Source of the DNA: Gemmataceae bacterium
GTDB lineage: Bacteria > Planctomycetota > Planctomycetia > Gemmatales > Gemmataceae
Assembly: GCA_003136315.1 (NCBI GenBank)
Contig: PLDW01000516.1
Location: forward strand, 53,086 to 117,085
Length of the DNA stretch: 64,000 nucleotides
Reading direction: 5' to 3'
Made by a program: the position numbers and the translations under genes. Numbering within the stretch: position 1 is the stretch's first letter; the number at the start of each line of letters is the position of its first letter. The notes below the pieces were generated by a model. That model searched no databases and had not been told where the DNA came from. It saw only the letters and a list, made by a program, of their open reading frames with translations. Positions 1 to 64,000 of the stretch are shown here, piece by piece.

Positions 1-51
1 CCTAAATCAGCGCGTGCAGTGGCCAGGAGAAGCGGGTATTATGGGGCTAGC

Positions 52-146
52 GATATGTCCCAGGATAACTTCCCGATATCGGGTCGAACTCGGCCCGAAA
101 CCCCACTCGGAGGTGTCCACTTCGGGAAGTTATCCTGGGACATATC
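52..146. repeat. 25-bp perfect inverted repeat (52-76 / 122-146) with 45-bp spacer
   Basis: gatatgtcccaggataacttcccga at 52-76 is the exact reverse complement of 122-146; CTAG flanks both sides. Confidence 0.85.
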
Positions 147-152
147 CTAGGT

Positions 153-404
153 TTGTTCGACTCCATGAGGTCACCTATGCCAACCGAGACGCTGGATGTG
201 GAGGGGCTCCTTCGGACCTTGCAGGACCGCGGATGGCGGTGGAGCGGGGTCGACTCCGATCTGCTCTTGCACCCCGTCGACCATGATTTCTATCTCCGCT
301 ACGACCGCGCGGCCAACCGACTGACCCTCTCTCCCCGACTGAATGCTCATCTGGAGTTGATCATCCCCACCCCGCCCAGCAAGAGCAAGGTGTTCGTTCG
401 GTAG
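153..404 (+). CDS. small hypothetical protein (host side; true start may be ATG 165 or 177)
   Basis: 83-aa ORF with protein-like composition; no family recognised. Confidence 0.45.
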   Translation: MFDSMRSPMPTETLDVEGLLRTLQDRGWRWSGVDSDLLLHPVDHDFYLRYDRAANRLTLSPRLNAHLELIIPTPPSKSKVFVR

Positions 405-997
405 GATGGGATACCCGGCCCGACCCAGGACACGCACAGCAGACGAAATTCGTGGGAGCCGCTAACGCTCTGGCCTGTGGCACCAGCGGCCATAGTTCAA
501 GCCTAAGCGACTCGGCAGTTGAAACTTTACACCCTCGGGCGGTGGCACTTAGCCGACAGGGAATCGCCGAGCAACCCCGTCAAGTTTCAACTGCCGACCC
601 GCTTAGTGGCGATTTGGATGGTTTTCAGTGGAAAACGCGGCTATTGTCGGCGGTGAACCGAAACTACCGCATTTCGGCGATTTCTGAAGGGTCCGGGCCA
701 GGCCGACCGCCCGAGTTGCCGAAAATCCCCTGAAAACCATCCAAATAGGCACTTACTGAGGATTGCCCGGGAAATGTCCCCTTCCTGTGAACCAGAAGCT
801 GCTTTCCAGCAGTCCCACAGCGTGTAAGAGGTCTTTTCCCGCGCAATCCTCAGTAGGTGGAGTATCCTGGTTTCGACCCCCCCATTGGTGCGGAGCCGGT
901 AGATTGAGGGACCGGGTCCAAGGCAATGTGGGTGCCCAACTTGCTCAGAATTCACTGCGGTCGAGCCTGATCCGGTCTGAATCCCGGAGACCGACGG

Positions 998-1026
998 TTG
1001 ACGGGTTCGGGCTGAAGGTGTAGTTT
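998..1026 (+). promoter_or_regulatory. sigma70-type promoter of tRNA-His
   Basis: TTGACG (998-1003), 17-bp spacer, TAGTTT (1021-1026), ~45 bp upstream of the tRNA. Confidence 0.6.
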
Positions 1027-1072
1027 AACGAGAGTCCAAGTCGTTCTGTGCGGCCTGTTTCGGGTTCAAGAC

Positions 1073-1147
1073 GGTGGGTGTAGCTCAGCTGGTTAGAGCA
1101 CCAGATTGTGGATCTGGACGTCGCGGGTTCGAACCCCGTCACTCACC
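1073..1147 (+). tRNA. tRNA-His: tRNA-His (GUG), with G-1, CCA not encoded
   Basis: Cloverleaf: acceptor GTGGGTG/CACTCAC, D arm agctcagctggttagagc, anticodon arm ccaga-ttGTGga-tctgg, T loop ggttcgaacc; G-1:C73 pair typical of bacterial tRNA-His. Confidence 0.97.
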
Positions 1148-1151
1148 CTCA
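1104..1151 (+). repeat. attL core (tRNA-His 3' half)
   Basis: gattgtggatctggacgtcgcgggttcgaaccccgtcactcaccctca, identical to 61120-61167. Confidence 0.93.
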
Positions 1152-1155
1152 GTGC

Positions 1156-1189
1156 AAACCCCGCAAGAATAAGGACTTGCGGGGTTTTT
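1156..1189 (+). terminator. intrinsic terminator after tRNA-His
   Basis: 12-bp stem aaaccccgcaag / cttgcggggttt followed by T run. Confidence 0.8.
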
Positions 1190-1231
1190 CATTTCCAGAG
1201 TTCCATCGATTTTGGGCTGGGACGCATAGAA

Positions 1232-1360
1232 TTGGGGATAATTTGGGGATACCGCAAGGGTGACATTGCGGTCACGTTGCTGGGGACATTTGGGGACAAC
1301 CGGGTCCGGGCCGGAAGAGATCGCGAGGTCATGTCCCATCGCTGGGGATATTTGGGGATA
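1232..1360 (+). promoter_or_regulatory. three tandem pairs of TGGGGA(T/C)A motifs: likely integrase arm-type binding sites at attL
   Basis: ttggggataatttggggata 1232-1251, tggggacatttggggaca 1281-1298, tggggatatttggggata 1343-1360; the first is identical to 60969-60988 near attR. Confidence 0.75.
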
Positions 1361-1652
1361 ACGCTCTCGCTCGAAGGGTGCCTGTCTGGAGGCAGTCGGG
1401 GGTGACAAGACGGCTATCGATCACTCCTGGGCGGAGTCCAGATCAGGGAGGGGTGGCGGTAGGTCGTCTTCGCGAATCCAGATGGCGGTCTTGGACCGTA
1501 CCCCATCGCTGTATCGGCATCCTGAACAGCCACCTGAAACAGTGCCGCCCGCACTGCGGTCTATTCGGAAACCGCCCCAGGTCTTGGCCCGGCTCTGTCA
1601 GACAATCGAATTAGTATTCCTGGCAGGCACATCGCCGACATTCAGAGAACGG

Positions 1653-2225
1653 TCAGATTAGCTCCACAAACTGACGAAGGCGGGCAACAGCCTGGGTCAG
1701 TCCCTGGTTTTCGAGCGTGGCGAGTAATTCTTCGGCTGACTTGGGTGGGTTCCGCAACCCCTCCCGTTGGCGTTTGACTGCGGCACAGACCAGCCCCGGA
1801 GCCAGGTCGAACAGAGAAACCAGGAAGTCGTCCGGATGCTGCGCTTCGACATGGAACCGGGCCAGCGTGTCCGCCGGGAAGTCTTTCAGGTTGTAAGTCA
1901 CGATGACTTCAGCCCCCGCTCGTATCGCAGCGGCCAGGACATGGCGGTCGTCCGGATCGGGTAAGGTCAGGGAGTCGATCAGGTCTTCGTAGCCGTCCAC
2001 AAGGCAGTCACGTATGGCCTCGTTCATCAGCGTCCGGGTGCGTGCCAACCGCTCGGCGGAAACCTGCGAATTGTCCTTGAGGACATTGCGAACCCATTCG
2101 TCATGAATCGTTTCGGTCCACCTCGCTCGCACGAGCCCTGTTTGTGCAAGCCGGATGAAGAGGTCTCGCAGGGGGGCGGGGTAGAGGATGTTCGCGTCGT
2201 AGACTGCGGTGACGGGGTGCTCCAT
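1653..2225 (-). CDS. PIN-domain protein (putative type II toxin)
   Basis: N-terminal VYDANIL motif, DPDDRHVLAAA and VTYNLKDFP motifs of PIN_3-type proteins; start overlaps upstream stop. Confidence 0.88.
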   Translation of the reverse strand: MEHPVTAVYDANILYPAPLRDLFIRLAQTGLVRARWTETIHDEWVRNVLKDNSQVSAERLARTRTLMNEAIRDCLVDGYEDLIDSLTLPDPDDRHVLAAAIRAGAEVIVTYNLKDFPADTLARFHVEAQHPDDFLVSLFDLAPGLVCAAVKRQREGLRNPPKSAEELLATLENQGLTQAVARLRQFVELI

Positions 2226-2695
2226 CAGTAGCCCATCCCCAGTTCCTGGGCCTCGGCGGTAAGCTGGTCGAGCACCTTGGCCCTGGCATCGTCGTCCTTT
2301 CGCTTGAAGGCCATCAGGTCGTCAAACCGGACGCGACGGTATTTGCCGACGGTTCGACCGGGGAGTTTTCCTTCGTCCAGCAGCTTGACCATGTAGGGCC
2401 GTGAGACGTTCAGCAGGTCGGCAGCTTGCTGGGTGGTCAATTCGGCATGGGTGGGGATGAGGGTGACGGCGTTGCCCTGCGACATTTCGGTTAGAAGGTG
2501 CAGGAACAGTCGTAGCGCGGACTCTGGCACGTCAACCGTCTCAGCCGTTTCGCCATCGCCCTGAACCTGAATGCGGATGCTTGTCTTCCGACCCAGCTTG
2601 CTGGTGGCGAGACGTCGGCTCGATTCGCGGGCGAGCAGGGCATCGGCCTCGCTCGGCGCAACCGTCTCAAAATTATGGGGAATTAGTGCGGCCAT
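2225..2695 (-). CDS. excisionase-family HTH DNA-binding protein (putative antitoxin of the PIN toxin)
   Basis: ELTTQQAADLLNVSRPYMVKLLDEGKLP...GKYRRV, HTH_17-like; coupled to PIN gene. Confidence 0.85.
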   Translation of the reverse strand: MAALIPHNFETVAPSEADALLARESSRRLATSKLGRKTSIRIQVQGDGETAETVDVPESALRLFLHLLTEMSQGNAVTLIPTHAELTTQQAADLLNVSRPYMVKLLDEGKLPGRTVGKYRRVRFDDLMAFKRKDDDARAKVLDQLTAEAQELGMGY

Positions 2696-2794
2696 TGGAA
2701 TCTTCCTCCTATCTCGTTACAAGTGTATTCTACCACGGACTCGAAACAGACGCAATGCTCGAATTTCTCGAAACGGACAGAACGGCGAGGTGCC

Positions 2795-3263
2795 GCTGCT
2801 CGATGGTGAGGCGGCGTTCGTCGGCAGGAAGTTCGAGGAAACAGAGCCTCATGTGGTCCCCTCAGCCAGCTCGCGGAAAATCGGGTGCATCCATGCGGGG
2901 GCGAGCCGCAAGCCCTTGATGAGTTCTCGCCGTTTCTCGGCCGGGAGGGTCCGCTTCAGGTGGTCCCGCCGCTCCGGGGTTATATGTTCTTCGCCGAGTT
3001 CCCGAAGGGCCTGAATCAGCAGGCCGCTCAACCGTCCGGCCGCCTCCATGTTCCTCGTGGTTGTTCGCCTCAATTGAATCGTGATGGGGCCGATCTCGAC
3101 CGTGCGGGCTGGGCCATCGGTCAGGAACACCGCCTTCGCTGGCACTTGCTCGGATAGACCCAGGGCATTTGCCGTATAGGCTCCCGCGGGTTGCAGGCGA
3201 GTGCGGTCGCGACCTGCCAATGCACGGGCAATCGCCTCGGCAGACGGTGACAACGGCCCCAGT
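2795..3263 (-). pseudogene. C-terminal part of a DUF6088/AbiEi-type antitoxin plus first ~19 codons of an AbiEii-type toxin
   Basis: LLGPLSPSAEAIARALAG...GAYTANALGLSEQVPAKAVFLTDGP lacks the N-terminal wHTH; the stop overlaps (ATGA) an ORF start MRLCFLELPADERRLTIEQ that then loses similarity. Confidence 0.75.
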
Positions 3264-3377
3264 AGTGCCCGGTTTAGTGCCCCCAGCGGCTGATTGTTCC
3301 AGCCAACGAGGCCGAACCTGTATCGCTGCCCCCAAGAACATTCTGTTTTCTTGCTGTGGCAGTGCCGTCCTGATCCC
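3264..3377 (+). repeat. diverged ~114-bp direct repeat, copy 1 (three AGTGCC motifs)
   Basis: First 20 bp agtgcccggtttagtgcccc identical to 14997-15016; similarity continues to gatccc at 3377 / 15111. Confidence 0.85.
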
Positions 3378-3403
3378 TGTTGCTTTGGATGCAGCGCCAG
3401 CAG

Positions 3404-5410
3404 TCAATCAGTTGGTGCGAGTCCATGAGGTGGCGTTAAAAGTCGATCTGTGGGGATATGTGGGCCAACGATACTCAGAAGTGCCCGTTCGATACCAGAT
3501 CCTGGATTTCGAGCTGTCAGGATGTTTCCGGCGACGACACATGTCATCGACAGCAGGTCCACCAAGCCAAGAGAATGGGCTTCAGCCACTTTGAGCGCGG
3601 CTTCCCGCACTTTCACCGCAGTGCGAACGGCTAGCCCAGTCAACGGAGAAGCCGCTATCGCAGGATGCACTTTCAGAATGTCCTCCGCAGTGGTGCCATC
3701 GATGTAAATCGCTTTAAGGATTTCCTGCATCGTGCGCTCGTCGACAAGCATTCTCATCGCTGCTGACCTCACGATAGCATCGAGCCTTACCAAATCCTCC
3801 AGAGGATGTCCGGGGCCGCTATAGGCAAAATCGATGAACGCTGGACTTCGATCCAGCACCAGGATATTACGGCCGTGGATGTCGCCGTGAATCACCCCAC
3901 GGGCGGCGTTAGGCTCAAGGACTGTCATCGCATTTGCAACCAGCTCCGATAACTTCATGGGATGCCAATCCTGATCGATTATTTCAAAATCGATCCCATG
4001 CTGGGCGATACTGCGAATGGGCCAATTCAGCCAAAAAGTCCCCGTGTCCAAGGTGCGGTTAGGGCGAGAATTAAGATCAACCAGACGAGCGACTATACGC
4101 GATAAAGCCACAAACATGTCGTTAGATTTTTGCAAGGTCTGGTCGATTGAGACTAAGGAATTCCACTCTGACATTCGCAACTGTTCTAAACAGTCCTCCA
4201 GCGTGGGAGCTGGGGCGGCATTGCCATCAGGCGTTGCTTGCAAACGGTATGAAATCGCAGCACTACCCACATGGGAGTGGAAGGCAGGATCGGTAATGCT
4301 TGGTTCCCAGTTCTGAACCCATTTTCTGTACTTCTGAAGCTCTGATGAAAGTAATTCTGTTTCCCCAACCTTGGCCACAAAGGGCTGCGTTGTTCCGTCG
4401 CTCAACATAAATACGCGGGCTCCCGATTGCCCGCCCGCAAGTTCCCTCGTTCCTAACTTGCGAATACGAAGAGGATGGTCAGGATGCCTCCGGTTGGCTG
4501 CAATAAGGCGAAGCAGAGAGGCATCCGACTCGGAAAGGCCCAGTGGGAAAAAATCCGCTGCGTCAGCGTCCTCTTGAAATTGTGCAATCGACAGAAGAGT
4601 CGTGATGTCGGCCGGCGTCAGGTCACAGTCCAGCCCGTGGCAAAATTTCTCTCCGTCGAGTATTCCGCATCTGAAAGCGGCAGCATTTTTAGCAAAGGTC
4701 TCAGCATTCGCTGAGCTCAGTCCGTCTATCGACACGCGGACAAACAGAAATGTCGAATATTCGCAAAGTCGGCGAAGAGTGCGTTTCTGGTCGGTTTGAT
4801 TAACGTGCTCCCAAGCTGAAGCGCCTATGACAAAGCCACACAGACCAGTGATCGCAAGCTCCCAAAGTTGCTCAATGGTAGGAATCTGGAGTGGGGCGAT
4901 ATTGGCATTTGCCAACATTGATTTATTTCGCACATGCTCATCTGACGTTCCAATCAGTGCAACTGCACGGAACCTATCCGACTTTGGCGACTGAGTCATG
5001 CTTCCGCCTGACTCTTCGTGGTGAGGTGTACTCGGTTTTACAACAGGGGACGTGGACTGAGGCTGCTGCGGCCTCGCAGGTATCTGGAAAGCAAGATGCC
5101 GTAACTCGGGAGGTAAAAGAGTGCGGACGGCATTGAGTGCATCTGGTGATGTGCCCCGTAGAATTACCGCGATGGTTTCCAGGGAGGGAGGGTCATCCGC
5201 TACGATAGCAGAAACGACAAGCCGGAACCGGCGGTCGAATTCACGGCGCGTGATGCCAGGCTGTTCCTGAAGCCTTCGGACAAGCTGTCCGATGAGTGCT
5301 GGTTTATTTCGCACTTCGAATGCGACTCGCCGAAGCCGGTGCAGCGCACGATCAAACGTGCCCGTATCGATTTCCAGCAAATCTTGATCCCATTCAAAAG
5401 CCTGAGCCAT
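3404..5410 (-). CDS. kinase (APH/TCAD9-like phosphotransferase) with N-terminal helical and receiver-like regions
   Basis: ELAGGQSGARVF glycine loop, FVAKVG lysine, HGDIHGRNILV catalytic loop, FIDFA metal-binding motif. Confidence 0.8.
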   Translation of the reverse strand: MAQAFEWDQDLLEIDTGTFDRALHRLRRVAFEVRNKPALIGQLVRRLQEQPGITRREFDRRFRLVVSAIVADDPPSLETIAVILRGTSPDALNAVRTLLPPELRHLAFQIPARPQQPQSTSPVVKPSTPHHEESGGSMTQSPKSDRFRAVALIGTSDEHVRNKSMLANANIAPLQIPTIEQLWELAITGLCGFVIGASAWEHVNQTDQKRTLRRLCEYSTFLFVRVSIDGLSSANAETFAKNAAAFRCGILDGEKFCHGLDCDLTPADITTLLSIAQFQEDADAADFFPLGLSESDASLLRLIAANRRHPDHPLRIRKLGTRELAGGQSGARVFMLSDGTTQPFVAKVGETELLSSELQKYRKWVQNWEPSITDPAFHSHVGSAAISYRLQATPDGNAAPAPTLEDCLEQLRMSEWNSLVSIDQTLQKSNDMFVALSRIVARLVDLNSRPNRTLDTGTFWLNWPIRSIAQHGIDFEIIDQDWHPMKLSELVANAMTVLEPNAARGVIHGDIHGRNILVLDRSPAFIDFAYSGPGHPLEDLVRLDAIVRSAAMRMLVDERTMQEILKAIYIDGTTAEDILKVHPAIAASPLTGLAVRTAVKVREAALKVAEAHSLGLVDLLSMTCVVAGNILTARNPGSGIERALLSIVGPHIPTDRLLTPPHGLAPTD

Positions 5411-5416
5411 GAAGTC

Positions 5417-7321
5417 TTACCGGCCTGAGAAACCGTATTTTGCTTGACGACTCTTAAAGGCATCCTCTCCACCTTCAAGCAGCTTGATGATGGACTCTTT
5501 CATCGCATCCACCGAGCCGGACTCGCAGGGCAAGGCTTTCCGGGGGCCATCCATGTCCATGACGGTCACACACTCCGCTTCCCCCAGGACGGGGATATTG
5601 GCGTTGTGTGTGACAAAAATGAGCTGACGCCGTTGGCTGAGGACTTTTAAGCGTTCAATTAGTTTCTCCGACACGAATGCATTGTCGAGATCGTCTTCGG
5701 GCTGGTCTACGACGAGGGGATAGTCTGCCTCCCGCAGGATGAGGGGAAGCAATGCCGTTGCCATTTGCCCCTTGGAGAGATGTTCTATTGACCTGGCCTC
5801 TCCCCGAACCATCATGGTGATTTCAAGATTGTCCTCAGGAACAATGGCTTCCAGTTCGTAAAGCCGGATGTTGTCGAGAAGATGACTAACCAGCCTCGTC
5901 ATCTGGCCAAGATCCCTGCTTAAGGTTTCCGAAAGACGCTTCGAATCGCTACCTTCGATGATATCAATCAGGTCGGAGGGGCGAACTTTTTCCGCGAGGT
6001 CGCGAGCCACGTCTGCCTGGTTGCGCAAGTTCGACTTTTGGAGCAACTCCTCAATCAATTTCCGATGCGCTGCGGTAAGTACACCTTGTTCCAGCGTCAG
6101 GACAATTTGCTCGCCGAATTCAGAATTGATTTTCTCAACTTGCGCAAAACGCAGTGAATAGAGTTCATCGGCTAGCGCGTCACGTTGACCGCGCAAGTCC
6201 CGCCTACGTGCTAATTCCTTCGCATATTGTGCTCTCTGTTCATCAAGTTCTGCTGCGACGGACTCCATTGCCGCGACAGCCTGCCGGAGCGATTCCTCCG
6301 TTTTCAGCGCATCATTTACACTTTGCTGGTCTTTGCGAAGCTCGTAGTATTTCGCATTCATTGCTTCGAACTCGGAGCCAACCTGCGCCAAGGTCTCTTC
6401 CAGTGTCACTGGCTTCTCGACAATGGTACGGAAAGCAGGAAAACCGGCGACAAACGCCTCCATTGAGGAAGCAATGATAGCCGACCCCGAGGTTTTCAGC
6501 CCTTGGGCGAACGTGGCAGCCTCGCGCAGAGCTGCCTCTTCGGCAAGCATGGTACGCGCGGCGGTTGAAGCACGACCATAGGACTGGACTGCTACCTTCA
6601 GTCGCTCGAAAGCCTGGCGGCGCTCGTTGTAGGCGACCCGTTCAGCTTCAAGCTCTGGGGAGAGGTTTGGTCGACTCGATTGCAGTTCGCTGAGTTGTTT
6701 CCGGGATGGCTCAAGGGACTGTACCTTGGCTTGCCGTGATTCGATCTCGGTGCGGCGTTGGCGCATCTTCGGGCCGAGGGTCTTCAACTCCTCGGTTAAA
6801 TTCTTCATCCGGCTTTGTATGTCCTCAACCCGTTTCTGGTTTGGCCGGTCGATGAGTGCAAGCCGGCGATCTGGCCGTTCAGCAATGGTTTGCAGGTCGC
6901 CCTGTGAGAAAATCTCGATGCGATGGAGCACTGAGACATCGTCGATTTGCTGTACACCGTCCCGATAAACCCTCGAGTTCGCTGGAATGTTCCGTTCGAC
7001 AACATACTTGGACTGGGAGGGATCATCGGCAGCGGCTATGGTGCATTTTGCTGTTCCGCCTGCAAGCGTTTCCAAAAGGAAACCTGCTCTTGCCAACGCG
7101 CTGATCCCGCCCGTAGATTGGGAATTGGCCGACGAAACCATCGTTTGAATCTTCAATTGATCGCAATCGAAGACAAACCGGATAGTCTCAACGATCGTCG
7201 ATTTGCACGTCCCTCGTGCCCCGATGATGCAGTTAAGGCCAGGAGCAAACTCGATCGGACACGCCTGGAGGTAGCCACTGGTGGTTGTAAGCCGCTGTAA
7301 AGTCCATCTCATGCAATGCAC
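5417..7321 (-). CDS. SMC/Rad50-like AAA ATPase with long coiled coil (TrlF-like ATPase, no PHP domain)
   Basis: Walker A GARGTCKST, coiled coil, signature LSKGQ, Walker B/D-loop VVDQPEDDLD, H-loop VTHNAN. Confidence 0.88.
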   Translation of the reverse strand: MHCMRWTLQRLTTTSGYLQACPIEFAPGLNCIIGARGTCKSTIVETIRFVFDCDQLKIQTMVSSANSQSTGGISALARAGFLLETLAGGTAKCTIAAADDPSQSKYVVERNIPANSRVYRDGVQQIDDVSVLHRIEIFSQGDLQTIAERPDRRLALIDRPNQKRVEDIQSRMKNLTEELKTLGPKMRQRRTEIESRQAKVQSLEPSRKQLSELQSSRPNLSPELEAERVAYNERRQAFERLKVAVQSYGRASTAARTMLAEEAALREAATFAQGLKTSGSAIIASSMEAFVAGFPAFRTIVEKPVTLEETLAQVGSEFEAMNAKYYELRKDQQSVNDALKTEESLRQAVAAMESVAAELDEQRAQYAKELARRRDLRGQRDALADELYSLRFAQVEKINSEFGEQIVLTLEQGVLTAAHRKLIEELLQKSNLRNQADVARDLAEKVRPSDLIDIIEGSDSKRLSETLSRDLGQMTRLVSHLLDNIRLYELEAIVPEDNLEITMMVRGEARSIEHLSKGQMATALLPLILREADYPLVVDQPEDDLDNAFVSEKLIERLKVLSQRRQLIFVTHNANIPVLGEAECVTVMDMDGPRKALPCESGSVDAMKESIIKLLEGGEDAFKSRQAKYGFSGR

Positions 7322-7397
7322 CTCACAAACTAGAGTGAATCGAACGATATGCCAGCATCGTTCGATGTGGCGAATAGATCACTATCCAAGTAACGAG

Positions 7398-7820
7398 TCA
7401 TTTCTTTCCCTTCCGCATTCTTATGAAAGCTAAATATTTCAGTAGTTCATCTTCTTCTTCCGGAGTGAGTTGTTCTGATGCAAACGTGGGCAGACGGGAA
7501 CTTTTCTTGGACTTGGATTTGGCCGAGTCAACCGGCCGGATGTGTCCAGCAAGCTCCATCATTTTCTCATACGAGCACGAGATTGATGCATTCTTTGGCA
7601 GATACGTTTCATATACAGTTGATATTTCATGAAGGATCGCGGGCGAAGGGGTAGAGATTCGCCCAGTTTCGAGCTGGCTTAAGTAGGCATTGGATACTTT
7701 TCGTTCTGATGCTTCTTCTACCTCGCGCAAAGTCATATTGGCAGCCTTTCGGAGATCCCAGAGATATTGGCCCAGCGGCCCGCGCTCGGCTGGGGACAGG
7801 ATTGGGGTTTGCACGCTCAC
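7398..7820 (-). CDS. XRE-family HTH transcriptional regulator
   Basis: LRKAANMTLREVEEAS..VSNAYLSQLETG HTH_3 pattern; GTG start with GAGGAGG RBS. Confidence 0.9.
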   Translation of the reverse strand: MSVQTPILSPAERGPLGQYLWDLRKAANMTLREVEEASERKVSNAYLSQLETGRISTPSPAILHEISTVYETYLPKNASISCSYEKMMELAGHIRPVDSAKSKSKKSSRLPTFASEQLTPEEEDELLKYLAFIRMRKGKK

Positions 7821-7907
7821 GGTAAAGCCTCCTCATTTTAGGCTACTTTACTCTACCCGCTTACAAAATCAAGCGTGCTCAGCATTTGCGTTGTGAAATT
7901 TGCGTGC

Positions 7908-7935
7908 TTGACAGACTTAGCAGGCGCGGTATACT
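7908..7935 (+). promoter_or_regulatory. sigma70-type promoter of the Ubl operon, in a divergent intergenic region
   Basis: TTGACA 7908-7913, 16-bp spacer, TATACT 7930-7935; gcgtgct repeated at 7873 and 7902. Confidence 0.7.
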
Positions 7936-7990
7936 CACGTTGTCGAAATTCGACAGCTACTTAACCGCATTTTGAACAGGAGGTGCTCCG

Positions 7991-8719
7991 ATGGGTACTG
8001 AAACTCAGATCGTTGATGAACGCGAGCCGCGAGAGCTGCTGATCAACGTGGATGGCGATGACTTCCCCGTCCACGATCCTGTGGTGAGCGGACGCCGTGT
8101 GCTTGAGGTGGCAGGAAAGCTACCACCCGATGACTTCATCGTTTACTGGCTCGGCAGGGACAACGTGTTGCAGGATCTCGGCCTTGACCGCACGGTTCAC
8201 ATCCACGAGCAGCATGTCGAGCAGTTCCTGACTTTCGACAGCGATCGGTCTTACCGGTTCGAGATCGACGGAAAACGGGAAGACTGGGGATGCCCAACGA
8301 TCACAGAAGCGACGTTGCGAAAGCTGGCTGGCGTTGGCGAGGACTTTCGAGTGTGGCTTGAACGCAAGGGTGAACCAGCTCTCCTGATACCCCGCGGCAG
8401 TTCGGTCGACCTTGCGGCACCAGGGATCGAGCGATTCTACACCGAACGCATCTATTCAGTGGAAATCGTCAACGAAAACAACGGTGATGAATTTCGCCTG
8501 GAAGCCTACAAGCGCACCAAGATCGAGACGATCATCGGGGAAATGTACACCAGGCTCGGCGTTCCCCGTCGTCCCGATGACCGGCTCCGGTGCGAGAAAA
8601 CCGGGGAAGACGTCTTTGGGTTCGCCCAGCTCACCCTCGGGAAGTATCTGGAGGAAGGACATTGCCATTGCCTCGTCTGGTGCTTCGTTGGGGGCACCGG
8701 AGGTGCGTCATGCCGGTGA
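7991..8719 (+). CDS. bilA: multi-ubiquitin protein with three ubiquitin-like domains (BilA-like)
   Basis: Two Multi_ubiq-type repeats (INVDG..VVSGRRVLEVAG; FEIDG..TITEATLRKLAG) plus a third beta-grasp ending FVGGTGG-ASCR; AGGAGG RBS. Confidence 0.82.
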   Translation: MGTETQIVDEREPRELLINVDGDDFPVHDPVVSGRRVLEVAGKLPPDDFIVYWLGRDNVLQDLGLDRTVHIHEQHVEQFLTFDSDRSYRFEIDGKREDWGCPTITEATLRKLAGVGEDFRVWLERKGEPALLIPRGSSVDLAAPGIERFYTERIYSVEIVNENNGDEFRLEAYKRTKIETIIGEMYTRLGVPRRPDDRLRCEKTGEDVFGFAQLTLGKYLEEGHCHCLVWCFVGGTGGASCR

Positions 8720-9228
8720 GAACCCTCGCGCTGGCCGATCCCCAAATTGCGGCCGCGACATTCAAAGATCACCTTGACCGGCTCTGGCGCAATGGTCGCC
8801 CGGACCGGTTTGGCTGGGTCCGTAAAGATGTTGACAGTCTCCATACCCTCGTGACGCTCCCCGCCGAACGACCCACGGGCGAAAAGGATACCTATCACTT
8901 CCGGCTGGGCGCTGAATATTATGATGCAGCCCCTCCTACCGTGGCTCTCGTTCAACCGGATGGCTCGACACACACGGTTGGTGGTTCCCGATGGTTTCCA
9001 GTCCTGGAATCCCTGCCCGGATGGTTCGGGCTCCACGAGCACTACACGTGGCCAAACGGCACGCGGAGACAGCTTATCTGCTTCACCCTCTCGGCTGAGT
9101 TCTACATGACGGATCATTCGCCGAAAGAGTCGGAAGTCTGGAAACAAGGGCAGCACACGGTGGCGGCGACCCTCAACCGTCTGGCTGAGATATTGTCGCC
9201 CAAATACTACCGGAGACCTGCGGGATGA
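8710..9228 (+). CDS. bilB: E2-like ubiquitin-conjugating protein (BilB-like)
   Basis: YDAAPPTVALV E2 strand-turn motif and LICFTLSAEFY..H with candidate catalytic Cys; lies between Ubl and JAB; ATG at 8710 overlaps Ubl end. Confidence 0.75.
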   Translation: MPVRTLALADPQIAAATFKDHLDRLWRNGRPDRFGWVRKDVDSLHTLVTLPAERPTGEKDTYHFRLGAEYYDAAPPTVALVQPDGSTHTVGGSRWFPVLESLPGWFGLHEHYTWPNGTRRQLICFTLSAEFYMTDHSPKESEVWKQGQHTVAATLNRLAEILSPKYYRRPAG

Positions 9229-9767
9229 TCACCATACCGGAAACCATTTGGGCAAGCATGCTGGCTGAATTCGGAAAGGAGAAACGGCAAGTCGAACAGG
9301 TCTGCTATCTGGATGGCGTGATGGTCGAGGATGGTGGTGTTGTCACGACCATGACCATTCCGAGCGCAATACTCGAACCTGGCCGGTTCCATGTCGTTCC
9401 CGAAGCGATGAATCAAGCGGGTAAGCACTTGCGTGCCCTGCGGTTGCGCCGCCTTGCACAGGTGCATACACACCCAACTGAATGGACGGGGCATTCTCAG
9501 TGGGACAACGAATGGGCTTACTCACAATTGCCGGGGGCCATTTCGATCGTCCTGCCACACTTCGCCCGCACAAAGCCACGGCTTGAGCAGACGGGCGTCC
9601 ACCTCCGGACAAGTGCCGGATGGCGTCAACTTTCGCCTCAGGAAGTGCTCCTGCACCTCCGACTTGTTCCCGGTGTACTCGATTTCAGGAGGACCTATGA
9701 AACAGCGCGTATCGAGTCGGCACGAAAGCGATCTTGGTGGTCGTTTTTCACCTTTTGGAAGCATTGA
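9225..9767 (+). CDS. bilC: JAB/MPN metallo-isopeptidase (BilC-like)
   Basis: EQVCYL catalytic Glu and QVHTHP..WTGHSQWD (HxH-x7-S-x2-D) JAMM motif. Confidence 0.88.
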   Translation: MITIPETIWASMLAEFGKEKRQVEQVCYLDGVMVEDGGVVTTMTIPSAILEPGRFHVVPEAMNQAGKHLRALRLRRLAQVHTHPTEWTGHSQWDNEWAYSQLPGAISIVLPHFARTKPRLEQTGVHLRTSAGWRQLSPQEVLLHLRLVPGVLDFRRTYETARIESARKRSWWSFFTFWKH

Positions 9768-11187
9768 GCGAGTCGGTGTGACCGTTGAGATACCAGACAC
9801 CGTTGCCGGAATTGCATCCGTGCAACACACCGCCTGGATGCTGATCAACCTGCTTGCCCGGTTCGAGGGGGTGCTGCATCGCGTTGGTGTCCGCTGTCCC
9901 CGTGGCATACAGCTATGCGATCGTGTTGTCCCACTTGCTGCCAGGGATCTCGACCTGGCAACTGCCCTCGTAGCAGGGGGAACTGAGATCGGCGTTGTTC
10001 CTGTCGAGGAGGGTGTGACGCTTGAGCGAACGATTTGCCTCGGGCCAGTCCCGACCGATTCTGGTAAACCCGATCTCTTTGCGTTCGGGAGCGGCTGGTG
10101 TGGTGGTGTTTCGGTAAATGCACCCAGTTTCGCATTGCTGCAAAGTAGTTCACCGCTCCCTCTGGGACCATACATCGCGGCCTGCATTGCCGCAGGGGAG
10201 GTGTTTAAGGCAGCCCGGATGCAGGCCGGAACTTACTCGGCTCCAGCATCGGCCTTTTATTCCTGCTGGGAGCACCAGGCGTCCGAAAAGCCGCTTGGCG
10301 GCGGCCCTCAAGAAGTCGAGATCACACTCGACGCCGCGCTTGTCGGCGCGGGGGCGGTTGGGTCCGCAGGAATGCACTCCCTTTGGGCTTGTTCTGGGCT
10401 GGCCGGCTCGATGGCACTGATCGATAACGATCCCTTGGGAGTAGAGGCTACGAATCTCAATCGCTATTGCATTTTCGGAACGCGGGCAGTGGGTCGCCAA
10501 AAGGCTTCATTTGCCGCTGAGACGTTATCTGATGCCTCGATCCGGTGGTATCCTCATGATGGCGGAATCGAGTCTTTTACGCTCAATTCGTCGCGGGTAC
10601 TCTCAGCCGTGGACCGCAACACATCGCGCGTGGCCATCCAGAACCAATACCCTGCCAGGATTTTTTCGGGCTCCACATCGGACCTGAGAGCGGAGGTTCT
10701 GCGCTGCGGCCCTCCGGGGATTGGGGCTTGCTTACGATGCTTCAATGAACCCGAAAGGATCGAACCAGATGAGGAACTCCGGTCAAGACTCAGGGCTGCT
10801 CGCGATGACGAACTTGAAGCATTGGTTCAATCGGCCGGTCTTGCGATGGCAGACGCCAGGGAATGGATTGCATCGGGAAGGTGCGGCGTAGCTGGCGAGC
10901 GTCTGTTGCCGCTACTACGGCAAAACGAAGGTGAGCCAGCATTCGCAGTTGGATTTGTCTCCGTTATGGCGGGAGTGATGCTTGCCGCGGAACTGTTGAA
11001 GGATCACCTTGTTCATTCCGGCCCCCTCTCGCAATCCCTCCAGAGAGCCACCTTCCAGTTTTTCTCTCCTCTCGCGCGGTCGAACCGGGCGATTGCGTTT
11101 CTTCGTGATCCCCGATGTTCGATGTGTGCCCCCGATTCGATTGCGACCCGCATCTGGGGACAGCGATTCGGCAGCATCTCTGGCTGA
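9697..11187 (+). CDS. bilD: E1-like ThiF adenylyltransferase (BilD-like), 496 aa
   Basis: GAGAVGS, DND..EATNLNRY, SAVDRNTSR, Zn pairs CLRC and CSMC; ATG 9697 with AGGAGG RBS. Confidence 0.88.
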   Translation: MKQRVSSRHESDLGGRFSPFGSIERVGVTVEIPDTVAGIASVQHTAWMLINLLARFEGVLHRVGVRCPRGIQLCDRVVPLAARDLDLATALVAGGTEIGVVPVEEGVTLERTICLGPVPTDSGKPDLFAFGSGWCGGVSVNAPSFALLQSSSPLPLGPYIAACIAAGEVFKAARMQAGTYSAPASAFYSCWEHQASEKPLGGGPQEVEITLDAALVGAGAVGSAGMHSLWACSGLAGSMALIDNDPLGVEATNLNRYCIFGTRAVGRQKASFAAETLSDASIRWYPHDGGIESFTLNSSRVLSAVDRNTSRVAIQNQYPARIFSGSTSDLRAEVLRCGPPGIGACLRCFNEPERIEPDEELRSRLRAARDDELEALVQSAGLAMADAREWIASGRCGVAGERLLPLLRQNEGEPAFAVGFVSVMAGVMLAAELLKDHLVHSGPLSQSLQRATFQFFSPLARSNRAIAFLRDPRCSMCAPDSIATRIWGQRFGSISG

Positions 11188-11249
11188 GGGCAAAGACTAT
11201 CGGAAAGCCTCAAGCGGACAGAGGGGTTCATCTCTGTGATGCTCATGAT

Positions 11250-11596
11250 TTATGCTCCAACCGTATCATTGATGCGGATTTCCAGGTCTGCTAAGGTCGT
11301 GAGTATCTCCTCGAACGGGAGGGGTTCTGAGTGATACATGTCCCGCATCGCCTGGTAATCGCGCCGCAAGGCGGGCAGGCGTTCGCTTGGGGGGACTTCG
11401 GGAAGTCGTACACCCCGCGAACAAGGCGGCGGATTGTTCCCTTCCGGGCGAGCCGGTGCAGGGCGAGATCGACTGCTTCGTGGCTGCTAATATCCTAAAA
11501 ATCCCCAGGGACGAGCACGGAACCGAGCCCGAGCCCGTGAATGCGGGCGAGCATCCTGGAATCAATGCTTTGCGTCGTGTTTCTGGTGGCAGACAT
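11250..11596 (-). pseudogene. internally deleted AbiE-type TA remnant: DUF6088 N-terminus (with in-frame TAG) joined to AbiEii C-terminus
   Basis: MSATRNTTQSIDSRMLARIHGLGLGSVLVPGDF*DISSHEAVDLALHRLARKGTIRRLVRGVYDFPKS, then in another frame VPPSERLPALRRDYQAMRDMY..PFEEILTTLADLEIRIN*. Confidence 0.8.
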
Positions 11597-11682
11597 GTAA
11601 GGAATCTGGCGAACTGTATTGTGTAGCCATCCGACTGGATACGGAGAAGCAGGGCAGTGACGCTCCCTCAGATACAGTACGA

Positions 11683-12348
11683 TTACGCGCGTTTCCATTG
11701 AATAAACAGGCGTTCGTGTTCGACATCCGGAAGGCATGTGTCAAAAGCTGAGCAGGACCATTTCCGCAGTTCCTCGCAGGCCTGCCATTGCTCGGGGTAG
11801 AAGTGGGCGAAGGTGAACCGGACGAAGTGTCCGAGACTCAGTGGAGCAAAGACCGGAATTCGGCTTGTGAGCCGCGAGATGGTCAGGTGCGAGGGCGGGT
11901 GGTCCAGAGTCCCGGAGTCGATGTCGTAGTCGAAGCGAATTGCCCCTTCAATCCGCAATCGGTCCCTCAATTCGCGGCCATCGAACAACTGGAGCAACTC
12001 GGCGATTGTGTAGTGTTGAAGCTCAAGAGGTTGAAAAAAGATTGGACATGGGTGGTACGATAAGCGGTGCTTCTTTAGGGTGTTTCCTTTGAAAGTGTAG
12101 GAAAACTGGAGGAGGGCGCCGTCGCTTAGAACGACAGAGTACCACCGGTTGTCAAGGGTGGTGATGTATTCCTGAAGAGTTGAGGTTTGGCCGAACAACT
12201 CTGACAGGGACATGTTGTTGCTCCACGTGACGATGGTCTCTCCGTGGGACGTCAGGTTGAGCACGGGAGAACTGTCGATGGCCACGCCGATGCCGAAGAG
12301 CGTGGTGATGAGGCGTTCGACCTCGTTACGAGCCTGGGCGGGCGTCAT
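11683..12348 (-). CDS. DUF2290-domain protein
   Basis: DGALLQFSY..KHRLSY.PCP and IRFDYD....HPPSHLTI...RIPV motifs; immediately downstream of a helicase. Confidence 0.85.
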   Translation of the reverse strand: MTPAQARNEVERLITTLFGIGVAIDSSPVLNLTSHGETIVTWSNNMSLSELFGQTSTLQEYITTLDNRWYSVVLSDGALLQFSYTFKGNTLKKHRLSYHPCPIFFQPLELQHYTIAELLQLFDGRELRDRLRIEGAIRFDYDIDSGTLDHPPSHLTISRLTSRIPVFAPLSLGHFVRFTFAHFYPEQWQACEELRKWSCSAFDTCLPDVEHERLFIQWKRA

Positions 12349-12364
12349 TACGTACCCCTAGGAT

Positions 12365-14515
12365 TCAGCTACCCTCGAGTGCTTTTAGCAACTTCTCCCG
12401 CAGTTCGTCTGGGATGTCGTCGAGAGTCATTTCCTCTCGCTCCAATAGTTCAAGCACCTGGAGGATGGACTTCCTTCCAGTGTGTATCTTCTGCAGCTCG
12501 TCTTCCGTTCTGTCGCGGTGAATGCGACGCATTTTGACTACCTCCTCCTGCGTGGGGTATTTGAATGACAGCGTGTAATTGTTATCGACGACCTGCTTCC
12601 ACTCTTCGGTCAAAAGGGCCATGCCGTCGCCAACTCCGCAGATACGCACCCAGGCACGTGATCGCGTGATGGCAGTGAAGAGAATGCTCCGACGACGGAT
12701 CGACCCTCCCCACCCACCAGCGCAGAATTCCGAGTTCAGGACGTACACCACCGCCGCCTCGTTGCCCTTCGCGCGGTAGATGCCTGAGATGGCGATGGAA
12801 TTAGCTACGTGGAATTCGTTCAGCCCGCGCGTGACCCCTGTAATGTGAGATTCGATACGTCTGGCCCGAAGTTGAGCAACGAGTGGCCCCGCGTCCTGAG
12901 CCGCAGTTACGGGATCGGTGAAGATAACTACGATATCGCTCGGTTCCAACTCGTCCTTTTCCAGATTCTCCTGAATCTGGGTGGCGACCCACTTTGCCTG
13001 CTCGGAGTGCGAGGTGAAACCATGCACTTGGACGGCATCATCAGGCGTAAGCAGTTTCCGGAAAAAGTCCGGCGTGGCGTCCGCTCGCCGCTGGAGGGTT
13101 ACCGAAGACCCGGCGGAAAGGTCACCGTTCGTCAGTTCGTAGCCGATGTCATGCCACAACGATGTGTCCTCGAACATCTGGATCAGGCCACCCTTGCGGT
13201 AGACACCGAATCCAAGTGCGTGCGCAGTAATCAAGGCCCACGGCGTGTTGCGATAGCAGACGGGCAGGATGATATCTTGGTGCGGTTGCGATTCGGCATT
13301 GCGTAGCTTTACCCTCGCCTCGCCTTCCTCATCAGTACCGAATAGCACCTTGAGATTCGGAACGGCAGTCTCCTTAAGGCTTTGTAGCTCATCATATGCC
13401 CATACGAAACGGTGTGGCGATCGTGTGCTGGCGTAGAGTAGGCGGAAGAAATTCGGCCCAAAGTCTTGGGCCTCGTCCACGAGCACGGCGTCAAAAAGCG
13501 CCTTTACGCCTTTGCTTTCTCTACTACGGATCTCCTTGATCGCCTCGCCGCAGATGCCTTCAAAGGCACCGGCAGCCATGTAACGCTGCTTGGCGTAGGA
13601 GTAATCTCTCACAATAAAATTATTTGCGCTTCCGATCAGGGAATAAACGCCCGGGTCCCTCTGGCCGCCCCACGCGTGAAGGACACGAAGTTTCTCCCAG
13701 TTGGGCTCGTCGCCGACGTGTTCAAACATGAACCGCCGGATGAGGTCCTGAAATTGGCCGTAAAGGGCGCGGGTCTGAAAGGTGACTAAGATGTTCCAGT
13801 CCGGATGCTGGGCATGCAGATACGCTGCTTTCAGCGCGAGGACCACTGTCTTCCCCGACCCTGCCAATCCTCTGATGCGTTGCGGCCCTTCCGGGCATTC
13901 GATCGCGGCCTTTTTCTGCCACCTGTCAAGGTTGGCAATCTCTCGCTCGATATGCTTGAGGATGCCACCCTTTGAATCCGCTTGTGTAACACTCGCCCGC
14001 TTTTTTTGGGGCTTGATGTTGATGACTTGCTGGATCGAGGCATTCAGGGCGCGTATATACTTCCGGTCAATGCCTTTGATAGCAGCGAGCGTGACCGAAA
14101 GTTCGCCGTGAGCGGCGATAATCAGGTTGTCGCTCGCGGGCAGTTTGACTGGTTTGCAGGGGAGATATGTGATGATACTGATCGGGGTCGCCAAATCGCG
14201 CTTTATCGTCAATTCCTTATGGCGTATTAATCTAGACTTCAGTGCTAGCTCGATTTCTGTTTGCCGCTCCTCCACCGCCGCCCACTCGGTCGGAGTGCTG
14301 TTACCGCTGGCTCGCGGACCCGCTGTGAGGTCGAAAACAACGATGCCATGCTCCACCGACGTCAGAATGGCATCCAGCGACAAGGACATGTCAGCGGTCG
14401 AGAGGATCGGGTATCCGACATAGAGTGTAGCGTCGGTCAAGGGGATCGCCTTCAACTCGTGGAGCAGATGCGCCACGGCTGTGGAATTAACGCTCGTCCC
14501 GATGACGTGGTCCAT
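12365..14515 (-). CDS. superfamily I DNA/RNA helicase (partner of DUF2290; helicase+DUF2290 defence system)
   Basis: GLAGSGKT, VLVDEAQD, YDELQ, YRN, IYRAKGNEA, FTAITRSR; ATG 14515 has AGAGG RBS. Confidence 0.9.
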   Translation of the reverse strand: MDHVIGTSVNSTAVAHLLHELKAIPLTDATLYVGYPILSTADMSLSLDAILTSVEHGIVVFDLTAGPRASGNSTPTEWAAVEERQTEIELALKSRLIRHKELTIKRDLATPISIITYLPCKPVKLPASDNLIIAAHGELSVTLAAIKGIDRKYIRALNASIQQVINIKPQKKRASVTQADSKGGILKHIEREIANLDRWQKKAAIECPEGPQRIRGLAGSGKTVVLALKAAYLHAQHPDWNILVTFQTRALYGQFQDLIRRFMFEHVGDEPNWEKLRVLHAWGGQRDPGVYSLIGSANNFIVRDYSYAKQRYMAAGAFEGICGEAIKEIRSRESKGVKALFDAVLVDEAQDFGPNFFRLLYASTRSPHRFVWAYDELQSLKETAVPNLKVLFGTDEEGEARVKLRNAESQPHQDIILPVCYRNTPWALITAHALGFGVYRKGGLIQMFEDTSLWHDIGYELTNGDLSAGSSVTLQRRADATPDFFRKLLTPDDAVQVHGFTSHSEQAKWVATQIQENLEKDELEPSDIVVIFTDPVTAAQDAGPLVAQLRARRIESHITGVTRGLNEFHVANSIAISGIYRAKGNEAAVVYVLNSEFCAGGWGGSIRRRSILFTAITRSRAWVRICGVGDGMALLTEEWKQVVDNNYTLSFKYPTQEEVVKMRRIHRDRTEDELQKIHTGRKSILQVLELLEREEMTLDDIPDELREKLLKALEGS

Positions 14516-14771
14516 TTTTGAACCTCTGGGCATCGCCCAGCACCTGACCACTGGCTGGTGGCATTCTCCGACTTTCTGATAGCCGCAGCAAGACGCTGGC
14601 CGCCCCTTCTCTACTTCGCTGAGGTTGCCAGGGCCAGAATAATCGCTAACCCTCTGTCTTCGCTTATGTTACGGCTTCGTAGTCACGAGGAATGCCTGGT
14701 TTTATTGATAATTCATGTTACCCTGGAAGCGGTTGCTTTACGAGGTCGGTTGGCCTTTCCCGACGCCTTAC

Positions 14772-14982
14772 GGGTGCAGGACCGGCTTTGCAGAGCCAAG
14801 CATTTTGCTTTTACAATCAAGCTGTAACTCACAGTCCCAAAACATTTTGTGTCAAGCCCAGCTTGGCGCTGACCGAGGTCGCTGACCGAAACCCGGTCAG
14901 CCTGATGGCCCTTCCAGGTCCACCGTTACCTTAGATTTCCTGAAGGGCAGAATCTGCCAATCGCAAAGCCGGTCCTGCACCC
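14772..14982. mobile_element. 211-bp MITE-like non-autonomous insertion
   Basis: 20-bp perfect terminal inverted repeats gggtgcaggaccggctttgc (14772-14791) / gcaaagccggtcctgcaccc (14963-14982), flanked by 10-bp direct repeat gacgccttac (14762-14771, 14983-14992). Confidence 0.85.
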
Positions 14983-14996
14983 GACGCCTTACTGGC

Positions 14997-15111
14997 AGTG
15001 CCCGGTTTAGTGCCCCTGGGGGCTGACTGTTCCAGGCAAAGAGGCCTAACCTCTATCCCTGCCACCCAGAATCTGTCGTTTTCCTTTTGTGGCAGTGCCC
15101 GTCCCGATCCC
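14997..15111 (+). repeat. diverged ~115-bp direct repeat, copy 2
   Basis: Aligns with 3264-3377. Confidence 0.85.
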
Positions 15112-15259
15112 TTGTTCCTCCTGCTTGGTGGGCAGTTTCGAGATGACTTTCCGCAAATTATGATAGAGAAATGCCTTGCGTCTCGAAAGGATTCCTAGCC
15201 TCTCCCCAGTCATATCAGAAAACAGTTGAATTTCGACGATTTTCTGGTACGATCAGGGA

Positions 15260-16078
15260 ATGATCGGCATCCAGGAGTTTATCGATTCCCAGCTTGCCCT
15301 GGGGCGCGCATACTTCAGCAAACCGACCGCCCTGGCGGCGGTTGGGATGACGCTACACGCATTCGAGTCGGCAATCGCGCGACTCCACAAGAAAGGCGTG
15401 CTCGTTTCCCCGCGCCGGGGATTTTACCTGATTCTCCGGCCTGAGGATCGGCAACTCGGTGCCCCTGATCCCGCCCGCTGGATTGATCCGCTGATGAAGC
15501 ATCAGGGGGTCGATTATCGAATCTCGCTGCTGCGAGCGGCTGCCTTCCACGGATCGGCGCACCAGGCCGCCATGTGCTTTCAGATCATCGCACCGAGCCA
15601 GCTTCTAAACATTGAGATCGGACGCCAGCGGGTCGAGTTTGTGTTCCAGTCCGCCGCTGCCTTTGCCCAATCGAATCGGCCTGAGTGGCTCGGGCAGTTG
15701 AAAACGGATGCGGGTTTTGCCAAAGTCGCGGGCGTCGAACTGACCCTGCTTGATATCTGCCGCTATTTCCATCGGGCGGCCGGGATCAATGGTGCCGCAC
15801 AGGCGGTCCATGACCTCGGGAAGAACGCCAATTCACGTATCCTCGCCAAGGCGGCCGGCGCTTATGAGAATGCCGCCGTCAGGCGGCTTGGTTATCTTCT
15901 GGAGCGGTTCGGGCATCAACGGCAGGCCGAGGCGCTCAGGTCATTCGCCGATAAAGCGAAATCCTTCAAGGCGCTCGATCCATCTGTGAAACCGCTCGTT
16001 GCCGAGTTGAGTGACGTGGAGGAGAAAAATCCGGACTGGAAGCTTGTCATCAATGTAGCAGTGGAGATAGACGTTTGA
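15260..16078 (+). CDS. abiEi: type IV TA antitoxin, AbiEi family
   Basis: N-terminal wHTH (RLHKKGVLVSPRRGFYLI), YRISLLRAAAFHG..HQA motif, ELTLLD. Confidence 0.88.
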   Translation: MIGIQEFIDSQLALGRAYFSKPTALAAVGMTLHAFESAIARLHKKGVLVSPRRGFYLILRPEDRQLGAPDPARWIDPLMKHQGVDYRISLLRAAAFHGSAHQAAMCFQIIAPSQLLNIEIGRQRVEFVFQSAAAFAQSNRPEWLGQLKTDAGFAKVAGVELTLLDICRYFHRAAGINGAAQAVHDLGKNANSRILAKAAGAYENAAVRRLGYLLERFGHQRQAEALRSFADKAKSFKALDPSVKPLVAELSDVEEKNPDWKLVINVAVEIDV

Positions 16079-16950
16079 TACCGATATCGCATTTGCAGGC
16101 ATGGACCGCACAGGCCCCCTGGCCTGATCTGCGGCAGGTGGAACAGGACCTGGTCATCTGCCGAGCCCTGTGCGACCTGTTCAGCAGCGAGCAACTGAAA
16201 GGCAAGATCGCTTTCCGTGGCGGCACCGCCATTCACAAACTGTTGTTCAAAAGACCGCTGCGATACTCGGAAGATATCGATCTTGTCCAGACAACGCCTG
16301 AGCCGATTGGCAAGACGGTCGATGAAATACGGGCGGCCCTGGCGTGGCTGGGAAAATGCAAACGGGAACAAGCCCCCCACTCGATGCACATGGTGTTCAA
16401 GTTTACACCGGAAGCAGGCGGTAGCCCGCTCAAGCTGAAGGTCGAGATCAACACCCGTGAGCAGGAAAACCTCCATGACCTGAAAACCTACCCATTCGTT
16501 GTCAGTAGCGATTGGTACAATGCACAAGCGGAGATTGTCTCATTTGAGCCGGAAGAGCTGTTTGGAACCAAGCTGCGGGCACTGCTCCAGCGAAACAAAA
16601 ACCGCGACCTGTTCGACCTGAACGAAGGATTGAGCCAGCTCGGCCTGGACTGCAATCGGGTGGTTGCCTGCTTTCAGCATTATCTCGGACTGGAGGGCCG
16701 GCCGATCAGCCGGGCTAACGCTGAGGAAAGGATGCTGAAGAAACTCAACCAGAGCCTCACTGAAGATATCGCTCCCTTACTTCCTCCCGGCGTGGGGTTT
16801 ACCGATGATGATGCCATTGTGGCGTTTGGGAGAGTGTGGGCAGAATTGATCACTCGGCTTCCCGGCGATCCCTGGAAATCGTCTGGCACCGCCATCGAGG
16901 CTATCCGCAAAACGAAAATCCCGACGCTGCTCTACGGTGTCCATGAATGA
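16075..16950 (+). CDS. abiEii: type IV TA toxin, AbiEii nucleotidyltransferase
   Basis: QVEQD, FRGGTAIHK..RYSEDIDL, KLRALLQR...RDLFD; overlaps antitoxin stop. Confidence 0.92.
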   Translation: MIPISHLQAWTAQAPWPDLRQVEQDLVICRALCDLFSSEQLKGKIAFRGGTAIHKLLFKRPLRYSEDIDLVQTTPEPIGKTVDEIRAALAWLGKCKREQAPHSMHMVFKFTPEAGGSPLKLKVEINTREQENLHDLKTYPFVVSSDWYNAQAEIVSFEPEELFGTKLRALLQRNKNRDLFDLNEGLSQLGLDCNRVVACFQHYLGLEGRPISRANAEERMLKKLNQSLTEDIAPLLPPGVGFTDDDAIVAFGRVWAELITRLPGDPWKSSGTAIEAIRKTKIPTLLYGVHE

Positions 16951-17012
16951 TGATCAGCCGGACGGCGGGAGTGTCCGCGGAAGAAGTGGGGGGCTGAGTG
17001 AAGAGAACTCAA

Positions 17013-17654
17013 CTACCTCTGAGAAGCTCCTGGGCTATATTGCTGGATTTGCGAGTGGTCCATCCTGCCGATGAAATTTAGGATGAATGTTGGTGTCAGC
17101 TTGTCTTCGTTCTTGACGGCTCTCGACTTCTCTGCGTCACTGAACCGCATGCCTTCGCCAAGAATGCCGTCAGCCTCTAGCTTCAGGGTCCATTGGATTA
17201 TCTCAGTGATGACGGCCCCCATGATCCCCTTTAGTTGGTGCGTTGCAACAATGAGATAGAATTCCACCTCTAGTTCAAAGTAGCGCATCAACTGCTGTTG
17301 TAAAAGCGGAGGAGGAATAATTTTAATTTGATTCTTACTAGCATCAAGTAGATGTTGGATTCTCGTTATTGATTCTCGCATTCGAACTTTACTTACTTCG
17401 CTATCCATCTGAGGGTCGCCAATAGAAGCCCCCTGGGTGCCATGAAAAGGGTTCCAGTAGCTGAGTTGTCCTTGGAGCATCCGGTAGAGAGGTGGTTCGA
17501 CCCCGTTTGGGTATCCGTCAAGTTCGAGCTGTATCCAGGATTTGAACTTCTGCAAATTCAGTTTGGTTGCGACGACCAATGCCCTCTGAAGCACGTTCGC
17601 CACATCAGGCTTAGTTTGTAGTGCGGCAGCCTGAAGATCCTCTACTAAGGCCAT
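17013..17654 (-). CDS. AbiTii-domain protein ending in a RHIM/amyloid-like motif
   Basis: LQAAAL..DVANVLQRALVVATKL....SWIQLELDGY....PLYR AbiTii pattern; C-terminus FIGRMDHSQIQQYSPGASQR*; ATG 17654. Confidence 0.82.
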   Translation of the reverse strand: MALVEDLQAAALQTKPDVANVLQRALVVATKLNLQKFKSWIQLELDGYPNGVEPPLYRMLQGQLSYWNPFHGTQGASIGDPQMDSEVSKVRMRESITRIQHLLDASKNQIKIIPPPLLQQQLMRYFELEVEFYLIVATHQLKGIMGAVITEIIQWTLKLEADGILGEGMRFSDAEKSRAVKNEDKLTPTFILNFIGRMDHSQIQQYSPGASQR

Positions 17655-17655
17655 G

Positions 17656-18288
17656 TCAGAGCCCTCCCACCGAATCGAAATAGTCCTGAATGGCCTTCCG
17701 AGCCGCATGGGCTTTGACAACGACGCCTTCCACGAGTTTTCCTGTGATCCCTGTGGTTAGCTTGTCTCGGAGACCGGTAAACAATTCACGAAGCAGGTGC
17801 CCCTTCGGCTTTGGGGACTTGAGCATGGCTTCTGCCGCTATGGCGTCCGCCCTCGCTTCTTCCTTGTCGGTAGGGTCCAGGTCAAGATCCTCTAGGACGG
17901 ATAGGAACGACCGGATCGCGTTCTCCGCTTTCTCGTGGGCACCGGCGTTGTGAACGGTCAGGGTTTGCGTGGCTCCCGGACTGTTCGACTGGATCGCCGA
18001 GTTGGTCATCGTACCGACGTTAAACACCGTGGACGGCTGGCCCGGGGAGTACGGATGGTGGAACGCCCGAATCACGGGCTCGCGAATCCCAAAATTCGGT
18101 AACTCAGGAACCTCTCCTACCTCCTCGATTTCGTACCTGTCGCGGGAGAGTTTCGACTGGATTATATCTCCCTGACGAACGTCAATGCCAATAGGGAACA
18201 AAACCCACTTGGCTTTGGCTTCAGGTCGCCACCCTTTGACTTCGGCGACGAGTTGGCCCGCCCGCAGGATGTCGAATAACTCGCCCAT
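17656..18288 (-). CDS. beta-barrel + amyloid-like motif + helical-bundle protein (paralog 2)
   Basis: Collinear similarity to 18304-18972 over all three regions; RBS; 1-bp gap to the AbiTii start. Confidence 0.8.
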   Translation of the reverse strand: MGELFDILRAGQLVAEVKGWRPEAKAKWVLFPIGIDVRQGDIIQSKLSRDRYEIEEVGEVPELPNFGIREPVIRAFHHPYSPGQPSTVFNVGTMTNSAIQSNSPGATQTLTVHNAGAHEKAENAIRSFLSVLEDLDLDPTDKEEARADAIAAEAMLKSPKPKGHLLRELFTGLRDKLTTGITGKLVEGVVVKAHAARKAIQDYFDSVGGL

Positions 18289-18303
18289 GTTGCCACTCCC
18301 TCG

Positions 18304-18972
18304 CTAGCTCCCCATCTGGTTGATCGTGCTCTCGATTGCCTTGTAAGCTGCATCTCCCTTAGACAAAGCGACTGCTGCCACCCTCTCGGTCAGGCCAGCC
18401 TTCACCTTATCTCGGATAGCAGCCAGGAACTCCTTAACCTGTTGCCACTTGGTTTTTGGCGAATTGGTCTGGGCTTTTACGGATTCTGCGTCCGCCTTGA
18501 CCTCTTCCTTGTCGTCAGGGGTGAGGTCTAACTCGTCGATCACCTCAAGGACCAGGCGGATCGCCTCTTTGGCACTCTCTTTCTGGTCAATCCCGAAGGT
18601 GACGGTCTGGGTGGCGTGTGGGCTGTGAATTTGGAGGGCCGAGTTCAGAATGTTACCGGCGTTGATAACCGATCCGTGGACGACCATGTGGGGGCGGTCG
18701 ATATGCGGGGCGACTTGGTAGAAAGCCTTCAGTTTTACCACTTCCGTACCCATCACATACGGTTCCACCCGGTCAATCAGGTGCGTTTTCTTGCTTAAGA
18801 TGAGCGAGACTTCGTCACCGGCTTGTACCTCGATTTCGGGCGAGAATTCCACGCAAGGCTCTTCTTTGCGAACCATCGTCTTTGCGCGGAAGACGACGGC
18901 CCCACCTCTGCGAACCTCCGCATCTTGCCCAAGTTGGATCAGGGCCATCTTGAAGGCGGGGGAAGCAAGCAT
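18304..18972 (-). CDS. beta-barrel + amyloid-like motif + helical-bundle protein (paralog 1)
   Basis: GGAGGT RBS before ATG 18972; paralogous to 17656-18288. Confidence 0.8.
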   Translation of the reverse strand: MLASPAFKMALIQLGQDAEVRRGGAVVFRAKTMVRKEEPCVEFSPEIEVQAGDEVSLILSKKTHLIDRVEPYVMGTEVVKLKAFYQVAPHIDRPHMVVHGSVINAGNILNSALQIHSPHATQTVTFGIDQKESAKEAIRLVLEVIDELDLTPDDKEEVKADAESVKAQTNSPKTKWQQVKEFLAAIRDKVKAGLTERVAAVALSKGDAAYKAIESTINQMGS

Positions 18973-19178
18973 CTGTGATTACCTCCAAGCGATATAAGTC
19001 GATAAAAACAAACAATATCAAGTCTATTACCTGTTTCAGACCATTACGAGGTCAGCAGCCAGATGACTTGCCCTTTGGTGGGTAGCTTACTTTGTGGCTA
19101 CGCTCTGATACTTCTCGGATACCCTTCTATGCATCCTTTCTCATCGCGAATGAGTGAGGAGTGCAACCACAATGACCA

Positions 19179-20498
19179 TTACGCAGCCACGTCGATAGCG
19201 TCCTTAATGACCTTGGCCGAACTCAGAACGGACGCGACCCCCGACGCTACTTCCTTGATGCGATTGAAATACCGGCGGACGAGTCCGGGTTCGTGAACCT
19301 TCTTCTCCAGTTCCAACGTGATTCGCCCCAAGCTGTCGTTTACGTCCGCCTGATCGGTCTGGCTCAGTCGCGCCGTTTCGACGGCTTCCCGAGCGGTGAT
19401 GAGGGTCTTTTTGGTCGCCTCATCCAGCGCGGAGTTGTTCACCGCCTCGCTGTAAACCGTGATGTCTCGGGCGTTGATTGTTCCGGACCCCACCAACCCC
19501 GCATTTACGTTGCCGTGAACCGTGTTCTTGTCGCCCATTACTACGTCTCCCAGGATTACAGGACTACCGCCGTGAAGCAGTTGAACGTCACGGATGAACT
19601 TTTCTAGCTCACTGCCGTTCATCTCCGATAGCTTGTCATTAAGATACTCGCGGTATCTATCGAATACTTCCTTGTTTTTCTCAGAGAACTCGCGCAGCCA
19701 GTCCTTGTTGCACGGATATTGTTCACTAAGGCGTTTCTTTGTAACTCGCCGCTTCCCATTTTGCAGAACTTCAACGAGGCCGCTCGCAGTATCCAAGTTC
19801 TCCTGTTGAAGAAAGGTGAGCACGAAATCCCGATAGTACTCCTGATGATCCGCAGCTATCTTCCGCCGGATCATCCATCTTGGGATAAGAATTATAGGAC
19901 TGTTTTCATAAATTGGTAGAAATGCGGTGTCGTTTTTCCAAGCGTGTTGGTCTTCCAGCCACGCTACACCGCGGGGGATACGCCTTAGCGGAACCCCATA
20001 TTTGAAACACTGCTCAGCCGTGAAAGCGGCGAGTTCCCCCCGGATGATGTTGGTGGTAATGTCGGAAATCTTGTCCTGAGAAATGCCAGGGATGAGGAGT
20101 TCGCAATCGCTCAGGTCACGGAGCAGACCGGTTTTCACGGCCTCGCTCTTCGCCAGCTTGTCGTATACCTGTCCCGCCTGCAACTTCCCGACCCCCCGAC
20201 CTTGGGGAGAAGTACTCGACACCCCGAGCCGGGTTTCGTTCGGCTCGTTGAGGTTGTCGAGAAGTCGCCGACCGCGGTGATCTCGACCGGTCCGGATGCA
20301 ATCGAGGATCGTTTCAAAAAAGTCAACGACGAGATTATTACACACAACCGCCTTGTCATCTAACCCCACCTTGAATGCGTAGGGGTCGACGTAGACGGGC
20401 AGGTCGGTGGTTAAGAGGATGTCTACGAAATCAAGCTCTTGCTGAGGTTTGTTAATCCCGAAGTATTCTGAGAACCGCGGGCAGGTCGATTTACCCAT
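19179..20498 (-). CDS. hypothetical defence-island protein: ~330-aa globular domain + G/N/V-rich motif + helical bundle
   Basis: Conserved-looking motifs FSEYFG, DLPVYVDP, EPNETRLG, GISQDKISD; tail GDKNTVHGNVNAGLVGSG then helical LSQTDQADVNDSLGRITLEL. Confidence 0.75.
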   Translation of the reverse strand: MGKSTCPRFSEYFGINKPQQELDFVDILLTTDLPVYVDPYAFKVGLDDKAVVCNNLVVDFFETILDCIRTGRDHRGRRLLDNLNEPNETRLGVSSTSPQGRGVGKLQAGQVYDKLAKSEAVKTGLLRDLSDCELLIPGISQDKISDITTNIIRGELAAFTAEQCFKYGVPLRRIPRGVAWLEDQHAWKNDTAFLPIYENSPIILIPRWMIRRKIAADHQEYYRDFVLTFLQQENLDTASGLVEVLQNGKRRVTKKRLSEQYPCNKDWLREFSEKNKEVFDRYREYLNDKLSEMNGSELEKFIRDVQLLHGGSPVILGDVVMGDKNTVHGNVNAGLVGSGTINARDITVYSEAVNNSALDEATKKTLITAREAVETARLSQTDQADVNDSLGRITLELEKKVHEPGLVRRYFNRIKEVASGVASVLSSAKVIKDAIDVAA

Positions 20499-20690
20499 TC
20501 GGTGCCGTGTTCTTTCCCGCCCAAGGCGAAGGTGGAATCCCCCCGATGAAAGTCAGCAACAATCGTGCCAAAATCAGCTAGCCACTGTAACGTATTTAGC
20601 GGTACGGAATTAGGGAATGCGACGGTAAACCCACATTCACTTGCCGTTCGATTATCCTTCACTATACTGCCATTTTCGTACTGTCCTGCC

Positions 20691-20828
20691 TCAACTTCCT
20701 GCCATCTTGACGGGGCCGATCTCGTAGGGCTTCCCTCTTCGGTTCAGGATGCCCTTCACGTCTTTCCTGGATCTGCCGATTAACCGACCAAGTTCGAGGG
20801 TCGATTTCCTTCTGACCAGAGTATTCAT
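20691..20828 (-). CDS. possible 45-aa basic small protein (HTH-like)
   Basis: MNTLVRRKSTLELGRLIGRSRKDVKGILNRRGKPYEIGPVKMAGS preceded by AAGAGAGG; below the ORF-track cutoff. Confidence 0.35.
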   Translation of the reverse strand: MNTLVRRKSTLELGRLIGRSRKDVKGILNRRGKPYEIGPVKMAGS

Positions 20829-20932
20829 CCTCTCTTGGTGGGTGTCGATTGGCCATCTTTTCCTGGTGAATGGGGCGAGTTAGCACTGGTGTGGATCAAG
20901 TGGGGGCGGGAGGGCGACCCGCTTCCCCTGAG

Positions 20933-21418
20933 CTAGCCGAACAGCCTCCTCATGATCCTCCCAAACCAGCCAGCCTGAGTGGGGTTTGCCGGTGTGGGCG
21001 GTGAAGCCGCTGCCATAGGGACCGGCGACAGGGGGATCGGGGACAACACAGAGGGAGAGGCAAGAACGTCGGGTCTCGGCTTCAGGCAGTCGATGTAGTT
21101 TGACTTGGCCTGCGAGTCAGCGGCCTGCCCGGCTTCGATTTCGGCACTGGACCACTGACTCGCCCACCTTATCTGGTTGTGGGTTATCCAGTAGTGGGAC
21201 TTGCACGGGAGGCTCCAGCTCCCTATCGATGGATAAAGGGAGATCGTCCGCCCATCGTAGATCAACTGCCAGTCGGCGGGGGACAGCGGCGTCACGACCT
21301 CGTTGCCACAGCCACAACAGCATTTGTGGACTACGGTTGCGTAGATCATCGAGATGTAGAGAGTTCCTTCTTGCAGGACGTCGGGAACGAACTCAACAAA
21401 CACTGGCGTGATTACCAT
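20933..21418 (-). CDS. DUF6527-family protein
   Basis: HKCCCGCGNEVVTPLSP..W......SLYPSIGSWSLPCKSHYWI; start overlaps upstream ThiF end. Confidence 0.88.
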   Translation of the reverse strand: MVITPVFVEFVPDVLQEGTLYISMIYATVVHKCCCGCGNEVVTPLSPADWQLIYDGRTISLYPSIGSWSLPCKSHYWITHNQIRWASQWSSAEIEAGQAADSQAKSNYIDCLKPRPDVLASPSVLSPIPLSPVPMAAASPPTPANPTQAGWFGRIMRRLFG

Positions 21419-22598
21419 TTTGCTCGCCCAGTTGGTCGCCGTTAATGAGCCCGCCAGTCCGCACGTTGTAAAACGAGTTATGCTCCTGCGGAACATCGTG
21501 GTAAAAGCCAAACAGCTTCTTCCATTTGACGACGGCAAGAGCCGCATTGAGGCAATTCAGGTCTGCGATCTGGATGTTCGTGGAGTAGGCGTCGTCAACA
21601 TCGTCCACGAGCGAAACCCGGCGGCGCACGTGGTCACGCTTCGAGGGCGTGCTTGTGGTGACCCGGACCAGCCCGGACAACGCCCCGTCCTCCTGCGCCA
21701 ACCCCATACCGACATCGATAAAGGGAGTGCCCCACTCCTCCAACCTGGTGATCAGCGTCTTCTTGTACTTGCCGCCGTCGCAGCAGATGAAGACGAACTT
21801 CATCCCCCGGAGGCTTTCGACGTTGCTATCGTCGATGTACTCTGGGTGTGCGTGGATGCCCCGTCGCATGTTTGAGTAGAAGTCCCTGAAGTAGACCACC
21901 TTGTACTCGATCGATCGGAGGATTTCGATCGTCGGAGCACCGGGTGACCTGAAGGCGTTGTGGTTCAGAAACCGGTCCCCGTCGAACAGGTGTATCTCCT
22001 TGACAGGGCACTTCGCCAGGAGGTCGAGCACATAGGAGCCGGTGCCCCCAAGGCCCACGATGGCGACCTTCTCCAACTCCAGCTTGGCGGTAAGGGTGGT
22101 GATCCCGGCCCGGCTTGAGGCGGTGTCGGGGTAGCAGAAGACCGACTCGTCCTCAGTGGTTTCGGCGATTTTGTAGGTCTGGGCGGTCACCGTATTGTCG
22201 ATCGCTCTCGCCGGGGGCGTGATCATCTCGACGTAACGGGTGATCTGCTCGTAGTAGCCGGGGTAGCCCTCTGGCGGCTTGTTTGAGAAAGATCGGTTGG
22301 CTGTGAGGCTGTCGCTAATGTGGTAGGGGGTGGTAGTGTGCTTCAAGCCGGTTATCTCGGTCCCGTCGATATTGCACGGGTGGTCACCGATGAAGTAGGC
22401 AACGTGGGTGTCGGGTTTCTGGACCATGTCGCCCGCGATGACGAGCTTGACGGCGAGAACCCCATACGCGACCTCCTTGCCGGAGTTCACGTAGGGGATG
22501 TGCCCCACGAGGAGGTGGCTTGCGACCACCTCCAGTTCATACCCGTTGTCGCGGAGCCTGACGAGGTCCGGGCTACGAGCGATTAGTTGACTTGACAT
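21393..22598 (-). CDS. E2-like (DUF6791-type) + ThiF/E1 fusion protein
   Basis: N-terminal VGHIPYVN...HVAYFIGDHPC...FSNKP; C-terminal IVGLGGTGSYVLD, LFDGD..LNHNAFRSPG, FICCD, QIADLNCLNA. Confidence 0.88.
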   Translation of the reverse strand: MSSQLIARSPDLVRLRDNGYELEVVASHLLVGHIPYVNSGKEVAYGVLAVKLVIAGDMVQKPDTHVAYFIGDHPCNIDGTEITGLKHTTTPYHISDSLTANRSFSNKPPEGYPGYYEQITRYVEMITPPARAIDNTVTAQTYKIAETTEDESVFCYPDTASSRAGITTLTAKLELEKVAIVGLGGTGSYVLDLLAKCPVKEIHLFDGDRFLNHNAFRSPGAPTIEILRSIEYKVVYFRDFYSNMRRGIHAHPEYIDDSNVESLRGMKFVFICCDGGKYKKTLITRLEEWGTPFIDVGMGLAQEDGALSGLVRVTTSTPSKRDHVRRRVSLVDDVDDAYSTNIQIADLNCLNAALAVVKWKKLFGFYHDVPQEHNSFYNVRTGGLINGDQLGEQNGNHASVC

Positions 22599-22848
22599 CG
22601 AATATCATCCTGTTCTTGCCTTCAACCGATTCCCCAGGGGCGAGAGTGCCTTCGTGGTGGCCCTCTCTGTAGGCCACGGAGATCACCTTGTCGGGGGCGG
22701 GGGTAAACCCAGCCAAGGTCACGATCTCGTCATAGGTCAGCAGCCCCTTCTTCACCCTCTTCTCTCGTCCGTTCACGATGATCACGATCTCGTCGTGGTG
22801 CCCGTGGGCGTCGTGACCTGGGAAGGACTTTTCGGCGGTGCTTTCCAT
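22573..22848 (-). CDS. single multiubiquitin-type Ubl with His-rich N-terminus
   Basis: IIVNGREK....LTYDEIVTLAG...VAY...GTLAPGESV....MIFDVKSTNRS*. Confidence 0.82.
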   Translation of the reverse strand: MESTAEKSFPGHDAHGHHDEIVIIVNGREKRVKKGLLTYDEIVTLAGFTPAPDKVISVAYREGHHEGTLAPGESVEGKNRMIFDVKSTNRS

Positions 22849-23136
22849 GTGAACTATTTCTGCCGTGTAAAACGGCGTTACGTGTGTGGACCCTGTTTCG
22901 GGAGGGCGCTGGAACCCGCAGGGTAGTTGGAACACCGGCCTTTTGGTGAGCGGCTATAGGCGCGAGGTCCGACCCCTGGTTAGGATGGGCGATTAGTCAT
23001 CTGCCCCTGGAAGGAAATACGACCGGGTGTAACAGCCCTCGCCTTTCGACAGAAGACGGCCACACCGGGCGGCTTGTAAGGAACTACGAGGGTGCGTAAC
23101 AGGTTGGGGGGGTGTTACGGGCCATCGTAGAAAGAG

Positions 23137-23808
23137 TTGCAGCAGGATGCTGGTTCTGAAGACGAGCGAGATATGGCCAGCCAAGAATCACCCGAGGATG
23201 AAAACACCCGATTAGCGATATCGCTACTCGACGATAATGAGGACGCCCTCAAGGAGATGCTGCGCCGGTACGGTCCGGACATCATCAAAGTCCTGCACGC
23301 CAAGTTCACCTTGCGGCTGAAGTCTCTAACGTTAGAGGACATCGAGGACGTGGTGGCGGTTGCCATTCACCGCATCTGGGACGCCCGGAAGGTATATGAC
23401 GACAAACAACAGTCACTCCGCGTCTGGTTCTACTGCATCGCCGAGAACGTGGCGAAAGATGTATTGAAACACGGCTGGTACAAGGCCCGCCGCCTGGAGC
23501 GAAACCCGGGGCAGGACTGGCTTGAAGCTCGTCCCGACTGTGCCGTTCACGAGCCGCAGATGCAGAAGAAGGACGAGAGGCGGAAAGAGTCGAAGCGGAT
23601 GCAGGATCTCGCTACGGTTGTGAACAAACTTCCAGAGGTTCAGCGTAGAATATTATTGACGGACGCTGCCATGCGCGACGGTGTGGCCTCAAGCGAACTG
23701 CTTGCCAACGAACTCGACATCCCCGTCGCCCACGTCCGCGTCTACCGCTTTCGGGGAATGGCGACCGTTCGAAAAGAGATGACGAAACTTGGGCATGACA
23801 TTCCCTGA
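23137..23808 (+). CDS. sigma-70 family (ECF-like) RNA polymerase sigma factor
   Basis: Region 2 DIEDVVAVAIHRIW..SLRVWFYCIAENVAKD; region 4 LPEVQRRIL..ELANELDIPVAHVRVYRFRG; start may be 23173. Confidence 0.85.
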   Translation: MQQDAGSEDERDMASQESPEDENTRLAISLLDDNEDALKEMLRRYGPDIIKVLHAKFTLRLKSLTLEDIEDVVAVAIHRIWDARKVYDDKQQSLRVWFYCIAENVAKDVLKHGWYKARRLERNPGQDWLEARPDCAVHEPQMQKKDERRKESKRMQDLATVVNKLPEVQRRILLTDAAMRDGVASSELLANELDIPVAHVRVYRFRGMATVRKEMTKLGHDIP

Positions 23809-24199
23809 CACACGCAGGCACCCCATGACCCCCGCCGACCTAGATGCTCAACTGCGCAGACTAATTGCCAAAGCCTTGGTACCACCCGATCTGTGCGCCA
23901 CGGACCCGCACGACATCGAAGCTATGCTTGACGCAGCCAAGGGAGAACCGCTGCCCGAGAGCCAAGTCGAGCGTATTCTGAAGAAGGCGAAAGGCGAACT
24001 CCCGGTTGGTGAACGAGAGGAGGAGCAGCCGGTTTGGTCTGGCGAGGCACTCACGGAAGAAGAGGAAGCTCTGGTCGCTCTCCATCGGAAAGAGGGAGGT
24101 GAGTTGCCAGCGGAGATCAAGGAGAAACTCCGCCGGTTACGTGATTTGGCTCGTGCGGAGCCAGAAGCAGGGAGAGAAGGAGAAGGCAGTGACGACTAA
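23795..24199 (+). CDS. acidic helical hypothetical protein (anti-sigma or peptidase-substrate candidate)
   Basis: Overlaps both the sigma stop and the peptidase start; no family recognised. Confidence 0.7.
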   Translation: MTFPDTRRHPMTPADLDAQLRRLIAKALVPPDLCATDPHDIEAMLDAAKGEPLPESQVERILKKAKGELPVGEREEEQPVWSGEALTEEEEALVALHRKEGGELPAEIKEKLRRLRDLARAEPEAGREGEGSDD

Positions 24200-25085
24200 C
24201 TGGAACAAAGCGCGGGCGAGCCGAGACGAGGCGGCGAACATAGCGGAGATGATTGTCCAAGGGCTGGAAATAACGAAGCCGCCCGTGAGCCCATTCGATG
24301 TCATTCGGTCCGAACGTCGGCGGCTGGTCGCCTTCGGAGACGATTTCGGAGATGCCTTCGATGGCCGTCTTGAGTACCAGAAGCCAAAGTTCATCATCTT
24401 CTACAACACAAAGTACGACGCATGGCCGCACAAGGGGAAGCACCACCCGAAGGTCACTTTCACCATCGCGCATGAAGTCGGCCATTTCTGCCTAGCCCGG
24501 CATCGTAACTACCTCAAGAAGGGCGGTAGTCCCCACGGATCGCAGACGGAGTTTGTCTCGGACAACCTGTCCGAGCGCGAGGCCGACGCCTTTGCTGCGG
24601 GCTTACTCATGCCGAAGTTCCTGGCCGACGATGTTGTCAACGCTGGGCCACCTGAGTTCAAGGACGTGCAGGAGGCGAAAGACCTCTTTGAAGTCTCCCT
24701 CACAAGCATGATGTTGCGCTGGGTCCAGTTGTCGAACTTCCCGTGCGCAATGTGCTCTGTCCGCGACGGGAGCATCGAATGGGGTCTTACATCCGATGCC
24801 TTCAAAAAGGCAGGTGCGTACAAGGTGAACCGGGGAAAGCGAGTTACGTCCAGGGCCGCCACCAAGTTCATCTCGGTTGATCCGTCAATTTCTCGCTACC
24901 GGGATGAAGAAAGGTGGGGATCGGCTGAACACTGGCTCGACTTTGAACGCACAGACCTCGGGGTCGTCGAACACTTCGTGGCTATCCCTTCTACCAAGCA
25001 GGTTCTAGTGTTCATCACTGCCGATGAAGAAGATACATTTAAATGTCTTGATGATGACGATCGGTTAGAAAATTCTGACGAATAG
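24189..25085 (+). CDS. ImmA/IrrE-family zinc metallopeptidase
   Basis: FTIAHEVGHF (HExxH), EREADAFAAGLLMP, FEVSLTS; GTG start at 24189. Confidence 0.9.
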   Translation: MTTNWNKARASRDEAANIAEMIVQGLEITKPPVSPFDVIRSERRRLVAFGDDFGDAFDGRLEYQKPKFIIFYNTKYDAWPHKGKHHPKVTFTIAHEVGHFCLARHRNYLKKGGSPHGSQTEFVSDNLSEREADAFAAGLLMPKFLADDVVNAGPPEFKDVQEAKDLFEVSLTSMMLRWVQLSNFPCAMCSVRDGSIEWGLTSDAFKKAGAYKVNRGKRVTSRAATKFISVDPSISRYRDEERWGSAEHWLDFERTDLGVVEHFVAIPSTKQVLVFITADEEDTFKCLDDDDRLENSDE

Positions 25086-25291
25086 AATAATTATCTTCTT
25101 GTTGTTGGCGACATCTACCATCCGATGACCGATTCGGCGCTCACCACGCTGCCCAAACGTATCGACTCCTTGATCGTGTCTGGCGCCTCCTGATGGGCAG
25201 CCTCCGCTCTGCCGTGATCTTTAGCGGCTCCTCGTTCTCGGATGACTCCCCCGAGGGGTTGATACTCAGACGCGATTTTCGTGTTGCAGAT

Positions 25292-28200
25292 TTACGGCGG
25301 ACTCGGTCCGTCGTCCTTGCGTTGCCGTTCCTGAGCGATTTGCTCCTGAAACGTCATCGGCGGCTTGCTGGGTGAATCCTGTGAAGATATCGGTGCCGGG
25401 GCTGCCCCCGATTCTGCTTCTGCATCAGCGTCTATCGCTGCATCGGCTGGGGGAGGTGATTCGGCCCGCCGACGAATCCGGGCGGTGACGGGTTCCTCGG
25501 CGGTGGATTGCTTTTGCCGGACGCGATGCGGCGTGGCGTCGACGCTGTTGGCGGCTTTGAGCGTCTTGATGCGTTCGGCGAGATCGGACACGCTTGGTGC
25601 TTCGTCTTTGCCTGGCTCATGGGGTGGGCTGGAAAGGCCCGCTTTGAGCTGGTCACGCAGGCTCGTCAGTTCAAACAGGTAGGCGTCGAGCGTGAAGGGC
25701 GTGCCGAGACGTGCCTGGTAGTCGTGGAGCTGGGCCTCGGCGATGGCGAGGTCTTGCCGCACACGGTCGCAATCGGGGCCGTAGCCGCTGGCGAGACGGT
25801 CGAGGGCGTTGAGGACGGCACGCGGTCCCTGGTGGTCGCGGGATAGTGTGGTTGAGCGGCTGGTGCTGCCTTCGAGATAGACATCGGGCGGGAATTGTGG
25901 GTTCAACACCATCCCGAAACGCAGGCCCCGGTAGGTGCCAAACGGGATGCGGGTCCGCTCCTGGACATGCTTGGGCAATGTTTCCAGTTTTCCGGCGAGT
26001 ATCTCGGGGAGGGCGTTGGCCGCGTAGCTGCGGCCACCGATGGCGGTGGCGTCGCGGGCGTGCGCTCTCGCGGTCGCCTCGTCGGCCGTGTGTTTCGCTA
26101 ACCGATCGGACATGCTGGCGATGCTTCCCGGCAAGTCCCGCACGCTGCGGCGGGCGACATACTGTTCATCGAGATGGTTCTTCTTGAGCTGGGTGAGCCG
26201 TTGCAATTCGGCATCGGCTTCGGCGAGGGTGAGTACCGCCGGGTTGCCGGAGGCGATCGCCTTGACCTCGGCGTAGCTCAGTTCCTGGCTGCCGATGTCC
26301 TCGGCACGACGCAGTGCATTTTCGCCGGACATGACTTGCGAGATAAACCGCGCCTTGGTCTCCAACGCCTGCCACATATAAGAATCAAATGATTGTTCTG
26401 TCACATAGCGGTAGATCGCCACTTCCTCATTCTCGTTACCTTGACGAAGGATGCGGCCCTCGCGTTGCTCGACCTCCGCCGGTTTCCACGGGGCGTCGAG
26501 GTGATGCAGCGCCACCAGGCGTTTCTGGACGTTGGTGCCGGTGCCCATTTTCTGCGTGCTGCCGATCAGCACCCGCACCGAACCGTTTCGCACCTTCTCG
26601 AACAGGGCCTGTTTCTTGGCGTCGGATTCGGCGTCGCCGATGGCGGCGATCTGCTCACGCGGGATGCCTTTCGCGACCAGCTTGGTGATGATCTCGTCGT
26701 AGGGCGAATACCCCCACGGGGTAGGATTCACCCCCATGTCGGCGAAGATCATCTGCGTGCCGCGCGTCGCGGCGGATTTCTCCCAGTTGGCGATGACATT
26801 GCCGACGAGGCGGTTGACCTTCGATTCGGGGAAGTCGGCTGCCGTGGGCGACAGCATCCGGGCGTCGGTGGCGAGCTTCCTGCCATCGGTGGTGATGGCC
26901 AGCGCGTTGTCTTCCCTCGGGTCGACTTTCTGCGAGCGGATGCGCTCGTAGCGTGCGACCAGTTCCTGCTGGAGGGCGTGCTGCTCGTCGGACATCGGGC
27001 AGGCGACGACGATGGGCTTGCCCGTTTCCAGGCGGGGACGCGGCAGGTTCAGCATCTCGGGGGTCTGCACGTCGGAGAATGCCCGGAACATCTGCTGGAG
27101 TTCCGGCAGGTTGGTGAAGCGGGCGAACCGGCTGCGTGGCCTGAGCCCCGCACCGTCGGGAGATATTTCCATTGTGTCGATGACTTCGCCGAACGTGGCC
27201 GCCCAGGCGTCGAAATGCTCCAGCCCGCGGCTGCGCAACCCTTCCGGATCGAGGAAGCGTTGTAGTGTAAATAATTCCACCATAGTATTGGAAATCGGGG
27301 TGCCGGTGGCGAACGTCACCCCGTGGCCGGCGTGCTGCTCGTCGAGATAACGGGCTTTCATGTAGACGTCGAACGCTCGTTCCGATCCTCCGGTCTGGAT
27401 GCCAGCAACTCGTTCCATCTTCGTCGGCGTCTCAAGATTCTTAAAATAGTGCGCTTCATCAATAAAAATATGATCAATGCCAAGTTCATCAAAGACAAGA
27501 CCATCATCCTTCTTGTCCTCGGCAAGAAGCTGTTTCAGCTTCTCCTCGCGGGCAGCCTTCTGCTTTTCGATGGGCTTGATGAGGTTGCGGCCCACTCCCT
27601 TGGCCCCGGCATGTTCGCGTAAGAGTTCGTCATATTCGGCGATCTGCTCACGGAGGAACTTCTCCTGATATTCCGGCGAGAGGCCGATGCGCTCGAACGA
27701 AGAATGAGTGACGATAATGCCGTCCCACTCACCGCTGGCCATCTTGGCGGTCAGGAACTTGCGGCGGTGGCGGGTCAAGTCTTCCTTGGCGGCGACGAGG
27801 AGCTTGGCGTTGGGGTAGAGTTGCATGAATTCGCGTGAGAACTGCTCCAAGAGGTGGTTGGGCACCACGTACATCGGCTTCTTGATGAGCCCGGCCTGCT
27901 TCATCTTCATGCCGCTCGCGGCCATCGTAAAGGTTTTGCCCGCGCCGACCGTGTGAGCCAAAAGCGTGTTGCCGGAACTCATGCCGCGCCAGACGGCGTC
28001 GTTCTGGTGCGGACGCAGGTGGATGGCCTGGTTCATGCCGGGGAAGTCGAGATGTCCACCGTCGAACAGGCGGGGCCGCAAATTGTTGTAAGTGTCGTTA
28101 TAAAGCCGGACCAACTGTTCGGTGCGCTGCGGATCGGTGAACACCCAGGCGCGGAACTTCTCCTTGATGAGTTTCTGTTTCTCGCGGGCGGCCAACGTCG

Positions 28201-31200
28201 CTTCCTGGTTGACCACACGCTCCTCGCGGTCGCCGTCATGGAGCGTGTCGTAGATGGTGGGCGATTTCATGTTGAGGGCGAGTTCGAGCAGCCAGGTGCC
28301 GTTGGCTCGCGGCGTCCCGAACTCGGAAGTGGCAGCGACCGACGCCTTGGCGGCGTAGTCGGCCTCCAGGCTCCACACCGCGTCCTTCTTCAAATGGGCG
28401 ACTGGGACGCTGGAGGGAGCGACGTGGAATAGCTCGGCGGCGAATGACTGGATGTCGCGCTCCGGTATCCACGGCGCTCCGAGATTGGCGTCGATGTCGC
28501 CGGGCAGCACGTCCTCGGGCTGCACTGCCCTGAGCGCTTTCACATTGCGGGCGTAAGCCGGACCGGCCGCCTCGGCGGCGGCGAGCTTGGCCCGCACGTT
28601 GCCGGAAAGGTAGTCATCGGCCGTCTCCCATTTCTTGGCCTCGGGGCTGGGAAAGATGAGGTCGCCCAGTTCGGTGACGATCTGTGCTTTCGGCTTGCCG
28701 TAGAGGGTGCCGATGAAGGGCAGATCGACTGCGCCACGTTGGTTCAAGGACACAAGCAACCCTTCCTCGGCGCTGCCCACCTGCGTGACGGGCGGGGTTT
28801 TGCCGACCACGTCCCGGGCCATGATGGCGGCCTTGGCCGCCTTGCCGGTCATCTCGTCATAATCCTCCAGCGACATGACCAGCATGGCGTCGGGGTCTTC
28901 GCGGAACTTGACGATGTTGGGCATCCGCCGGATGGGAGTGCCATCGGCGGTCTCGCCGAAGGTGGTCTTGTTGACCGGCCCGTAAGTGGCCACGAACAGG
29001 TCATAGGCGCGGCCCAGTTCGAGGCGTGCCTCCGCGCGGTTGGAATCGGGCCAGCCTTCGTTCTGGGATTGCAGGACGCGGCGGGCGTGGTCGCGCAGCC
29101 CCACCAGCGCCGCCAGGCGTTTGCCGGTCATGGTGCCGTCGGACTTCAGGGTCGTGCCGCCATAGACCACGGGCACGCCCTGTCCGCCTTCGATCTGGTA
29201 GATGATGCGGTCGTTGCCGATGTAGAAGCTTCCCTCGGTGATGTGCCGCTCGGGCGGCGGCGGGACAAAGGCTACCCCCACCGCAGGGCGGGGTCCGGTA
29301 CTTTCCTCAACCAGACCCCGCGACACGCGCGGGGATTCGGGCAGGCGGCCGATGGCTGCCTTGAGCTTTTCGCCTAGATCGCCATTGCTGGTGACGCTGT
29401 AGCCTTCCCCGCCATAGAGCGTGTCCTTGCGGCTCCATTTACCAAGGACCATTTGCGGGTGGTTCAAAAAGTAGCGGTTGACGGGAACCTCTGCGCCAGC
29501 GATCGCAAGCGGTGCGACGCCCAGCCAGTCGGGATCGACATGGTGGGCAGGCTCGCCCCGGTCACGCTTGCGAAGGAAGACGATGTCGGTCACCACGCCG
29601 GTTCCTTCACGCTTGAACGCATCCGACGGTAAACGGACCGCCCCGACGAAGTCGGCCTTGGAGGCGAGGTATTCGCGAACTGCCGAGTTCTGTTTGTCTA
29701 ACGTGTAATGGCTAGTCACCAGCGCCAGCACCCCGCCGGGTTTCAGGGCATCAATGGACTTGGCGAAGAAGTAATCGTGCAGGGAGAGCTTCTGCCCCTG
29801 GTAGTCGAGCTTGAGGTCGGCAAACGGCACGTTGCCGATGACGGCGTCGATGCGGTCCTTGGGTAGCTTTGTGTCACGGAAATTCTCGATACGGATGTCG
29901 TGTTCGGGATGGATGGCTTTGGCGATGCGCCCGGAGATGGTATCCATCTCGACGCCGATGAAGCGGTTTCCCGGCTTGCCCTGGCCCATGAAATTGCCCG
30001 TTCCGCACCCCGGCTCCAGGATCGTGGCGGCATCGGGAACGCCGAGGCGGGCGATGGCCTCGTGGATGGAGGCGATGACGGTGGGGGAGGTGTAGAAGGC
30101 GTTGAAGGTGGTGCGCTTGGCCGAATCATACTCCTGGGGGGTAAGCAGCGACGTCAGCTCAACGCCGAGGAACTGCCAGCCTGCGTCCTTGTATCTGCCA
30201 GTGACCGGATCGGGAAAGATCGACAGGGCGACCGGTCCGAAGCCCGAGAAACGGGCCAGCGTTTGCTTCTCCTCGGGCGTTGCTGCCCGGTGTTCCTGCT
30301 CGATGGCTTTCACGGTGCGGATGGCGGCAATTATGTCGTGGGCCTTGGTCTTCTCCCCGCTTGCCAGGTGCGCAGGTGTCCCGCCTACCGGACGGTCGGG
30401 CCTGGGTTCAATCTGGGTTGTCGGCTCCGGCGGCGCAATCGGTATGAATGGGAGTGGTGGTGTGTCGAAATCAAATCTGAGCTGGCTTCTTGTCACTGGA
30501 CTGTCTCCTTCAAGCGTTACCGGCCCCGCTGTCGGGGCCTGACGGTACGCGGAAGAATCAGCCTCAGTCCGGGGCTGTGCTCGCGGAGCGACCGTGCCAG
30601 CGGAAACTGGGGGGAGGCCTTCAGGGGGAACCGGGTTTCCGCTTGCACGGCCCGGCGGGCTGATTAGCGTGCCGTCGCTTATGGCCCCAGGCGGGGTCGG
30701 CGAGGCGGAAGATGTGTCGTCGGAACGTGCATCAAATAGGGTCGGCTGACGGGAAGCCTTTACTTTTTCAGCGAATGAGTTCGCACGTAGGCCATCGCCT
30801 GGTCGAGCGATAATGCTTCCTGGCCGTCCCGAGGTGACCCGTTCGACAAACGATCTTCCAGCTCCTTCAGCGCCAACTCCAGCGCTTCGCTGGCGATCTG
30901 GCTCTCCTCGCTGCCCGGTCTCGCCTGGGCGAGCGTCTCCTTCCAGGCCAGGTGCAGACTCCTCAGTTCGCGGGCGTAATGCTCCATTGTCGGAAGCAAC
31001 TGCCTCTGCCGGCGAAGCGGGTCGTAGATCTCCGGGTGCTGCTCCAGGAGTTGAAGCACGATGGTCTTGTACTGCATTGGGGCCTCCTTCAAGGGGTGAG
31101 GTTACACGGTCTTGGTGGTCCGTTAAAGCGGTTTGATCAGCAGGCGAGTCGTCCGGGTCAAGCGAGAAAGGCAGGGAGGGCTGATGAGGACGGCGTGACT

Positions 31201-31210
31201 TGCGTGCCAT
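25292..31210 (-). CDS. large adenine methylase-SNF2 helicase fusion of ICE/plasmid leading regions (start uncertain)
   Basis: Methylase motifs ILEPGCGTGNF and IGNVPF; helicase motifs HTVGAGKT, DEAH, ATGTPISN, STQKMGTGTNVQ, QREGRILRQGN. Confidence 0.92.
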   Translation of the reverse strand: MARKSRRPHQPSLPFSLDPDDSPADQTALTDHQDRVTSPLEGGPNAVQDHRASTPGAAPGDLRPASPAEAVASDNGALRPRTEESAPGLEGDARPGETGQRGEPDRQRSAGVGAEGAGRSFVERVTSGRPGSIIARPGDGLRANSFAEKVKASRQPTLFDARSDDTSSASPTPPGAISDGTLISPPGRASGNPVPPEGLPPVSAGTVAPRAQPRTEADSSAYRQAPTAGPVTLEGDSPVTRSQLRFDFDTPPLPFIPIAPPEPTTQIEPRPDRPVGGTPAHLASGEKTKAHDIIAAIRTVKAIEQEHRAATPEEKQTLARFSGFGPVALSIFPDPVTGRYKDAGWQFLGVELTSLLTPQEYDSAKRTTFNAFYTSPTVIASIHEAIARLGVPDAATILEPGCGTGNFMGQGKPGNRFIGVEMDTISGRIAKAIHPEHDIRIENFRDTKLPKDRIDAVIGNVPFADLKLDYQGQKLSLHDYFFAKSIDALKPGGVLALVTSHYTLDKQNSAVREYLASKADFVGAVRLPSDAFKREGTGVVTDIVFLRKRDRGEPAHHVDPDWLGVAPLAIAGAEVPVNRYFLNHPQMVLGKWSRKDTLYGGEGYSVTSNGDLGEKLKAAIGRLPESPRVSRGLVEESTGPRPAVGVAFVPPPPERHITEGSFYIGNDRIIYQIEGGQGVPVVYGGTTLKSDGTMTGKRLAALVGLRDHARRVLQSQNEGWPDSNRAEARLELGRAYDLFVATYGPVNKTTFGETADGTPIRRMPNIVKFREDPDAMLVMSLEDYDEMTGKAAKAAIMARDVVGKTPPVTQVGSAEEGLLVSLNQRGAVDLPFIGTLYGKPKAQIVTELGDLIFPSPEAKKWETADDYLSGNVRAKLAAAEAAGPAYARNVKALRAVQPEDVLPGDIDANLGAPWIPERDIQSFAAELFHVAPSSVPVAHLKKDAVWSLEADYAAKASVAATSEFGTPRANGTWLLELALNMKSPTIYDTLHDGDREERVVNQEATLAAREKQKLIKEKFRAWVFTDPQRTEQLVRLYNDTYNNLRPRLFDGGHLDFPGMNQAIHLRPHQNDAVWRGMSSGNTLLAHTVGAGKTFTMAASGMKMKQAGLIKKPMYVVPNHLLEQFSREFMQLYPNAKLLVAAKEDLTRHRRKFLTAKMASGEWDGIIVTHSSFERIGLSPEYQEKFLREQIAEYDELLREHAGAKGVGRNLIKPIEKQKAAREEKLKQLLAEDKKDDGLVFDELGIDHIFIDEAHYFKNLETPTKMERVAGIQTGGSERAFDVYMKARYLDEQHAGHGVTFATGTPISNTMVELFTLQRFLDPEGLRSRGLEHFDAWAATFGEVIDTMEISPDGAGLRPRSRFARFTNLPELQQMFRAFSDVQTPEMLNLPRPRLETGKPIVVACPMSDEQHALQQELVARYERIRSQKVDPREDNALAITTDGRKLATDARMLSPTAADFPESKVNRLVGNVIANWEKSAATRGTQMIFADMGVNPTPWGYSPYDEIITKLVAKGIPREQIAAIGDAESDAKKQALFEKVRNGSVRVLIGSTQKMGTGTNVQKRLVALHHLDAPWKPAEVEQREGRILRQGNENEEVAIYRYVTEQSFDSYMWQALETKARFISQVMSGENALRRAEDIGSQELSYAEVKAIASGNPAVLTLAEADAELQRLTQLKKNHLDEQYVARRSVRDLPGSIASMSDRLAKHTADEATARAHARDATAIGGRSYAANALPEILAGKLETLPKHVQERTRIPFGTYRGLRFGMVLNPQFPPDVYLEGSTSRSTTLSRDHQGPRAVLNALDRLASGYGPDCDRVRQDLAIAEAQLHDYQARLGTPFTLDAYLFELTSLRDQLKAGLSSPPHEPGKDEAPSVSDLAERIKTLKAANSVDATPHRVRQKQSTAEEPVTARIRRRAESPPPADAAIDADAEAESGAAPAPISSQDSPSKPPMTFQEQIAQERQRKDDGPSPP
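30760..31077 (-). CDS. small helical protein (TnpV-like?) nested in an alternative frame of the helicase ORF
   Basis: MQYKTIVLQLLEQHPEIYDPLRR...; AAGGAGG RBS just upstream of ATG 31077. Confidence 0.65.
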   Translation of the reverse strand: MQYKTIVLQLLEQHPEIYDPLRRQRQLLPTMEHYARELRSLHLAWKETLAQARPGSEESQIASEALELALKELEDRLSNGSPRDGQEALSLDQAMAYVRTHSLKK

Positions 31211-32644
31211 AGGTCAGGGCCAGCCTTCCCCTCCGCCGGCATGCCGCGGAGGGCGTCCGGCAATGAAGAGCAAGGAGCCGGAGGCCAGGTATTGCCGCTG
31301 GGAAATGAGAGGGTTTTGAGATGTGGACATAGGCAAATTATAACACTGTTAAAAACGTCGTGCAATAGACTGAGTGCGGGTTACGACGTTATCACATACG
31401 CCAAAGCCGCAGAAAACAAGGCATTAGCGACGTCCATATAGAAGGAGAGTCGCGGAAACACTGGCTTGTGAGCGTGGTCGAAACCACGCTCGCCGGTTAC
31501 AACCGGCGACAGTGCAGCGAACCGGAACGCGGCAGCCGGCGCATCGGCCCCGAGGCAGCCGCGAGCGCGCTGCCGAGGGCGAGCAAACGGCTGGAACCGT
31601 TCCAGCCGGCCTATGCAACGCATAGGGAAGACGCCTGTACACACAGATGGGATAGCAGCAGCAAAAAACCGCGCCCCGCTTCCGGGGACACGATGCTCCC
31701 GCAGGGGGCTGCCTCTTCGGGCAGCGACAGGTTGGCAGGGGGGGATGATGCAGCCAGCCCCGGCGATGCCGTCGCTGGGAACGACCTATGGCTGACACTC
31801 GCCGGAGAGCGAGTCGGAAAGCAAGCAAGACGTGCCGTCTGGAAATGAAACTGCCCGGTCTGATCGCACGCGATCAACCGGGACAGAGGCAAAGTGGCAA
31901 GGGGGGAGCGGAGTCAAGGACGGCCGGGGTGGAGGAAACCCGTCTGCACAAGCGAGGCTTTGCGAGCGCGGAAGCTGGGGAGGAGCCGCCCCGGACGCCG
32001 AAGGGTATCCTTGACATCGCGGGGGATTCACCCCCTGTCTTTGCATCTGGGGGCTGGTGGCTGCTGGACAGGGGGGCCGGTTGAGGCGCTGCCGTTCTCA
32101 GCGGTCTTCTGGAATCGAAACGGCCGTTACGGAGTGGTGGGAAGCGATACCACCTGGCGGTAAATCCGCCCCTTCGCCCCCTCCGTCGCCGTCGGCCGCC
32201 GTCGCCGTGCCCTCGTCGGCACGGGGCACGGCGACGGCGTGCCAGAGGCGATAAGGAGGGGGCGTGTCTTACCCCCCTCTTGAGCCAGAGGTTGACCTGA
32301 GCCGGGGCAGGGCATGGTTGGTGGGCATACAGGGAGGGTGTGGGAACCGCAGGTTCCCGCAAAAGAAATACTGTTGCTCCTGCACCTTCGACGGGCGATG
32401 ACTGCACGAGCGGGGGCTTTGCGGAGTGTGGAAGCGAGGGATTCACCCCCTTTGGTTGAGCCAGGGGGATGGATTCCAAAGAGGTTGGATCAAGAGAACT
32501 CGGGGTACGGAAGCCAAGCCCAGCCGCTGACGAGAGCAGGGTCAGGCGGGTGATGCCGGACTTGGAAACTGTTCTCTTGCGCGCAACGCACGATCGCGTT
32601 TCGCCGGAGGAGGAAAAGGTGAGGAGACTGTCCTGCGGAGCAGG

Positions 32645-32965
32645 TCAGGAATTTCGAACATGTGGGGAGGCGAAGCGGTCCATAAGGCGGGCCGGGTCGC
32701 TTCGCAAGAGAAAGAGAGCCTCAACCTCGATGCGATCCTGGCGGATACGGAAAAAGAGTCCATAAGGAAAGCGGCGAACCAGGGCTCGGTGAACCTCGGG
32801 CAGGATCATTGCGAACGCCTCGGGGTGGTCGACGATTCGATCAAGAGCCTGTTCAACGCAAAGTACGAGGTCATTACCGAGTCCAGGTCGGAGGGCGTTG
32901 TACCAGGCAGCCGCGTTTTCTAGGTCGGTTTCGGTCAGGGTCGAGACAACCAGAGTGCGGATCAT
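32645..32965 (-). CDS. parE: RelE/ParE-family toxin
   Basis: ETDLENAAAWY....GLG...V..ALDRI..HP......VHRALVRRFPYGLFFRI; ATGA overlap with antitoxin. Confidence 0.88.
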   Translation of the reverse strand: MIRTLVVSTLTETDLENAAAWYNALRPGLGNDLVLCVEQALDRIVDHPEAFAMILPEVHRALVRRFPYGLFFRIRQDRIEVEALFLLRSDPARLMDRFASPHVRNS

Positions 32966-33186
32966 TTCGGCTGGAGAAGCCGGCGCTTGACGTCGGGCCA
33001 CGGGGAGTAGGTTGTTTCTCCCCGATCGGAGGCAGCCAAGCGGCGGTGAAGCTCCTCCATCTGCGCGGAAGTAAGGGATGGAGCATCCTGTTCGCTGGAA
33101 ACACTGTCCCAAAGGTCTTCGGCCAGCAGAATACGTTCGGCGGGACTCAGATGCGAAAAATCAAACGGCCGCGATGTGTGACTCAT
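32962..33186 (-). CDS. addiction-module antitoxin
   Basis: LSPAERILLAEDLWDSV..LTSAQMEELHRRL..SPWPDVKRRL pattern. Confidence 0.88.
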   Translation of the reverse strand: MSHTSRPFDFSHLSPAERILLAEDLWDSVSSEQDAPSLTSAQMEELHRRLAASDRGETTYSPWPDVKRRLLQPK

Positions 33187-33369
33187 AGACTACCTTTCTT
33201 ATACAAGACTAGCACATAGCCGCGACAAATGTCAAATCATGCTCCGTCCTTTCCATGTCCCTTCCGTGTGGGATTGATGGGGTATCCAGAGGGGATCGCA
33301 ACACAACCAGCCTCCACCAATCTCGGGATTACCGGTCTTTCGCAGTATGGGGCTGGGGTGCCACCGTTC

Positions 33370-33642
33370 TCAGTAGTCTTCGGGGAGCAAAACGGTCGTG
33401 ACAGACCGGTCGGCTTCGGTAATGACCCATAAGCGTTGGTCACCCTGCCCGTAGGCCGAAAACAGCCTGTCACCATCGCGCAGGGCTTCCTCATTTGCCA
33501 GCGTATCTTCCGGGCAAAGGTCGCCCCAGTCGCCGGAGGCATGGCGCATCAGCGCGGTCATGACCTCCTCGGTCGTAAGCCGCAGGCTGGCATTCGCCGT
33601 GATGACCAGTTGGCCCAATGGGAAGCGAACGGGGCGGGTCAT
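33370..33642 (-). CDS. conserved plasmid/ICE leading-region protein
   Basis: FPLGQLVIT..RHASGDWGDLCPED..NEEAL..GDRLFSAY..WVITEADRSVTTVLLPEDY. Confidence 0.85.
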   Translation of the reverse strand: MTRPVRFPLGQLVITANASLRLTTEEVMTALMRHASGDWGDLCPEDTLANEEALRDGDRLFSAYGQGDQRLWVITEADRSVTTVLLPEDY

Positions 33643-34562
33643 GCCGCGACTCCGATATCAAGCCCCTGATCCATTGCCCCGCCGGGTTGCAGCCCATGCA
33701 GGAAATCGACGGCCCGCTGGGCATGGGCGGCGGCCTGGAAGATGGCGCGTTTGTCCTCCTTCAGAACGGCCAGCCAGTGGCCGAGGTAAGCGGCGTGGTC
33801 GTCGCGGATCTCCGGCGTGATGCCGAGATCGCAGCACAGGAACGCGGCCCCGATCTCCGCCACCAACTCTTCGCGGGCATAACCTTCGTCGCCAAACCTC
33901 CTCCGCCCGAACTCCCGGTTGAGGCGGGTCGGGTGTTTGGTCCAGTGGGTCATCTCGTGGGCCAGCGTCGAGCTATAGCTCTCGGCATCCTTGAAGGAGA
34001 CGAAGGGCGGCATCTGCACATAGTCCGGGTCGGGGGCGTAATACGCCTGGTTCCCGCCGTGGCGGATGTCGGCACCGGTTTGCGCGAAGAACCGGTCGGC
34101 CGCCTCGATCCGCTGCACCGGGTCGATCTGCGGTGCGGCAGGGGCGTAGAAGTGGGGAGGTAACCCCTCGATCTGCTCGACATTGAAGACGGTGTAGCCC
34201 TTCATGAAAAAGATGTCCCGCTCGTTCTCCTGGCCGTCCTCGGCGGTCTCGGTTTTGGTGATGCGGTCGGCGTAGACGACGAGCGTTCCCTTCGAGCCCT
34301 TCATCACGCTGGCCTTCAGTTCCTTGGCCTGGTTGAAGGTCATCCAAATGGGGGCGGAGAAATTCTGGTTCATGGCCGATGTCCAGAGCATCAGCACATT
34401 GATGCCCTTGTAGGGCTGGCCGCCCGCCCGCAAGGGTCGGGTGATGCGTCCGGCGGCGTGCTCGGCGTTCCACGGCTTGTGCCAGGGACGGACGCCTTGT
34501 TCGAGGTCGGCGATGATGGCGTTGGTCACGCGCGTGTAAAGATCAGTGCGGTTCGTCGTCAT
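33639..34562 (-). CDS. ardC: ArdC-family antirestriction / ssDNA-binding protein with zincin-like domain
   Basis: PWHKPW, YKGINVLML, WMTFNQA, VFNVEQ, AHEMTHWT, YAREELVAE, HAAYL..WL. Confidence 0.93.
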   Translation of the reverse strand: MTTNRTDLYTRVTNAIIADLEQGVRPWHKPWNAEHAAGRITRPLRAGGQPYKGINVLMLWTSAMNQNFSAPIWMTFNQAKELKASVMKGSKGTLVVYADRITKTETAEDGQENERDIFFMKGYTVFNVEQIEGLPPHFYAPAAPQIDPVQRIEAADRFFAQTGADIRHGGNQAYYAPDPDYVQMPPFVSFKDAESYSSTLAHEMTHWTKHPTRLNREFGRRRFGDEGYAREELVAEIGAAFLCCDLGITPEIRDDHAAYLGHWLAVLKEDKRAIFQAAAHAQRAVDFLHGLQPGGAMDQGLDIGVAA

Positions 34563-34810
34563 GGGCGCGACTCCTTCCGGCTTGACTGTTCAAGCATCTC
34601 GTCGGGAGGCGCGAGCAGTTCATAGGGGTTGTCGTCGAAGAGCCGGGCGAAAGGCACCAGCTCGTAGTCCGGGCCGGAGCGGTTGACGGCGCACAGGACG
34701 TAGACGGGCTTTCCCGTCGCCCGCTCGTGGCATTCGAGCAGGCAGGCGGCACCGTCGCTGAACGCCTGCTGTAACGTGTTGAAATTGTCTCGGTAGGGTT
34801 GCGGTATCAT
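34559..34810 (-). CDS. DUF6117-like protein
   Basis: NFNTLQQAF.DG..CLLEC...GKPVYVLCAV....LVPFARL..NPYE. Confidence 0.75.
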   Translation of the reverse strand: MIPQPYRDNFNTLQQAFSDGAACLLECHERATGKPVYVLCAVNRSGPDYELVPFARLFDDNPYELLAPPDEMLEQSSRKESRP

Positions 34811-34864
34811 GGGTGGATTCCTTTCCAAAAGAATGGGCGGGTATCGCTACCCGCCCTTGGGTTA

Positions 34865-36796
34865 TCAGGCTGTCTTCCTGGCTTTTTTGGCCTTGGCAGG
34901 TTTCGGTGAGGTGGAGATGTCAAACGACATGCCCTTGGGAAGCCACGTTTTCAGTTTCCCAATCTGTTCCGGGGTGTGACCGTCAGGATTGGAAAAGACC
35001 CGGTCGAGCTGAACCACCAGCACCGATTTCTTCTCAGTGCTGTTCGCTTGAGACCACCGTTCCCCAAGAACCTCGCCGTAGATCAAAAGCAACTGGTCAC
35101 GGGTGATGCGACTCAGGAAATTGTCCTTGGTCGGACGCCAGTAACCGGCCACGCTCGCTTCGGTCAGGGACAAGGCGGCGTCATACGCGGTGGCTTGGTC
35201 GCCTTCGACGGGACCGAGCTTGGGTTGCAGCGTCAACGCCACGCAATAGGCCAGCAGATCGAGTCTGGCCGCCTCCGGCAGTGAACGGAACGCCTCGAAC
35301 CGCTTGGCTTCGGTTGCAGCCTTGAACCAGTCGGTCGGCAGTGCCTTCTCGATTTCCACCAGCTCGTGATCGGCGACGGAGGCTTCACGCTGCTTGCCCG
35401 GTTTCGGGAGTTTGAACTCCACGTCCGGCCCGTCAGCAACCCGGCGCTTCCCGAGCAACACGCTCGCTGCCTTGAACGTCAGCACGTCCAGAGCGATGGC
35501 GGGATGCCTGGCGATTTCGACCTTGGCCACTTGCAAGCGTTCAGCGGCAAGGTCTCGCCTCAGCGATTCCGTCATGGCAGGTTTGGCCTTGGGCTTGCCC
35601 GCAATGCCGTCACCACCCTCCGTCCCGAGCAACTTGGCCAGGAGTTTCCTGTTCTCCGCCTTGACCAGCCCCTTGTCGAGGAAGACGGTGCCATCCTGTC
35701 CGATCGACACGTAGCATCCAGCGAGTGTCTTCTGCGTGTCGTCGAATCCGACATACCCGGCCAGTTGCCGCTCGACCTCCTCCAGCCGTTCATGGATGGC
35801 CTCTTGCTGGTTAAGTAGGTCGTCTGACTCGGTATCCTCAAGGGCTTGTTCGATAACGCTAAGTTGGTCGTCTAGCTCAGACTTGAGATCGACCAGTTCC
35901 GCCGGGACTCCGACCAGGCGTGGTTGAAGCCGCCCGCAACGGTGGACCGCGTCATAGTCTCGGTCCGGGTTGATCTCGACCCAGCCCCAGCCTTCCGCTT
36001 CCAGTTGCTTGCGGATGCTGTCGAGTTTCTGCTCGGCCAGACGTTGCAGCACCTCCGGCTTTTCGAGATACACCTCATCGCCGAACAGGTCGGCGCGGGT
36101 CGAACCGCCAGCGGTCTCGTAGGCGTTCAGCCCGACGAAACGGGCCAGCTTGTCGCTGGCTTCGACCATCTTCTCGGTGAGTGCCGCCCGGATGGCTTTG
36201 GGATCATCCTTCTGCCAGTCCTGGAGCGATTTGAACACCTTGAGTTGCCGGCGGTGGTCGTCGGTGACAGTGAAGGCCATCAGGCATTCCAAAGTCAGCC
36301 CGTCTTCGCGGTATTCCTGAAGTAAATCAGGAGCGATACGGGCCAGCTTCATCCGCTTCAGGACAAGGCTTTCCTCGACGCCAAATCGCTGTGCCACGTC
36401 GGATGCGCTTTCGCCCTGGTCGATCAGGGCGGCGAACGCCTCGAACTGGTCGGCGGGGTGCATCGCCAGCCGTACCGTGTTTTCGGCAAGGCTCATTTCC
36501 AGGGCGTGCGACTCGGTAACGACCTGGCAAGGCACCGCGAAATCTTTCGGCAGCTTGCCCTCAGCCTGGAGCGAATGGATCGCTTCCAGCCTTCGGCCAC
36601 CTGCGATCACGCGGTACGTGCCGTCGCCGGTGTCCGTGACCACGAGATTTTGCATCAGGCCATGCGCGAGCAGCGATGCCTTCAGCTCCATGATGCCGAC
36701 CTTGGCGGCGGTACGGCGGGCGTTGAGAGGGGATTTCTCCAGCCTGCTGACGGCGATAAGCTGGGGTTGGGTAGGTGTGCATTGAATGTAAGTCAT
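34865..36796 (-). CDS. parB: ParB/RepB/Spo0J-family protein of leading regions
   Basis: SPLNARR..HGLMQNL..VIAGGRRL..SLAEN..MHPADQ; GGAG RBS before ATG 36796. Confidence 0.88.
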   Translation of the reverse strand: MTYIQCTPTQPQLIAVSRLEKSPLNARRTAAKVGIMELKASLLAHGLMQNLVVTDTGDGTYRVIAGGRRLEAIHSLQAEGKLPKDFAVPCQVVTESHALEMSLAENTVRLAMHPADQFEAFAALIDQGESASDVAQRFGVEESLVLKRMKLARIAPDLLQEYREDGLTLECLMAFTVTDDHRRQLKVFKSLQDWQKDDPKAIRAALTEKMVEASDKLARFVGLNAYETAGGSTRADLFGDEVYLEKPEVLQRLAEQKLDSIRKQLEAEGWGWVEINPDRDYDAVHRCGRLQPRLVGVPAELVDLKSELDDQLSVIEQALEDTESDDLLNQQEAIHERLEEVERQLAGYVGFDDTQKTLAGCYVSIGQDGTVFLDKGLVKAENRKLLAKLLGTEGGDGIAGKPKAKPAMTESLRRDLAAERLQVAKVEIARHPAIALDVLTFKAASVLLGKRRVADGPDVEFKLPKPGKQREASVADHELVEIEKALPTDWFKAATEAKRFEAFRSLPEAARLDLLAYCVALTLQPKLGPVEGDQATAYDAALSLTEASVAGYWRPTKDNFLSRITRDQLLLIYGEVLGERWSQANSTEKKSVLVVQLDRVFSNPDGHTPEQIGKLKTWLPKGMSFDISTSPKPAKAKKARKTA

Positions 36797-36866
36797 AAGT
36801 ATCTCCATTAGTTTGGTTGGTTGAAAATGAAGCCGGTGGGCGGAATTCCACCCACCGGCACCCGGT

Positions 36867-37127
36867 TCAGGCGGCTGCCTGAGCGGATTCTTTGCGGCCT
36901 TTGGCGTCGGCCTGTTGCTGGTGCATGATCCAGGTGTGAGCCAGGTCGAGCAGCTTGCCCATCGTGAGCAGGTCGTCGAAGCCAAGGCTGTCGGTTTCCC
37001 TCCAGCCCTCGTCGGCCTTGTAGCCGCGGCTGGGATTGACGCTGTACCAGTTGCCCTTCTCGCCGTGGTTTCTCCAGATGGTGACTTGCAGGGTTCCGAT
37101 GCGGATTTTGTGTGCTGGTTGTGACAT
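36867..37127 (-). CDS. small beta-rich protein (PC4/ssDNA-binding-like)
   Basis: IRIGTLQVTIWRN...YSV..SRGY....WRET; AAGGAG RBS; first gene of the leading operon. Confidence 0.7.
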   Translation of the reverse strand: MSQPAHKIRIGTLQVTIWRNHGEKGNWYSVNPSRGYKADEGWRETDSLGFDDLLTMGKLLDLAHTWIMHQQQADAKGRKESAQAAA

Positions 37128-37187
37128 GGTGGTCTCCTTTTCGTTAGTTACCGGCTGCGACCATCGCGGCCTGATGGCACAGCAAAC

Positions 37188-37290
37188 AAAGCCGCCTCAG
37201 TCCGGGGCGAAGCGAACCGGTCAAGCGGAAAATTGGGGGAGACCTCCAGGGGGAACCGATTTTCCGCTTGACCGGCCTGGCGGCGGCTTT
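37188..37290. promoter_or_regulatory. nested stem-loop upstream of the leading operon (candidate ssDNA promoter)
   Basis: 17-bp perfect IR 37217-37233 / 37259-37275 inside a 9-bp IR 37188-37196 / 37282-37290; TTGACC in the stem. Confidence 0.55.
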
Positions 37291-37750
37291 ATGCGTGACA
37301 TCAAGAAGGCCGTGTGGCGTAGCCGTCACGGGAGGAGGGAGACCACACCGCCACCGGCAGGCAAAGCTGAGGAATCCGCGTCACGAATGGGAGAATTGAG
37401 GCGGTGCTGCGACGGGATCAAGGGAGTGCTAGATAAGGCTGTGAGTGGGAGAGGGCGGAAAGGCGCTGCTCGGCAATTTTGAGAAGCTGGCAAGCGGTCG
37501 CGTACTGGATCATCAATACCTTGAAGCAATAGGAGAATTGCCAGGGGAGGCCGGAATATGATCTACAGGGTATTCAGAAATGCAAAAAGCGCGGAAACTG
37601 GCTGCCAGTGCCTTTGTCCGAGACAAGTTATAAATAATATGATATATTATTAATATATAAAATACGACCGCGTTTAGGCTATAGCTCGTAGGAAAGGGCA
37701 AACATCGGCGTTGCTTGCAATTAAGTCGCCGGAGTTGAAAGGACTTTAAT

Positions 37751-37942
37751 ATGTACGATATTCCAGAGACAGGATTTTTACGTTTAACTCAAGTATTAAG
37801 CATTATACCTCTAGGTAAGACCTGTTGGTGGGAGGGAGTGAGAGCAGGACGTTTTCCAAAGCCGGTTAAGTTGTCGGCCCGTTGCACTGCTTGGCGGGCC
37901 GAGGACATTCAGAAGTTAATAAAAGATTTGTCTAATCAATAA
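37751..37942 (+). CDS. alpA: AlpA-family regulator / recombination directionality factor
   Basis: FLRLTQVL..IPLGKTCWWEGVRAGRFPKPVKLSARCTAWRAEDI. Confidence 0.92.
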   Translation: MYDIPETGFLRLTQVLSIIPLGKTCWWEGVRAGRFPKPVKLSARCTAWRAEDIQKLIKDLSNQ

Positions 37943-38012
37943 TATAAGATTTAATATCAATAATTGTATACGAATGATTGTTAATCGGAATATACTGCAT
38001 GATGCAGTTCTA

Positions 38013-38273
38013 GGGGTATAAAACTGGGGTATGCGCTAGTATCAATGATAGAAATATATAAATAATTCAATATGTTATTAATACAATGTGATTACCGCCC
38101 AGATCACCATTCTTTCGGACGCCTTCATTCGTCAGCATCCGCAATACCTAGACTGAGAGCCATTCCAAAAAGAATCACCAACCGAAGCTGTCCGTAGAGA
38201 CTTGTTGACATCCGTCCAAAAAGTGGGGTATATTTGAACATATGTACCCCAGTTGATAAAAAGTAGATACCCC
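38013..38273. promoter_or_regulatory. P4-type integrase arm sites flanking a tRNA-3'-like core (attP-like)
   Basis: ggggtataaaactggggtat 38013-38032; tggggtata 38224-38232; inverted tacccc 38245-38250 and atacccc 38267-38273; ccgcccagatcacca 38095-38109 between them. Confidence 0.55.
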
Positions 38274-39461
38274 ATGCCCAAATCGCTTTCGGATGCAATG
38301 GCTCGCAACGCCAAGCCAAAAACGAAATCCTATAAAATGGCTGATGGTGAGGGCTTGTTTCTATTTATCATGCCGTCTGGTAGCAAATACTGGCGGATGA
38401 GATACTTTTTTGGTGGCAAGGAAAAACTGCTGGCATTGGGAGTATACCCTGAAGTCACCCTGGCAGATGCCCGCGATCGCCGTTCACAGGCACGCAAAAT
38501 TCTTGCCGCAGGAAACGATCCTGGCGAGGTCAAAAAAGAAGCCAAGCGGTTGGCTACCTTCAATAACGTCAATACCTTCGAGGTCGTCGCCCGCGAATGG
38601 TATGAAAAGCGCAAACACGAGTGGGCTGCAAGCTCCGCCGACACCATGCACGGCCGTCTCGAAAGACATATCCTTCCGACACTTGGGGCAAGACCCGTTG
38701 CCGACATTAAAGCGCCAGAAGTTCTTGAAATGCTACGCAAAGTTGAAGGCAATGGTACTCTGGACACTGCACGGCGTGTGATGCAAATGTGCGGGCAAAT
38801 CTTCATGTATGCAATCGCAACCGGACGGGCCGAACGAAATCCCGTGCCTGATTTACGTGGCGCTCTCAAAACGCCGGTCACGAAACATCAATCCAGCCTG
38901 AATGCAAGTGAACTCCCTCTCTACTTAAAACACCTTGAGACTTATGACGGCAGCTTGCAAACCAAGCTGGCCCTTCGCTTCCTGCTGCTTACCTTTGTCC
39001 GCACGATTGAATTGCGAGGGGCACTATGGGACGAGATTGATTGGGAGACAGCCGATTGGCGAATTCCTCCTGAACGAATGAAAATGAAAGAGCTGCATAT
39101 CGTCCCCTTATCGACCCAGGCCGTCGCCGTTCTTCGGGAATTGGAAAAGCTCACCGGCGGCAGCCGTTACATCTTCCCAAACCAGCACAATCCCACAAAA
39201 TTCATGAGTGAGAACACAATGCTCTTTGCTCTGTATCGGATGGGTTATCATTCGCGTGCCACAGGGCATGGTTTTCGCAGCACTGCCAGCACTATTCTGA
39301 ACGAGCATGAATTTCGTCCGGATGTGATTGAACGTCAACTTGCCCACAGTGAACGAAATCGTGTTCGAGCTGCTTATAACTATGCTCAATACTTGCCGGA
39401 GCGCAGGAAAATGATGCAATGGTGGGCCGACTATCTTGACGAGCTGGCGGCAAAGAAGTAG
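38274..39461 (+). CDS. int: P4-like tyrosine integrase
   Basis: Arm domain ADGEGLFL...GSKYWR.RY..GKEKLLALGVYP; catalytic R (FVRTIE), K (RMKMK), HGFR, QLAH, AAYN. Confidence 0.95.
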   Translation: MPKSLSDAMARNAKPKTKSYKMADGEGLFLFIMPSGSKYWRMRYFFGGKEKLLALGVYPEVTLADARDRRSQARKILAAGNDPGEVKKEAKRLATFNNVNTFEVVAREWYEKRKHEWAASSADTMHGRLERHILPTLGARPVADIKAPEVLEMLRKVEGNGTLDTARRVMQMCGQIFMYAIATGRAERNPVPDLRGALKTPVTKHQSSLNASELPLYLKHLETYDGSLQTKLALRFLLLTFVRTIELRGALWDEIDWETADWRIPPERMKMKELHIVPLSTQAVAVLRELEKLTGGSRYIFPNQHNPTKFMSENTMLFALYRMGYHSRATGHGFRSTASTILNEHEFRPDVIERQLAHSERNRVRAAYNYAQYLPERRKMMQWWADYLDELAAKK

Positions 39462-40030
39462 CCGCCGTGCTTCAGACCTTCTGTCCTGGGTTCTTCTGCC
39501 CACAAGGAGCCAGGCTAGCTTATTGCAGATCTCCCGTGCGAACGAAGAAGTTTTATAGCATGTCAGATTTAGGTTCTGGCATGGTCTACGATAACGCATT
39601 GAATATAAACGATAATCTATCAGTTATTATATCACTGTGTAAGAAACTGTGTCCGAATTGAAAGTATTTGTGAAATTCTTAGTGGCTAGATTACTCAGAA
39701 GCCACAACCTGTAGGGGTGAGTGGTTTGTGTTACCGCACCGGGTAGGGTGAAGCCAAGGCTGAGGCTGGAATTGGTGCGGAGACGAGTGGAGCAGGAGAA
39801 GCCAACGGTGGAGGAGGCTCTGCAGGAACAGCCCGGTTGACGGATGCCCTCGTGGAGACGGGGAAAGTAGAAGAGGATGCGCCGCCGCCGAATTCGTTTC
39901 GGCATCGGGTACACCAGGGCGGGCAGATGACACTGTTTTAATGAAGTTGCGTGGGACGATTGCTTTCGCAGGAGGTGGGATTTGCGGCGTTGGCTGCTTC
40001 GAGGATGAGGACAGGTAAATTTGCAGTGGG

Positions 40031-40303
40031 TTATGGCACCGTTTCTGTTGCTTTCCGTTTGCGCCAATATTCCAGCATTTTCTCGCTTTTACGTTTACGT
40101 GATTCTTCGCTGTAATTGCGAACGGCTTTTGGCGTAATATCTTTCAGTCGTTTGCCACTCACGTAACGCAATAATCGGCAGTCAAGTCGTGGTTCGTCAC
40201 CCCACATCTCCCGATGCAGCAGGTCAGCCTGCTCGCGGGTACTCCCGCCCATTTCCACAAAGTCCTGGTAGATGTTTACCCAGTAGTCAAACGGCTCGCC
40301 CAT
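40031..40303 (-). CDS. hypothetical basic protein
   Basis: 90-aa ORF with GAGGAGG RBS, downstream of an HTH gene. Confidence 0.6.
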   Translation of the reverse strand: MGEPFDYWVNIYQDFVEMGGSTREQADLLHREMWGDEPRLDCRLLRYVSGKRLKDITPKAVRNYSEESRKRKSEKMLEYWRKRKATETVP

Positions 40304-40318
40304 TTCCTTTCCCTCCTC

Positions 40319-40570
40319 TTATGCCACACTCGCGGTATGCCTGCCGGAAAGTGGACCCTCGACCTTGATGAATCGCTTGAAGTCGATGCCGCCCCGGTAA
40401 ACCAGCAGCAGGCTGTCCATATCCGGGTTGTTGCCATTCAGGACGAGGGAGATTGTCGACGGTGACACGTCGGCTTTCTCCCCGACCCGCTTCCAGTTCA
40501 GTTTCTTAGATGACCGCACCGCATCATTCGCTAGCGATAATGCATCGTTAGTAAAATTGATTTGTTTCAT
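40319..40570 (-). CDS. XRE-like HTH protein
   Basis: WKRVGEKADVSPSTISLVLNG. Confidence 0.7.
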   Translation of the reverse strand: MKQINFTNDALSLANDAVRSSKKLNWKRVGEKADVSPSTISLVLNGNNPDMDSLLLVYRGGIDFKRFIKVEGPLSGRHTASVA

Positions 40571-40694
40571 AGCATTTTATTTTCATATATTCCATTGTAT
40601 GTAAAGATATTTTACGTTTTTTCTGAGACTCGTCTAGACGCATCTCCTGGCCACGGTTAATCATGCAAAACAGGTGAGCATGTGCCGTCTGGGA

Positions 40695-40747
40695 AAGGGA
40701 AGGGGCGCAAGGGGAACCGTTGGTTCCCCTTGCAGAGAATAGTGTCC
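40695..40747 (+). repeat. oriT-like 53-bp repeat, copy 1
   Basis: 46/53 identical to 48112-48164; contains hairpin gcaaggggaac-N5-gttccccttgc. Confidence 0.7.
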
Positions 40748-41108
40748 AAACTCCTCCATCCCCGGACAGCAAAACAGGTCCGGGGAGTGCGATCAACGAT
40801 GCCAGAGGGCCACGTGACCGTTGGCGGCCTCTGGGTCGATTTATCCCCGGCAAAACGTGACCGACCTAGGCAACCAGACCCGAATGAAGAACCAGGCAAA
40901 CGCTCGGGACAGGTGTATTCGGGACGGTGAAGGAGTCTCGCAGAAGGGAGGGAGCACGCATGAGCCGCTTGGCAGACCGTGACAGAGCGGAGTGTGGTGA
41001 TTTCATCCGGAAGCGTGACCCGCCACTCCAGGAGTAGACCCCGTTACGAGCAATGGATGGCAGGAAGGGTAGCAAAGACGGCCCAAGAGTTGTTGATTCG
41101 TAATCTGA

Positions 41109-41456
41109 TTATGTGAGCCGAGCCAACAGCGGGTTCACTATCAACAGCGTCTCCCGGTCGGCATTCTCCAGCAACTGCCTGGCGCGGTCCCGCAGCGCCG
41201 ATAATGTGTCCGGTGGCTCCGTGGGCGGGAGCAGTTCCGTCACCGTCATCCGAAGCGATCGCGCCAATCGATCCAGCAGATCAAGTCCCGGAGACGCGTT
41301 GCCGCTTTCCAATTTGCTCAGGTGAGACAGGGCGACCTGGGCCTGCCGGGCCAGTTCTGCCTGCGTCATGTCGCGGGCCAGCCTGAGTTCGCGCAGTCGA
41401 ACGGCAAACCGCTGCACGATGTCGGCGTGCTGTATTCTGGTTTTCCGCTTGGCCAT
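41109..41456 (-). CDS. XRE-family HTH regulator
   Basis: RFAVRLRELRLARDMTQAELARQAQVALSHLSKLESG..PGLDLLDRLA. Confidence 0.88.
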   Translation of the reverse strand: MAKRKTRIQHADIVQRFAVRLRELRLARDMTQAELARQAQVALSHLSKLESGNASPGLDLLDRLARSLRMTVTELLPPTEPPDTLSALRDRARQLLENADRETLLIVNPLLARLT

Positions 41457-41999
41457 GCGCTCCCCCATCTTCTTATCGCCAAGAATGGCGAGGGAACGGC
41501 ATACGTAAAACAGGTGATTGACAACCGTTTTTGAGGTTGTAGGATGAGGTATCAGGTGCTCGGTGGCTGGCCGTTTCGCCGCCAGGAGGGATGAACCCAA
41601 GGCTCGACCATCGACCGAATCGATGCCAGTGCGGATGACGGCCGTTACCGCAACCAATCACTCCGGAGCAGCCCGTCCGCACAGGCAAGAAGGGCAGGAA
41701 GCCTGGCAGTGGGCCGCGGGAGCTAATCAGGAAGAATAACCGTTAATGTCCGCAGAACGATCAACCCCTGGGCACGGGCGAGTCCCCGTCACTCACTCTA
41801 GGTAGCGTCTATTGCGTTCGATCGTAAAGGTGGAGGACCAAGCATGCAACCGTGTATGGCAGGATCACGAGACACGCAACAGCCTCTGGGGAGGAAGAAC
41901 GGCCCGTCAGGCGGGCCTGCTGCTGCGTCCCCAAAGCGTGATCACTCTCCCAGAAACGGCGCAATCCCGCGCGTGATTCCAGGCCCGATCTCGCTTGCC

Positions 42000-42233
42000 T
42001 CAGTCCTTGCCCAACAACTCGAAGCGGAGCAGTTCGGCTGGAGCGACTCCGAGCCCCTCGGCAATCAAGCAAATGTTGTCCAAACTCACGTTGCGCTTTC
42101 CTCGCTCCACGCTCCCGAAATAGCTGCGATCCAGCTTGATTGCATGCGCGAACGCCTCCTGCGAGATGCCTTTTGCCGTCCGAAGCTGGCGAACACGCCG
42201 GCCAAACAGCACTTTTGGGTCATCGGATGCCAT
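42000..42233 (-). CDS. XRE-family HTH regulator (C-protein-like)
   Basis: FGRRVRQLRTAKGISQEAFA..LDRSYFGSVERGKRNVSLDNI. Confidence 0.9.
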   Translation of the reverse strand: MASDDPKVLFGRRVRQLRTAKGISQEAFAHAIKLDRSYFGSVERGKRNVSLDNICLIAEGLGVAPAELLRFELLGKD

Positions 42234-42415
42234 CCTCTGACTGTGACGCCTTGCTGGCTTTTCATCCACGGGCTATAAAGCCACGGACTTTAAGCACCAG
42301 GCGGAGTCGTTCCCGACATCGAGCAGGCCGTGCACGCGGCATCGTCACCGGCCTCCGCCGCAGTGACGTTTAACGCCCGAATGCTTGAAGGCTCCCGGAT
42401 GCGTTGGAGTCAGCC

Positions 42416-42679
42416 ATGACCGAGCGCGAGTTAATTACCGCCGCACTGAATCTGCAAGGCAGCGCACGCCTCGCCTACCTTGAACACGCCTGCGGTAGCG
42501 ATCGTGCCCTGCGTGTACGGGTTGATCGCATGCTGAGCGAACAGGACCGGCCAGACGGCGTTCCAGACGCTACTGCGTCAATGACGGCTGAGGCCATGCC
42601 TGGGCAGCCGAGCGCAGACGATCCCGATGCGACCGGTGGCCACGATTGTCGGACAAAGACCAATCCTGTTTCTGCGTAA
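42416..42679 (+). pseudogene. stand-alone copy of the Ser/Thr kinase N-terminal domain (remnant or small protein)
   Basis: MTERELITAALNLQGSARLAYLEHACGSDRALRVRVDRML aligns with the start of 43453 (MTERELFVAALHLRDAARNAFLEQACSDDHTLRDQVESLL). Confidence 0.65.
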
Positions 42680-42813
42680 CACCTTGCTCTGGCTATCCTT
42701 ACAGACAAGAATATGATAACTTGGAGACTGGACATTCAGGGGTACAGGCTCATTTTGCGGGGGCTTCAGCTTGCCCGGTTGCTTGAGCCGCCCGCTACGG
42801 TACATTCAAACTC

Positions 42814-43365
42814 ATGGCCGAAGTAACGCAGATCTTGAACGCCATCGAGGGGGGCGATCCCCGAGCCGCAGCTCAGTTGTTCCCACTCGTCTACGACGAA
42901 CTCCGGGGCCTCGCTGCGGCCCAGATGGCGGGTGAGAAGCCGGGCCAGACGCTGGACGCCACCGCGCTGGTGCATGAAGCTTACTTACGGCTGATCGGCG
43001 ACCAGCAGTTCGAGAACCGTCGGCATTTCTTCGCGGCGGCTGGCGAAGCCATGCGGCGTATTCTCGTGGAAGCGGCCCGTCGCCGAAATGCCGTCAAGCG
43101 TGGCAACGGACTGGCTGGTCGAGAGACGCTCGACGACATCGTAATCGCAGCTCAGGGCTCGGACGACCAACTGCTGAGCGTTCACGACACGTTGGATGAC
43201 CTTGCCTGTATCGACCCCGAGGCTGCGACGCTCGTCAAGCTCCGGTTCTTCAGTGGGATGACCATGAACGAGGTGGCCGCCGCATTGGGCATGTCCGTCC
43301 GCTCCGCACACGACCTGTGGGCCTACGCCCGCTCGTGGCTGCGCCGGGCACTACGGCCCGACTGA
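42814..43365 (+). CDS. planctomycete-type ECF sigma factor
   Basis: VTQILNAIEGGD..LFPLVYDELR..QTLDATALVHEAYLRL..FFAAAGEAMRRILV..LVKLRFFSGMT. Confidence 0.92.
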   Translation: MAEVTQILNAIEGGDPRAAAQLFPLVYDELRGLAAAQMAGEKPGQTLDATALVHEAYLRLIGDQQFENRRHFFAAAGEAMRRILVEAARRRNAVKRGNGLAGRETLDDIVIAAQGSDDQLLSVHDTLDDLACIDPEAATLVKLRFFSGMTMNEVAAALGMSVRSAHDLWAYARSWLRRALRPD

Positions 43366-43452
43366 TTCCCGATTTTCGCAAAAATTTGCCGACTTCGCGA
43401 ACGGTTCACGCATGGGTAGTTAGACCTGACCGCACGCCCCAGGAGTCTAGCG

Positions 43453-47322
<3,870 letters not shown>

Positions 47323-47376
47323 CGATGCAATCAATCAGGATATCGGCTCATGATAATTCAATCTAAACATTGCTTT

Positions 47377-47799
47377 TTAGAGTGATTGCGGACAGTTTCC
47401 AGTTGGCGCAGTATTCATTGCCCCATCTACCCTGTTTATCGTACTTATCGCTGCGCACGTTGACTTGCAATTGGCGTCTGATGCATGTTGATACAAATTG
47501 AGAGGCGCGGAACAACTCACGCTCGGACCGCTCGTGTTGTTGATGTCATAGCATGTATAGGAACAAGTGCAGGACGAGGGAGCGGTGAATGTATATGGGG
47601 CTGTCAATGATTGTATACACGTATACGTCGTACCAGTCAAAGATACAACTCCTAGCCCTGTGGTTGCCGCAATCGTGCCGTTCGGTGAACCCGGTATATT
47701 TGGAACGCCGGCGATCAGATCATTAGCATACGCGCTGGTGGACAATCCTACGATTGTAGCAGCAATTGCAGATAGAAAAATTAGTTTTGATTGTAACAT
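47377..47799 (-). CDS. secreted Cys/Thr/Ser-rich hypothetical protein
   Basis: AGGAGA RBS; signal peptide MLQSKLIFLSAIAATIVGLSTSAYA; 8 Cys in the mature part; AT-rich DNA. Confidence 0.7.
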   Translation of the reverse strand: MLQSKLIFLSAIAATIVGLSTSAYANDLIAGVPNIPGSPNGTIAATTGLGVVSLTGTTYTCIQSLTAPYTFTAPSSCTCSYTCYDINNTSGPSVSCSAPLNLYQHASDANCKSTCAAISTINRVDGAMNTAPTGNCPQSL

Positions 47800-48111
47800 T
47801 TGATCTCTCCTATTGATAATTACAAAATTCTTAACCAATTTCAGATAGTTTAACAACTATACACACAAATAGTTTAAAATATATTAATATAAATAATTAA
47901 GAAATATTAAGTGAATATATTATCTAATCTCAATCGAATATTATCTGTAATCTATAATTATCTTGTCTATTAACGTGAAAATGCAGACACAGTGGCTTTG
48001 AGCCACTGCTAGACGTCGTCATTACCCTCAAACTCGGCCATCTCGATCCGGTCGATGGTCAGCCCAGAGTCCCCCCACCCGTTTCGACTCGGCAAAATGT
48101 CGTCTCTCGGT

Positions 48112-48164
48112 AAGGGAAGGGGCGCAGGGGGAACGGCCGCTTCCCCTTGCAGATAATAGTATCC
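48112..48164 (+). promoter_or_regulatory. putative oriT, copy 2, ~270 bp upstream of the relaxase
   Basis: Imperfect hairpin plus conserved flank, position beside the relaxase, duplicated at 40695. Confidence 0.55.
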
Positions 48165-48430
48165 TAGCCTTTCCACCGCCAGACAGCAACACGGCCTTGA
48201 GGAGGGCAATCTTGGACGAAGGCCTCCCAGGTGTCCGTTGCCCGCCCTCAAGAAATATCCTCAAAATAATCAACCGGAGAACCGGAACGCTCCAGGCAAT
48301 GATGTGGCGTTTCGGTGATATTGAACTGACATTGGCGAAGATAAAAACCTCGCAAACTGAGGGTGACAGCGGCTTAGCGCGTCATCGTTAACCTTCAGTT
48401 AACGAAGTTGTGATAGTTTAGAATTTAGGC

Positions 48431-51124
48431 ATGATCCGCATCTCGCAACAGGATTCTGCCTCCGGAGCCAAGCGTTACTACGCCACGGCGGATTATTACA
48501 GCGAGGGACAGGAACTGGTCGGCTCCTGGGGTGGAAAAGGTGCCACCCGGCTCGGCCTTTCCGGGAAGGTGGACAAACTCTCTTTTGAACGGCTTTGCGA
48601 CAATCTCGACCCGAGGACCGGCGAACCGCTCACGGTGCGAACACGCAGCGAGCGGACGGTCGGCTACGACTTTACCTTCTCCGTGCCGAAGTCGGTCTCG
48701 CTCCTCTACGCCCTGAGCGGCGACCAGGGCATTCTGGATGCCTTCCGGGGCGCGGTCGATGAGACGATGCGGGAGATGGAAGCGGAGATGAAAACCCGCG
48801 TCCGCAAGGATTTTCAGGACACCGACCGCACGACTGGCAACATGGTCTGGGCGGAATTCATCCACACCACGTCGCGGCCGGTGGACGGAATCCCCGACCC
48901 GCAATTGCACGCCCATTGCTTTGTCTTCAACACCACCTGGGACCAGGACGAACAGCGATGGAAGGCGGGCCAATTCCGCGAGTTGAAGCGGGACGCCCCG
49001 TATTTCCAGGCGGCATTCCGGGTCAGGCTCGCGAACAAGCTCCAGGACATCGGCTTTGGCGTTGAGCGTAAGCGGGATGATTTCGAGATCGCAGGCATTC
49101 CAGCCGATGTGCTGAAACGTTTCTCGCGGCGAACCGCCCTGATCGAGAAGCTGGCCGAGGAGAAGGGCATCACCGATCCCGACCGCAAGGCCGAACTCGG
49201 GGCCGAAAGCCGTGAGAACAAGCAAAAAGCGCTGAGTTGGGAGGCGCTACGCAAGGAATGGAATTCCCGCCTGGCCGATCCCGAACGCCGGGAGCTGGCT
49301 CTGGTTCACGGACGCGAACGTAAAGCGGTGCGGCCGCAGCGCGGCGAGGCAAAAGCGGTCGATCATGCCATCGAGCACAGTTTCGTCCGCGAGGCGGTAC
49401 TCCCCGAACGCAAGCTGCTGACCGAGGCCCTGAAGCGTGGGATTGGCGCGGTGACGGTGGACGGCGTGACAGGCGAGATGCGGGGTCGTCCCCTGATCCG
49501 TAGCGAGGTGGAGGGCCGCAAAATGGCGACGACGAAAGAGATGGTGGCCCTGGAGTCGCGGCTGATCGATTTCGCCCGCAGTGGCCGGGGTAAATGCCGT
49601 CCGCTCGGCGATTCCAAGCGGCCCTGCTCCCGGGACTGGTTCAACGAAGGGCAGAAGGCGGCTGTGCGTCATGCCCTCGGGTCGCGCGACCGGGTGATGA
49701 TTATCCGCGGCGTGGCCGGCACCGGGAAAACCACCCTCGAACAGGAAATCGGCGAAGCGTTGGCCGAAGCGGGAAAGCCGGTCGTCGCCCTGGCCCAGTC
49801 GGTCAAGGCCAGCCGGGAAGTGCTCTGCGAGGAAGCGGGCTTTGCCACGGCCGATACCGTTGCACGCTTCCAGCAGGATCAGGGGATGCAGGAAGCGGCC
49901 AGAAACGGCGTGATCCTGGTCGATGAAGCCAGCCAGCTTGGCACGCGCGACATGCTGAAAGTGTTCGAGGTGGCCGAACGGGTCAACGCCAGAGTGCTCC
50001 TCGTCGGCGACCGTAGGCAGCACCGCTCCGTCACGGCGGGGGAGCCGCTCCGGCTCCTGGAGGAAAGAGCAGGCTTACGCGTCGCCGAGGTCACGGAAAT
50101 CCTTCGCCAGCAGGGCGACTACAAGAAAGTGGCCGAGGCGCTGAGCGAAGGACGGATGGGAGATGCGATGGCGGAACTCGACAAGCTCGGCTGGATCAAG
50201 CAGGTGCCGGGCGGTGAACGCGACAAGCAACTGGCCGAAGCCTACCTGGCCGCCGTCGCCGAAAAGAAACGTGGCGGGGCACACAAGACGGCCCTCGTCG
50301 TGTCTCCGACGCATGCCGAGGCCAATCGAATCACGGCAGCCATTCGTGCCAGCCTCAAGGTGCTGGGTAGGCTGGCCAAAGAACGCATCATAAACGCATG
50401 GGTTCCGGCCCACCTGACCGATGCCCAGAAAGCCGACCCGACCCAGTATGACCCAGGCGACCTGATTCAGTTTCATCAGAACGCACCCGGTTACACGAAG
50501 GGATCGCGCCTGGTGGTGGAGGATGGGGTCGTACCGCCCGTCGAGCTTGCCAAGCGGTTCGAGGCGTACCGGGCGGTGCAGCTCGCGTTGGGCATAGGCG
50601 ACCGAGTTCGCGTGACGGCCGGGGGCAAGACCAAGGATGGCAAGCATCGCCTCAGCAATGGCTCATTGTTGACTGTCGCGGGATTCACCAAAGGCGGCGA
50701 CCTCATCGTCGATCACGGCTGGGTCATTGATCGGGATTTCGGCCATCTGACCCACGGCTATGTCGCGACCAGCCACGCCAGCCAGGGCGTGACGGTAGAC
50801 AAGGTGTTTATCGGCGTGTCCAGCGAGTCCTTCCCGGCGACCTACCAGCGGACGGCGTATGTGGCGGTGACGCGGGGCAAGGAACAGGCGCAGATTTTTA
50901 CCGACGACACCAACGAACTGTTCAGGGCGATGAGCCGGAAAGATGAACCGATGTCGGCGACGAACCTTGCCGAATCGACCAAGAAGCAACCCGCTTCGCC
51001 GAAGCGATTGGCAAAAACCTTGACGACGGCCCAGCAGCTTGCTGCCGCCCGGAACTACGATGCCTTGCGGCAGGGCAATGCGGCCCGCTCTACGCCTGAG
51101 AGGGAGATGAGCCATGATCGATAA
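48431..51124 (+). CDS. mobF: MobF/TrwC-family conjugative relaxase-helicase
   Basis: KRYYATADYY tyrosine pairs, DFTFSVPKSVS, HTTSR..DPQLHAH (HUH), GVAGTGKT, LVDEAS, HGYVATSHASQGVT, YVAVTRG. Confidence 0.96.
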   Translation: MIRISQQDSASGAKRYYATADYYSEGQELVGSWGGKGATRLGLSGKVDKLSFERLCDNLDPRTGEPLTVRTRSERTVGYDFTFSVPKSVSLLYALSGDQGILDAFRGAVDETMREMEAEMKTRVRKDFQDTDRTTGNMVWAEFIHTTSRPVDGIPDPQLHAHCFVFNTTWDQDEQRWKAGQFRELKRDAPYFQAAFRVRLANKLQDIGFGVERKRDDFEIAGIPADVLKRFSRRTALIEKLAEEKGITDPDRKAELGAESRENKQKALSWEALRKEWNSRLADPERRELALVHGRERKAVRPQRGEAKAVDHAIEHSFVREAVLPERKLLTEALKRGIGAVTVDGVTGEMRGRPLIRSEVEGRKMATTKEMVALESRLIDFARSGRGKCRPLGDSKRPCSRDWFNEGQKAAVRHALGSRDRVMIIRGVAGTGKTTLEQEIGEALAEAGKPVVALAQSVKASREVLCEEAGFATADTVARFQQDQGMQEAARNGVILVDEASQLGTRDMLKVFEVAERVNARVLLVGDRRQHRSVTAGEPLRLLEERAGLRVAEVTEILRQQGDYKKVAEALSEGRMGDAMAELDKLGWIKQVPGGERDKQLAEAYLAAVAEKKRGGAHKTALVVSPTHAEANRITAAIRASLKVLGRLAKERIINAWVPAHLTDAQKADPTQYDPGDLIQFHQNAPGYTKGSRLVVEDGVVPPVELAKRFEAYRAVQLALGIGDRVRVTAGGKTKDGKHRLSNGSLLTVAGFTKGGDLIVDHGWVIDRDFGHLTHGYVATSHASQGVTVDKVFIGVSSESFPATYQRTAYVAVTRGKEQAQIFTDDTNELFRAMSRKDEPMSATNLAESTKKQPASPKRLAKTLTTAQQLAAARNYDALRQGNAARSTPEREMSHDR

Positions 51125-51638
51125 GCCACCACCGCGGGATCGGCTGAAAGAAATCCTGCACTCGAAGCGCGCCTCCCTGCCGCCTGCGACACAGGAGGCG
51201 GAGATCGAGGGGGTGGAAGCCAAATGCGAGGCGTTCGGCTACCTGCGCGGCCTCCGGGAGTCGTCGGCTTCGCTGGAGTTCCGCTTCCGCGATGGCAATA
51301 GCAGTTTCTTCAGTTATGGCTTGCTCGGCTCCTGGCAGTTCAACCCCTCCGAGGGGCTCCTCCTGAAATTCACCGGTGACGTGGTTACGCATATCCTGAT
51401 CCGTGGCAGCAACCTGGATAAGCCGTTGAACGAAGGAGCGATCAACCTCACCAATGCCGGCTTGCAAAGACACCGAGTGCTGTGGATTCGCGAGATGTCG
51501 CAAGAGGAGATCGAGCGGGTGGGCGAGACCGGGCCTACCATCGACTCTATCGAGGTTGGGGAATTCGCCTCATACGAAGAGCGCCGCGAATGGATCAAGA
51601 AGAAAGCCCCGGCGTTCCTTCCCGGGCCGGGGGTGTAG
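51114..51638 (+). CDS. hypothetical protein coupled to the relaxase
   Basis: Overlaps relaxase stop; GGGAG RBS. Confidence 0.75.
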   Translation: MIDKPPPRDRLKEILHSKRASLPPATQEAEIEGVEAKCEAFGYLRGLRESSASLEFRFRDGNSSFFSYGLLGSWQFNPSEGLLLKFTGDVVTHILIRGSNLDKPLNEGAINLTNAGLQRHRVLWIREMSQEEIERVGETGPTIDSIEVGEFASYEERREWIKKKAPAFLPGPGV

Positions 51639-51948
51639 GGTGCAAAGACCACGTTATCCTCGATCAAGCCTTGGCCGCCTAGCGAGGCACATGAACCGTC
51701 TCCCCGCCTCCTGTGAGGAAACCTCAAGAAAACACTGCCCAAATCGCCAATGCCGGTGTGCAAGTCGACTACTCCTTCAAAAATGTGATGGCACATTGAA
51801 TGCTGGGGCGAACTGGGCGTGTGCGGTAGCTCTGAGTGAGGGCGGAGGCGCGGAACGGTGACCTGTGTAACCTTCATGGCTTGCAGACTTTAAGGCCAAC
51901 GTGATGGGCTGGATCGGGCGTCGGGCCATTCATTGCATGGGTGATTCC

Positions 51949-54294
51949 ATGAGCAGCGACGAACAAGAGCGTTCAAGACAAAGTGAACATCAAGATAATA
52001 TAAATGTACATATCAACGCTATTAAAGACTCCAACTGGGAAGTACGCTCAAAGGCGGTCATGACTCTGGTGAAGATCGGCGTCCTCGCTGTACCGGCTCT
52101 CATTGAAGCGTTGAACGATCCCGACGAGGGAGTTCGCGGTTTAGCCGCCTGGTCACTTGAGAGGATCGGCAGTCCGACGGGGAAGGCAGTCCTCGCCCTG
52201 ATCAAAGCGATGAAAGATCCCAGTGAGAATGTGCGCAAATCGGCATTCGCGGCGCTAGGGCAAATCACTGGCTCGGAGGCGGCGACGGCAGTACCAGCCC
52301 TGATGGAAACACTAAAAGATCCCTTCCCAGATGCCCCAAGATTATCAGCGGAGAGACTTGCCAGGACAGATGTACGTATGTTGGCTGCTCAGGCACTGGG
52401 ACAGATTGGTAAACCCGCGACAGCGGCCATTCCCGTCTTGATCGAAGCACTGAATTATCCCGATCAGCAAGTCAACCGTTGGGCAGCCTGGGCGCTGGTG
52501 GAGATCGGTGGTGCAACGGCGGTCTCTGCCTTGTTCGCAATGTCGAAGCCTCCCGATGAGAGAAGCTGTGACTTGGCGATCAGGGCCTTGGAGCATAGCG
52601 GTGGCCCTGCGGCAACCGTCCCCGTCCTAATCGAAGCACTGAAATATCCCGATTGGAGCGTCCGTCATTGGGTGACCGATGCACTGGGGAATACCGGCAG
52701 CCCGGAGACGGCTCTCCCCGCCCTGATCGAAGCACTGATATTACCCGACGAGGGAGTCCGCATAGCAGCGGCCTGGGCACTGGGGAAGATCGGCGCCCCG
52801 GCGGCGACGGCCGTTCCCGCACTGACCGCAGCAATAAAAGATACAATCACAGACGTCAGAGAATGGGCAATCGAGGCACTGGGGAAAATCGGCGGCCCGG
52901 CGGCGGAAGCAGTCCCCGCACTGATCGAAGCGATAAGAGATCCCCGCGAGCAAGTTCGCAACTTGGCATTCGAGGCACTGGGGAAGATCGGTGACCAGGC
53001 GGTGGCGGTCCCTACACTGATCGAAACACTGGAGATCCAAGACGCGGGAGTCCGTGCTTGGGTGGCCAAGGCGCTGGGGAAGATCGGCGCCCCGGCAGTT
53101 GCGGCCGTCCCCGCACTGACCACAGCAACAAAAGATCAGGACGTGCGCGTCCGCGACTCGGCATTCAAGGCACTGGGGATGATTGGTAGCCCGGCGGTGG
53201 CAGCCATCCCCGCACTGATCGAAGCTGTTAAATTACCCTTCCGTGGCATACGCATCTTGGCAGCTGAGGCACTGGGGATGATTGGTGGCCCGGCAGCGGT
53301 CGCCGCCGTCCCTGCCCTAATCGAAGCGGCAAGAGATCCCTTCGGAGACGTCAGTGCATCGGCATTGGAGGCACTGGGGCAGCTCGGCAATGTGGCGGAG
53401 GCGGCCATCCCCTCTCTGACCGATATGTTAAAATATCACTTCTTTAATACCCGTGAATTTGCGGTTGTGACACTACAGCGGATTGGTGGTCTAACATCTG
53501 TCATATTTGCACTGATCGAAGTACTTCGATCTCCCCACGCAAGAGCCCGCACTTGGGCGGCCAACGCGTTGGGGGCTATCGGTGGTCAGGCTGCGACCGC
53601 TGTCCCTGCCCTCGTCGCCGCCCTCAGGGATTCAGACGAGGTTGTCCGTGGGTCAGCAGTGGAAGCTTTGGTGAAGATCGGGGCTCCGCCAGAGGTCACA
53701 GTTCCCGCCTTCATTGGCGTCCTTGACGACACTAATGAAGATAACAGTCAGAATACTGCTTTGGCCTTGACAAGGATTGGGACTCCGGCAGTTCCTGCAC
53801 TTTACGAGGCCATACACCATTCAAATGCAATGGTTCGCTCGGCAGCGACCAGAATCTTAGCACTGATCGCACCAGAGAAGTTGATAGATGAGAAACCAAC
53901 ACCCAGCGGCATCGGCCGGATGGCGAAGGCTTATGACTTGAAGGAGGCATTGAAACTGTTTTATCGCATTGGCGCATTGTGTCTGGATGAATATGAAGGG
54001 AAATTTTCCTTCCGGCAGGTAGCTCCAGTGATTGACCTCAGCGAGCCGACAATCCGGGAGATGATGACAGATGTGACTGACTTCTTCCGAGACTACTTCT
54101 CACTGCACGGCCATCCGCCGGAACGAGGTCCGTTCGTGGCGGCTCCAGACGACGCAACGGTCTCATGGAAGGAAAAGATTATTCAGCGGTCGGAGCGACG
54201 GCAGTCGCGAATCTGTGAGCCGTTCGGCCGGTGGGCTTGGGAGTTGACCCGCGACTTTCTCATTGCAATTCACGCTCTTTCTTCACCAGCATGA
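51949..54294 (+). CDS. HEAT (PBS-lyase-like) repeat protein with C-terminal wHTH-like domain
   Basis: About 20 ~31-aa repeats of the AVPALIEAL.D...VR..A..ALGKIG type; tail FSFRQVAPVIDLSEPTIREMM. Confidence 0.88.
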   Translation: MSSDEQERSRQSEHQDNINVHINAIKDSNWEVRSKAVMTLVKIGVLAVPALIEALNDPDEGVRGLAAWSLERIGSPTGKAVLALIKAMKDPSENVRKSAFAALGQITGSEAATAVPALMETLKDPFPDAPRLSAERLARTDVRMLAAQALGQIGKPATAAIPVLIEALNYPDQQVNRWAAWALVEIGGATAVSALFAMSKPPDERSCDLAIRALEHSGGPAATVPVLIEALKYPDWSVRHWVTDALGNTGSPETALPALIEALILPDEGVRIAAAWALGKIGAPAATAVPALTAAIKDTITDVREWAIEALGKIGGPAAEAVPALIEAIRDPREQVRNLAFEALGKIGDQAVAVPTLIETLEIQDAGVRAWVAKALGKIGAPAVAAVPALTTATKDQDVRVRDSAFKALGMIGSPAVAAIPALIEAVKLPFRGIRILAAEALGMIGGPAAVAAVPALIEAARDPFGDVSASALEALGQLGNVAEAAIPSLTDMLKYHFFNTREFAVVTLQRIGGLTSVIFALIEVLRSPHARARTWAANALGAIGGQAATAVPALVAALRDSDEVVRGSAVEALVKIGAPPEVTVPAFIGVLDDTNEDNSQNTALALTRIGTPAVPALYEAIHHSNAMVRSAATRILALIAPEKLIDEKPTPSGIGRMAKAYDLKEALKLFYRIGALCLDEYEGKFSFRQVAPVIDLSEPTIREMMTDVTDFFRDYFSLHGHPPERGPFVAAPDDATVSWKEKIIQRSERRQSRICEPFGRWAWELTRDFLIAIHALSSPA

Positions 54295-54367
54295 CATATT
54301 GCTTGACAGATATAACTAAACATAATTAAAATTAGATTGTTTTAATATATACCCATATGTTTTTCTA

Positions 54368-54775
54368 ATGACTGGGATTGAGCCGCAGATTGATTTTACT
54401 CAAATCGAGTTTCCAACCGACAAACTCACAATTAAGATGGTGCGATCAATTTATCCGTGGGCGTTCGACCGTCCAGCGGCATTACCCGAAAACAGAACTT
54501 ACTTTTATGGCCGTGCCAGCATCGAGAATGCGTTGGGTGGACTCATCGATTGCGAGCGACGTTTGGCAGTGCTGGAGTTTAAACGCGTGCTGAACTTGCC
54601 GCTCACAACAGAGGAAAGAAAGATCGGTCGCGCGAGTTTGGCTGAAACTCTGGTCGATGAATATGTCCATCTCGGCTTGGCTTCGGGAGACCACCACGCC
54701 GAACAACTCATACGTGATCTCGAATCTCAAGTCTCTGCACAAGCTCAAAGCCACGTCGGTCGCCGGTCACCATAA
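54368..54775 (+). CDS. hypothetical protein
   Basis: 135-aa ORF after an AT-rich promoter-like stretch. Confidence 0.6.
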   Translation: MTGIEPQIDFTQIEFPTDKLTIKMVRSIYPWAFDRPAALPENRTYFYGRASIENALGGLIDCERRLAVLEFKRVLNLPLTTEERKIGRASLAETLVDEYVHLGLASGDHHAEQLIRDLESQVSAQAQSHVGRRSP

Positions 54776-55146
54776 TTGGCTCCCAAGAACCCGCTCACTG
54801 GCTGCGCAAATCCGATTGCGCAGAACGCCAACTGGTATTCCCCAATCGTATAAAAAAGTAGTCAGGAGGGGGAGCGGAGAGTCCAACCAGATCCCTCCCT
54901 GACCGAACAACCAACGAATCCTACGTTCCGTGGCACCCCAATATCACAACGGCGACCCTATGCCGTTGGCGTCATCGGTGCGTGCCGGGAGGCTGACCAT
55001 GTCCGACGATGCCCTGATCTCCTGAATCTTAGATCGAAATGACACGAAGGTTCGTACATGCTTATGGCACACCTTTCGGCCACCCTCCTGGATAGCTGGG
55101 GAGGTAGCCAGAAACTCGAAGCTCACCCGATAAGGGAGAATAAGAC

Positions 55147-55947
55147 ATGCCAATGCAAAGCACAACCAAGCCGCTCGCGTTCTTCAAGCCTGACCCCAAT
55201 CAGCCCAGAAAACACTTCGACGAGGCCGCGCTGCGGGCGCTCGGTGAATCGCTCAAGGTTCGCCAGAATGAACCGATCCAGATCAGACCTGACGGCACCA
55301 TCATCGACGGCGAGCGCCGATGGCGGGCGGCCAAACTCGTCGGGCTGGAAAAGCTCGATGCCATTATCACCGATGCAGCGCTGACGGACACCCAGATTAG
55401 CGTAATCCGGCTGACCACTTTCTTCCACCGGGAAGACCTTACCGCATGGGAGAAATGGAACGCCTCCGAGCAGATTCTCGAACTGAACCCTGGCTGGCAG
55501 GGCAAAGACCTTGCTGCTCACCTCCACATTGACGCCTCGATGGTCACCCGGCTGCTGTCCCCGTCCAGGTGCATTCCGGCGTGGCAAGACGCATTAAAAG
55601 CTGGCAGTGTCGGAGTTTCTGATGTGTACGCCGCCAGCAAGCTGCCCGAATCCGAACAGGCCGGGCTTCTCGCCCTGAAACTGTCCGGTGCCAGCCGCGA
55701 CCAGATCGAGGCCGCAGGGCGGAAGACACGCACAGCGGCAGCTTCTCCCTCGGTCAAGGTCAACAAGGTCAAGTGCGTCCTTCCCTCGGGTGTGCAGATC
55801 GTCGTCTCCGGCGACGGGGTGTCGCTCGAATCGAGTATCGACGCCCTGACCGAAGCCATCCGCGAAATGAGGCGGGCGAAAGACCTCGGCTACACGGCCA
55901 AGACCTTCGCCGCCGCGATGAAGGATAAAGCCCGCAAGGCGGGCTGA
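55147..55947 (+). CDS. parB: ParB/RepB/Spo0J-family protein
   Basis: PDPNQPRKHFDEAALRALGESL..QNEPI..IIDGERRWRAA..REDL. Confidence 0.9.
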   Translation: MPMQSTTKPLAFFKPDPNQPRKHFDEAALRALGESLKVRQNEPIQIRPDGTIIDGERRWRAAKLVGLEKLDAIITDAALTDTQISVIRLTTFFHREDLTAWEKWNASEQILELNPGWQGKDLAAHLHIDASMVTRLLSPSRCIPAWQDALKAGSVGVSDVYAASKLPESEQAGLLALKLSGASRDQIEAAGRKTRTAAASPSVKVNKVKCVLPSGVQIVVSGDGVSLESSIDALTEAIREMRRAKDLGYTAKTFAAAMKDKARKAG

Positions 55948-55985
55948 TAACCGTGTTTCGTAACCTCTGTCACAAGGAGTTGGCG

Positions 55986-56108
55986 ATGGAAGGGCCCATG
56001 ATCATCATGCTGATCGGATTGTTTGCGATCGGGCGGCTGGTGTGCAAGCACCCGAACACTTCGGGCAAGGTCGCCAGGGGCATCTTGGGGAGCCTCTTCC
56101 GCAAGTGA
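55986..56108 (+). CDS. 40-aa small membrane protein
   Basis: AAGGAG RBS; MEGPMIIMLIGLFAIGRLVCKHP...LFRK; not in the ORF track. Confidence 0.55.
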   Translation: MEGPMIIMLIGLFAIGRLVCKHPNTSGKVARGILGSLFRK

Positions 56109-56152
56109 CCCACGGTAGGGGCAAGGACGCCCTCATCCTTTCGGGAGGTACC

Positions 56153-57880
56153 ATGTACGTTCTGATGCGACTCGCCCTGAGATTGAGCCTCCTGCTCCTG
56201 GGCTATGTCTGCGTGCTGACGGTGATCGTCATCCCCTATGCCTGGGTGGTGGCGGTCATCGCTGCCCTCGCCCTCCTTCGCCGCCGACGGCACAGTTTGT
56301 CCGCCTATGGGACAGCGAGCTGGGCGAGTGCCGAGGACATCCCCCATCTGCTCGACGGTAACGGCCTCATGGTCGGGCATCTCGACGGCAAGATCGGTCG
56401 GGTCGAAGGCGTCAAGGCATTGTTCAATCCGCGATTGCGTGCCAAGGATGCCTGCAAGACCTTTCTCGCTTCCTGCCAGGGAAAACAGCCAAAGCGGACC
56501 GTTCGGCTCACCAATGCCGTCCACACGGCGGTATTTGCCCCAACCGGCGTCGGCAAGGGCGTGTCCTGCGTCGTCCCGTTCCTGCTTACCTGCCGCGACT
56601 CGATGGTGGTGATCGATTTCAAGGGAGAGAACACCCTCCTGACCGCACAGGCGCGGCGGAAGATGGGGCACCGGGTGGTCGTGATCGACCCGTTCAAGAT
56701 CACGACACGAAAGCCCGATACGTTCAACCCGCTGGAGTTCATCGACAGGGATGCCGCGACCGCAATTGACGAATGCCGCGACCTGGCCGAGGCGTTGGTG
56801 GTCAGGACCGGGCAGGAAAAAGACCCACACTGGAATGACGCCGGCGAGATTTTTATCGCGGCCATGACCTCGATGGCCGTGGCTTTCGCCGAGGGTAGCG
56901 ACAAGAACCTGCAATCGGTCCGGTCGCTCCTGACCGATCCGGACAAGATGCAAGCGGCAATCAAGATGATGTGCGAGTCACCGGATATCTGGGAGGGAAT
57001 GCTCTCCCGCCTCGGCAACCAACTGACCCAATTCAAAGATAAAGAACTGGCCAGTTGCTTAACCACAACCAATCGCTTCATGCGGTTTCTGGACACGATC
57101 GCGGTTTCGGACAGCACCCGCAAGAGCAGCTTTACTCCCGCCGACCTGCTCAAGGGCAAGATGACCGTATTCCTCGTGCTGCCGCCCGAGCACCAACGGG
57201 CACAGTCTCCTCTGCTTCGGCTATGGATCGGCTCGATGCTGCGGGCGGTGGTGAAAGGCGGGTTGCAGGAGAAGACCAAGGTGCATTTCGTCCTGGACGA
57301 AGCCGCCTCGTTGGGACACATGGAATCCCTCGACGACGCGGTAGACAAGTACCGGGGCTATGGGGTCAGGCTCCAGCTTTACTACCAGTCCCTCGGCCAG
57401 CTCAAGAAATGTTGGCCGGAAGGCCAGGAACAGACGTTGCTCAGCAACACGACGCAGGTGTTTTTCGGCGTCAACGACCAGCAAACAGCGGAATATGTGA
57501 GCAATCGTTTGGGTGAATATACGCAGATCGTCACGAGCGGCGGCACGAGCTATGGCGGTTCGGCGCAGCAATCGACCGGGCAGGGGACCAGTTCCAGCTA
57601 CAGCCGGTCCTGGAACGCCAACGACAACTGGCAGCAGGCGGGTCGCAAGCTGCTCAAGCCCGAGGAAGTCGCAGGGCTCTCGGAACGCATCGCCATCACC
57701 TTCACGCCCGGAGTCCCGCCCATCTGGACGTGGCTGGTTCGCTACTACGAGGCCGGGTTCAAAACGAAGCAAGGGATCGGTCCGGTGAAGTCGGTCATCG
57801 ATACGGCGTGCCTGTTCCTGACCGCCGCCATGTTCGCCGTGCTGGCAACGGCGTTAGTCATCCCTCAACCCTACAGGTGA
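56153..57880 (+). CDS. virD4: type IV coupling protein, VirD4/TraG family
   Basis: Two N-terminal TM helices, APTGVGKG, VIDFKGE, FVLDEAASLG, YQSLGQL; GGAGGT RBS before ATG 56153. Confidence 0.93.
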   Translation: MYVLMRLALRLSLLLLGYVCVLTVIVIPYAWVVAVIAALALLRRRRHSLSAYGTASWASAEDIPHLLDGNGLMVGHLDGKIGRVEGVKALFNPRLRAKDACKTFLASCQGKQPKRTVRLTNAVHTAVFAPTGVGKGVSCVVPFLLTCRDSMVVIDFKGENTLLTAQARRKMGHRVVVIDPFKITTRKPDTFNPLEFIDRDAATAIDECRDLAEALVVRTGQEKDPHWNDAGEIFIAAMTSMAVAFAEGSDKNLQSVRSLLTDPDKMQAAIKMMCESPDIWEGMLSRLGNQLTQFKDKELASCLTTTNRFMRFLDTIAVSDSTRKSSFTPADLLKGKMTVFLVLPPEHQRAQSPLLRLWIGSMLRAVVKGGLQEKTKVHFVLDEAASLGHMESLDDAVDKYRGYGVRLQLYYQSLGQLKKCWPEGQEQTLLSNTTQVFFGVNDQQTAEYVSNRLGEYTQIVTSGGTSYGGSAQQSTGQGTSSSYSRSWNANDNWQQAGRKLLKPEEVAGLSERIAITFTPGVPPIWTWLVRYYEAGFKTKQGIGPVKSVIDTACLFLTAAMFAVLATALVIPQPYR

Positions 57881-57883
57881 ACC

Positions 57884-58180
57884 ATGTCGAGCAAGAAGTT
57901 TTTCGAGCAACTCAAGGATGGCCAGGAGCCCAGCCTGATGGAGACGATCCGGGAAGCCGCTTCTGCCATCAGGGAAGCCGCAGGGCAAGTCTGGGACGGG
58001 GCCAAACCGATGTTCGACCACGGAAGAACCGAGGCTGCCGCCGCGTTATTCCACGGGGCCACGGGGCATGTCATGTACATGCACGGGCAGGAAGGGATCG
58101 AGCAGGGCCAGGATCAGGTGCAAGGCCGTGAGGCCATGCAACCGCCGGAAGTTGAACGGGATACGGGACGGGAACTCTAA
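57884..58180 (+). CDS. hypothetical protein of the mobilisation cluster
   Basis: Starts 3 bp after the coupling-protein stop. Confidence 0.7.
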   Translation: MSSKKFFEQLKDGQEPSLMETIREAASAIREAAGQVWDGAKPMFDHGRTEAAAALFHGATGHVMYMHGQEGIEQGQDQVQGREAMQPPEVERDTGREL

Positions 58181-58198
58181 CCAATCAGGAGTCGAGCC

Positions 58199-58366
58199 AT
58201 GTTGTTCGCAGATCTCGTGGGCGAAGCCTTCACGTACCTGATGCTTCTCCTCGCCCTGGCCATGATCACCGGGAAGCACTTCCTGTCCAAGCTGGACTCG
58301 AATGGTGCCATCAAGGAAGCCGCAAAGCAGAAGGCCGTCTCCACGGTCCTCAAATGGTTCAAGTAA
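58199..58366 (+). CDS. 55-aa small membrane protein
   Basis: AGGAG RBS; MLFADLVGEAFTYLMLLLALAMITGKHF...WFK; not in the ORF track. Confidence 0.6.
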   Translation: MLFADLVGEAFTYLMLLLALAMITGKHFLSKLDSNGAIKEAAKQKAVSTVLKWFK

Positions 58367-58409
58367 CCCCACCGGGGCACGCCCAGCCCCCTTACTCAGG
58401 AGAACGACG

Positions 58410-58721
58410 ATGTACGTATTCACCCAGCTTCTCGTGGCGATGATCGGTGCGAGCGTGGTGATTACCATCGCTTCGCGTCTCTGGTTCAATATCCGCTGGC
58501 ACATGTTCGGATGGCGGCCCAAAATCTTCGACGAAGCGAGAGTCACGAACACGGTCAGGGAGTGCGCGGAGGAGGCGGTGTCCAATGACGCCCGCGATTA
58601 CGAGGAAACGCAGGGCTATGAGATGCCCGAGGACGACAAGCGGGCGCATCTGCTTCGCGTACAAGCGGCGTTCCGCCTGGTGATCGAGCGTTACATCAAG
58701 GACTTCTCCCAGAAGCTGTAA
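58410..58721 (+). CDS. membrane-anchored hypothetical protein
   Basis: AGGAG RBS; N-terminal hydrophobic helix MYVFTQLLVAMIGASVVITIA. Confidence 0.65.
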   Translation: MYVFTQLLVAMIGASVVITIASRLWFNIRWHMFGWRPKIFDEARVTNTVRECAEEAVSNDARDYEETQGYEMPEDDKRAHLLRVQAAFRLVIERYIKDFSQKL

Positions 58722-58823
58722 CAAGTGCCTTGCGATGCAAGACTTCCTATCCGCTCGATCATTACCGGCATTACCCCCTGAGGCGGGTCGCTCTACCAAC
58801 CCGCCTTACTTTGGAGATCGATC

Positions 58824-59027
58824 ATGATTACGATTTTCCTGACATTCATTCTGACGACTTGCCTTTACGGCTGCGTGTTACTCCTGGCTTGCCGCAGGGT
58901 CGCAAGACATCTTCGAGGGAACCAGGAGGCAGTCAAGGCGGTGACCGAGCACGTGTTGCTGCCTGTGTTCGGGCGGCAGGACGAGCAAGAGCCGGTGGAG
59001 GAGAGGCCGAAAGAGCCGCTACCGTAG
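58824..59027 (+). CDS. small membrane protein
   Basis: GGAG RBS; hydrophobic N-terminus. Confidence 0.6.
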   Translation: MITIFLTFILTTCLYGCVLLLACRRVARHLRGNQEAVKAVTEHVLLPVFGRQDEQEPVEERPKEPLP

Positions 59028-59160
59028 GCGGAGTGTGAATCGCCCTGCAACATCAATGTGAAGAACTGATCCAACAATGGCCGGGCGTGGGAATGCTCCC
59101 TGCCAGGACCATCGGGGGCGGGGACAGCCGACCCGCCTGGTCATTCTGGGAGAGACTGGG

Positions 59161-59346
59161 ATGGAAAAGGAGAGATATTCAGCCGAAGAGCTGGCCGCCC
59201 TGTTCAAAGAAATCCGGGCGGATGAAGCGGCGGGGAAGCGTGAGGATGCGCACTGGTACAGGAAGGAAGCCTTTCAGGAACTGCTCAACGGGCAGCCAAA
59301 GCCTTCAGTCCCTGAGAAAGGCGAAGACAAGGGCATCGAGAGATAA
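59161..59346 (+). CDS. small charged hypothetical protein
   Basis: GGAGAG RBS; operonic position before the xis-like gene. Confidence 0.55.
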   Translation: MEKERYSAEELAALFKEIRADEAAGKREDAHWYRKEAFQELLNGQPKPSVPEKGEDKGIER

Positions 59347-59354
59347 GGTGCTGT

Positions 59355-59621
59355 ATGACTGTTGAAGAAAGGCTTGAGCATATCGAAAACCTGCTGGTCG
59401 TGCTGGTGGAACGCCAGCAGGTCCGGGAATGGTACTCGGTCGAAGAATTCGCCCGGATCGTCGGGCGTGCCGAGTTCACTTGCCGCGAGTGGTGCCGCCA
59501 CGGTCGCATCAAAGCGGAGAAGAAAGACAGCGGTCGAGGTGCCTACACTTCGTGGGTCATCCCCCATGCCGAACTGCTTCGGTTCCAGAAGGAAGGGCTG
59601 CTGCCTGCGAAGGTGGCGTAG
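59355..59621 (+). CDS. excisionase-like HTH protein
   Basis: WYSVEEFARIVGRAEFTCREWCRHGRI; convergent with the integrase. Confidence 0.82.
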   Translation: MTVEERLEHIENLLVVLVERQQVREWYSVEEFARIVGRAEFTCREWCRHGRIKAEKKDSGRGAYTSWVIPHAELLRFQKEGLLPAKVA

Positions 59622-59655
59622 GCGACGCACAAAGGCAGGGCTGGCAAGTGGTCGC

Positions 59656-60960
59656 CTATCCGAATACGGCCTTCATGGCGTTGTCCTGCACGTCGGGATA
59701 CAGGTGGGCATATCGCCTTCGCTGCTCGTCGGTGCAGTGGCCGACGAAACTGTCGATGATCCGCTGGTCGATGCCTTTGCTGGCCATCGCACTGATGAAG
59801 GAATGGCGGAACACGTGTAGCCCTCGCAGGATCTTCCATTTCGACACTCTCAAGGCCCGCTTAAAGTAGTTCGTCGCCTCGCAGGGGGTGATCCACCTGC
59901 CGTCCGCTTTGCAGAAAAGCGTCTTGCCCTTCGCCCTCTTGCTCATCCAGTCGGCCAGCACATCCTTCAGGAACGGTGTCAACGGAACTCGGCGTGTGGT
60001 CGTCTTGCTCTTGTCACGTTTCTTCTCCCGGATGGTGATGACGCTTCCGGCGAGGTCCAGGTCGGAGGGAAGGGCACGGATGATCTCCGACCGCCTGGTC
60101 CCGGTATGGGCAGCAAAGCAGAAAATCGGGTAGACCCACGGGCTGACGGGCCGGGCCTTCACCCACTCCAGCAACTCGGTAATCTCCTCGGGTCGAAGAT
60201 AGACGCAATTCCATACCTGGTCGGGATCGTCCCCTGCCGCAATGCGGCGTTCTGCTTCATCCCAGGTCATGAACGGAAGGCTCTCGGCGATCTTGGCGAA
60301 GTCGAGTCCCGTTCCAGGGAATTCCTCGATTACGTCAAGATGTCGTCGTGCCCAATTCCAGGCGGTGCGAAGGCTCACGATCTCCTTCTTGATAGTCGCG
60401 GCGGACGGGTGGCGTTTAGGCTTGTGCGGACTCTCAATTTTCGGCGGGCGGGGCTTCTTGAAATTCCGTCCGGGCTTGGCGGCGGCCTGCTTCTTCTGGC
60501 GTGCCTCGCGGTAGACGTTCGGGTCAATCCATTCATCAGACCGCTTATCCACATACCGTTGGAGGTCGGGGCGTCTCAGCAGCGGGATCACAGTTTTGCC
60601 GCCGAGGATGCGGGTCAGATGTTTAAAGTGCAAGCGGATAGCCTCCAGGGTCGTCTGCTCCAGTTTCTTCTCTTGGGACACGAAGTATGCCTCCCGCAGA
60701 TCATCCAGCGTCAACTCTTTTCGCGTGGTGGCGGCGAGTTGCTCCGGTGGCTTTCCCCGGTGGAGCATGAAGTCCTCGATGCTGCAACCATCCGGGATAG
60801 TGACCAGGCTCCGCTTGAGCAACCGCAGCAGTTCTTCGGTGGACGCCTTGTAGGTGGCGGCATCCTTCGCGGAGACTTCGCCAATAGAGAAGGTTCGTTT
60901 CTCATTCCTGTAGTAGAAGATAACCCGCCAGCCGCCGCTTCGCGACTCGATGGATGCCAT
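59656..60960 (-). CDS. int: tyrosine integrase of the tRNA-His island
   Basis: HTGTRRSEI (R), EKKRDK (K), HVFRH, GH, RRYAH (Y); start MASI at 60960; adjacent to attR. Confidence 0.93.
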   Translation of the reverse strand: MASIESRSGGWRVIFYYRNEKRTFSIGEVSAKDAATYKASTEELLRLLKRSLVTIPDGCSIEDFMLHRGKPPEQLAATTRKELTLDDLREAYFVSQEKKLEQTTLEAIRLHFKHLTRILGGKTVIPLLRRPDLQRYVDKRSDEWIDPNVYREARQKKQAAAKPGRNFKKPRPPKIESPHKPKRHPSAATIKKEIVSLRTAWNWARRHLDVIEEFPGTGLDFAKIAESLPFMTWDEAERRIAAGDDPDQVWNCVYLRPEEITELLEWVKARPVSPWVYPIFCFAAHTGTRRSEIIRALPSDLDLAGSVITIREKKRDKSKTTTRRVPLTPFLKDVLADWMSKRAKGKTLFCKADGRWITPCEATNYFKRALRVSKWKILRGLHVFRHSFISAMASKGIDQRIIDSFVGHCTDEQRRRYAHLYPDVQDNAMKAVFG

Positions 60961-60968
60961 AACGCACC

Positions 60969-60988
60969 TTGGGGATAATTTGGGGATA
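60969..60988 (+). promoter_or_regulatory. arm-type site pair directly upstream of the integrase start
   Basis: ttggggataatttggggata, identical to 1232-1251. Confidence 0.75.
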
Positions 60989-61119
60989 GTATTGGTCCAT
61001 ATGGACGCAATGCGACTCAAGTGTATTCTACGCTGGAGATGATGAAACCGCAAGAAAACCAGTGAAATTGCAGCGTGTTTGCCATGTTGGTGAAATGCGA
61101 CTGGAGAACTAGATCACCG

Positions 61120-61167
61120 GATTGTGGATCTGGACGTCGCGGGTTCGAACCCCGTCACTCACCCTCA
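61120..61167 (+). repeat. attR core (duplicated tRNA-His 3' half)
   Basis: 48-bp exact match to 1104-1151. Confidence 0.93.
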
Positions 61168-61173
61168 ACGTAA

Positions 61174-61201
61174 GAGCCGCAAACCAAAGGGTTTGCGGCT
61201 C
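61174..61201 (+). terminator. hairpin after attR (terminator-like)
   Basis: 12-bp stem gagccgcaaacc / ggtttgcggctc; no clear T tail. Confidence 0.55.
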
Positions 61202-61957
61202 GCGTCATAGTTAGAGTCTCGCAGGGGCGCGTAGATTTTGGTAGCAAAGTTGCGGTGAGATTGGTTGAGGTGGGGTTCGATCCACTCGATGCTCAACTCA
61301 ACAACTCGAAAGGGCATCCCAGGAGGCACAATCAGTCGCTGCCGTCTCTTATTGAAAAACAAGGCTGGGATAGCGACAACCGTGCCCCGACCCCCTATCG
61401 ACCGCCCGGGGTTTCGTGCTCCCGCGGGTCGCCTCCCTCACAATCCGCACAACCGACGAGGTTCCCCACGCGACGCACTGGGGAACAGTTCGAGCTTTGC
61501 GCCGAATGGATTATCCTTCAGAGGGAGTTCCTGATTCTTCCCCTGGAGCGGAATACCCAGGAGGGTGCTCATGCCAGACATAGGGCCTGGATGAGGTGGC
61601 GACGTCTCATTCGCGAGATTACGGGCCACGATCGTCGGACGACGAGCCGGTCAGACTTGGGTCTTGACATCACCGCGCGCGGGTGTCAAATCCCCTTTAA
61701 TCTGCCGGTGGGCACAATCTCATGCAGTTGATCGGACGTCGCTTCCTCTGGGGCTCTGGCGTCAAAACGATGATTGTGGGGTCTCGGGAGGGTATTTTGG
61801 TGCCCAAAACGCACCCGAAAACGCAGTTTCTCCAACAAAAGCGGCACTATATAATAACGGGTGACCTACAAAAATGAGGACGGCCTGTTTCTGCTGGGAA
61901 TCTGGACCATTGGCATCCACACCTCGCAGTGTTATCTCAGTGTCGAGGAGGTGAATT

Positions 61958-63289
61958 ATGTTCCTGTCCCCACTTCCTCCCGAAGTAAACGATCGTGGTC
62001 ACCTCGACGTCCCTCCTGGTCCGTACGCTTTCCGTTGGGGCGTCAACGCTGACGGGTATCGATGGTGTCTTGGCAGGACACTCGTCGATAAGAAGCAATG
62101 CCGAGAAGAGCCCGACAAGGACGTGGAGTGCTTCCAACAGTTCGAGACGAGGCTGAGTTGGGGGCTCATTCCTTCGGGGGAAGGGCTCAGCAACAGGAGG
62201 TCGGCAGAGGAAATCAGCACCACACCGCTGGAAACTCACCCCGGGTTGTTCCGGATCTTTGCCTCGTTAGATCCGTACGACGGAGAGGCCATTCTTGGCT
62301 TCGCGAACCAACACGGGCTGCTCGGTCAGCCCGAGCGACTCTTCCAGAACCCACCCCCAACAGAGATCCTGGATCGCGTACCGGGCGAGTACCGGAGCGA
62401 ACTTTTCGAGGACCTTACCGGAAAGAGAAGAGCGAATGATGTCACTTATCTGACACGGTTCCGTAAATTATTATCTGACAAATCTTATTCTAGGCAATCT
62501 CCAGTCACCCTGGCGGAGTTTGTTAACGTCTCGGAGTTCTTACTGTGTTGGGGCGAAACTAACAGTACATGGGCGTGGGCGATTCGAAAGCTCTGGACCT
62601 CAATTCGTCTGTGGGATCTCGTGAGCCGAGGAGACCTCGCTGGTTTGAGAAAAGTATTGAGTTACGGTGCCAGGAATAAAGTGAAGGATAACGAAGTCAT
62701 ACATCAGTGGGGATGGCATTTCACAGAGACATATAATATATCAAATTTTCGATCAAATAAAACAAATACAGAAATTCTCGAATTAGTAGAGCATGGTGAA
62801 GGTTCAACGATGACGTGGGGCATTCCCCTAGATGACGCCACCGTGGAACCACGTTCCGAGGATGCGTTCGACGTAGCCACAAACTTCGTGCGTAAGAATG
62901 TGGCTGGAGAGCTATACAAGCGAGTGCATCCTGATTTGGTGGTTGATCCGAGAACCAGGAAAGTCGTGCTGAAGATGCGCCCGGAAGACCTCCGCGCGGC
63001 GATGTGGCTCCAGTTTGCACAGGCGGTCTCCGGGAACAAAGAGTACAGGCAGTGCAGGCACTGCGATACTTGGTTTGAGTTGTCCGCTGCTGATAATGGA
63101 CGATCGAGAGGACGATTGTTCTGCACTGACCCGTGCAAAAGTCGGGACTACCGCCGCCGGAAGGACCGGGCACTGGCCTTGAGCGCCACAGGTTTGGTGC
63201 CGGTGGATGTCGCCGCGAGGCTCGCGTCCGAGGGTCTTGAGACCGATGCGGATACGGTCAAGAACTGGGTCTGCAAGAATGGGAAATAG
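61958..63289 (+). CDS. hypothetical protein with C-terminal CGNR-type zinc finger
   Basis: CRHCDTWF...RLFCTDPCKSRDYRRR. Confidence 0.78.
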   Translation: MFLSPLPPEVNDRGHLDVPPGPYAFRWGVNADGYRWCLGRTLVDKKQCREEPDKDVECFQQFETRLSWGLIPSGEGLSNRRSAEEISTTPLETHPGLFRIFASLDPYDGEAILGFANQHGLLGQPERLFQNPPPTEILDRVPGEYRSELFEDLTGKRRANDVTYLTRFRKLLSDKSYSRQSPVTLAEFVNVSEFLLCWGETNSTWAWAIRKLWTSIRLWDLVSRGDLAGLRKVLSYGARNKVKDNEVIHQWGWHFTETYNISNFRSNKTNTEILELVEHGEGSTMTWGIPLDDATVEPRSEDAFDVATNFVRKNVAGELYKRVHPDLVVDPRTRKVVLKMRPEDLRAAMWLQFAQAVSGNKEYRQCRHCDTWFELSAADNGRSRGRLFCTDPCKSRDYRRRKDRALALSATGLVPVDVAARLASEGLETDADTVKNWVCKNGK

Positions 63290-64000
63290 ACCTGCCCAGC
63301 ACCGCGGATGTCCCGAAACGGACGCAGTCGAGAAAGGGGTCAATCACGCCCCGGTCGTGTCGCACGTAGGTGGAATATCTCGCTCCAGGATTTCAGTTCG
63401 AGTGTCCTTCCCTTCCCTTCTCTTCTCGTTCAGTGCTCACGAACCTCAGCGATTCCTGGGTGTGAACGCGACGAGGGCTTGCCCGGAGTCCGCCAGTTCC
63501 TGGCCCCGCGAGGGCTGGCACAACCCCAAGTCGTGGCCAATCAGGCGGTCGTGAGCACCAGCCCAACCGACCCACGACCTTTGACGGGTTGAACCTGCTT
63601 GGCAATCCCCCACAACCCTGAGCAACTCTGTCTCGGACGGGAGACACCCGGGAACTGCCCAGGTGGCCGACCAAGAGACCCGGGCCGAGGCCCTCATCCT
63701 ACGTACTCGAACGCAAACCCATGCAGAACGATATCTGAAAGGACTGCACAAAGAGTGTCCGACAAAACAACTCCTCCCAACTATGGGATCCGGGTTGCCG
63801 CGGTTCGGCAACGAGTGCGACGCGCTCAACCTCCGAACAACGAGGCCGAACAACCTGATCAAGCTCGATGGGTGTGATCAGGCTGGTTGGTGCGGTGCTG
63901 CGGGCCACACAGGCCCAACAGTCTGGGCAGAGCTTCGGAGATCCTCATGAGAGGTCGGCCCAGCGACCGAGTCTAGAAGGTGATACTTTCGGTCCTGCTG

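Follow-up and report, generated by a model that had tools for sequence, protein, structure and literature searches.

A minus-strand unit of three genes, encoding an XRE-family repressor, a coiled-coil ABC-type ATPase and a TCAD9/APH-fold kinase, was characterized in 64,000 nucleotides of DNA from a Gemmataceae bacterium (contig PLDW01000516.1; this whole stretch is referred to as the window). As the earlier note on this DNA had supposed, the module is undescribed and matches no named system: PADLOC offered neither a model nor a match for the kinase and matched the ATPase to the ATPase part of Ppl, the ATPase scored below the TrlF and Ppl cut-offs, and literature searches found no paper describing an XRE-ATPase-kinase module. 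Its ATPase-kinase pair has, in the window's lineage among planctomycete-type bacteria, repeatedly become linked to operons for ubiquitin-like (Ubl) conjugation. Our tentative reading, given slightly less than an even chance, is that an immune-type sensor ATPase and a kinase are co-expressed and work with ubiquitin-like conjugation through a biochemical link that we infer.

Architecture of the three-gene unit

The proposal that the three genes form one unit, lying back-to-back with a Bil-like operon across a 170-bp divergent region, held: all three ORFs were confirmed, and the XRE-Bil intergenic gap measures exactly 170 bp (7821-7990). The features of the locus are:

3264-3366, plus strand: direct repeat of 103 nt, left copy (the repeat copies an AbiEi gene leader)
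3404-5410, minus strand: kinase, 668 aa (ORF, Pfam, invariant residues, AF2 model, Foldseek)
5417-7312, minus strand: ATPase, ~631 aa, PHP-less Ppl/TrlF relative (ORF, Pfam, PADLOC, NCBIfam, motifs)
7339-7366, minus strand: hairpin in the XRE-ATPase spacer (9-11 bp stem, no U-tract)
7398-7820, minus strand: XRE-family repressor, 140 aa (ORF, Pfam, homologue N-termini)
7858-7878, unstranded: predicted operator O2, GCACGCTTGATTTTGTAAGCG on the minus strand (conserved across 11 XRE-bearing loci)
7902-7922, unstranded: predicted operator O1, consensus TGCTTGAT-N4-TCAAGCAyGC (conserved across 11 XRE-bearing loci)
7908-7935, plus strand: predicted sigma-70 promoter of the Bil-like operon, TTGACA-16-TATACT (11/12 matches)
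7991-11187, plus strand: Bil-like operon (Pfam and PADLOC matches; orthologous operons at loci L002 and L003)

The minus-strand order is XRE, ATPase, kinase, and the kinase ORF begins 6 nt past the ATPase stop. Co-transcription of XRE and ATPase is likely, since these two genes share a 4-nt overlap at locus L014. The hairpin in the 85-nt XRE-ATPase spacer is not significant (z-score -0.85) and is not conserved elsewhere; an effect on read-through is possible, as is no function at all. The right copy of the direct repeat (14997-15099, 82% identity to the left one) closes a segment comprising the triad, the Bil operon and a DUF2290-helicase block. The window as a whole amounts to a defence island, densely packed and carried by a mobile element, with PIN/HTH_17, AbiE, DUF2290-helicase and AbiT-like genes and a second Bub operon.

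The ATPase ORF extends over 5417-7321 (GTG at 7321), and the true start is likely the ATG at 7312, which is preceded by a GAGGTG Shine-Dalgarno sequence. Pfam searches returned SMC_N, AAA_21 and coiled-coil matches, and the motifs are Walker A GARGTCKS, Q-loop SQGD, signature LSKGQ, Walker B VVDQPEDDLD and H-loop THN. The original description of this protein as SMC-like stood as far as its coiled-coil ABC-type build is concerned, while its placement was corrected: its ABC-type head, coiled-coil insert and DQPE[DN][DN]LD Walker B are those of the Ppl/TrlF superfamily at the domain level. NCBIfam TrlF (NF045780) scored 278.6 bits (cut-off 350), covering model positions 298-944 only, and NCBIfam Ppl (NF042955) scored 143.7 bits (cut-off 1000); the PADLOC Ppl model (PDLC02208) matched at 1.6e-27 over positions 276-889. 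Pfam detected no PHP domain in the ~631-aa protein, and the Ppl alignment begins at model position 270-276. Membership of Ppl was rejected on account of the missing N-terminal PHP and the score under the curated cut-off, and membership of the TrlF family on account of the sub-cut-off score and the 297 unmatched N-terminal model residues. DQPEDDLD occurs in 116/116 homologues and also in PHP-fused relatives of ~900 aa (L049, L051 and L053). The ATPase is a PHP-less Ppl/TrlF relative with a natively DQ Walker B.

The Cys in Walker A, noticed earlier as a departure from the usual Gly and a possible sign of decay, is real. It is invariant in all 14 orthologues, and canonical GARGTGK[ST] is confined to more distant relatives with other partners. 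Since GARGTCKS is carried by 109/109 homologues (41-96% identity), the Cys is a clade trait and not decay. Close orthologues are rare; the Cys-type ATPase was found in 3/401 genomes of a phylum sample.

The kinase protein matches TCAD9 (PF19974; 65.2 bits, cut-off 40) and APH (1.1e-11) in Pfam. Its AF2 model (pLDDT 83) has four parts: residues 1-107 form a helical N-domain, 111-143 a disordered linker, 149-283 a five-stranded alpha/beta domain and 318-651 the kinase, for which Foldseek retrieved APH(3'), amicoumacin kinase and MTR kinase. With a score above the gathering threshold and the catalytic Lys, HGD..N loop and metal-binding Asp intact (K347, E357, H508-G-D510, N515 and D527, invariant in 39 homologues), the protein belongs to the TCAD9/APH-fold kinases, and it may act on small molecules instead of proteins. 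Nearly all of the 187 clusters of the family (E<=1e-30) have the full three-domain length. The helical N-terminus and APH-fold kinase of the earlier description thus stand, and its receiver-like segment stands as a fold: the alpha/beta domain matches CheY-like receivers (TM 0.55-0.6, with weak E-values), strand 1 being followed by a conserved GT..EH and strand 3 by a conserved G.SAW. These residues include no Asp, so that the acidic pocket and the phospho-acceptor Asp at the end of strand 3, which define response-regulator receivers, are missing; the domain is therefore a pseudo-receiver.

Conservation of the pair and its partner operons

A neighbourhood check suggested in the earlier note found the kinase gene directly after the ATPase gene wherever the flanks of a related locus could be read (L001-L004, L007-L011, L014-L024 and L059-L061), including loci whose ATPase is as little as 41% identical. 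None of the three outcomes which that note had set against its own proposal (an unconserved pair, a named system, Walker A decay) was obtained. Pairs standing alone, with neither XRE nor Ubl genes, are found at L004, L022 (after type I R-M genes), L023 (adjoining sugar-kinase genes) and L024 (after BREX PglZ/BrxL), so the Ubl system is dispensable for the pair. At L018, an HTH+M78 pair lies upstream. The same element occurs in different flanks at L059 and L060, and the neighbours of related loci include T4SS, transposase, R-M, BREX and TA genes. By its genomic distribution, the pair is a conserved mobile two-gene module, present also alone beside restriction and BREX genes. Its settings in defence islands and on mobile elements are contextual evidence for a putative anti-phage role.

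This setting bears on a non-immune role, in which the kinase would act on a metabolite or housekeeping protein in the stress or DNA-damage signalling of planctomycetes with large genomes and the Ubl operon would serve protein quality control. Such a role would agree with the APH fold, typical of small-molecule kinases, with the sugar-kinase genes at L023 and with the fact that phage protection by Bub operons is not yet shown (bioRxiv 10.1101/2024.11.21.623953), but the patchy mobile distribution (including the 3/401 genomes with the Cys-type ATPase), the differing flanks of one element and the company of transfer, restriction and toxin-antitoxin genes make it very improbable.

The neighbouring operon proved Bil-like, as claimed: it encodes a Multi_ubiq Ubl (7991-8719), an E2-like protein (~8660/8710-9228), JAB/BilC (9225-9767; match at 4e-12) and E1/BilD (~9700-11187; 2.5e-14). 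A divergent Ubl operon is present at 9/11 XRE-bearing loci: the window, L002 and L003 have Bil, and L001, L007, L016, L017, L019 and L020 have type II Bub; L014 and L021 retain the triad and operators and have no Ubl operon. The partner operons constitute three lineages. One is Bil; the other two are deep lineages of type II Bub, only 36-38% identical to each other, while their ATPases share 71-78% identity. In the tree of ATPase and kinase, Bub-linked loci separate the Bil-linked window from L002 (SH-aLRT 95-99). The partner operon has been replaced at least two or three times. A sister clade (L010, L059-L061) has a one-direction BubA-BubBD-BubE-ATPase-kinase operon, with the pair at the 3' end, and carries a divergent sigma-like/M78 module. 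As BubE is present in only 17/401 genomes of the phylum sample, chance adjacency is negligible. The pair is dispensable for Bub, since none of the 17 other Bub loci of this sample has it within 1.5 kb. The 11 XRE-bearing loci are related and do not represent 11 independent events; a conservative count gives three lineages of partner operons and, in addition, one operon fusion.

These data can be set against the view that two independent defence systems share one switch, the pair being an autonomous, HipBA/Stk2-like abortive infection system with the kinase as its toxin, the XRE protein a mere autorepressor, and Bil co-expressed from the back-to-back promoter without biochemical cross-talk. Stand-alone pairs in R-M and BREX islands and the crowding of defence genes in the window speak for it, as does TrlR-TrlF-TrlG, in which a like-ordered regulator, ATPase and third gene restrict growth when induced. 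We nevertheless consider it rather unlikely, as the divergent partner at those 9/11 loci is Ubl and never another known defence type despite the replacements, a separate operon fusion with Bub arose in the sister clade, and simple island crowding does not predict such specificity.

Shared control region and proposed mechanism

The XRE protein (HTH_31, 2.8e-8 in Pfam), whose GTG start agrees with the N-termini of its homologues, is built of an HTH (16-72), a variable Ser/Lys-rich linker and a conserved C-terminal helix, LTPEEEDELLKYLAFIRMRKGKK. A control region of ~100 bp and its promoter geometry are conserved at 11/11 XRE-bearing loci, with the two palindromic operators overlapping both promoters. 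O2, nearly invariant across these loci, overlaps the -35-like TTGATT (7867-7872) of the XRE promoter, which has a -10-like TAAAGT at 7845-7850; O1 overlaps the -35 of the near-consensus sigma-70 Bil promoter, divergent from that of XRE. The palindrome is perfect (GCTTGA-N4-TCAAGC) at L014, L016, L017 and L020. Since each promoter is covered by an operator (O2 for XRE, O1 for Bil), the two units appear to be built for joint repression and release. The suggested co-regulation or linkage with Ubl conjugation is supported by operators, partner operons and the sister-clade Bub operon alike, more strongly than the earlier note could tell.

The same arrangement would suit a transcriptional controller, a fourth "Cap"-type module, in which the ATPase senses DNA damage or infection and the kinase phosphorylates XRE, freeing O1/O2 and inducing Bil or Bub, in parallel to the action of CapK on CapS and of CapP on CapH. 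The XRE gene is the first of its unit and divergent from an immune operon, as in capH-capP, with a weak capH match (E 0.0012, PADLOC), its operators lie over both promoters, and the triad and control region stay constant while the partner is swapped, as a portable controller predicts. However, L010 and L059-L061 have a sigma-like/M78 regulator module of their own, with the pair as the last genes of the Bub operon, at L018 the pair looks like regulated cargo downstream of HTH+M78, no transcription factor adjoins the stand-alone pairs, and ~1300 residues of sensor and kinase would be heavy for a regulator. We regard this explanation as unlikely.

In our judgement, cooperation of the pair with the Ubl pathway is likelier than co-expression alone. 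Under the cooperation reading, the ATPase, with its DQ Walker B (likened to hydrolysis-dead EQ mutants) and its Walker A Cys, would serve as an ATP-dependent sensor switch. By analogy with other ABC/SMC-type defence sensors, it would engage on an infection or damage cue and, through a putative contact, lift the restraint that the pseudo-receiver and helical N-domain would place on the kinase. Once active, the kinase would phosphorylate a protein or small-molecule target, its output acting jointly with Bil conjugation; XRE, the Ubl machinery, the targets of that machinery and proteins of host or phage are candidate substrates.

A bolder and improbable extension is phosphorylation-coupled ubiquitin-like conjugation in bacteria, with the pair supplying the input or specificity device that the E3-less Bil and Bub systems lack: upon infection, the kinase would phosphorylate Ubl, E1/E2 or targets and so license conjugation, by a logic akin to PINK1/phospho-ubiquitin and phosphodegrons. 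If true, this would explain the recruitment of three unrelated Ubl operon lineages to one module and could explain the absent phage protection by Bub operons expressed alone. The module is a testable lead to how bacterial ubiquitin-like tagging systems are triggered.

Comparison with known systems

The window ATPase aligns along its entire length with the ATPase part of Ppl/TrlF, and the Photorhabdus trlR-trlF-trlG operon has the same order of small regulator, ATPase and third gene. It differs by the missing PHP, the sub-cut-off scores and the Cys for Gly in Walker A, and it is always accompanied by a separate TCAD9/APH kinase, with no fused nuclease-type domain and no AlbA_2-HATPase_c_4 partner. 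A coiled-coil or ABC-type ATPase beside an enzymatic partner in defence islands is shared with PARIS (AriA/AriB), Lamassu (LmuB/LmuA), Septu and Gabija, but here the partner is a kinase. These systems were rejected, as AriB Toprim, LmuA/LmuC, PtuB HNH and GajB helicase are absent and the PADLOC matches of the ATPase to AriA, LmuB, GajA and PtuA are weak, covering the P-loop or C-terminal head only. HipBA/HipBST and Stk2 resemble the module in their XRE-family autorepressor, palindromic operators and a kinase expected to be harmful once unleashed, whereas the window kinase is TCAD9/APH, not HipA or Hanks, and has an obligatory ATPase partner.

The partner operons belong to both the Bil (BilABCD) and type II Bub (BubA, BubBD, BubE) families, with neither of which an XRE-ATPase-kinase module has been described. 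An organizational likeness exists to CapH+CapP and CapK+CapS, termed "controllers of adjacent pathways" by the Corbett laboratory, in which CapP cleaves CapH and CapK phosphorylates CapS (PMC13373217). There too a repressor-containing module is divergent from Bil or Bub operons and binds the promoter region shared with them (in the window, by prediction), and CapK+CapS is a precedent for a kinase switching an immune-operon repressor. As for CapH+CapP, an XRE-type repressor divergent from the immune operon is present, but the M78/ImmA-type peptidase is absent from the unit at 3404-7820 and occurs only at L018 and L059-L061 of the sister clade. Unlike in CapK+CapS, the kinase has an APH and not a GHKL fold and the repressor is XRE and not STAS-wHTH; Pfam detected neither STAS nor HATPase_c in the window triad. 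The module is further set apart from both by its extra SMC-like ATPase and by the sister-clade ATPase-kinase pair, which sits within the regulated operon.

Gene layout and genomic surroundings

The earlier note described an XRE regulator, a coiled-coil ABC ATPase and a 668-aa kinase as one minus-strand unit, sharing a 170-bp divergent region with an operon of ubiquitin-like (Ubl) proteins, and both parts of this description are fully borne out by the coordinates and Pfam matches listed below. The window was taken from contig C516; the genome measures 11.6 Mb.

Features of the window
1653-2695: HTH_17/PIN pair
2849-3253: AbiEi/DUF6088 gene, 5'-truncated
3404-5410, minus: kinase, 668 aa; Pfam TCAD9, 65 bits (cut-off 40), and APH
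5417-7321, minus: coiled-coil ABC-type ATPase ORF, probable start ATG 7312; Pfam SMC_N/AAA_21 and coiled-coil matches
7398-7820, minus: XRE-family gene, 140 aa; Pfam HTH_31/HTH_3
7821-7990: 170-bp region between the XRE start and the plus-strand Bil-like operon
7991-11187, plus: Bil-like operon (Multi_ubiq Ubl, E2-like ORF, JAB, E1); PADLOC BilC 4e-12 (JAB) and BilD 2.5e-14 (E1)
11683-14551, minus: DUF2290 protein (221 aa) and UvrD-like helicase (728 aa); PADLOC 'DUF2290' 2.9e-34 and 'Helicase' 7.8e-230
15260-16950: AbiEi/AbiEii
20933-21547, minus: BubE of a second Ubl system (type II Bub)
21393-22598, minus: BubBD of the same system
22573-22935, minus: BubA of the same system
23137-23808: sigma-like gene of a module divergent from the second Bub operon, which also encodes a 136-aa protein
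24006-25085: M78 peptidase of this divergent module

The probable ATPase start is preceded by a GAGGTG Shine-Dalgarno sequence, and 6 nt separate the ATPase stop from the kinase start. The XRE and ATPase genes are 56-85 nt apart in most of the related loci compared and overlap by 4 nt in locus L014. A hairpin in this spacer of the window was rejected as a conserved attenuator, as it is not conserved, lacks a U-tract and is not significant (z -0.85).

The window falls within a dense defence island carried by a mobile element; AbiT-like genes are also present in the island. The DUF2290 and helicase genes, located between Bil and AbiE, match their PADLOC models strongly and constitute a separate known candidate system. 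The block comprising the three-gene unit, Bil and the helicase is flanked by 103-nt direct repeats (3264-3366 and 14997-15099, 82% identity), which were considered as att sites of a cassette, a reading that was not supported. Both are copies of the leader of the AbiEi antitoxin gene, the left one adjoining the truncated AbiEi/DUF6088 gene, and a third copy (contig C30:172-705) is continuous with a paralogue of AbiEi (89% over 535 nt). This origin makes a recombination scar more likely, as the position of the left copy also suggests. A pair of HTH_17 (excisionase-type) and PIN_3/VapC50-like genes, as at 1653-2695, is also present beside the unit or its Ubl partner in L016 (12025-13072) and L017 (3794-4841), the flanks being otherwise different.

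The ATPase-kinase pair

A gene-neighbourhood search revealed that the ATPase and the TCAD9 kinase are adjacent in every related locus with readable flanking DNA (L001-L004 on genome contigs, L007-L011 on metagenome contigs, and L014-L021 and L059-L061 in assemblies). Even where the ATPases share just 41-45% identity, a TCAD9/APH kinase still comes next: (i) after a type I R-M locus in Tautonia (L022), (ii) in an alphaproteobacterium (L023) and (iii) after BREX PglZ/BrxL (L024). The kinase diverges far faster than the ATPase (25-27% versus 41-45% identity), and an exception to the adjacency is genome G261, in which a 44% identical ATPase is followed by an MBL-fold gene. On a prophage-like contig with a terminase nearby (L018, 3025-7552), a 139-aa gene with a weak HTH match and an M78 peptidase gene lie directly upstream of the pair; a short ThiF gene and two small genes are found 3-5 kb off on the other strand.

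The ATPase scored 278.6 bits against the NCBIfam TrlF family (cut-off 350, model positions 298-944), 143.7 bits against NCBIfam Ppl (cut-off 1000) and 1.6e-27 against PADLOC Ppl (model positions 276-889). It is homologous to the ATPase part of PHP-ATPase proteins, without the PHP domain. Walker A GARGTCKS, Q-loop SQGD, signature LSKGQ, Walker B hhDQPEDDLD and H-loop THN are invariant in 14 orthologues, which bears out the observation of the earlier note that Walker A carries Cys instead of the usual Gly. In a wider set of 120 homologues (41-96% identity), this Cys is present in all 109 readable N-termini and DQPEDDLD in 116/116 sequences; the Cys is thus a trait of the clade, and decay was rejected as its explanation. 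Distant relatives (26-33% identity), some of which are about 900 aa long and have room for an N-terminal PHP-type extension, carry the canonical GARGTGK[ST] and mostly DQPE too (DEPE in four). The Gln is therefore a superfamily trait, not the sign of a dead copy, and the Cys is the mark of the kinase-linked clade. Aligned to the SMC head 5h68, the family has its D-Q at the Walker B position, where that chain also reads D-Q. When Glu at this position is replaced by Gln, ABC and SMC heads bind ATP and engage while hydrolysis is slowed. Taken with the native Gln, this effect leads us to infer that the ATPase acts as an ATP-dependent switch rather than a motor.

Among relatives of about 30% identity with GARGTGKT and the same DQPE, the ATPase gene is followed by a HEAT-HisKA-HATPase_c histidine kinase gene and a receiver gene (L031-L036 and others; Planctomycetota genomes G006, G396, G237, G269, G037 and G178), which suggests a wider 'ATPase plus kinase' theme. 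No published description of this arrangement of a Ppl-like ATPase with a HEAT-HisKA-HATPase_c kinase was found.

An AlphaFold2 model of the kinase, built from 39 homologues (pLDDT 83, pTM 0.71), divides the protein as follows.

Modelled regions of the kinase
Residues 1-107: helical N-domain
Residues 111-143: disordered linker
Residues 149-283: five-stranded alpha/beta domain
Residues 318-651: kinase domain proper

Foldseek matches of the kinase domain include APH(3')-Ia, amicoumacin kinase, methylthioribose kinase and the peptide kinase TvaE; with both types present, the fold does not distinguish a small-molecule from a peptide substrate. The G-rich loop, K347, E357, H508-G-D510, N515 and D527 are invariant in the 39 homologues, down to 38% identity, and the kinase is thus probably an active enzyme. 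The alpha/beta segment had been called receiver-like, and the fold agrees, since a separate model of residues 1-310 matched CheY-like receivers (TM 0.55-0.6, weak E-values). The ends of strands 1 and 3 carry conserved GT..EH and G.SAW, respectively, and lack the acidic pocket and acceptor Asp of receivers, so that the domain is a pseudo-receiver. When 1.84 billion representative proteins were searched with a profile, 187 kinase clusters were recovered at E<=1e-30; almost all have the full-length architecture, and the family is small, diverse and coherent. Only a single weak partial match was found when viral contigs were scanned with the kinase, and the literature searched on TCAD9 went no further than 'APH-like kinase' as to function.

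Shared operators and Ubl partners

About 100 bp upstream of the XRE gene are conserved as DNA in 11/11 XRE-bearing loci, regardless of the opposite neighbour, and contain two predicted palindromic operators approximately 40 bp apart.

Predicted operators and promoter in the window
7858-7878: operator O2, consensus GCAyGCTTGATTTTGTAAGCA
7902-7922: operator O1, consensus TGCTTGAT-N4-TCAAGCAyGC
7908-7935: near-consensus promoter TTGACA-16-TATACT (11/12 matches), directed into the Bil operon

O1 overlaps the -35 of this promoter, and O2 overlaps a weaker one (TTGATT/TAAAGT) that serves the XRE unit; Bil-linked and Bub-linked loci even share the 5' leader of the Ubl gene. From this arrangement, we conclude that one repressor probably controls both the XRE unit and the Ubl unit; the palindromes and the behaviour of the XRE family point to XRE as the protein binding O1 and O2. 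The two sites constitute a defined regulatory element, usable in reporter and binding assays. A perfect palindrome, GCTTGACTGTTCAAGC (34580-34595), matching the operator half-sites (0.09 expected per window), is probably a chance occurrence rather than a third XRE operator, since its position is within an 89-aa ORF adjacent to an ArdC-like gene.

The XRE-bearing loci group in a single clade (SH-aLRT 100), and a divergent Ubl operon adjoins XRE in nine of the 11 distinct loci: Bil-type in the window, L002 and L003; type II Bub (BubA Multi_ubiq, BubBD DUF6791-ThiF, BubE DUF6527) in L001, L016, L017, L019 and L020; and BubA-like, truncated at the contig end, in L007. No Ubl operon was found beside XRE in L014, which has unrelated genes there, or in L021, which has none; the divergent genes of L014 were ruled out as an overlooked Ubl system, since they encode a 97-aa Zn-ribbon-like protein and two secreted proteins. 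Since only 17/401 genomes of the phylum contain BubE, with about one copy each, chance adjacency is negligible. The Ubl partners do not track the module tree, in which the Bil-linked window is sister to the Bub-linked L007 and this group, joined by L014 and then L001/L019, is separated from the Bil-linked L002 (support 95-99). The adjoining Bub operons belong to two deep lineages (BubBD 36-38% identical, their ATPases 71-78%), and hence one module has acquired partners from at least three Ubl operon lineages.

A sister clade without XRE (L010 and L059-L061) has BubA-BubBD-BubE-ATPase-kinase in one direction, and divergent from these five genes lies a module that encodes a sigma-like protein, an M78 peptidase and one further small protein; L059 and L060 contain the same element within different flanks. 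Two gene orders, each with Ubl partners, are a classical signature of functional coupling. The second Bub system of the window (20933-25085) has the regulator and Bub layout of L059-L061, with a 439-aa gene and AbiT-like genes same-strand downstream in place of the ATPase and kinase, so that the 3' cargo of type II Bub operons seems to be exchangeable. The pair was absent within 1.5 kb of 17 further Bub loci from the phylum sample and is thus a rare accessory rather than part of the Bub core.

These gene orders also bear on a Cap-like controller, in which the kinase would inactivate XRE, and which we consider quite unlikely: the portable control region and the CapK/CapS precedent (PMC13373217) speak for it, but it fits poorly both with the sister clade, in which a separately regulated operon carries the pair as cargo, and with L018, where the HTH and M78 genes precede the pair.

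Proposed working and comparison with known systems

The three-gene unit is conserved, its kinase is intact, the nucleotide-site motifs of its ATPase are unusual and the predicted operators are shared; coupling to Ubl operons is recurrent, and the contexts are mobile and of defence-island type. The tentatively favoured explanation is that of a sensor ATPase and kinase serving as a partner of the Ubl pathway: the ATPase would sense a cue and gate the kinase, whose output would act together with that pathway. That two independent systems merely share one switch, as stand-alone pairs and the TrlR-TrlF-TrlG precedent would allow, is rather unlikely and leaves unexplained why partner exchange always brings in a Ubl operon; a non-immune stress role is highly improbable.

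Target choice by Bil is only partly understood so far, and Bub operons have been characterised biochemically, yet we know of no biological role or trigger for them. A conserved sensor-type ATPase and kinase, wired to Ubl operons in two gene orders, offer concrete partners for co-expression and mutation.

As a PADLOC system (Ppl, PDC-M49, MADS mad3, Lamassu or PARIS) the pair was rejected, since the ATPase gives partial or weak matches and the kinase gives none, and the literature on TCAD9, Ppl and ATPase-kinase systems yielded no description of the module. The proposal of an undescribed ATPase-kinase module therefore held. The module lies outside every family with which it was compared. From Ppl and TrlF it differs in that its ATPase has no PHP domain and scores under the family cut-offs; the partner genes of PARIS, Lamassu, Septu and Gabija are absent from it, as is the peptidase of CapH+CapP, and in comparison with CapK+CapS both its kinase and its repressor are of other kinds. 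In its working the module would resemble ABC-ATPase sensor and effector systems and XRE-kinase modules. With the pair, the Ppl/TrlF ATPase superfamily gains a kinase-output branch, whose mark is an unusual, strictly conserved P-loop Cys.

What the first reader, a model, noticed from the sequence alone, without database searches (positions are those of the whole stretch)
17013..18972. Candidate amyloid-signalling antiphage system: two paralogous sensors and an AbiTii effector share one RHIM-like motif
Seen: three tightly linked minus-strand genes (gaps of 15 and 1 bp) with otherwise different N-termini carry the same short motif. 18304-18972 has NAGNILNSALQIHSPHATQT, 17656-18288 has NVGTMTNSAIQSNSPGATQT, and 17013-17654 has FIGRMDHSQIQQYSPGASQR*. 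The consensus is G-x-[IM]-x-[NH]-S-[AQ]-[IL]-Q-x-x-S-P-[GH]-A-[TS]-Q. The first two genes are full-length paralogs: a beta-rich domain (F..I.V..GD.....S.....I..V...AF[YH]), then the motif, then a helical bundle (LDL.P.DKEE..ADA....SPK.K). In the third, the motif is the extreme C-terminus behind an AbiTii domain. Established: effector + terminal amyloid motif activated by a partner with the same motif is the logic of HET-S/NWD2, RIPK1/RIPK3 RHIM and bacterial BASS motifs. From memory (verify), the E. coli Bab/Agp system pairs a Bell death domain with a phage head-tail-connector-like amyloid protein. Inference: the two beta-barrels resemble gpFII/gp16 head-tail connectors and could sense two different virion parts, then template an amyloid fold onto a non-Bell, AbiTii-type effector. 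I do not know this two-sensor/AbiTii combination as described.
Basis: partly seen in the sequence, partly recalled or inferred. Interest (0 to 1): 0.93.

Follow-up and report, generated by a model that had tools for sequence, protein, structure and literature searches.

The report
Three-gene AbiT system sharing one motif
Three adjacent genes in a defence island form an unusual version of the AbiT phage-abortion system: one conserved 25-residue motif is the only thing shared by an AbiTii sensor protein and two partners with phage-neck-like heads, so it probably lets them assemble together.

Summary
Three tightly packed minus-strand genes carry one short motif. A family-wide motif model scanned over the whole 11.6-Mb genome finds only these three genes.

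The motif is the conserved start of the AbiTi module (motif plus four-helix bundle) of the lactococcal two-gene AbiT abortive-infection system. Most AbiTii proteins elsewhere are fused to this module. Here AbiTii stops right after the motif and has no bundle. The two paralogs carry motif plus bundle behind a beta-barrel head.

This split layout recurs in several other lineages. In those loci the motif variant of the short AbiTii matches that of its own neighbours.

The beta-barrel models with high confidence. Its best structural matches are phage head-to-tail stopper and neck proteins, but no match reaches E 0.001.

Not supported:
- AbiTii as the effector. It is always the N-terminal head in front of variable output domains.
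- The RHIM label.
- The recalled description of Agp.

Amyloid-type templating is possible but untested. I found no paper that describes the shared motif of AbiT systems. I rate this a new variant of a known kind.

The parts
17013..17654 (-). Short AbiTii gene (213 aa): AbiTii domain plus C-terminal motif, with no helical bundle
   Evidence: Pfam PF18864 E 1.4e-36, residues 3-181. PADLOC AbiTii E 9.8e-40. Orthologs P0005 and P0006 (60% and 57% identity) end at the same point.
17112..17648 (-). AbiTii domain (residues 3-181), proposed sensor head
   Evidence: The domain is always N-terminal in the 113 homologs surveyed. PMC3710099 describes it as an N-terminal domain fused to HEPN effectors.
17016..17090 (-). 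C-terminal motif of AbiTii: TFILNFIGRMDHSQIQQYSPGASQR, followed by the stop codon
   Evidence: Family motif HMM 22.6 bits, E 1.6e-4 against the whole genome. Tail identity to orthologs is 74-78%, against 54-58% for the domain.
17656..18288 (-). Paralog 2 (210 aa): beta-barrel head, motif, four-helix bundle. This is the divergent extra copy.
   Evidence: 34% identity to paralog 1, E 5e-29. PADLOC PDC-M14B E 1e-4 and AbiTi E 0.032 on residues 92-187. No close homolog in 5.8 billion proteins.
17953..18027 (-). Motif of paralog 2: VFNVGTMTNSAIQSNSPGATQTLTV
   Evidence: Motif HMM 46.1 bits, E 1e-11. It is the best genome-wide match to the AbiTii tail.
18304..18972 (-). Paralog 1 (222 aa): beta-barrel head, motif, four-helix bundle. 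It is the ortholog of the single partner found in related loci.
   Evidence: 51% identity to P0010 (partner in L001) and 45% to P0011 (partner in L002). AlphaFold2: beta domain 5-85, low-confidence stretch 88-126, four helices 126-220.
18712..18960 (-). Head domain of paralog 1 (residues 5-87): one helix plus a six-stranded beta-barrel, phage stopper-like fold
   Evidence: Domain-only AlphaFold2 model: pLDDT 91.2, pTM 0.78. Nine of the top 12 Foldseek PDB hits are phage neck or stopper proteins: T4 neck, T1 stopper, lambda chain of gpFII size, Douge connector, PBSX XkdH. The named BFVD top hits are head-to-tail stopper or connector proteins. All E-values are 0.003 or weaker.
18595..18672 (-). 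Motif of paralog 1: SVINAGNILNSALQIHSPHATQTVTF
   Evidence: Motif HMM 37.7 bits, E 4e-9. It lies in the only low-confidence stretch of the model (pLDDT 38-52), yet it is the best-conserved region between the paralogs: 54% against 24% for the head and 37% for the bundle.
18313..18597 (-). AbiTi-type four-helix bundle of paralog 1 (residues 126-220), with the conserved SPK(T/P)K turn
   Evidence: A profile of the paralog family retrieves 945 representatives, including AbiTii-fused proteins at E about 1e-16 to 1e-10. The C-half of a fused homolog hits PADLOC AbiTi at E 2.6e-14.
19179..20498 (-). Neighbouring gene (439 aa): PDC-M36A-type head, a different G/N/V-rich motif (19452-19550) and an AbiTi/PDC-M14B-like helical tail. 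Probably a separate unit of the same modular family.
   Evidence: PADLOC PDC-M36A E 3.9e-32 (residues 7-246) and PDC-M14B E 7e-5 (residues 350-426). Its motif is not detected by the family motif HMM.

Best explanation
This is a three-gene variant of the AbiT abortive-infection family.

Shown:
- The shared 'motif' is the conserved N-terminal element of the AbiTi module. Its consensus is N-x-I-N-[IV]-G-x-M-x-N-S-x-I-Q-Q-x-S-P-G-A-T-Q, and a four-helix bundle follows it.
- In most relatives AbiTii is fused to this module in a single chain.
- Here AbiTii keeps only the motif. Two paralogs carry motif plus bundle behind a beta-barrel head.
- The motif is the best-conserved segment of these proteins.
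- The same split layout recurs in other lineages, and the motif variant of a short AbiTii matches that of its neighbours.

Inferred:
- The motif is a homotypic beta-strand assembly element. Through it the bundle-less AbiTii head docks onto, or co-assembles with, the bundle-bearing partners. Three recognition heads (AbiTii and two stopper-like barrels) would then feed two output bundles.
- The heads probably sense late phage products such as capsid or connector assemblies. Clustering of heads on such a multimeric target would bring the motifs together and switch the adjacent bundles into an active, cell-killing or phage-blocking state.
- What the bundle does is unknown. The possibilities are membrane damage or some other toxic activity.
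For: Family assignment:
- AbiTii domain: E 1.4e-36.
- A fused homolog contains AbiTii (residues 4-186) plus AbiTi (185-293, E 2.6e-14, covering 3-113 of 114 model positions), so the AbiTi model starts at the motif.
- The window paralogs hit AbiTi and PDC-M14B weakly. Their family profile retrieves AbiTii-fused proteins at E 1e-16 to 1e-10.

Architecture:
- Among AbiTii ORFs from 140+ loci, 70 are fused to the module, 15 are short and 50 carry other C-terminal modules.
- Thirteen of the 15 short forms end in a motif tail, and in 10 of those 13 a partner gene with the motif lies in the same locus.
- One locus (L087) has five partners around one short AbiTii. Some partners there and in L081 carry the same motif in front of a different C-terminal domain.

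Co-variation:
- Cognate tail-partner similarity beats shuffled pairings: p = 2e-5 for 10 loci, and 4 of 40320 permutations for 8 loci.
- In L035 the two AbiTii domains are 28% identical but the motifs are 72% identical. In L017 the figures are 37% and 65%.

Specificity:
- Only these three genes in the genome carry the motif.

Conservation:
- The motif columns are the most conserved of the module: S 91%, Q 89%, Q 90%.
- AlphaFold2 nevertheless leaves the motif unstructured in the monomer (pLDDT 38-52) between two confident domains.

Other support:
- The heads resemble phage stopper and neck proteins.
- The review PMC13064643 lists capsid-protein escape mutants for lactococcal AbiT.
- The genes sit in a defence island: AbiE, a UvrD-like helicase, a PDC-M36A-type gene and E1-like systems.
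- The short form arose more than once on the AbiTii tree: 6 changes by parsimony, at least 2 forced by well-supported branches.
Against: - No physical interaction, assembly or phage phenotype has been shown for any member other than lactococcal AbiT. I could not fetch its sequences, so I did not check the motif there.
- Motif matching between neighbours could partly reflect recent common ancestry or gene conversion rather than selection for pairing. The co-variation signal is carried mostly by a few distinct motif classes.
- Stopper-head partners of one clade sit next to a different, non-AbiTii gene, and one is apparently alone. They therefore do not need AbiTii.
- An Enterococcus short AbiTii pairs with a transmembrane protein and shares no motif with it.
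- The window's bundles have no hydrophobic segment (maximum Kyte-Doolittle 0.9) and no catalytic signature. They have no structural relative in the PDB either.
- The stopper-like fold match never reaches E 0.001, and small beta-barrels such as HtrA halves also appear among the hits.
Confidence: 0.6

Rival explanations
1. Amyloid or prion-like signalling. The motif is a true templating element. Infection makes one protein nucleate a cross-beta fold, which then propagates to the motifs of the others and activates a death domain, as in HET-S/NWD2, RIPK1/RIPK3 or Bab/Agp.
For: - The same roughly 25-residue motif, rich in G, N, Q and S with alternating hydrophobic residues, occurs on products of adjacent genes.
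- It is unstructured in the monomer model yet highly conserved.
- It sits directly next to a helical bundle, as the HET-S prion-forming domain does.
- The motif variants match between partner genes.
- Other AbiTii proteins carry different beta-prone motifs in the same position, one of them with a V-Q-I-G-D-Y-N core resembling RHIM.
- Amyloid signalling in phage defence has a precedent in Bab/Agp.
Against: - Nothing here tests fibril formation.
- The window motif lacks the G-phi-Q-phi-G core and contains a conserved proline. No Pfam amyloid-motif family matches.
- There is no NLR/STAND receptor and no Bell or HeLo domain.
- In most family members the motif is internal, in a single-chain protein, where no transfer of signal between proteins is needed.
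- A stable, non-propagating beta-sheet interface explains the same data.
Confidence: 0.22
2. Constitutive structural collar. The motif is an ordinary oligomerisation strand that builds a permanent hetero-oligomer of AbiTii and AbiTi-type subunits. Activation happens elsewhere in the complex, and the motif is not a switch.
For: - The fused single-chain forms dominate (70 of 135). This suggests that the motif is a structural part of one machine.
- The split genes are translationally coupled, with gaps of 1 and 15 bp. That pattern is typical of stoichiometric complexes.
Against: - AlphaFold2 gives no packed structure for the motif, although it models both flanking domains confidently.
- One short AbiTii can sit among five partners and among proteins with other C-terminal domains. 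That looks more like a shared docking code than a fixed complex.
Confidence: 0.15
3. Direct interference with head completion. The stopper-like heads bind phage portal-adaptor complexes in place of the phage's own stopper and block tail joining. The bundle and AbiTii only stabilise or regulate this, and the cell need not die.
For: - The heads resemble head-to-tail stopper and neck proteins.
- Partners with this head occur without AbiTii.
Against: - The fold match is only moderate.
- The same motif-bundle module is attached to unrelated heads (AbiTii, HTH-like and others). This argues that the module, not the head, is the common output.
- The named relative, AbiT, is described as abortive infection.
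Confidence: 0.1
4. Decay product. The short AbiTii is a remnant of a fused AbiTii-AbiTi gene cut by a stop codon. The shared motif then reflects only common descent, with no present function.
For: Fused forms are the majority and are probably ancestral.
Against: - Three orthologs at 54-58% domain identity keep the same end point, and their tails are more conserved than their domains.
- Independent lineages also end just after the I-Q-Q core.
- The partners' heads are unrelated to AbiTii, so the similarity does not come from a recent local duplication.
- The reading frames are intact and tightly coupled.
Confidence: 0.04

Closest known systems
AbiT of Lactococcus lactis (AbiTi 127 aa + AbiTii 213 aa), a two-gene abortive-infection system
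   Same: - There is an AbiTii-domain protein of the same length (213 aa).
- It lies next to proteins that carry the AbiTi module.
- The genes sit in a defence island.
- The mechanism of the family is still unknown.
   Different: - There are two AbiTi-type partners instead of one.
- Each partner carries an extra phage-stopper-like beta-barrel head.
- The host is a large-genome environmental bacterium.
- I found the shared motif described in no paper.
- I could not check whether the lactococcal pair has the motif.
Single-chain AbiTii-AbiTi fusion proteins of plasmids and chromosomes (Aeromonas, Pseudomonas, Klebsiella, Vibrio and others)
   Same: They have the same three elements in the same order: AbiTii head, motif, helical bundle.
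   Different: Here the chain is split after the motif, and the motif is present on both sides of the split.
Bab/Agp of E. coli (BASS11 amyloid signalling; bioRxiv 10.1101/2024.11.07.622273)
   Same: - Adjacent defence genes share a roughly 20-25-residue motif.
- One of the proteins is a small helical protein.
- The outcome is abortive infection.
   Different: - Bab is a Bell-type domain with an N-terminal pore helix. [quoted passage not shown]
- The motif sequence is unrelated.
- Amyloid behaviour is shown there and untested here.
HET-S/NWD2 and Bell/NLR BASS pairs (fungal and bacterial amyloid signalling)
   Same: - A matched motif lies on neighbouring sensor and effector genes.
- The motif variants are specific to each pair.
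- All-in-one fused versions coexist with split versions.
   Different: - There is no STAND NTPase receptor and no HeLo or Bell domain.
- The motif lies N-terminal to the bundle rather than C-terminal.
- The window motif does not match RHIM, the only amyloid-motif family tested by name; the BASS and HET-s motif sequences were not compared directly.
Phage head-to-tail stopper proteins (SPP1 gp16, lambda gpFII, T4 neck proteins)
   Same: The predicted fold of the paralogs' heads.
   Different: - There is no detectable sequence relationship.
- The head is fused to a defence module in a cellular defence island, not placed in a phage morphogenesis operon.
PADLOC candidate systems PDC-M14 and PDC-M36
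   Same: The helical tails of the paralogs and of the upstream gene match PDC-M14B. The head of the upstream gene matches PDC-M36A.
   Different: These are computational candidates. No paper on them turned up in the library searched.

Membership tests
AbiT (AbiTi + AbiTii) abortive-infection system | A protein with the AbiTii domain | tested here: met
   Pfam PF18864 E 1.4e-36 at 126.9 bits, against a cut-off of 27.6. PADLOC AbiTii E 9.8e-40.
AbiT (AbiTi + AbiTii) abortive-infection system | An adjacent gene encoding an AbiTi-family protein | tested here: met
   The direct PADLOC AbiTi hit is weak (E 0.032 for paralog 2, residues 92-187 on model positions 9-103 of 114). The paralog-family profile retrieves AbiTii-fused proteins at E 1e-16 to 1e-10, and the C-half of such a fusion hits AbiTi at E 2.6e-14.
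AbiT (AbiTi + AbiTii) abortive-infection system | Both genes are needed for phage resistance, with an abortive phenotype | not testable with these tools
   This needs phage challenge of deletion mutants.
AbiT (AbiTi + AbiTii) abortive-infection system | The prototype lactococcal pair also shares the motif | not tested
   The original paper and the GenBank record were not available. Only the lengths fit: 213 aa is a roughly 185-residue domain plus a roughly 25-residue tail.
Amyloid signalling pairs (HET-s/NWD2, BASS, Bab/Agp) | The same short motif on the products of adjacent genes, matched within each pair | tested here: met
Amyloid signalling pairs (HET-s/NWD2, BASS, Bab/Agp) | A STAND/NLR or TGP-type receptor paired with a HeLo, Hell or Bell membrane-targeting domain | tested here: not met
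   Pfam, NCBIfam and PADLOC give no such domain in any of the three proteins. There is no N-terminal hydrophobic helix.
Amyloid signalling pairs (HET-s/NWD2, BASS, Bab/Agp) | The motif forms fibrils and templates its partner | not testable with these tools
   The only evidence is indirect: the motif is unstructured in the monomer model.
RHIM / PP / BASS3 motif family | A central G-phi-Q-phi-G core and a match to the family model | tested here: not met
   The window motifs read S-A-I-Q-S-N, S-A-L-Q-I-H and S-Q-I-Q-Q-Y, with no flanking glycines. Pfam gave no RHIM hit even at E 10.
Phage head-to-tail stopper fold (gp16 / gpFII-like) for the paralogs' heads | Structural similarity at fold level | tested here: inconclusive
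   The model has pLDDT 91. The top PDB and BFVD hits are mostly stopper or neck proteins, with probability 0.94-1.0 and TM 0.45-0.58, but the best E-values are 0.003 (BFVD) and 0.025 (PDB). PHROGs gave no hit.

The most novel reading that the evidence does not exclude
The whole AbiT family would be a combinatorial immune network wired by a short, pair-specific beta motif. The family includes the classical two-gene system, the common single-chain fusions and arrays like this one.

The motif would work by templated, amyloid-like assembly. Interchangeable heads would gather on multimeric phage assemblies and so nucleate the motif, which then converts the adjacent four-helix bundle into a killing form. 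The heads include AbiTii, HTH-like domains and, here, decoys of the phage's own head-to-tail stopper.

This would be a second, much more widespread bacterial amyloid-signalling system. It would be independent of NLRs and Bell domains, and it would explain a 20-year-old orphan Abi mechanism.
Probability: 0.2. Interest if true: 0.9.

Novelty: new variant of a known kind. Interest (0 to 1): 0.72.

Why it matters
AbiT has been known since 2002, but the 2026 review I read gives no mechanism for it.

Four findings give a concrete and cheaply testable hypothesis for how the family is wired:
- The two AbiT components, their fused relatives and many proteins with other heads share one conserved motif.
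- That motif is unstructured in the monomer model.
- Bundle-less AbiTii proteins keep exactly this motif.
- The motif variants match between neighbouring genes.

The hypothesis is motif-driven co-assembly of sensor heads with a common helical output module.

The stopper-like heads add a second idea, that a defence system uses a copy of a phage neck protein as bait.

If the assembly proves to be templated, amyloid-type signalling in bacterial immunity would extend far beyond the single Bab/Agp example.

Tried and rejected
- **Lactococcal AbiT sequences.** The 2002 paper (PMC151939) and record AF483000 are not held. Plasmid tblastn found only a 299-aa lactococcal AbiTii fusion and an Enterococcus AbiTii + transmembrane-protein pair with no shared motif. 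The prototype therefore remains unchecked.
- **RHIM or other amyloid families.** Pfam gave no hits, even for the isolated motif peptides and for the V-Q-I-G-D-Y-N variants.
- **Sequence link from the heads to phage stopper families.** PHROGs gave nothing for the head domains. The one odd hit was a weak match to a holin family (E 3.5e-4) for one ortholog, spanning head to bundle, and I did not trust it.
- **Solved relatives.** There are none by sequence for either family. The full-length model has no significant Foldseek hit in the PDB.
- **Membrane-protein idea for the bundle.** The window proteins have no hydrophobic segment. Only 16 of 146 family representatives have a C-terminal 19-mer with Kyte-Doolittle of 1.6 or more.
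- **HEPN or RNase idea.** There is no R-x(4-6)-H in the conserved columns. The review's 'endoribonuclease-like' remark for AbiTi rests on a partial structural overlay.
- **Paralog-only motif HMM.** It ranked the AbiTii tail only 5th genome-wide (10.7 bits, E about 1). The family-wide HMM was needed for significance.
- **Promoter and terminator scan.** It found nothing beyond chance.
- **Pseudogene reading of AbiTii.** Rejected on conservation.
Full report
**1. What is there**

Three minus-strand genes lie at 18304-18972 (P0003, 222 aa), 17656-18288 (P0002, 210 aa) and 17013-17654 (P0001, 213 aa). They are separated by 15 bp and 1 bp.

P0002 and P0003 are paralogs: 34% identity, E 5e-29. P0001 has an AbiTii domain at residues 3-181 (Pfam E 1.4e-36, PADLOC E 9.8e-40).

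The surroundings are a defence island:
- a UvrD-like helicase;
- AbiEi/AbiEii directly downstream;
- a gene with a PDC-M36A-type head upstream;
- a DUF6527 / DUF6791-ThiF pair.

**2. Is the shared motif more than chance?**

Yes, by three tests.

- I scanned the 19-residue AbiTii tail, ungapped, over all 15.0 million six-frame residues of the organism's 11.6-Mb assembly. The best non-self match was the motif of the adjacent gene (score 47; next best 39; the 99.99th percentile of per-frame maxima is 35).
- An HMM built only from the paralog family ranked the AbiTii tail fifth (10.7 bits), which is not significant on its own.
- A 26-position HMM was built from 142 representatives of the wider family, leaving out the window's own proteins. 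It gave exactly three hits in the genome: P0002 at 46.1 bits (E 1e-11), P0003 at 37.7 bits (E 4e-9) and the AbiTii tail at 22.6 bits (E 1.6e-4). The next hit scored 9.4 bits (E 3.8).

**3. What the motif is**

Homologs of P0001 fall into two kinds.

- Two proteins at 57-60% identity end right after the motif, as P0001 does (...RMDNSQLQQFSPSASQNG and ...RMEKSQLQQFSPGASQTT). Each has one P0003-like gene directly upstream.
- Longer proteins (294-301 aa) have the AbiTii domain continuing into the motif and then a helical region. In these, PADLOC finds AbiTii (residues 4-186) followed by AbiTi (185-293, E 2.6e-14, covering positions 3-113 of 114).

The motif is therefore the first conserved element of the AbiTi module. 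AbiTi is the small partner protein of the lactococcal two-gene AbiT system.

A profile of the paralog family found 945 representatives among 1.84 billion clustered proteins. They come in three length classes:
- about 105-145 aa: module alone;
- about 200-230 aa: a roughly 95-residue head plus the module;
- about 290-350 aa: AbiTii or another head plus the module.

The family consensus is N-x-I-N-[IV]-G-x-M-x-N-S-x-I-Q-Q-x-S-P-G-A-T-Q-x-V-T-[IF]. The motif columns are the most conserved of the whole module (S 91%, Q 89%, Q 90%), together with an S-P-K-P-K turn in the bundle.

**4. Structure**

AlphaFold2 on P0003 gives three parts:
- a confident beta domain (residues 5-85);
- a confident four-helix bundle (126-220);
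- a low-confidence stretch (88-126, pLDDT 38-52) that holds the motif.

The motif is thus the best-conserved part and yet unstructured in the monomer. Between the paralogs it is 54% identical, against 24% for the head and 37% for the bundle. This combination is expected of an element that folds only on assembly.

Neither family has a solved relative by sequence. None of the window proteins has a hydrophobic segment.

**5. The heads**

The head alone, modelled with a 34-sequence alignment, reaches pLDDT 91.2 and pTM 0.78.

Foldseek finds no match at E 0.001 or better. The ranking is nevertheless telling.

- In BFVD the top named hits are head-to-tail stopper, connector or joining proteins of 110-120 aa (E 0.003-0.02, probability 0.99-1.0, TM 0.43-0.53).
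- In the PDB, nine of the top twelve hits are neck or stopper proteins:
  - T4 neck complex chains (E 0.025, TM 0.52-0.56);
  - the T1 stopper;
  - the phiCD508 neck;
  - the Douge connector;
  - a lambda chain of gpFII size;
  - PBSX XkdH.
- SPP1 gp16 appears lower down.
- Half-barrels of HtrA-type proteases also appear, so a generic small-barrel resemblance is not excluded.
- PHROGs gave no sequence support.

**6. Does the pattern generalise?**

I collected AbiTii loci from genomes (40 loci), metagenomes (80) and viral contigs (4).

Of the AbiTii ORFs with a complete domain, 70 are fused to the AbiTi module, 50 carry other C-terminal modules and 15 are short. Thirteen of the 15 short forms end in a motif tail, and in 10 of those 13 a partner gene bearing the motif lies in the same locus.

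Partner motif and short-AbiTii tail, locus by locus:

| Locus | Partner motif | Short-AbiTii tail |
|---|---|---|
| Pseudomonas L017 | ITVGTMENSQVQQD | INIHSMENSQIQQA |
| Fimbriiglobus L009 | LSVGSMNSSVIQQNSPGA | VAVGAMDESAVQQSSPRG |
| L069 (same stopper-like head as here) | VSIQTMTNSTLQQASPGAVQN | INIDNMVGSSIQQMSPGANQG |
| L035 | NFYGSVGNVAQNSEHFSQT | TFYASVGSVAQNSQDFTQT |

In L087, five paralogs with an HTH-like head surround one short AbiTii.

In L087 and L081 some neighbours carry the same motif in front of a different C-terminal domain.

Cognate tail-partner similarity exceeds shuffled pairings: p = 2e-5 for ten loci, and 4 of 40320 permutations for eight loci.

In L035 the two AbiTii domains are 28% identical but the motifs are 72% identical. 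In L017 the figures are 37% and 65%.

On a tree of 113 AbiTii domains the short state needs six changes by parsimony. At least two are forced by well-supported branches.

The organism's own genome holds a second, divergent AbiTii pair on another contig, with a weaker resemblance (ITFNLSNCSIEQ and IHYVLVNPSIYQ).

**7. Which part senses and which part acts**

In every AbiTii protein surveyed the domain is N-terminal. It is followed by some beta-prone stretch rich in G, N, Q and S, and then by one of several helical C-terminal modules.

Anantharaman et al. (PMC3710099) describe AbiTii as an N-terminal domain fused to HEPN effectors. This is the pattern of a recognition or regulatory head, not of an effector.

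The common output candidate is the motif-plus-bundle module. It is attached to many unrelated heads.

- AbiTii is a head without an output.
- The paralogs carry both a head and an output.

What the bundle does is not known. I found no catalytic signature and no membrane segment. The 2026 review notes only a partial structural overlay of AbiTi on an endoribonuclease.

**8. Mechanism proposed**

Shown:
- the architecture;
- the conservation;
- the specificity of the motif;
- the recurrence of the split layout;
- the matching of motif variants between neighbours.

Inferred:
- The motif is a homotypic beta-assembly element that couples the three proteins.
- The heads recognise phage products. These are probably late, multimeric head or neck assemblies, for two reasons: the heads have a stopper-like fold, and the review lists capsid-protein escape mutants for lactococcal AbiT.
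- Clustering of heads brings the motifs together and switches the adjacent bundle.

Whether the assembly is a propagating, amyloid-type template or a finite beta-sheet interface cannot be decided by computation here.

Facts that caution against a simple AbiTii-dependent model:
- One clade of stopper-head partners sits beside a different conserved gene.
- One such partner is apparently solitary.
- An Enterococcus short AbiTii pairs with a transmembrane protein and shares no motif with it.

**9. Comparison with known systems**

The locus passes the sequence criteria for the AbiT family. It differs from the prototype in having two partners with extra heads.

It shares the 'matched motif on neighbouring genes' logic of HET-S/NWD2, Bell/NLR BASS pairs and Bab/Agp. 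It has none of their domains, and it does not match the RHIM core or model.

In the paper library, no paper connects AbiT with amyloid, and no paper mentions PDC-M14 or PDC-M36. A search from 2021 onward returned no title on the AbiT mechanism, though I did not open those papers.

Earlier notes of this scan on other genomes reached similar readings for fused and two-gene AbiT-like loci. They are leads, not independent evidence.

**10. Verdict**

The shared motif and the stopper-like heads hold. AbiTii as effector, the RHIM label and the description of Agp do not. Amyloid behaviour is untested.
- Novelty: a new variant of a known kind.
- Interest: 0.72.

Noticed in passing
window 19179-20498 (-): The upstream gene has a PDC-M36A-type head (E 3.9e-32) and an AbiTi/PDC-M14B-like helical tail. 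Between them lies a different G/N/V-rich motif (GDVVMGDKNTVHGNVNAGLVGSGTINARDITVY, 19452-19550). The same modular plan appears twice in one island with non-matching motifs.
   Followed up: partly
L004 (own genome, contig C455:17557-18123 region): The genome has a second AbiTii locus. A short AbiTii (211 aa) ends ...ITFNLSNCSIEQLTNSGTNTKR. It is followed by a 142-aa helical protein that begins ...IHYVLVNPSIYQKAEQ. The resemblance is weak, and neither the family HMM nor Pfam recognises the partner.
   Followed up: partly
L087 (metagenome contig Ga0326727_10012850), 892-6607: Five paralogs with an HTH-like head, the motif and the AbiTi bundle surround one short AbiTii. A sixth gene has the same head and motif but a different C-terminal domain.
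   Followed up: partly
L020, L029, L044 and related loci (Verrucomicrobiota): These AbiTii proteins carry the linker IGTFSGVLGNVSGGNVQIGDYN. Its V-Q-I-G-D-Y-N core resembles the RHIM core tetrad. A different helical domain follows. Pfam's RHIM model does not detect it.
   Followed up: partly
L050 3785-4762 and L146 895-1860: One clade of stopper-head/AbiTi-bundle proteins is followed by a conserved gene of 320+ aa instead of AbiTii. That gene has no Pfam match, an N-terminus that looks like a restriction-endonuclease fold by eye, and a Cys-rich C-terminus.
   Followed up: partly
L145 (Enterococcus faecium plasmid pBN83-1) 1501-2698: A short AbiTii (208 aa) overlaps a 192-aa protein that has an N-terminal transmembrane helix. 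This is a different kind of AbiTii two-gene pair, with no shared motif.
   Followed up: no
L017 (Pseudomonas sp. NPDC087358) 2489-4633: A fused AbiTii-AbiTi gene sits directly next to a split AbiTi + short AbiTii pair. All three carry the same motif variant.
   Followed up: partly
window 20933-22598 (-): A DUF6527 protein overlaps a DUF6791-ThiF (E1-like) protein directly upstream of the AbiT-like block.
   Followed up: no

Follow-up and report, generated by a model that had tools for sequence, protein, structure and literature searches.

Control of bacterial defence operons

The silencing and switching-on of bacterial immune operons is an active question. Three regulators described at such operons, CapH/CapP, CapW and CapK/CapS, all act through repressor removal. 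In CBASS, CapH is an HTH repressor and CapP an M78 peptidase activated by single-stranded DNA (ssDNA), which cuts CapH between F82 and R83 and leaves an R83A mutant uncleaved (Lau et al., 2022, bioRxiv 10.1101/2022.04.27.489752). CapH and CapP accompany 31% of Bub operons (bioRxiv 10.1101/2024.11.21.623953). CapK/CapS and CapW/BrxR are portable regulators of Bub, CBASS and other defence operons, found at 59 of 544 Bub operons (PMC13373217). CapP has relatives in the pairs DdrO/IrrE (PprI), from Deinococcus, and ImmR/ImmA, from ICEBs1 and phages, in which an M78-superfamily peptidase responds to DNA damage by cutting a transcription regulator close to its C-terminal domain; in IrrE, ssDNA is bound between the peptidase and GAF domains.

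Sigma factors of the ECF type have also been placed in control of bacterial immunity. In Type III-E CRISPR, the protease Csx29 cleaves Csx30 and so relieves the inhibition of the ECF factor CASP-sigma (Strecker et al., 2022, PMC10028731). In Myxococcus xanthus, the ECF sigma factor DdvS and its anti-sigma DdvA control two CBASS systems and a type III-B CRISPR system (PMC11506125).

Here, we focus on three adjacent genes in a 64,000-nucleotide stretch of DNA from a Gemmataceae bacterium (contig PLDW01000516.1 of assembly GCA_003136315.1), referred to below as the window. They encode a sigma factor, a small acidic protein (the partner) and a peptidase. On balance, we favour the view that this triad works as a self-contained transcription switch that can be passed on horizontally, a sigma-based counterpart of CapH/CapP. 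By comparison with related loci, the cassette probably turns on the neighbouring Bub operon by freeing a sigma factor and not by destroying a repressor.

Organization of the locus

A sequence-only reading of this DNA had described the triad as three overlapping genes. All three are indeed present on the plus strand (Table 1) and they are tightly packed, but the overlap does not run throughout: a gap of 16 nt separates the sigma gene from the partner gene, and only the partner and peptidase genes overlap, by 11 nt. The sigma gene most probably begins at ATG 23173 rather than at TTG 23137. Translation from the former gives an N-terminus that agrees with those of the orthologues and a 211-aa product present as entry P0121 in the protein collection, while the latter, which was set aside, lies 8 nt past the promoter-like motif. 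For the partner gene, ATG 23825, which gives a protein beginning MTP... as in the orthologue from locus L082, is the most likely start, in place of 23789. The peptidase gene starts at GTG 24189 rather than at 24006.

The same reading had the triad facing away from a block that includes DUF6527, and this is correct: the Multi_ubiq, DUF6791+ThiF and DUF6527 genes are all on the minus strand. DUF6527 is listed as PF20137:BubE in precomputed annotation, and the region 20933-22848 has the Type II Bub architecture (as defined in bioRxiv 10.1101/2024.11.21.623953), with a BubA ubiquitin-like protein, a BubBD E2-E1 fusion and BubE, and with no JAB match in Pfam. The start of BubA is putatively ATG 22848, placed by analogy with the 95-aa orthologue in L082. 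An Rfam scan of the long Bub leader returned nothing.

Table 1. Genes and motifs of the locus, with their positions in the window, and the cargo found beside the cassette at this and related loci
Feature	Position or loci	Strand	Remarks
ECF-type sigma factor, 211 aa (sigma2 + sigma4)	23173-23808	+	Sigma70_r2, TIGR02937
Small acidic partner, 124 aa; putative soluble anti-sigma and CapP substrate	23825-24199	+	no family match
CapP-type M78 zinc metallopeptidase, 298 aa (peptidase + HTH-like linker + GAF-like domain)	24189-25085	+	Peptidase_M78
Motif TGTTACGGGCCATCGTA, towards sigma gene (putative autoregulated promoter)	23113-23129	+	43 nt upstream of ATG 23173
Motif TGTTACGCACCCTCGTA, towards Bub operon, proximal copy	23085-23101	-	back to back with the plus-strand copy, 11 bp apart
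Motif TGTTACACCCGGTCGTA, towards Bub operon, distal copy, then AGGGGCAG box	23018-23034	-	
BubA-type ubiquitin-like protein, first gene of operon	22573-22848	-	Pfam Multi_ubiq 1.5e-10
BubBD-type E2-E1 fusion	21393-22598	-	Pfam DUF6791 1.9e-52 + ThiF 9.9e-11
BubE	20933-21547	-	Pfam DUF6527 9.4e-25
Cargo: Type II Bub	window, L082, L080		
Cargo: JAB-E1 fusions, Type I Bub kind	L015, L044		
Cargo: Multi_ubiq-JAB-E1	L001		
Cargo: E2-E1-JAB	L083		
Cargo: CBASS-like, patatin or SAVED + CD-NTase	L084, L086, L070, L049		
Cargo: TIR	L002, L085		
Cargo: PD-(D/E)XK + UvrD	L004		
Cargo: cyclase	L012		

The sigma factor and the peptidase

The product of the first gene matches Pfam Sigma70_r2 (1.2e-7, 31.8 bits; cut-off 24) and, weakly, Sigma70_r4_2 (15.5 bits), and it covers the NCBIfam sigma70-ECF model TIGR02937 over its full length (1-165 of 165; 48.9 bits, cut-off 42.9). 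With sigma2 and sigma4 as its only domains and a match to the ECF model, it belongs to the ECF factors (group 4). Its homologues (n = 71) are mostly named 'RNA polymerase sigma factor (sigma-70 family)'. It is not a CASP-sigma, since it scores 23.5 bits against the CAS_III-E_sigma model NF041236, below the cut-off of 100.

The peptidase matches Pfam Peptidase_M78 (2.9e-7) and carries an HEVGH motif. Residues H95, E96, H99 and E129, which correspond to the zinc site and downstream Glu of CapP, are invariant among 30 homologues. In profile comparisons, Thauera CapP (7t5t) is matched at E 8.1e-20 over residues 58-277 of 298, far more strongly than IrrE (E 1.3e-4). The AF2 model of a homologue in which partner and peptidase are fused (P0098) likewise has 7t5t as its top Foldseek match (E 4.7e-13, TM 0.69), followed by IrrE/PprI. 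The three-domain architecture of CapP (peptidase, HTH-like linker and C-terminal GAF) is found here as well. Judged by profile and modelled fold, the peptidase is a true CapP homologue, and its stimulation by ssDNA is predicted from this homology. One difference from CapP is that the Cys of the cysteine switch is absent from the loop.

In its genomic setting, the peptidase differs from CapP in that it does not stand beside an XRE-HTH CapH: the upstream gene product lacks an HTH, and the CapH-like profile does not match it. This agrees with the sequence-only reading, in which the peptidase was not fused to an XRE HTH and had no repressor next to it. HTH families match none of the three proteins, and the nearest ORFs that fit the CapH-like profile are at 41112-41657 and 42003-42272.

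The acidic partner

Searches with the middle protein gave nothing significant in Pfam, NCBIfam or PDB. At E<=1e-3, a set of 1.84 billion representatives yields 272 clusters of its family. The protein is acidic, with a pI of 4.63 and 31 D+E residues against 18 K+R. The AF2 model, which is of low global confidence (pLDDT 71, pTM 0.27) and for which Foldseek gave no match when the protein was modelled alone, has helices at residues 3-18, 28-37 and 45-55, then a disordered acidic linker (56-77), and further helices at 78-88 and 96-111. Unlike CapH, the partner has no XRE-type HTH, as judged by the absence of Pfam and NCBIfam HTH matches and by a modelled N-terminus of three short helices. It has no ZAS motif HxxxCxxC (no Cys/His motif) and no match to an anti-sigma family or fold.

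The partner gene lies directly 3' of the sigma gene in the same orientation, where an anti-sigma gene would be placed, and in nearly all orthologous loci the sigma and partner genes abut or overlap. A sigma gene followed by a small partner gene is the usual sigma/anti-sigma layout. Median pI values are 4.4 and 4.9 for partner proteins, as opposed to 9.2 for CapH-like proteins (about 4.5 versus about 9 in round figures). This acidity, set against the basicity of CapH, argues for a partner that binds protein rather than DNA.

In an alignment of 17 orthologues, R88 is the sole invariant residue of the partner family. It is found in the context [L/M][H/F/Y/N]-R and, in the AF2 model, lies where helix 4 ends. 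CapH-like proteins likewise have a single invariant residue in their C-terminal half, namely the Arg of [F/Y/H]-R, and the Arg motif of the partner resembles in sequence the F82/R83 site of CapH that is cleaved by CapP. Three profile-profile comparisons with hhalign each gave a single match with the Arg residues of partner and CapH in register (E 0.015, 0.0021 and 0.074), at probabilities of 1-13%, the comparison with E 0.015 being at 3%. When the profile of the CapH C-terminal module was run against 14,577 ORFs, partner proteins were not picked out (best E 3). Because of this non-significant search, the idea of homology between the partner and the CapH C-terminus was lowered to a resemblance at the level of the motif.

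Motifs in the intergenic region

Between the sigma gene and the Bub operon there is a directional motif, TGTAACG-N5-TCGTA, with one copy facing sigma and two facing Bub. The sigma-facing motif is in the same position in L001, L002, L015 and L082-L087, and in the window and nine loci the motifs form a back-to-back pair whose TGTAAC ends face each other and whose CGTA ends face the genes. This directional pair is distinct from the repressor palindrome of CapH/CapP. Copies are located 26-63 nt upstream of sigma start codons. Moreover, both copies co-vary, with GGTAAC-N7-GGTAT in L004, CGTT in L015 and TGTCAC-N7-CRTC in L038.

Strict matches in the genome (11.6 Mb) number five, close to the chance expectation for the whole genome, and three of the five fall within a 112-bp intergenic stretch. 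In this genome, the motif is restricted to the sigma/Bub intergenic region, save for two matches at chance number; these were discarded along with a motif-like match at 13985, their number being as predicted by chance. With the cis motifs confined in this way, the dedicated regulon appears to consist of the Bub operon and the cassette itself. The sequence-only reading had a dedicated sigma factor serve the neighbouring defence genes, which fits Bub but would not seem to extend to all of them, the AbiT-like block for instance.

Standard ECF promoters have a (G/T)GAAC-like -35 box and a CGT-like -10 box separated by 16-17 bp. The half-sites found here resemble the two boxes (TGTAAC as -35, CGTA as -10), but they are 7 bp apart, about 10 bp below any canonical ECF arrangement, and the sigma-directed copies show no further conserved box at 16-17 bp. 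This spacing misfits the standard sigma2/sigma4 geometry, so that the motif may be an operator or act in an unusual way. As operators, the elements would be bound by a sigma-like protein or a sigma-partner complex, binding would be relieved or imposed by the peptidase, and RNA polymerase would rely on another sigma factor. We consider this unlikely. A scan of the intergenic region with the sigma-70 consensus found no promoter, and the first gene product fits the ECF model end to end and above the cut-off. The likeness of the half-sites to ECF boxes, their strict directionality and their distance from the sigma start codons also speak against operators. If the motif is instead a true promoter of the sigma factor, its boxes are one helical turn closer than in known sigma-70-family promoters, which would mean either that sigma2 and sigma4 adopt a non-canonical geometry or that the promoter is recognized in a new way, and would be of interest to the transcription field.

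Conservation of the cassette and its cargo

A scan of the genome contigs with a single protein revealed one relative only. An alignment-based scan with overly general patterns (HELGH) gave a wide CapP-like sample, which doubled as a control set. The cassette is present in 35 of 87 CapP-like loci retrieved, from at least nine phyla. The order of sigma gene, gene for an acidic protein of about 120 aa, and peptidase gene is kept in all 12 close relatives and in 23 more distant loci from Verrucomicrobiota, Bacteroidota, Acidobacteriota, Myxococcota, Nitrospirota, Chloroflexota, Ignavibacteriota and Betaproteobacteria; an ECF-type sigma gene always precedes the partner gene, a feature that sets these loci apart from CapH/CapP.

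The cargo varies among annotated loci, with Bub I/II, Bil-like, CBASS, TIR and Pycsar-like cyclase systems beside the cassette (Table 1). The cassette is conserved and portable, and it adjoins many different defence operons. An expected link of the triad to defence genes is borne out at the annotated loci, where the neighbour is usually a defence operon. As in CapH/CapP, the cassette is upstream of and divergent from the defence operon, Bub included. Integrases or transposases near several cassettes, and the kinship with ImmA/ImmR, could be taken to mean that the cassette governs functions of a mobile element such as excision or transfer, as ImmR/ImmA does in ICEBs1, with the defence genes as mere neighbours. 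This is very improbable, as the neighbour that shares the twin motif in annotated loci is usually Bub, Bil-like, CBASS or TIR and not an integrase or transfer gene, and the motif is concentrated in the sigma/Bub region of the genome.

Partner type follows the lineage of the peptidase. On a tree of 75 rows (39 CapH-type and 36 sigma-type), two changes suffice to explain the partner type, as opposed to 25 on average for shuffled labels, with none of 500 shuffles as low as 2. In the loci compared, peptidase relatives with a sigma factor and an acidic partner never have CapH, and none of the CapH-type loci has a sigma factor in its cassette. When 201 Bradyrhizobiaceae-type genomes were searched for the CBASS systems that Lau et al. 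list with a sigma-70 (examples are those of Bradyrhizobium sp. WSM1417 and Variovorax sp. OV084), 7 loci were extended, and all of these have plain CapH-CapP with no sigma factor.

Natural fusions of partner and peptidase are found in P0014 and P0098, another likeness to CapH/CapP, in which such fusions also occur. P0179 (359 aa), taken as a candidate fusion of sigma and partner, proved to be a frameshift-type read-through and was set aside. Fusions and tree together bear on whether the peptidase cleaves an unlinked XRE repressor, for instance the one encoded at 7398-7820 on the minus strand, with the sigma factor and partner as passengers. That protein ends in '...LPTFASEQLTPEEEDELLKYLAF', loosely like the cleavable tails of the CapH/ImmR type. 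However, it goes unmatched by the CapH-like profile at E<=1, and the F-R of CapH is F-A in this protein. With the peptidase joined to the partner in fusion proteins and its partner type set by lineage, a distant XRE substrate seems extremely unlikely.

A different arrangement is seen in L056, where the sigma factor is fused to the C-terminal 'HHRNLDEATASDL' module of the partner and a separate partner gene is absent. With the cleavable module on the sigma factor itself, a separate anti-sigma domain would not be required in some lineages. This raises the question of whether the partner could be a positive co-factor or adaptor, such that cleavage switches the system off, or whether the peptidase processes the sigma factor itself. 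That L056 lacks the N-terminal partner domain would agree with such a role, as would the fact that the partner-peptidase fusions tie the partner to the peptidase only. Even so, we find a co-factor role quite unlikely. The known relatives CapH/CapP, DdrO/IrrE and ImmR/ImmA all lose an inhibitor on cleavage, and the gene order is that of a sigma factor and its anti-sigma. Furthermore, the two cassette clades have partners with different N-terminal parts, and different sigma factors as well, yet the same Arg motif.

A proposed switch and its relation to known systems

The preferred reading of the triad, with the partner as an anti-sigma that is removed by cleavage, is well supported by comparison, though unproven. 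In the resting state, the N-terminal three-helix part of the 124-aa protein would keep the ECF-type sigma factor inactive. ssDNA from DNA damage or phage replication would, by homology, activate the CapP-type metallopeptidase, which may cut the acidic protein at or next to Arg88, within the [L/M][H/F/Y]-R motif that closes helix 4. The cut fragments would release the sigma factor, and free sigma would bring RNA polymerase to the TGTAACG-N5-TCGTA elements of the shared intergenic region, one copy of which would lead to positive feedback on the cassette and two to expression of the divergent Type II Bub operon. Unlike in CapH/CapP, the predicted output is activation through a freed sigma factor and not de-repression.

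A sigma-based, positive-acting variant of CapH/CapP, with the middle protein as the possible substrate of the peptidase, had already been put forward in the sequence-only reading. The conservation of the cassette, the CapP homology, the phylogeny of partner types, the Arg motif and the fusions all fit it; we infer the binding of sigma and partner, the cleavage, the ssDNA trigger and the role of the motif as the promoter of the sigma factor. The switch had further been called infection-triggered; homology suggests ssDNA or DNA damage as the trigger, and not infection in itself. It is rather doubtful whether the broader picture holds, namely that an ssDNA-sensing CapP, a new soluble anti-sigma family cut at an aromatic-Arg site and a compact TGTAAC-N7-CGTA promoter make up a widespread class of regulators.

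Each of the described systems shares part of this scheme. As in the CASP module, a defence-associated protease would cut a soluble inhibitor of an ECF sigma factor, and the putative sigma motifs are inside the locus itself, an arrangement for positive autoregulation. The components are different, with Csx29 being an unrelated TPR-CHAT caspase-like protease that is activated by target RNA through Cas7-11, and Csx30 being unrelated to, and much larger than, the 124-aa partner. With DdvS/DdvA, the proposed switch has in common a dedicated ECF sigma factor for an adjacent defence island and an anti-sigma that would be removed by proteolysis. DdvA, however, sits in the membrane, combines a three-helix, zinc-binding anti-sigma domain with a TPR-CHAT module in the periplasm, and is processed by RseP, whereas the candidate anti-sigma is small, soluble and without a zinc motif, and its predicted protease is a cytoplasmic CapP. 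DdrO/IrrE and ImmR/ImmA share the M78 peptidase superfamily with the cassette; in those pairs, the peptidase cuts XRE-type repressors, with no sigma factor taking part. CapK/CapS and CapW/BrxR are alike in being compact regulator cassettes at the promoters of interchangeable defence operons, and differ in consisting of a kinase with a STAS-wHTH repressor, or of a WYL-HTH repressor, with neither protease nor sigma factor.

If the preferred reading is true, the sigma version provides control that is positive, self-amplifying, promoter-specific and orthogonal to the host. It would then account for the regulation of Bub, Bil-like and CBASS systems in phyla without CapH (Planctomycetota, Verrucomicrobiota, Bacteroidota, Acidobacteriota and others). 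The cassette offers a testable way into the trigger and role of the Bub ubiquitin-like systems, and its partner family provides new small anti-sigma candidates with R88 as a one-residue handle. The set of sigma factor, promoter and protease could also serve as a compact orthogonal switch inducible by DNA damage. As a variant of CapH/CapP, the proposed sigma version is new, and published work mentions it at most in a note to a table: Table S1 of Lau et al. (2022) has 'Sigma-70 present' for 24 CBASS systems, which may be of this kind.

The cassette and its changing defence cargo

Three tightly packed genes occupy positions 23137-25085 of the + strand, and the 11.6-Mb genome holds only this one copy of the triad. 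The sequence-only reading had described a sigma factor, a small acidic protein and a peptidase diverging from defence operons. The genes and their packing were confirmed, as was their divergence from what is a Type II Bub (ubiquitin-like defence) operon, but all three starts were moved after comparison with orthologues and the stored gene product. Against NCBIfam TIGR02937 (sigma70-ECF) the sigma factor scored 48.9 bits over its whole length (cut-off 42.9), which places it in the ECF class. The middle protein gave zero matches across Pfam, NCBIfam and PDB.

Positions of the features discussed (window coordinates unless a contig or locus is named)
Feature	Position	Strand or direction	Details
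ECF-type sigma factor, P0121	start ATG 23173	+	211 aa; Pfam Sigma70_r2, 1.2e-7
Middle protein	start ATG 23825	+	124 aa; acidic, pI 4.63
M78 metallopeptidase	start GTG 24189	+	298 aa; Pfam, 2.9e-7; HEVGH motif
Peptidase loop	24486-24545		residues 100-119
Type II Bub operon	324 bp from sigma start	opposite strand	Multi_ubiq Ubl, DUF6791+ThiF E2-E1 fusion, DUF6527/BubE
Cis motif copy	23113-23129	towards sigma
Cis motif copy, proximal	23085-23101	towards Bub operon
Cis motif copy, distal	23018-23034	towards Bub operon
Looser motif match	13985-14001	+	TGTAACACTCGCCCGCT; Bil/helicase block
Bub leader with box	22849-23017	-
Same in locus L082	L082:6673-6847
XRE protein	7398-7820	-	tail '...LPTFASEQLTPEEEDELLKYLAFIRMRK'
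Sigma-module fusion	L056:7100-7822	+	Polyangiales MAG
Second motif pair	L084:8933-8968
CapH-like and peptidase-like ORFs	C213:9986-11437		same genome
Truncated peptidase-like ORF	C74:67-660		same genome

The order sigma factor, acidic protein of ~120 aa and peptidase is kept in 12/12 close peptidase relatives for which DNA was fetched, drawn from metagenome contigs and Planctomycetota genomes (Phycisphaerae, Pirellulaceae, Kuenenia, Botrimarina, Posidoniimonas, and Rhodopirellula- and Gimesia-type proteins). It recurs in 23 further loci of a sample of 87 CapP-like loci (81 from genome contigs), all outside Planctomycetota, for example in Opitutaceae, Oceanipulchritudo, Verrucomicrobiaceae, Flavobacterium, Mucilaginibacter, Prolixibacteraceae, Ignavibacteriaceae, Acidobacteriota, Nitrospira, Anaerolineae, Myxococcota and Ideonella. 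The adjoining genes differ locus by locus: Type II Bub (window, L082, L080), JAB-E1 fusions as in Type I Bub (L015, L044), Multi_ubiq-JAB-E1 (L001), an E2-E1-JAB fusion (L083), CBASS-like genes (patatin or SAVED, with a DncV/SMODS-type nucleotidyltransferase; L084, L086, L070, L049), TIR proteins (L002, L085, L006), a PD-(D/E)XK nuclease with a UvrD helicase (L004) and a nucleotide cyclase (L012). The cassette is thus conserved and portable; a regulator that stays the same while its defence cargo is swapped has been described before, for CapH/CapP, CapW and CapK/CapS.

A CapP-type peptidase with a partner in place of CapH

A profile of 30 peptidase homologues matched the Thauera CapP structure 7t5t with an E of 8.1e-20, spanning the peptidase, linker and GAF regions, against only 1.3e-4 for IrrE. 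When a homologue was modelled with AF2 (pLDDT 85), Foldseek ranked CapP first (E 4.7e-13) and IrrE/PprI next. Residues H95, E96, H99 and E129, which bind the zinc, do not vary among the 30 homologues. By profile and modelled fold, the triad peptidase is a CapP homologue. The loop that carries a 'cysteine switch' in one third of CapP proteins is present at full length without Cys; this subfamily keeps GG-x2-H-x-S there instead. Elsewhere in the genome, the CapH-like profile picks out an XRE-HTH ORF on contig C213, and the ORF directly after it matches the peptidase profile only weakly (E 2.6e-4); a truncated peptidase-like ORF (E 5e-17) lies at an end of contig C74.

In about 45 loci of the same sample, a classical XRE-HTH CapH-like gene lies directly upstream of the peptidase, and a sigma gene is part of the cassette in 0 of these. 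The best PDB match of the CapH-like profile is the CapH HTH domain 7t5u. In contrast, the middle protein lacks the HTH that defines CapH, and the cassette partners are acidic (pI medians 4.4 and 4.9, versus 9.2 for CapH-like proteins). On a maximum-likelihood peptidase tree with 75 labelled rows, partner type changes only 2 times; shuffled labels gave 25 changes on average, with 0/500 shuffles as low as 2. Peptidase lineage and partner type are therefore tied. The sigma-type peptidases fall into two clades, and the one that includes the window has the better support (SH-aLRT 95). The sequence-only reading had named an XRE protein of the window as an example of a substrate that would refute its model; the tie is a strong argument against such an unlinked substrate, and this protein is also unmatched by the CapH profile and has F-A where CapH has F-R. 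Its tail loosely resembles the cleavable CapH/ImmR-type C-terminal module, with Ala at CapH's invariant Arg.

The middle protein as candidate substrate

Arg88, in the context [L/M][H/F/Y/N]-R, is the sole invariant residue among 17 partner proteins from several phyla, and the sole invariant residue in the C-terminal half of CapH-like proteins is the Arg of [F/Y/H]-R. In CapH, the bond that CapP cuts joins F82 to R83, within the C-terminal domain's first helix, and the R83A mutant is uncleavable (Lau et al., 2022, bioRxiv 10.1101/2022.04.27.489752). The AF2 model of the middle protein has a disordered acidic linker and then two C-terminal helices, the first ending at Arg88. Profile-profile comparisons of clade A partners with CapH, clade B partners with CapH and clade A with clade B each returned a single match with the arginines in register, at the weak E values of 0.015, 0.0021 and 0.074, respectively; at the sequence level, the CapH C-terminal module alone gave nothing significant against the partners. 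Because of these statistics, we regard the apparent resemblance as one of motif and do not claim homology. Natural partner-peptidase fusions among metagenome proteins (P0014, 405 aa; P0098, 409 aa, on 3 contigs) parallel the capH-capP fusions of the CapH/CapP system (Lau et al., 2022).

The middle gene follows the sigma gene in every case, and the N-terminal part of the partner differs between the two clades, as the sigma factors do, while the Arg motif is retained. In L056, the partner's '...QLHHRNLDEATASDLAELLADL' module is fused to the C-terminus of a sigma-like protein that scores above cut-off for Sigma70_r2 (25.8 bits), and the peptidase gene follows directly, without a separate middle gene. 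This fusion is a Rosetta-stone link between the sigma factor and the putative cleavable module. The AF2 model and a fold search revealed no recognisable anti-sigma domain in the middle protein; that it acts on the sigma factor is suggested indirectly, by the gene order, the acidity of the family, the clade-specific N-terminal part and the L056 fusion.

Promoter or operator between sigma and Bub

The intergenic region contains three copies of TGT(A/T)AC-N7-CGTA (consensus TGTAACG-N5-TCGTA). A back-to-back pair with the TGTAAC ends inward is also found in L001, L002, L005, L015 and L082-L087, irrespective of cargo, and paired copies vary in step (GGTAAC-N7-GGTAT in L004, CGTT in L015, TGTCAC-N7-CRTC in L038). 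The strict motif has 5 matches in the 11.6-Mb genome, about the chance number genome-wide, with 3/5, the copies above, inside this one 112-bp stretch. A fourth, looser match in the window has CGCT in place of the final CGTA, and chance predicts such a match.

The half-sites TGTAAC and CGTA resemble the -35 and -10 boxes of ECF promoters. Together with their position, 26-63 nt upstream of the sigma start codons, this fits a local regulon with positive autoregulation. The main alternative is that these elements are operators. Their half-sites are 7 bp apart rather than the 16-17 of ECF boxes (window 23018-23129; L001, L002, L015, L038, L082-L087), to our knowledge about one helical turn less than in any canonical sigma-70-family promoter, and the sigma-directed copies in the window and compared loci have no second conserved box at 16-17 bp. 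Their likeness to ECF boxes and their place upstream of sigma start codons speak against operators.

The best explanation, which we consider moderately probable, is that CapP-type cleavage of the middle protein, as a soluble anti-sigma, would free the dedicated ECF sigma factor, which would then serve the Bub operon and also its own cassette. Such sigma-freeing cleavage, already proposed from the sequence, is partly supported: it gains from the lineage-tied partner, the Arg motif, the fusions and the cassette-specific motif, and loses from the 7-bp spacing and the missing anti-sigma domain.

Relation to known systems and further cassette features

This logic has two defence precedents. In type III-E CRISPR, Csx29 cuts Csx30 and relieves inhibition of the ECF CASP-sigma (PMC10028731), and in Myxococcus DdvA, a transmembrane anti-sigma factor, and the ECF sigma DdvS control CBASS and CRISPR (PMC11506125). 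Sigma-containing CapP cassettes are mentioned only in passing in the literature searchable here. Table S1 of Lau et al. (2022) marks some systems as 'Sigma-70 present', Bradyrhizobium sp. WSM1417 and Variovorax sp. OV084 among them; to judge from the accession numbers, the genes there run sigma, 'capH', capP. What appears to be new is a CapP with a sigma factor and a non-HTH acidic partner; the CapP family and the regulatory logic of a defence-linked sigma factor are known already.

A (T)AG(A/G)GGCAG box recurs 12-15 nt after the distal Bub-directed motif and is followed by a leader of about 170 nt (window, L082, L084, L085, L086). In L084-L086, gene calling places short genes (55-70 aa) here, and Rfam gave zero matches to the window's Bub leader. 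Downstream of the L084 peptidase, a second back-to-back motif pair lies between ParA-like and ankyrin-repeat genes, which suggests that some cassettes may control additional neighbours.
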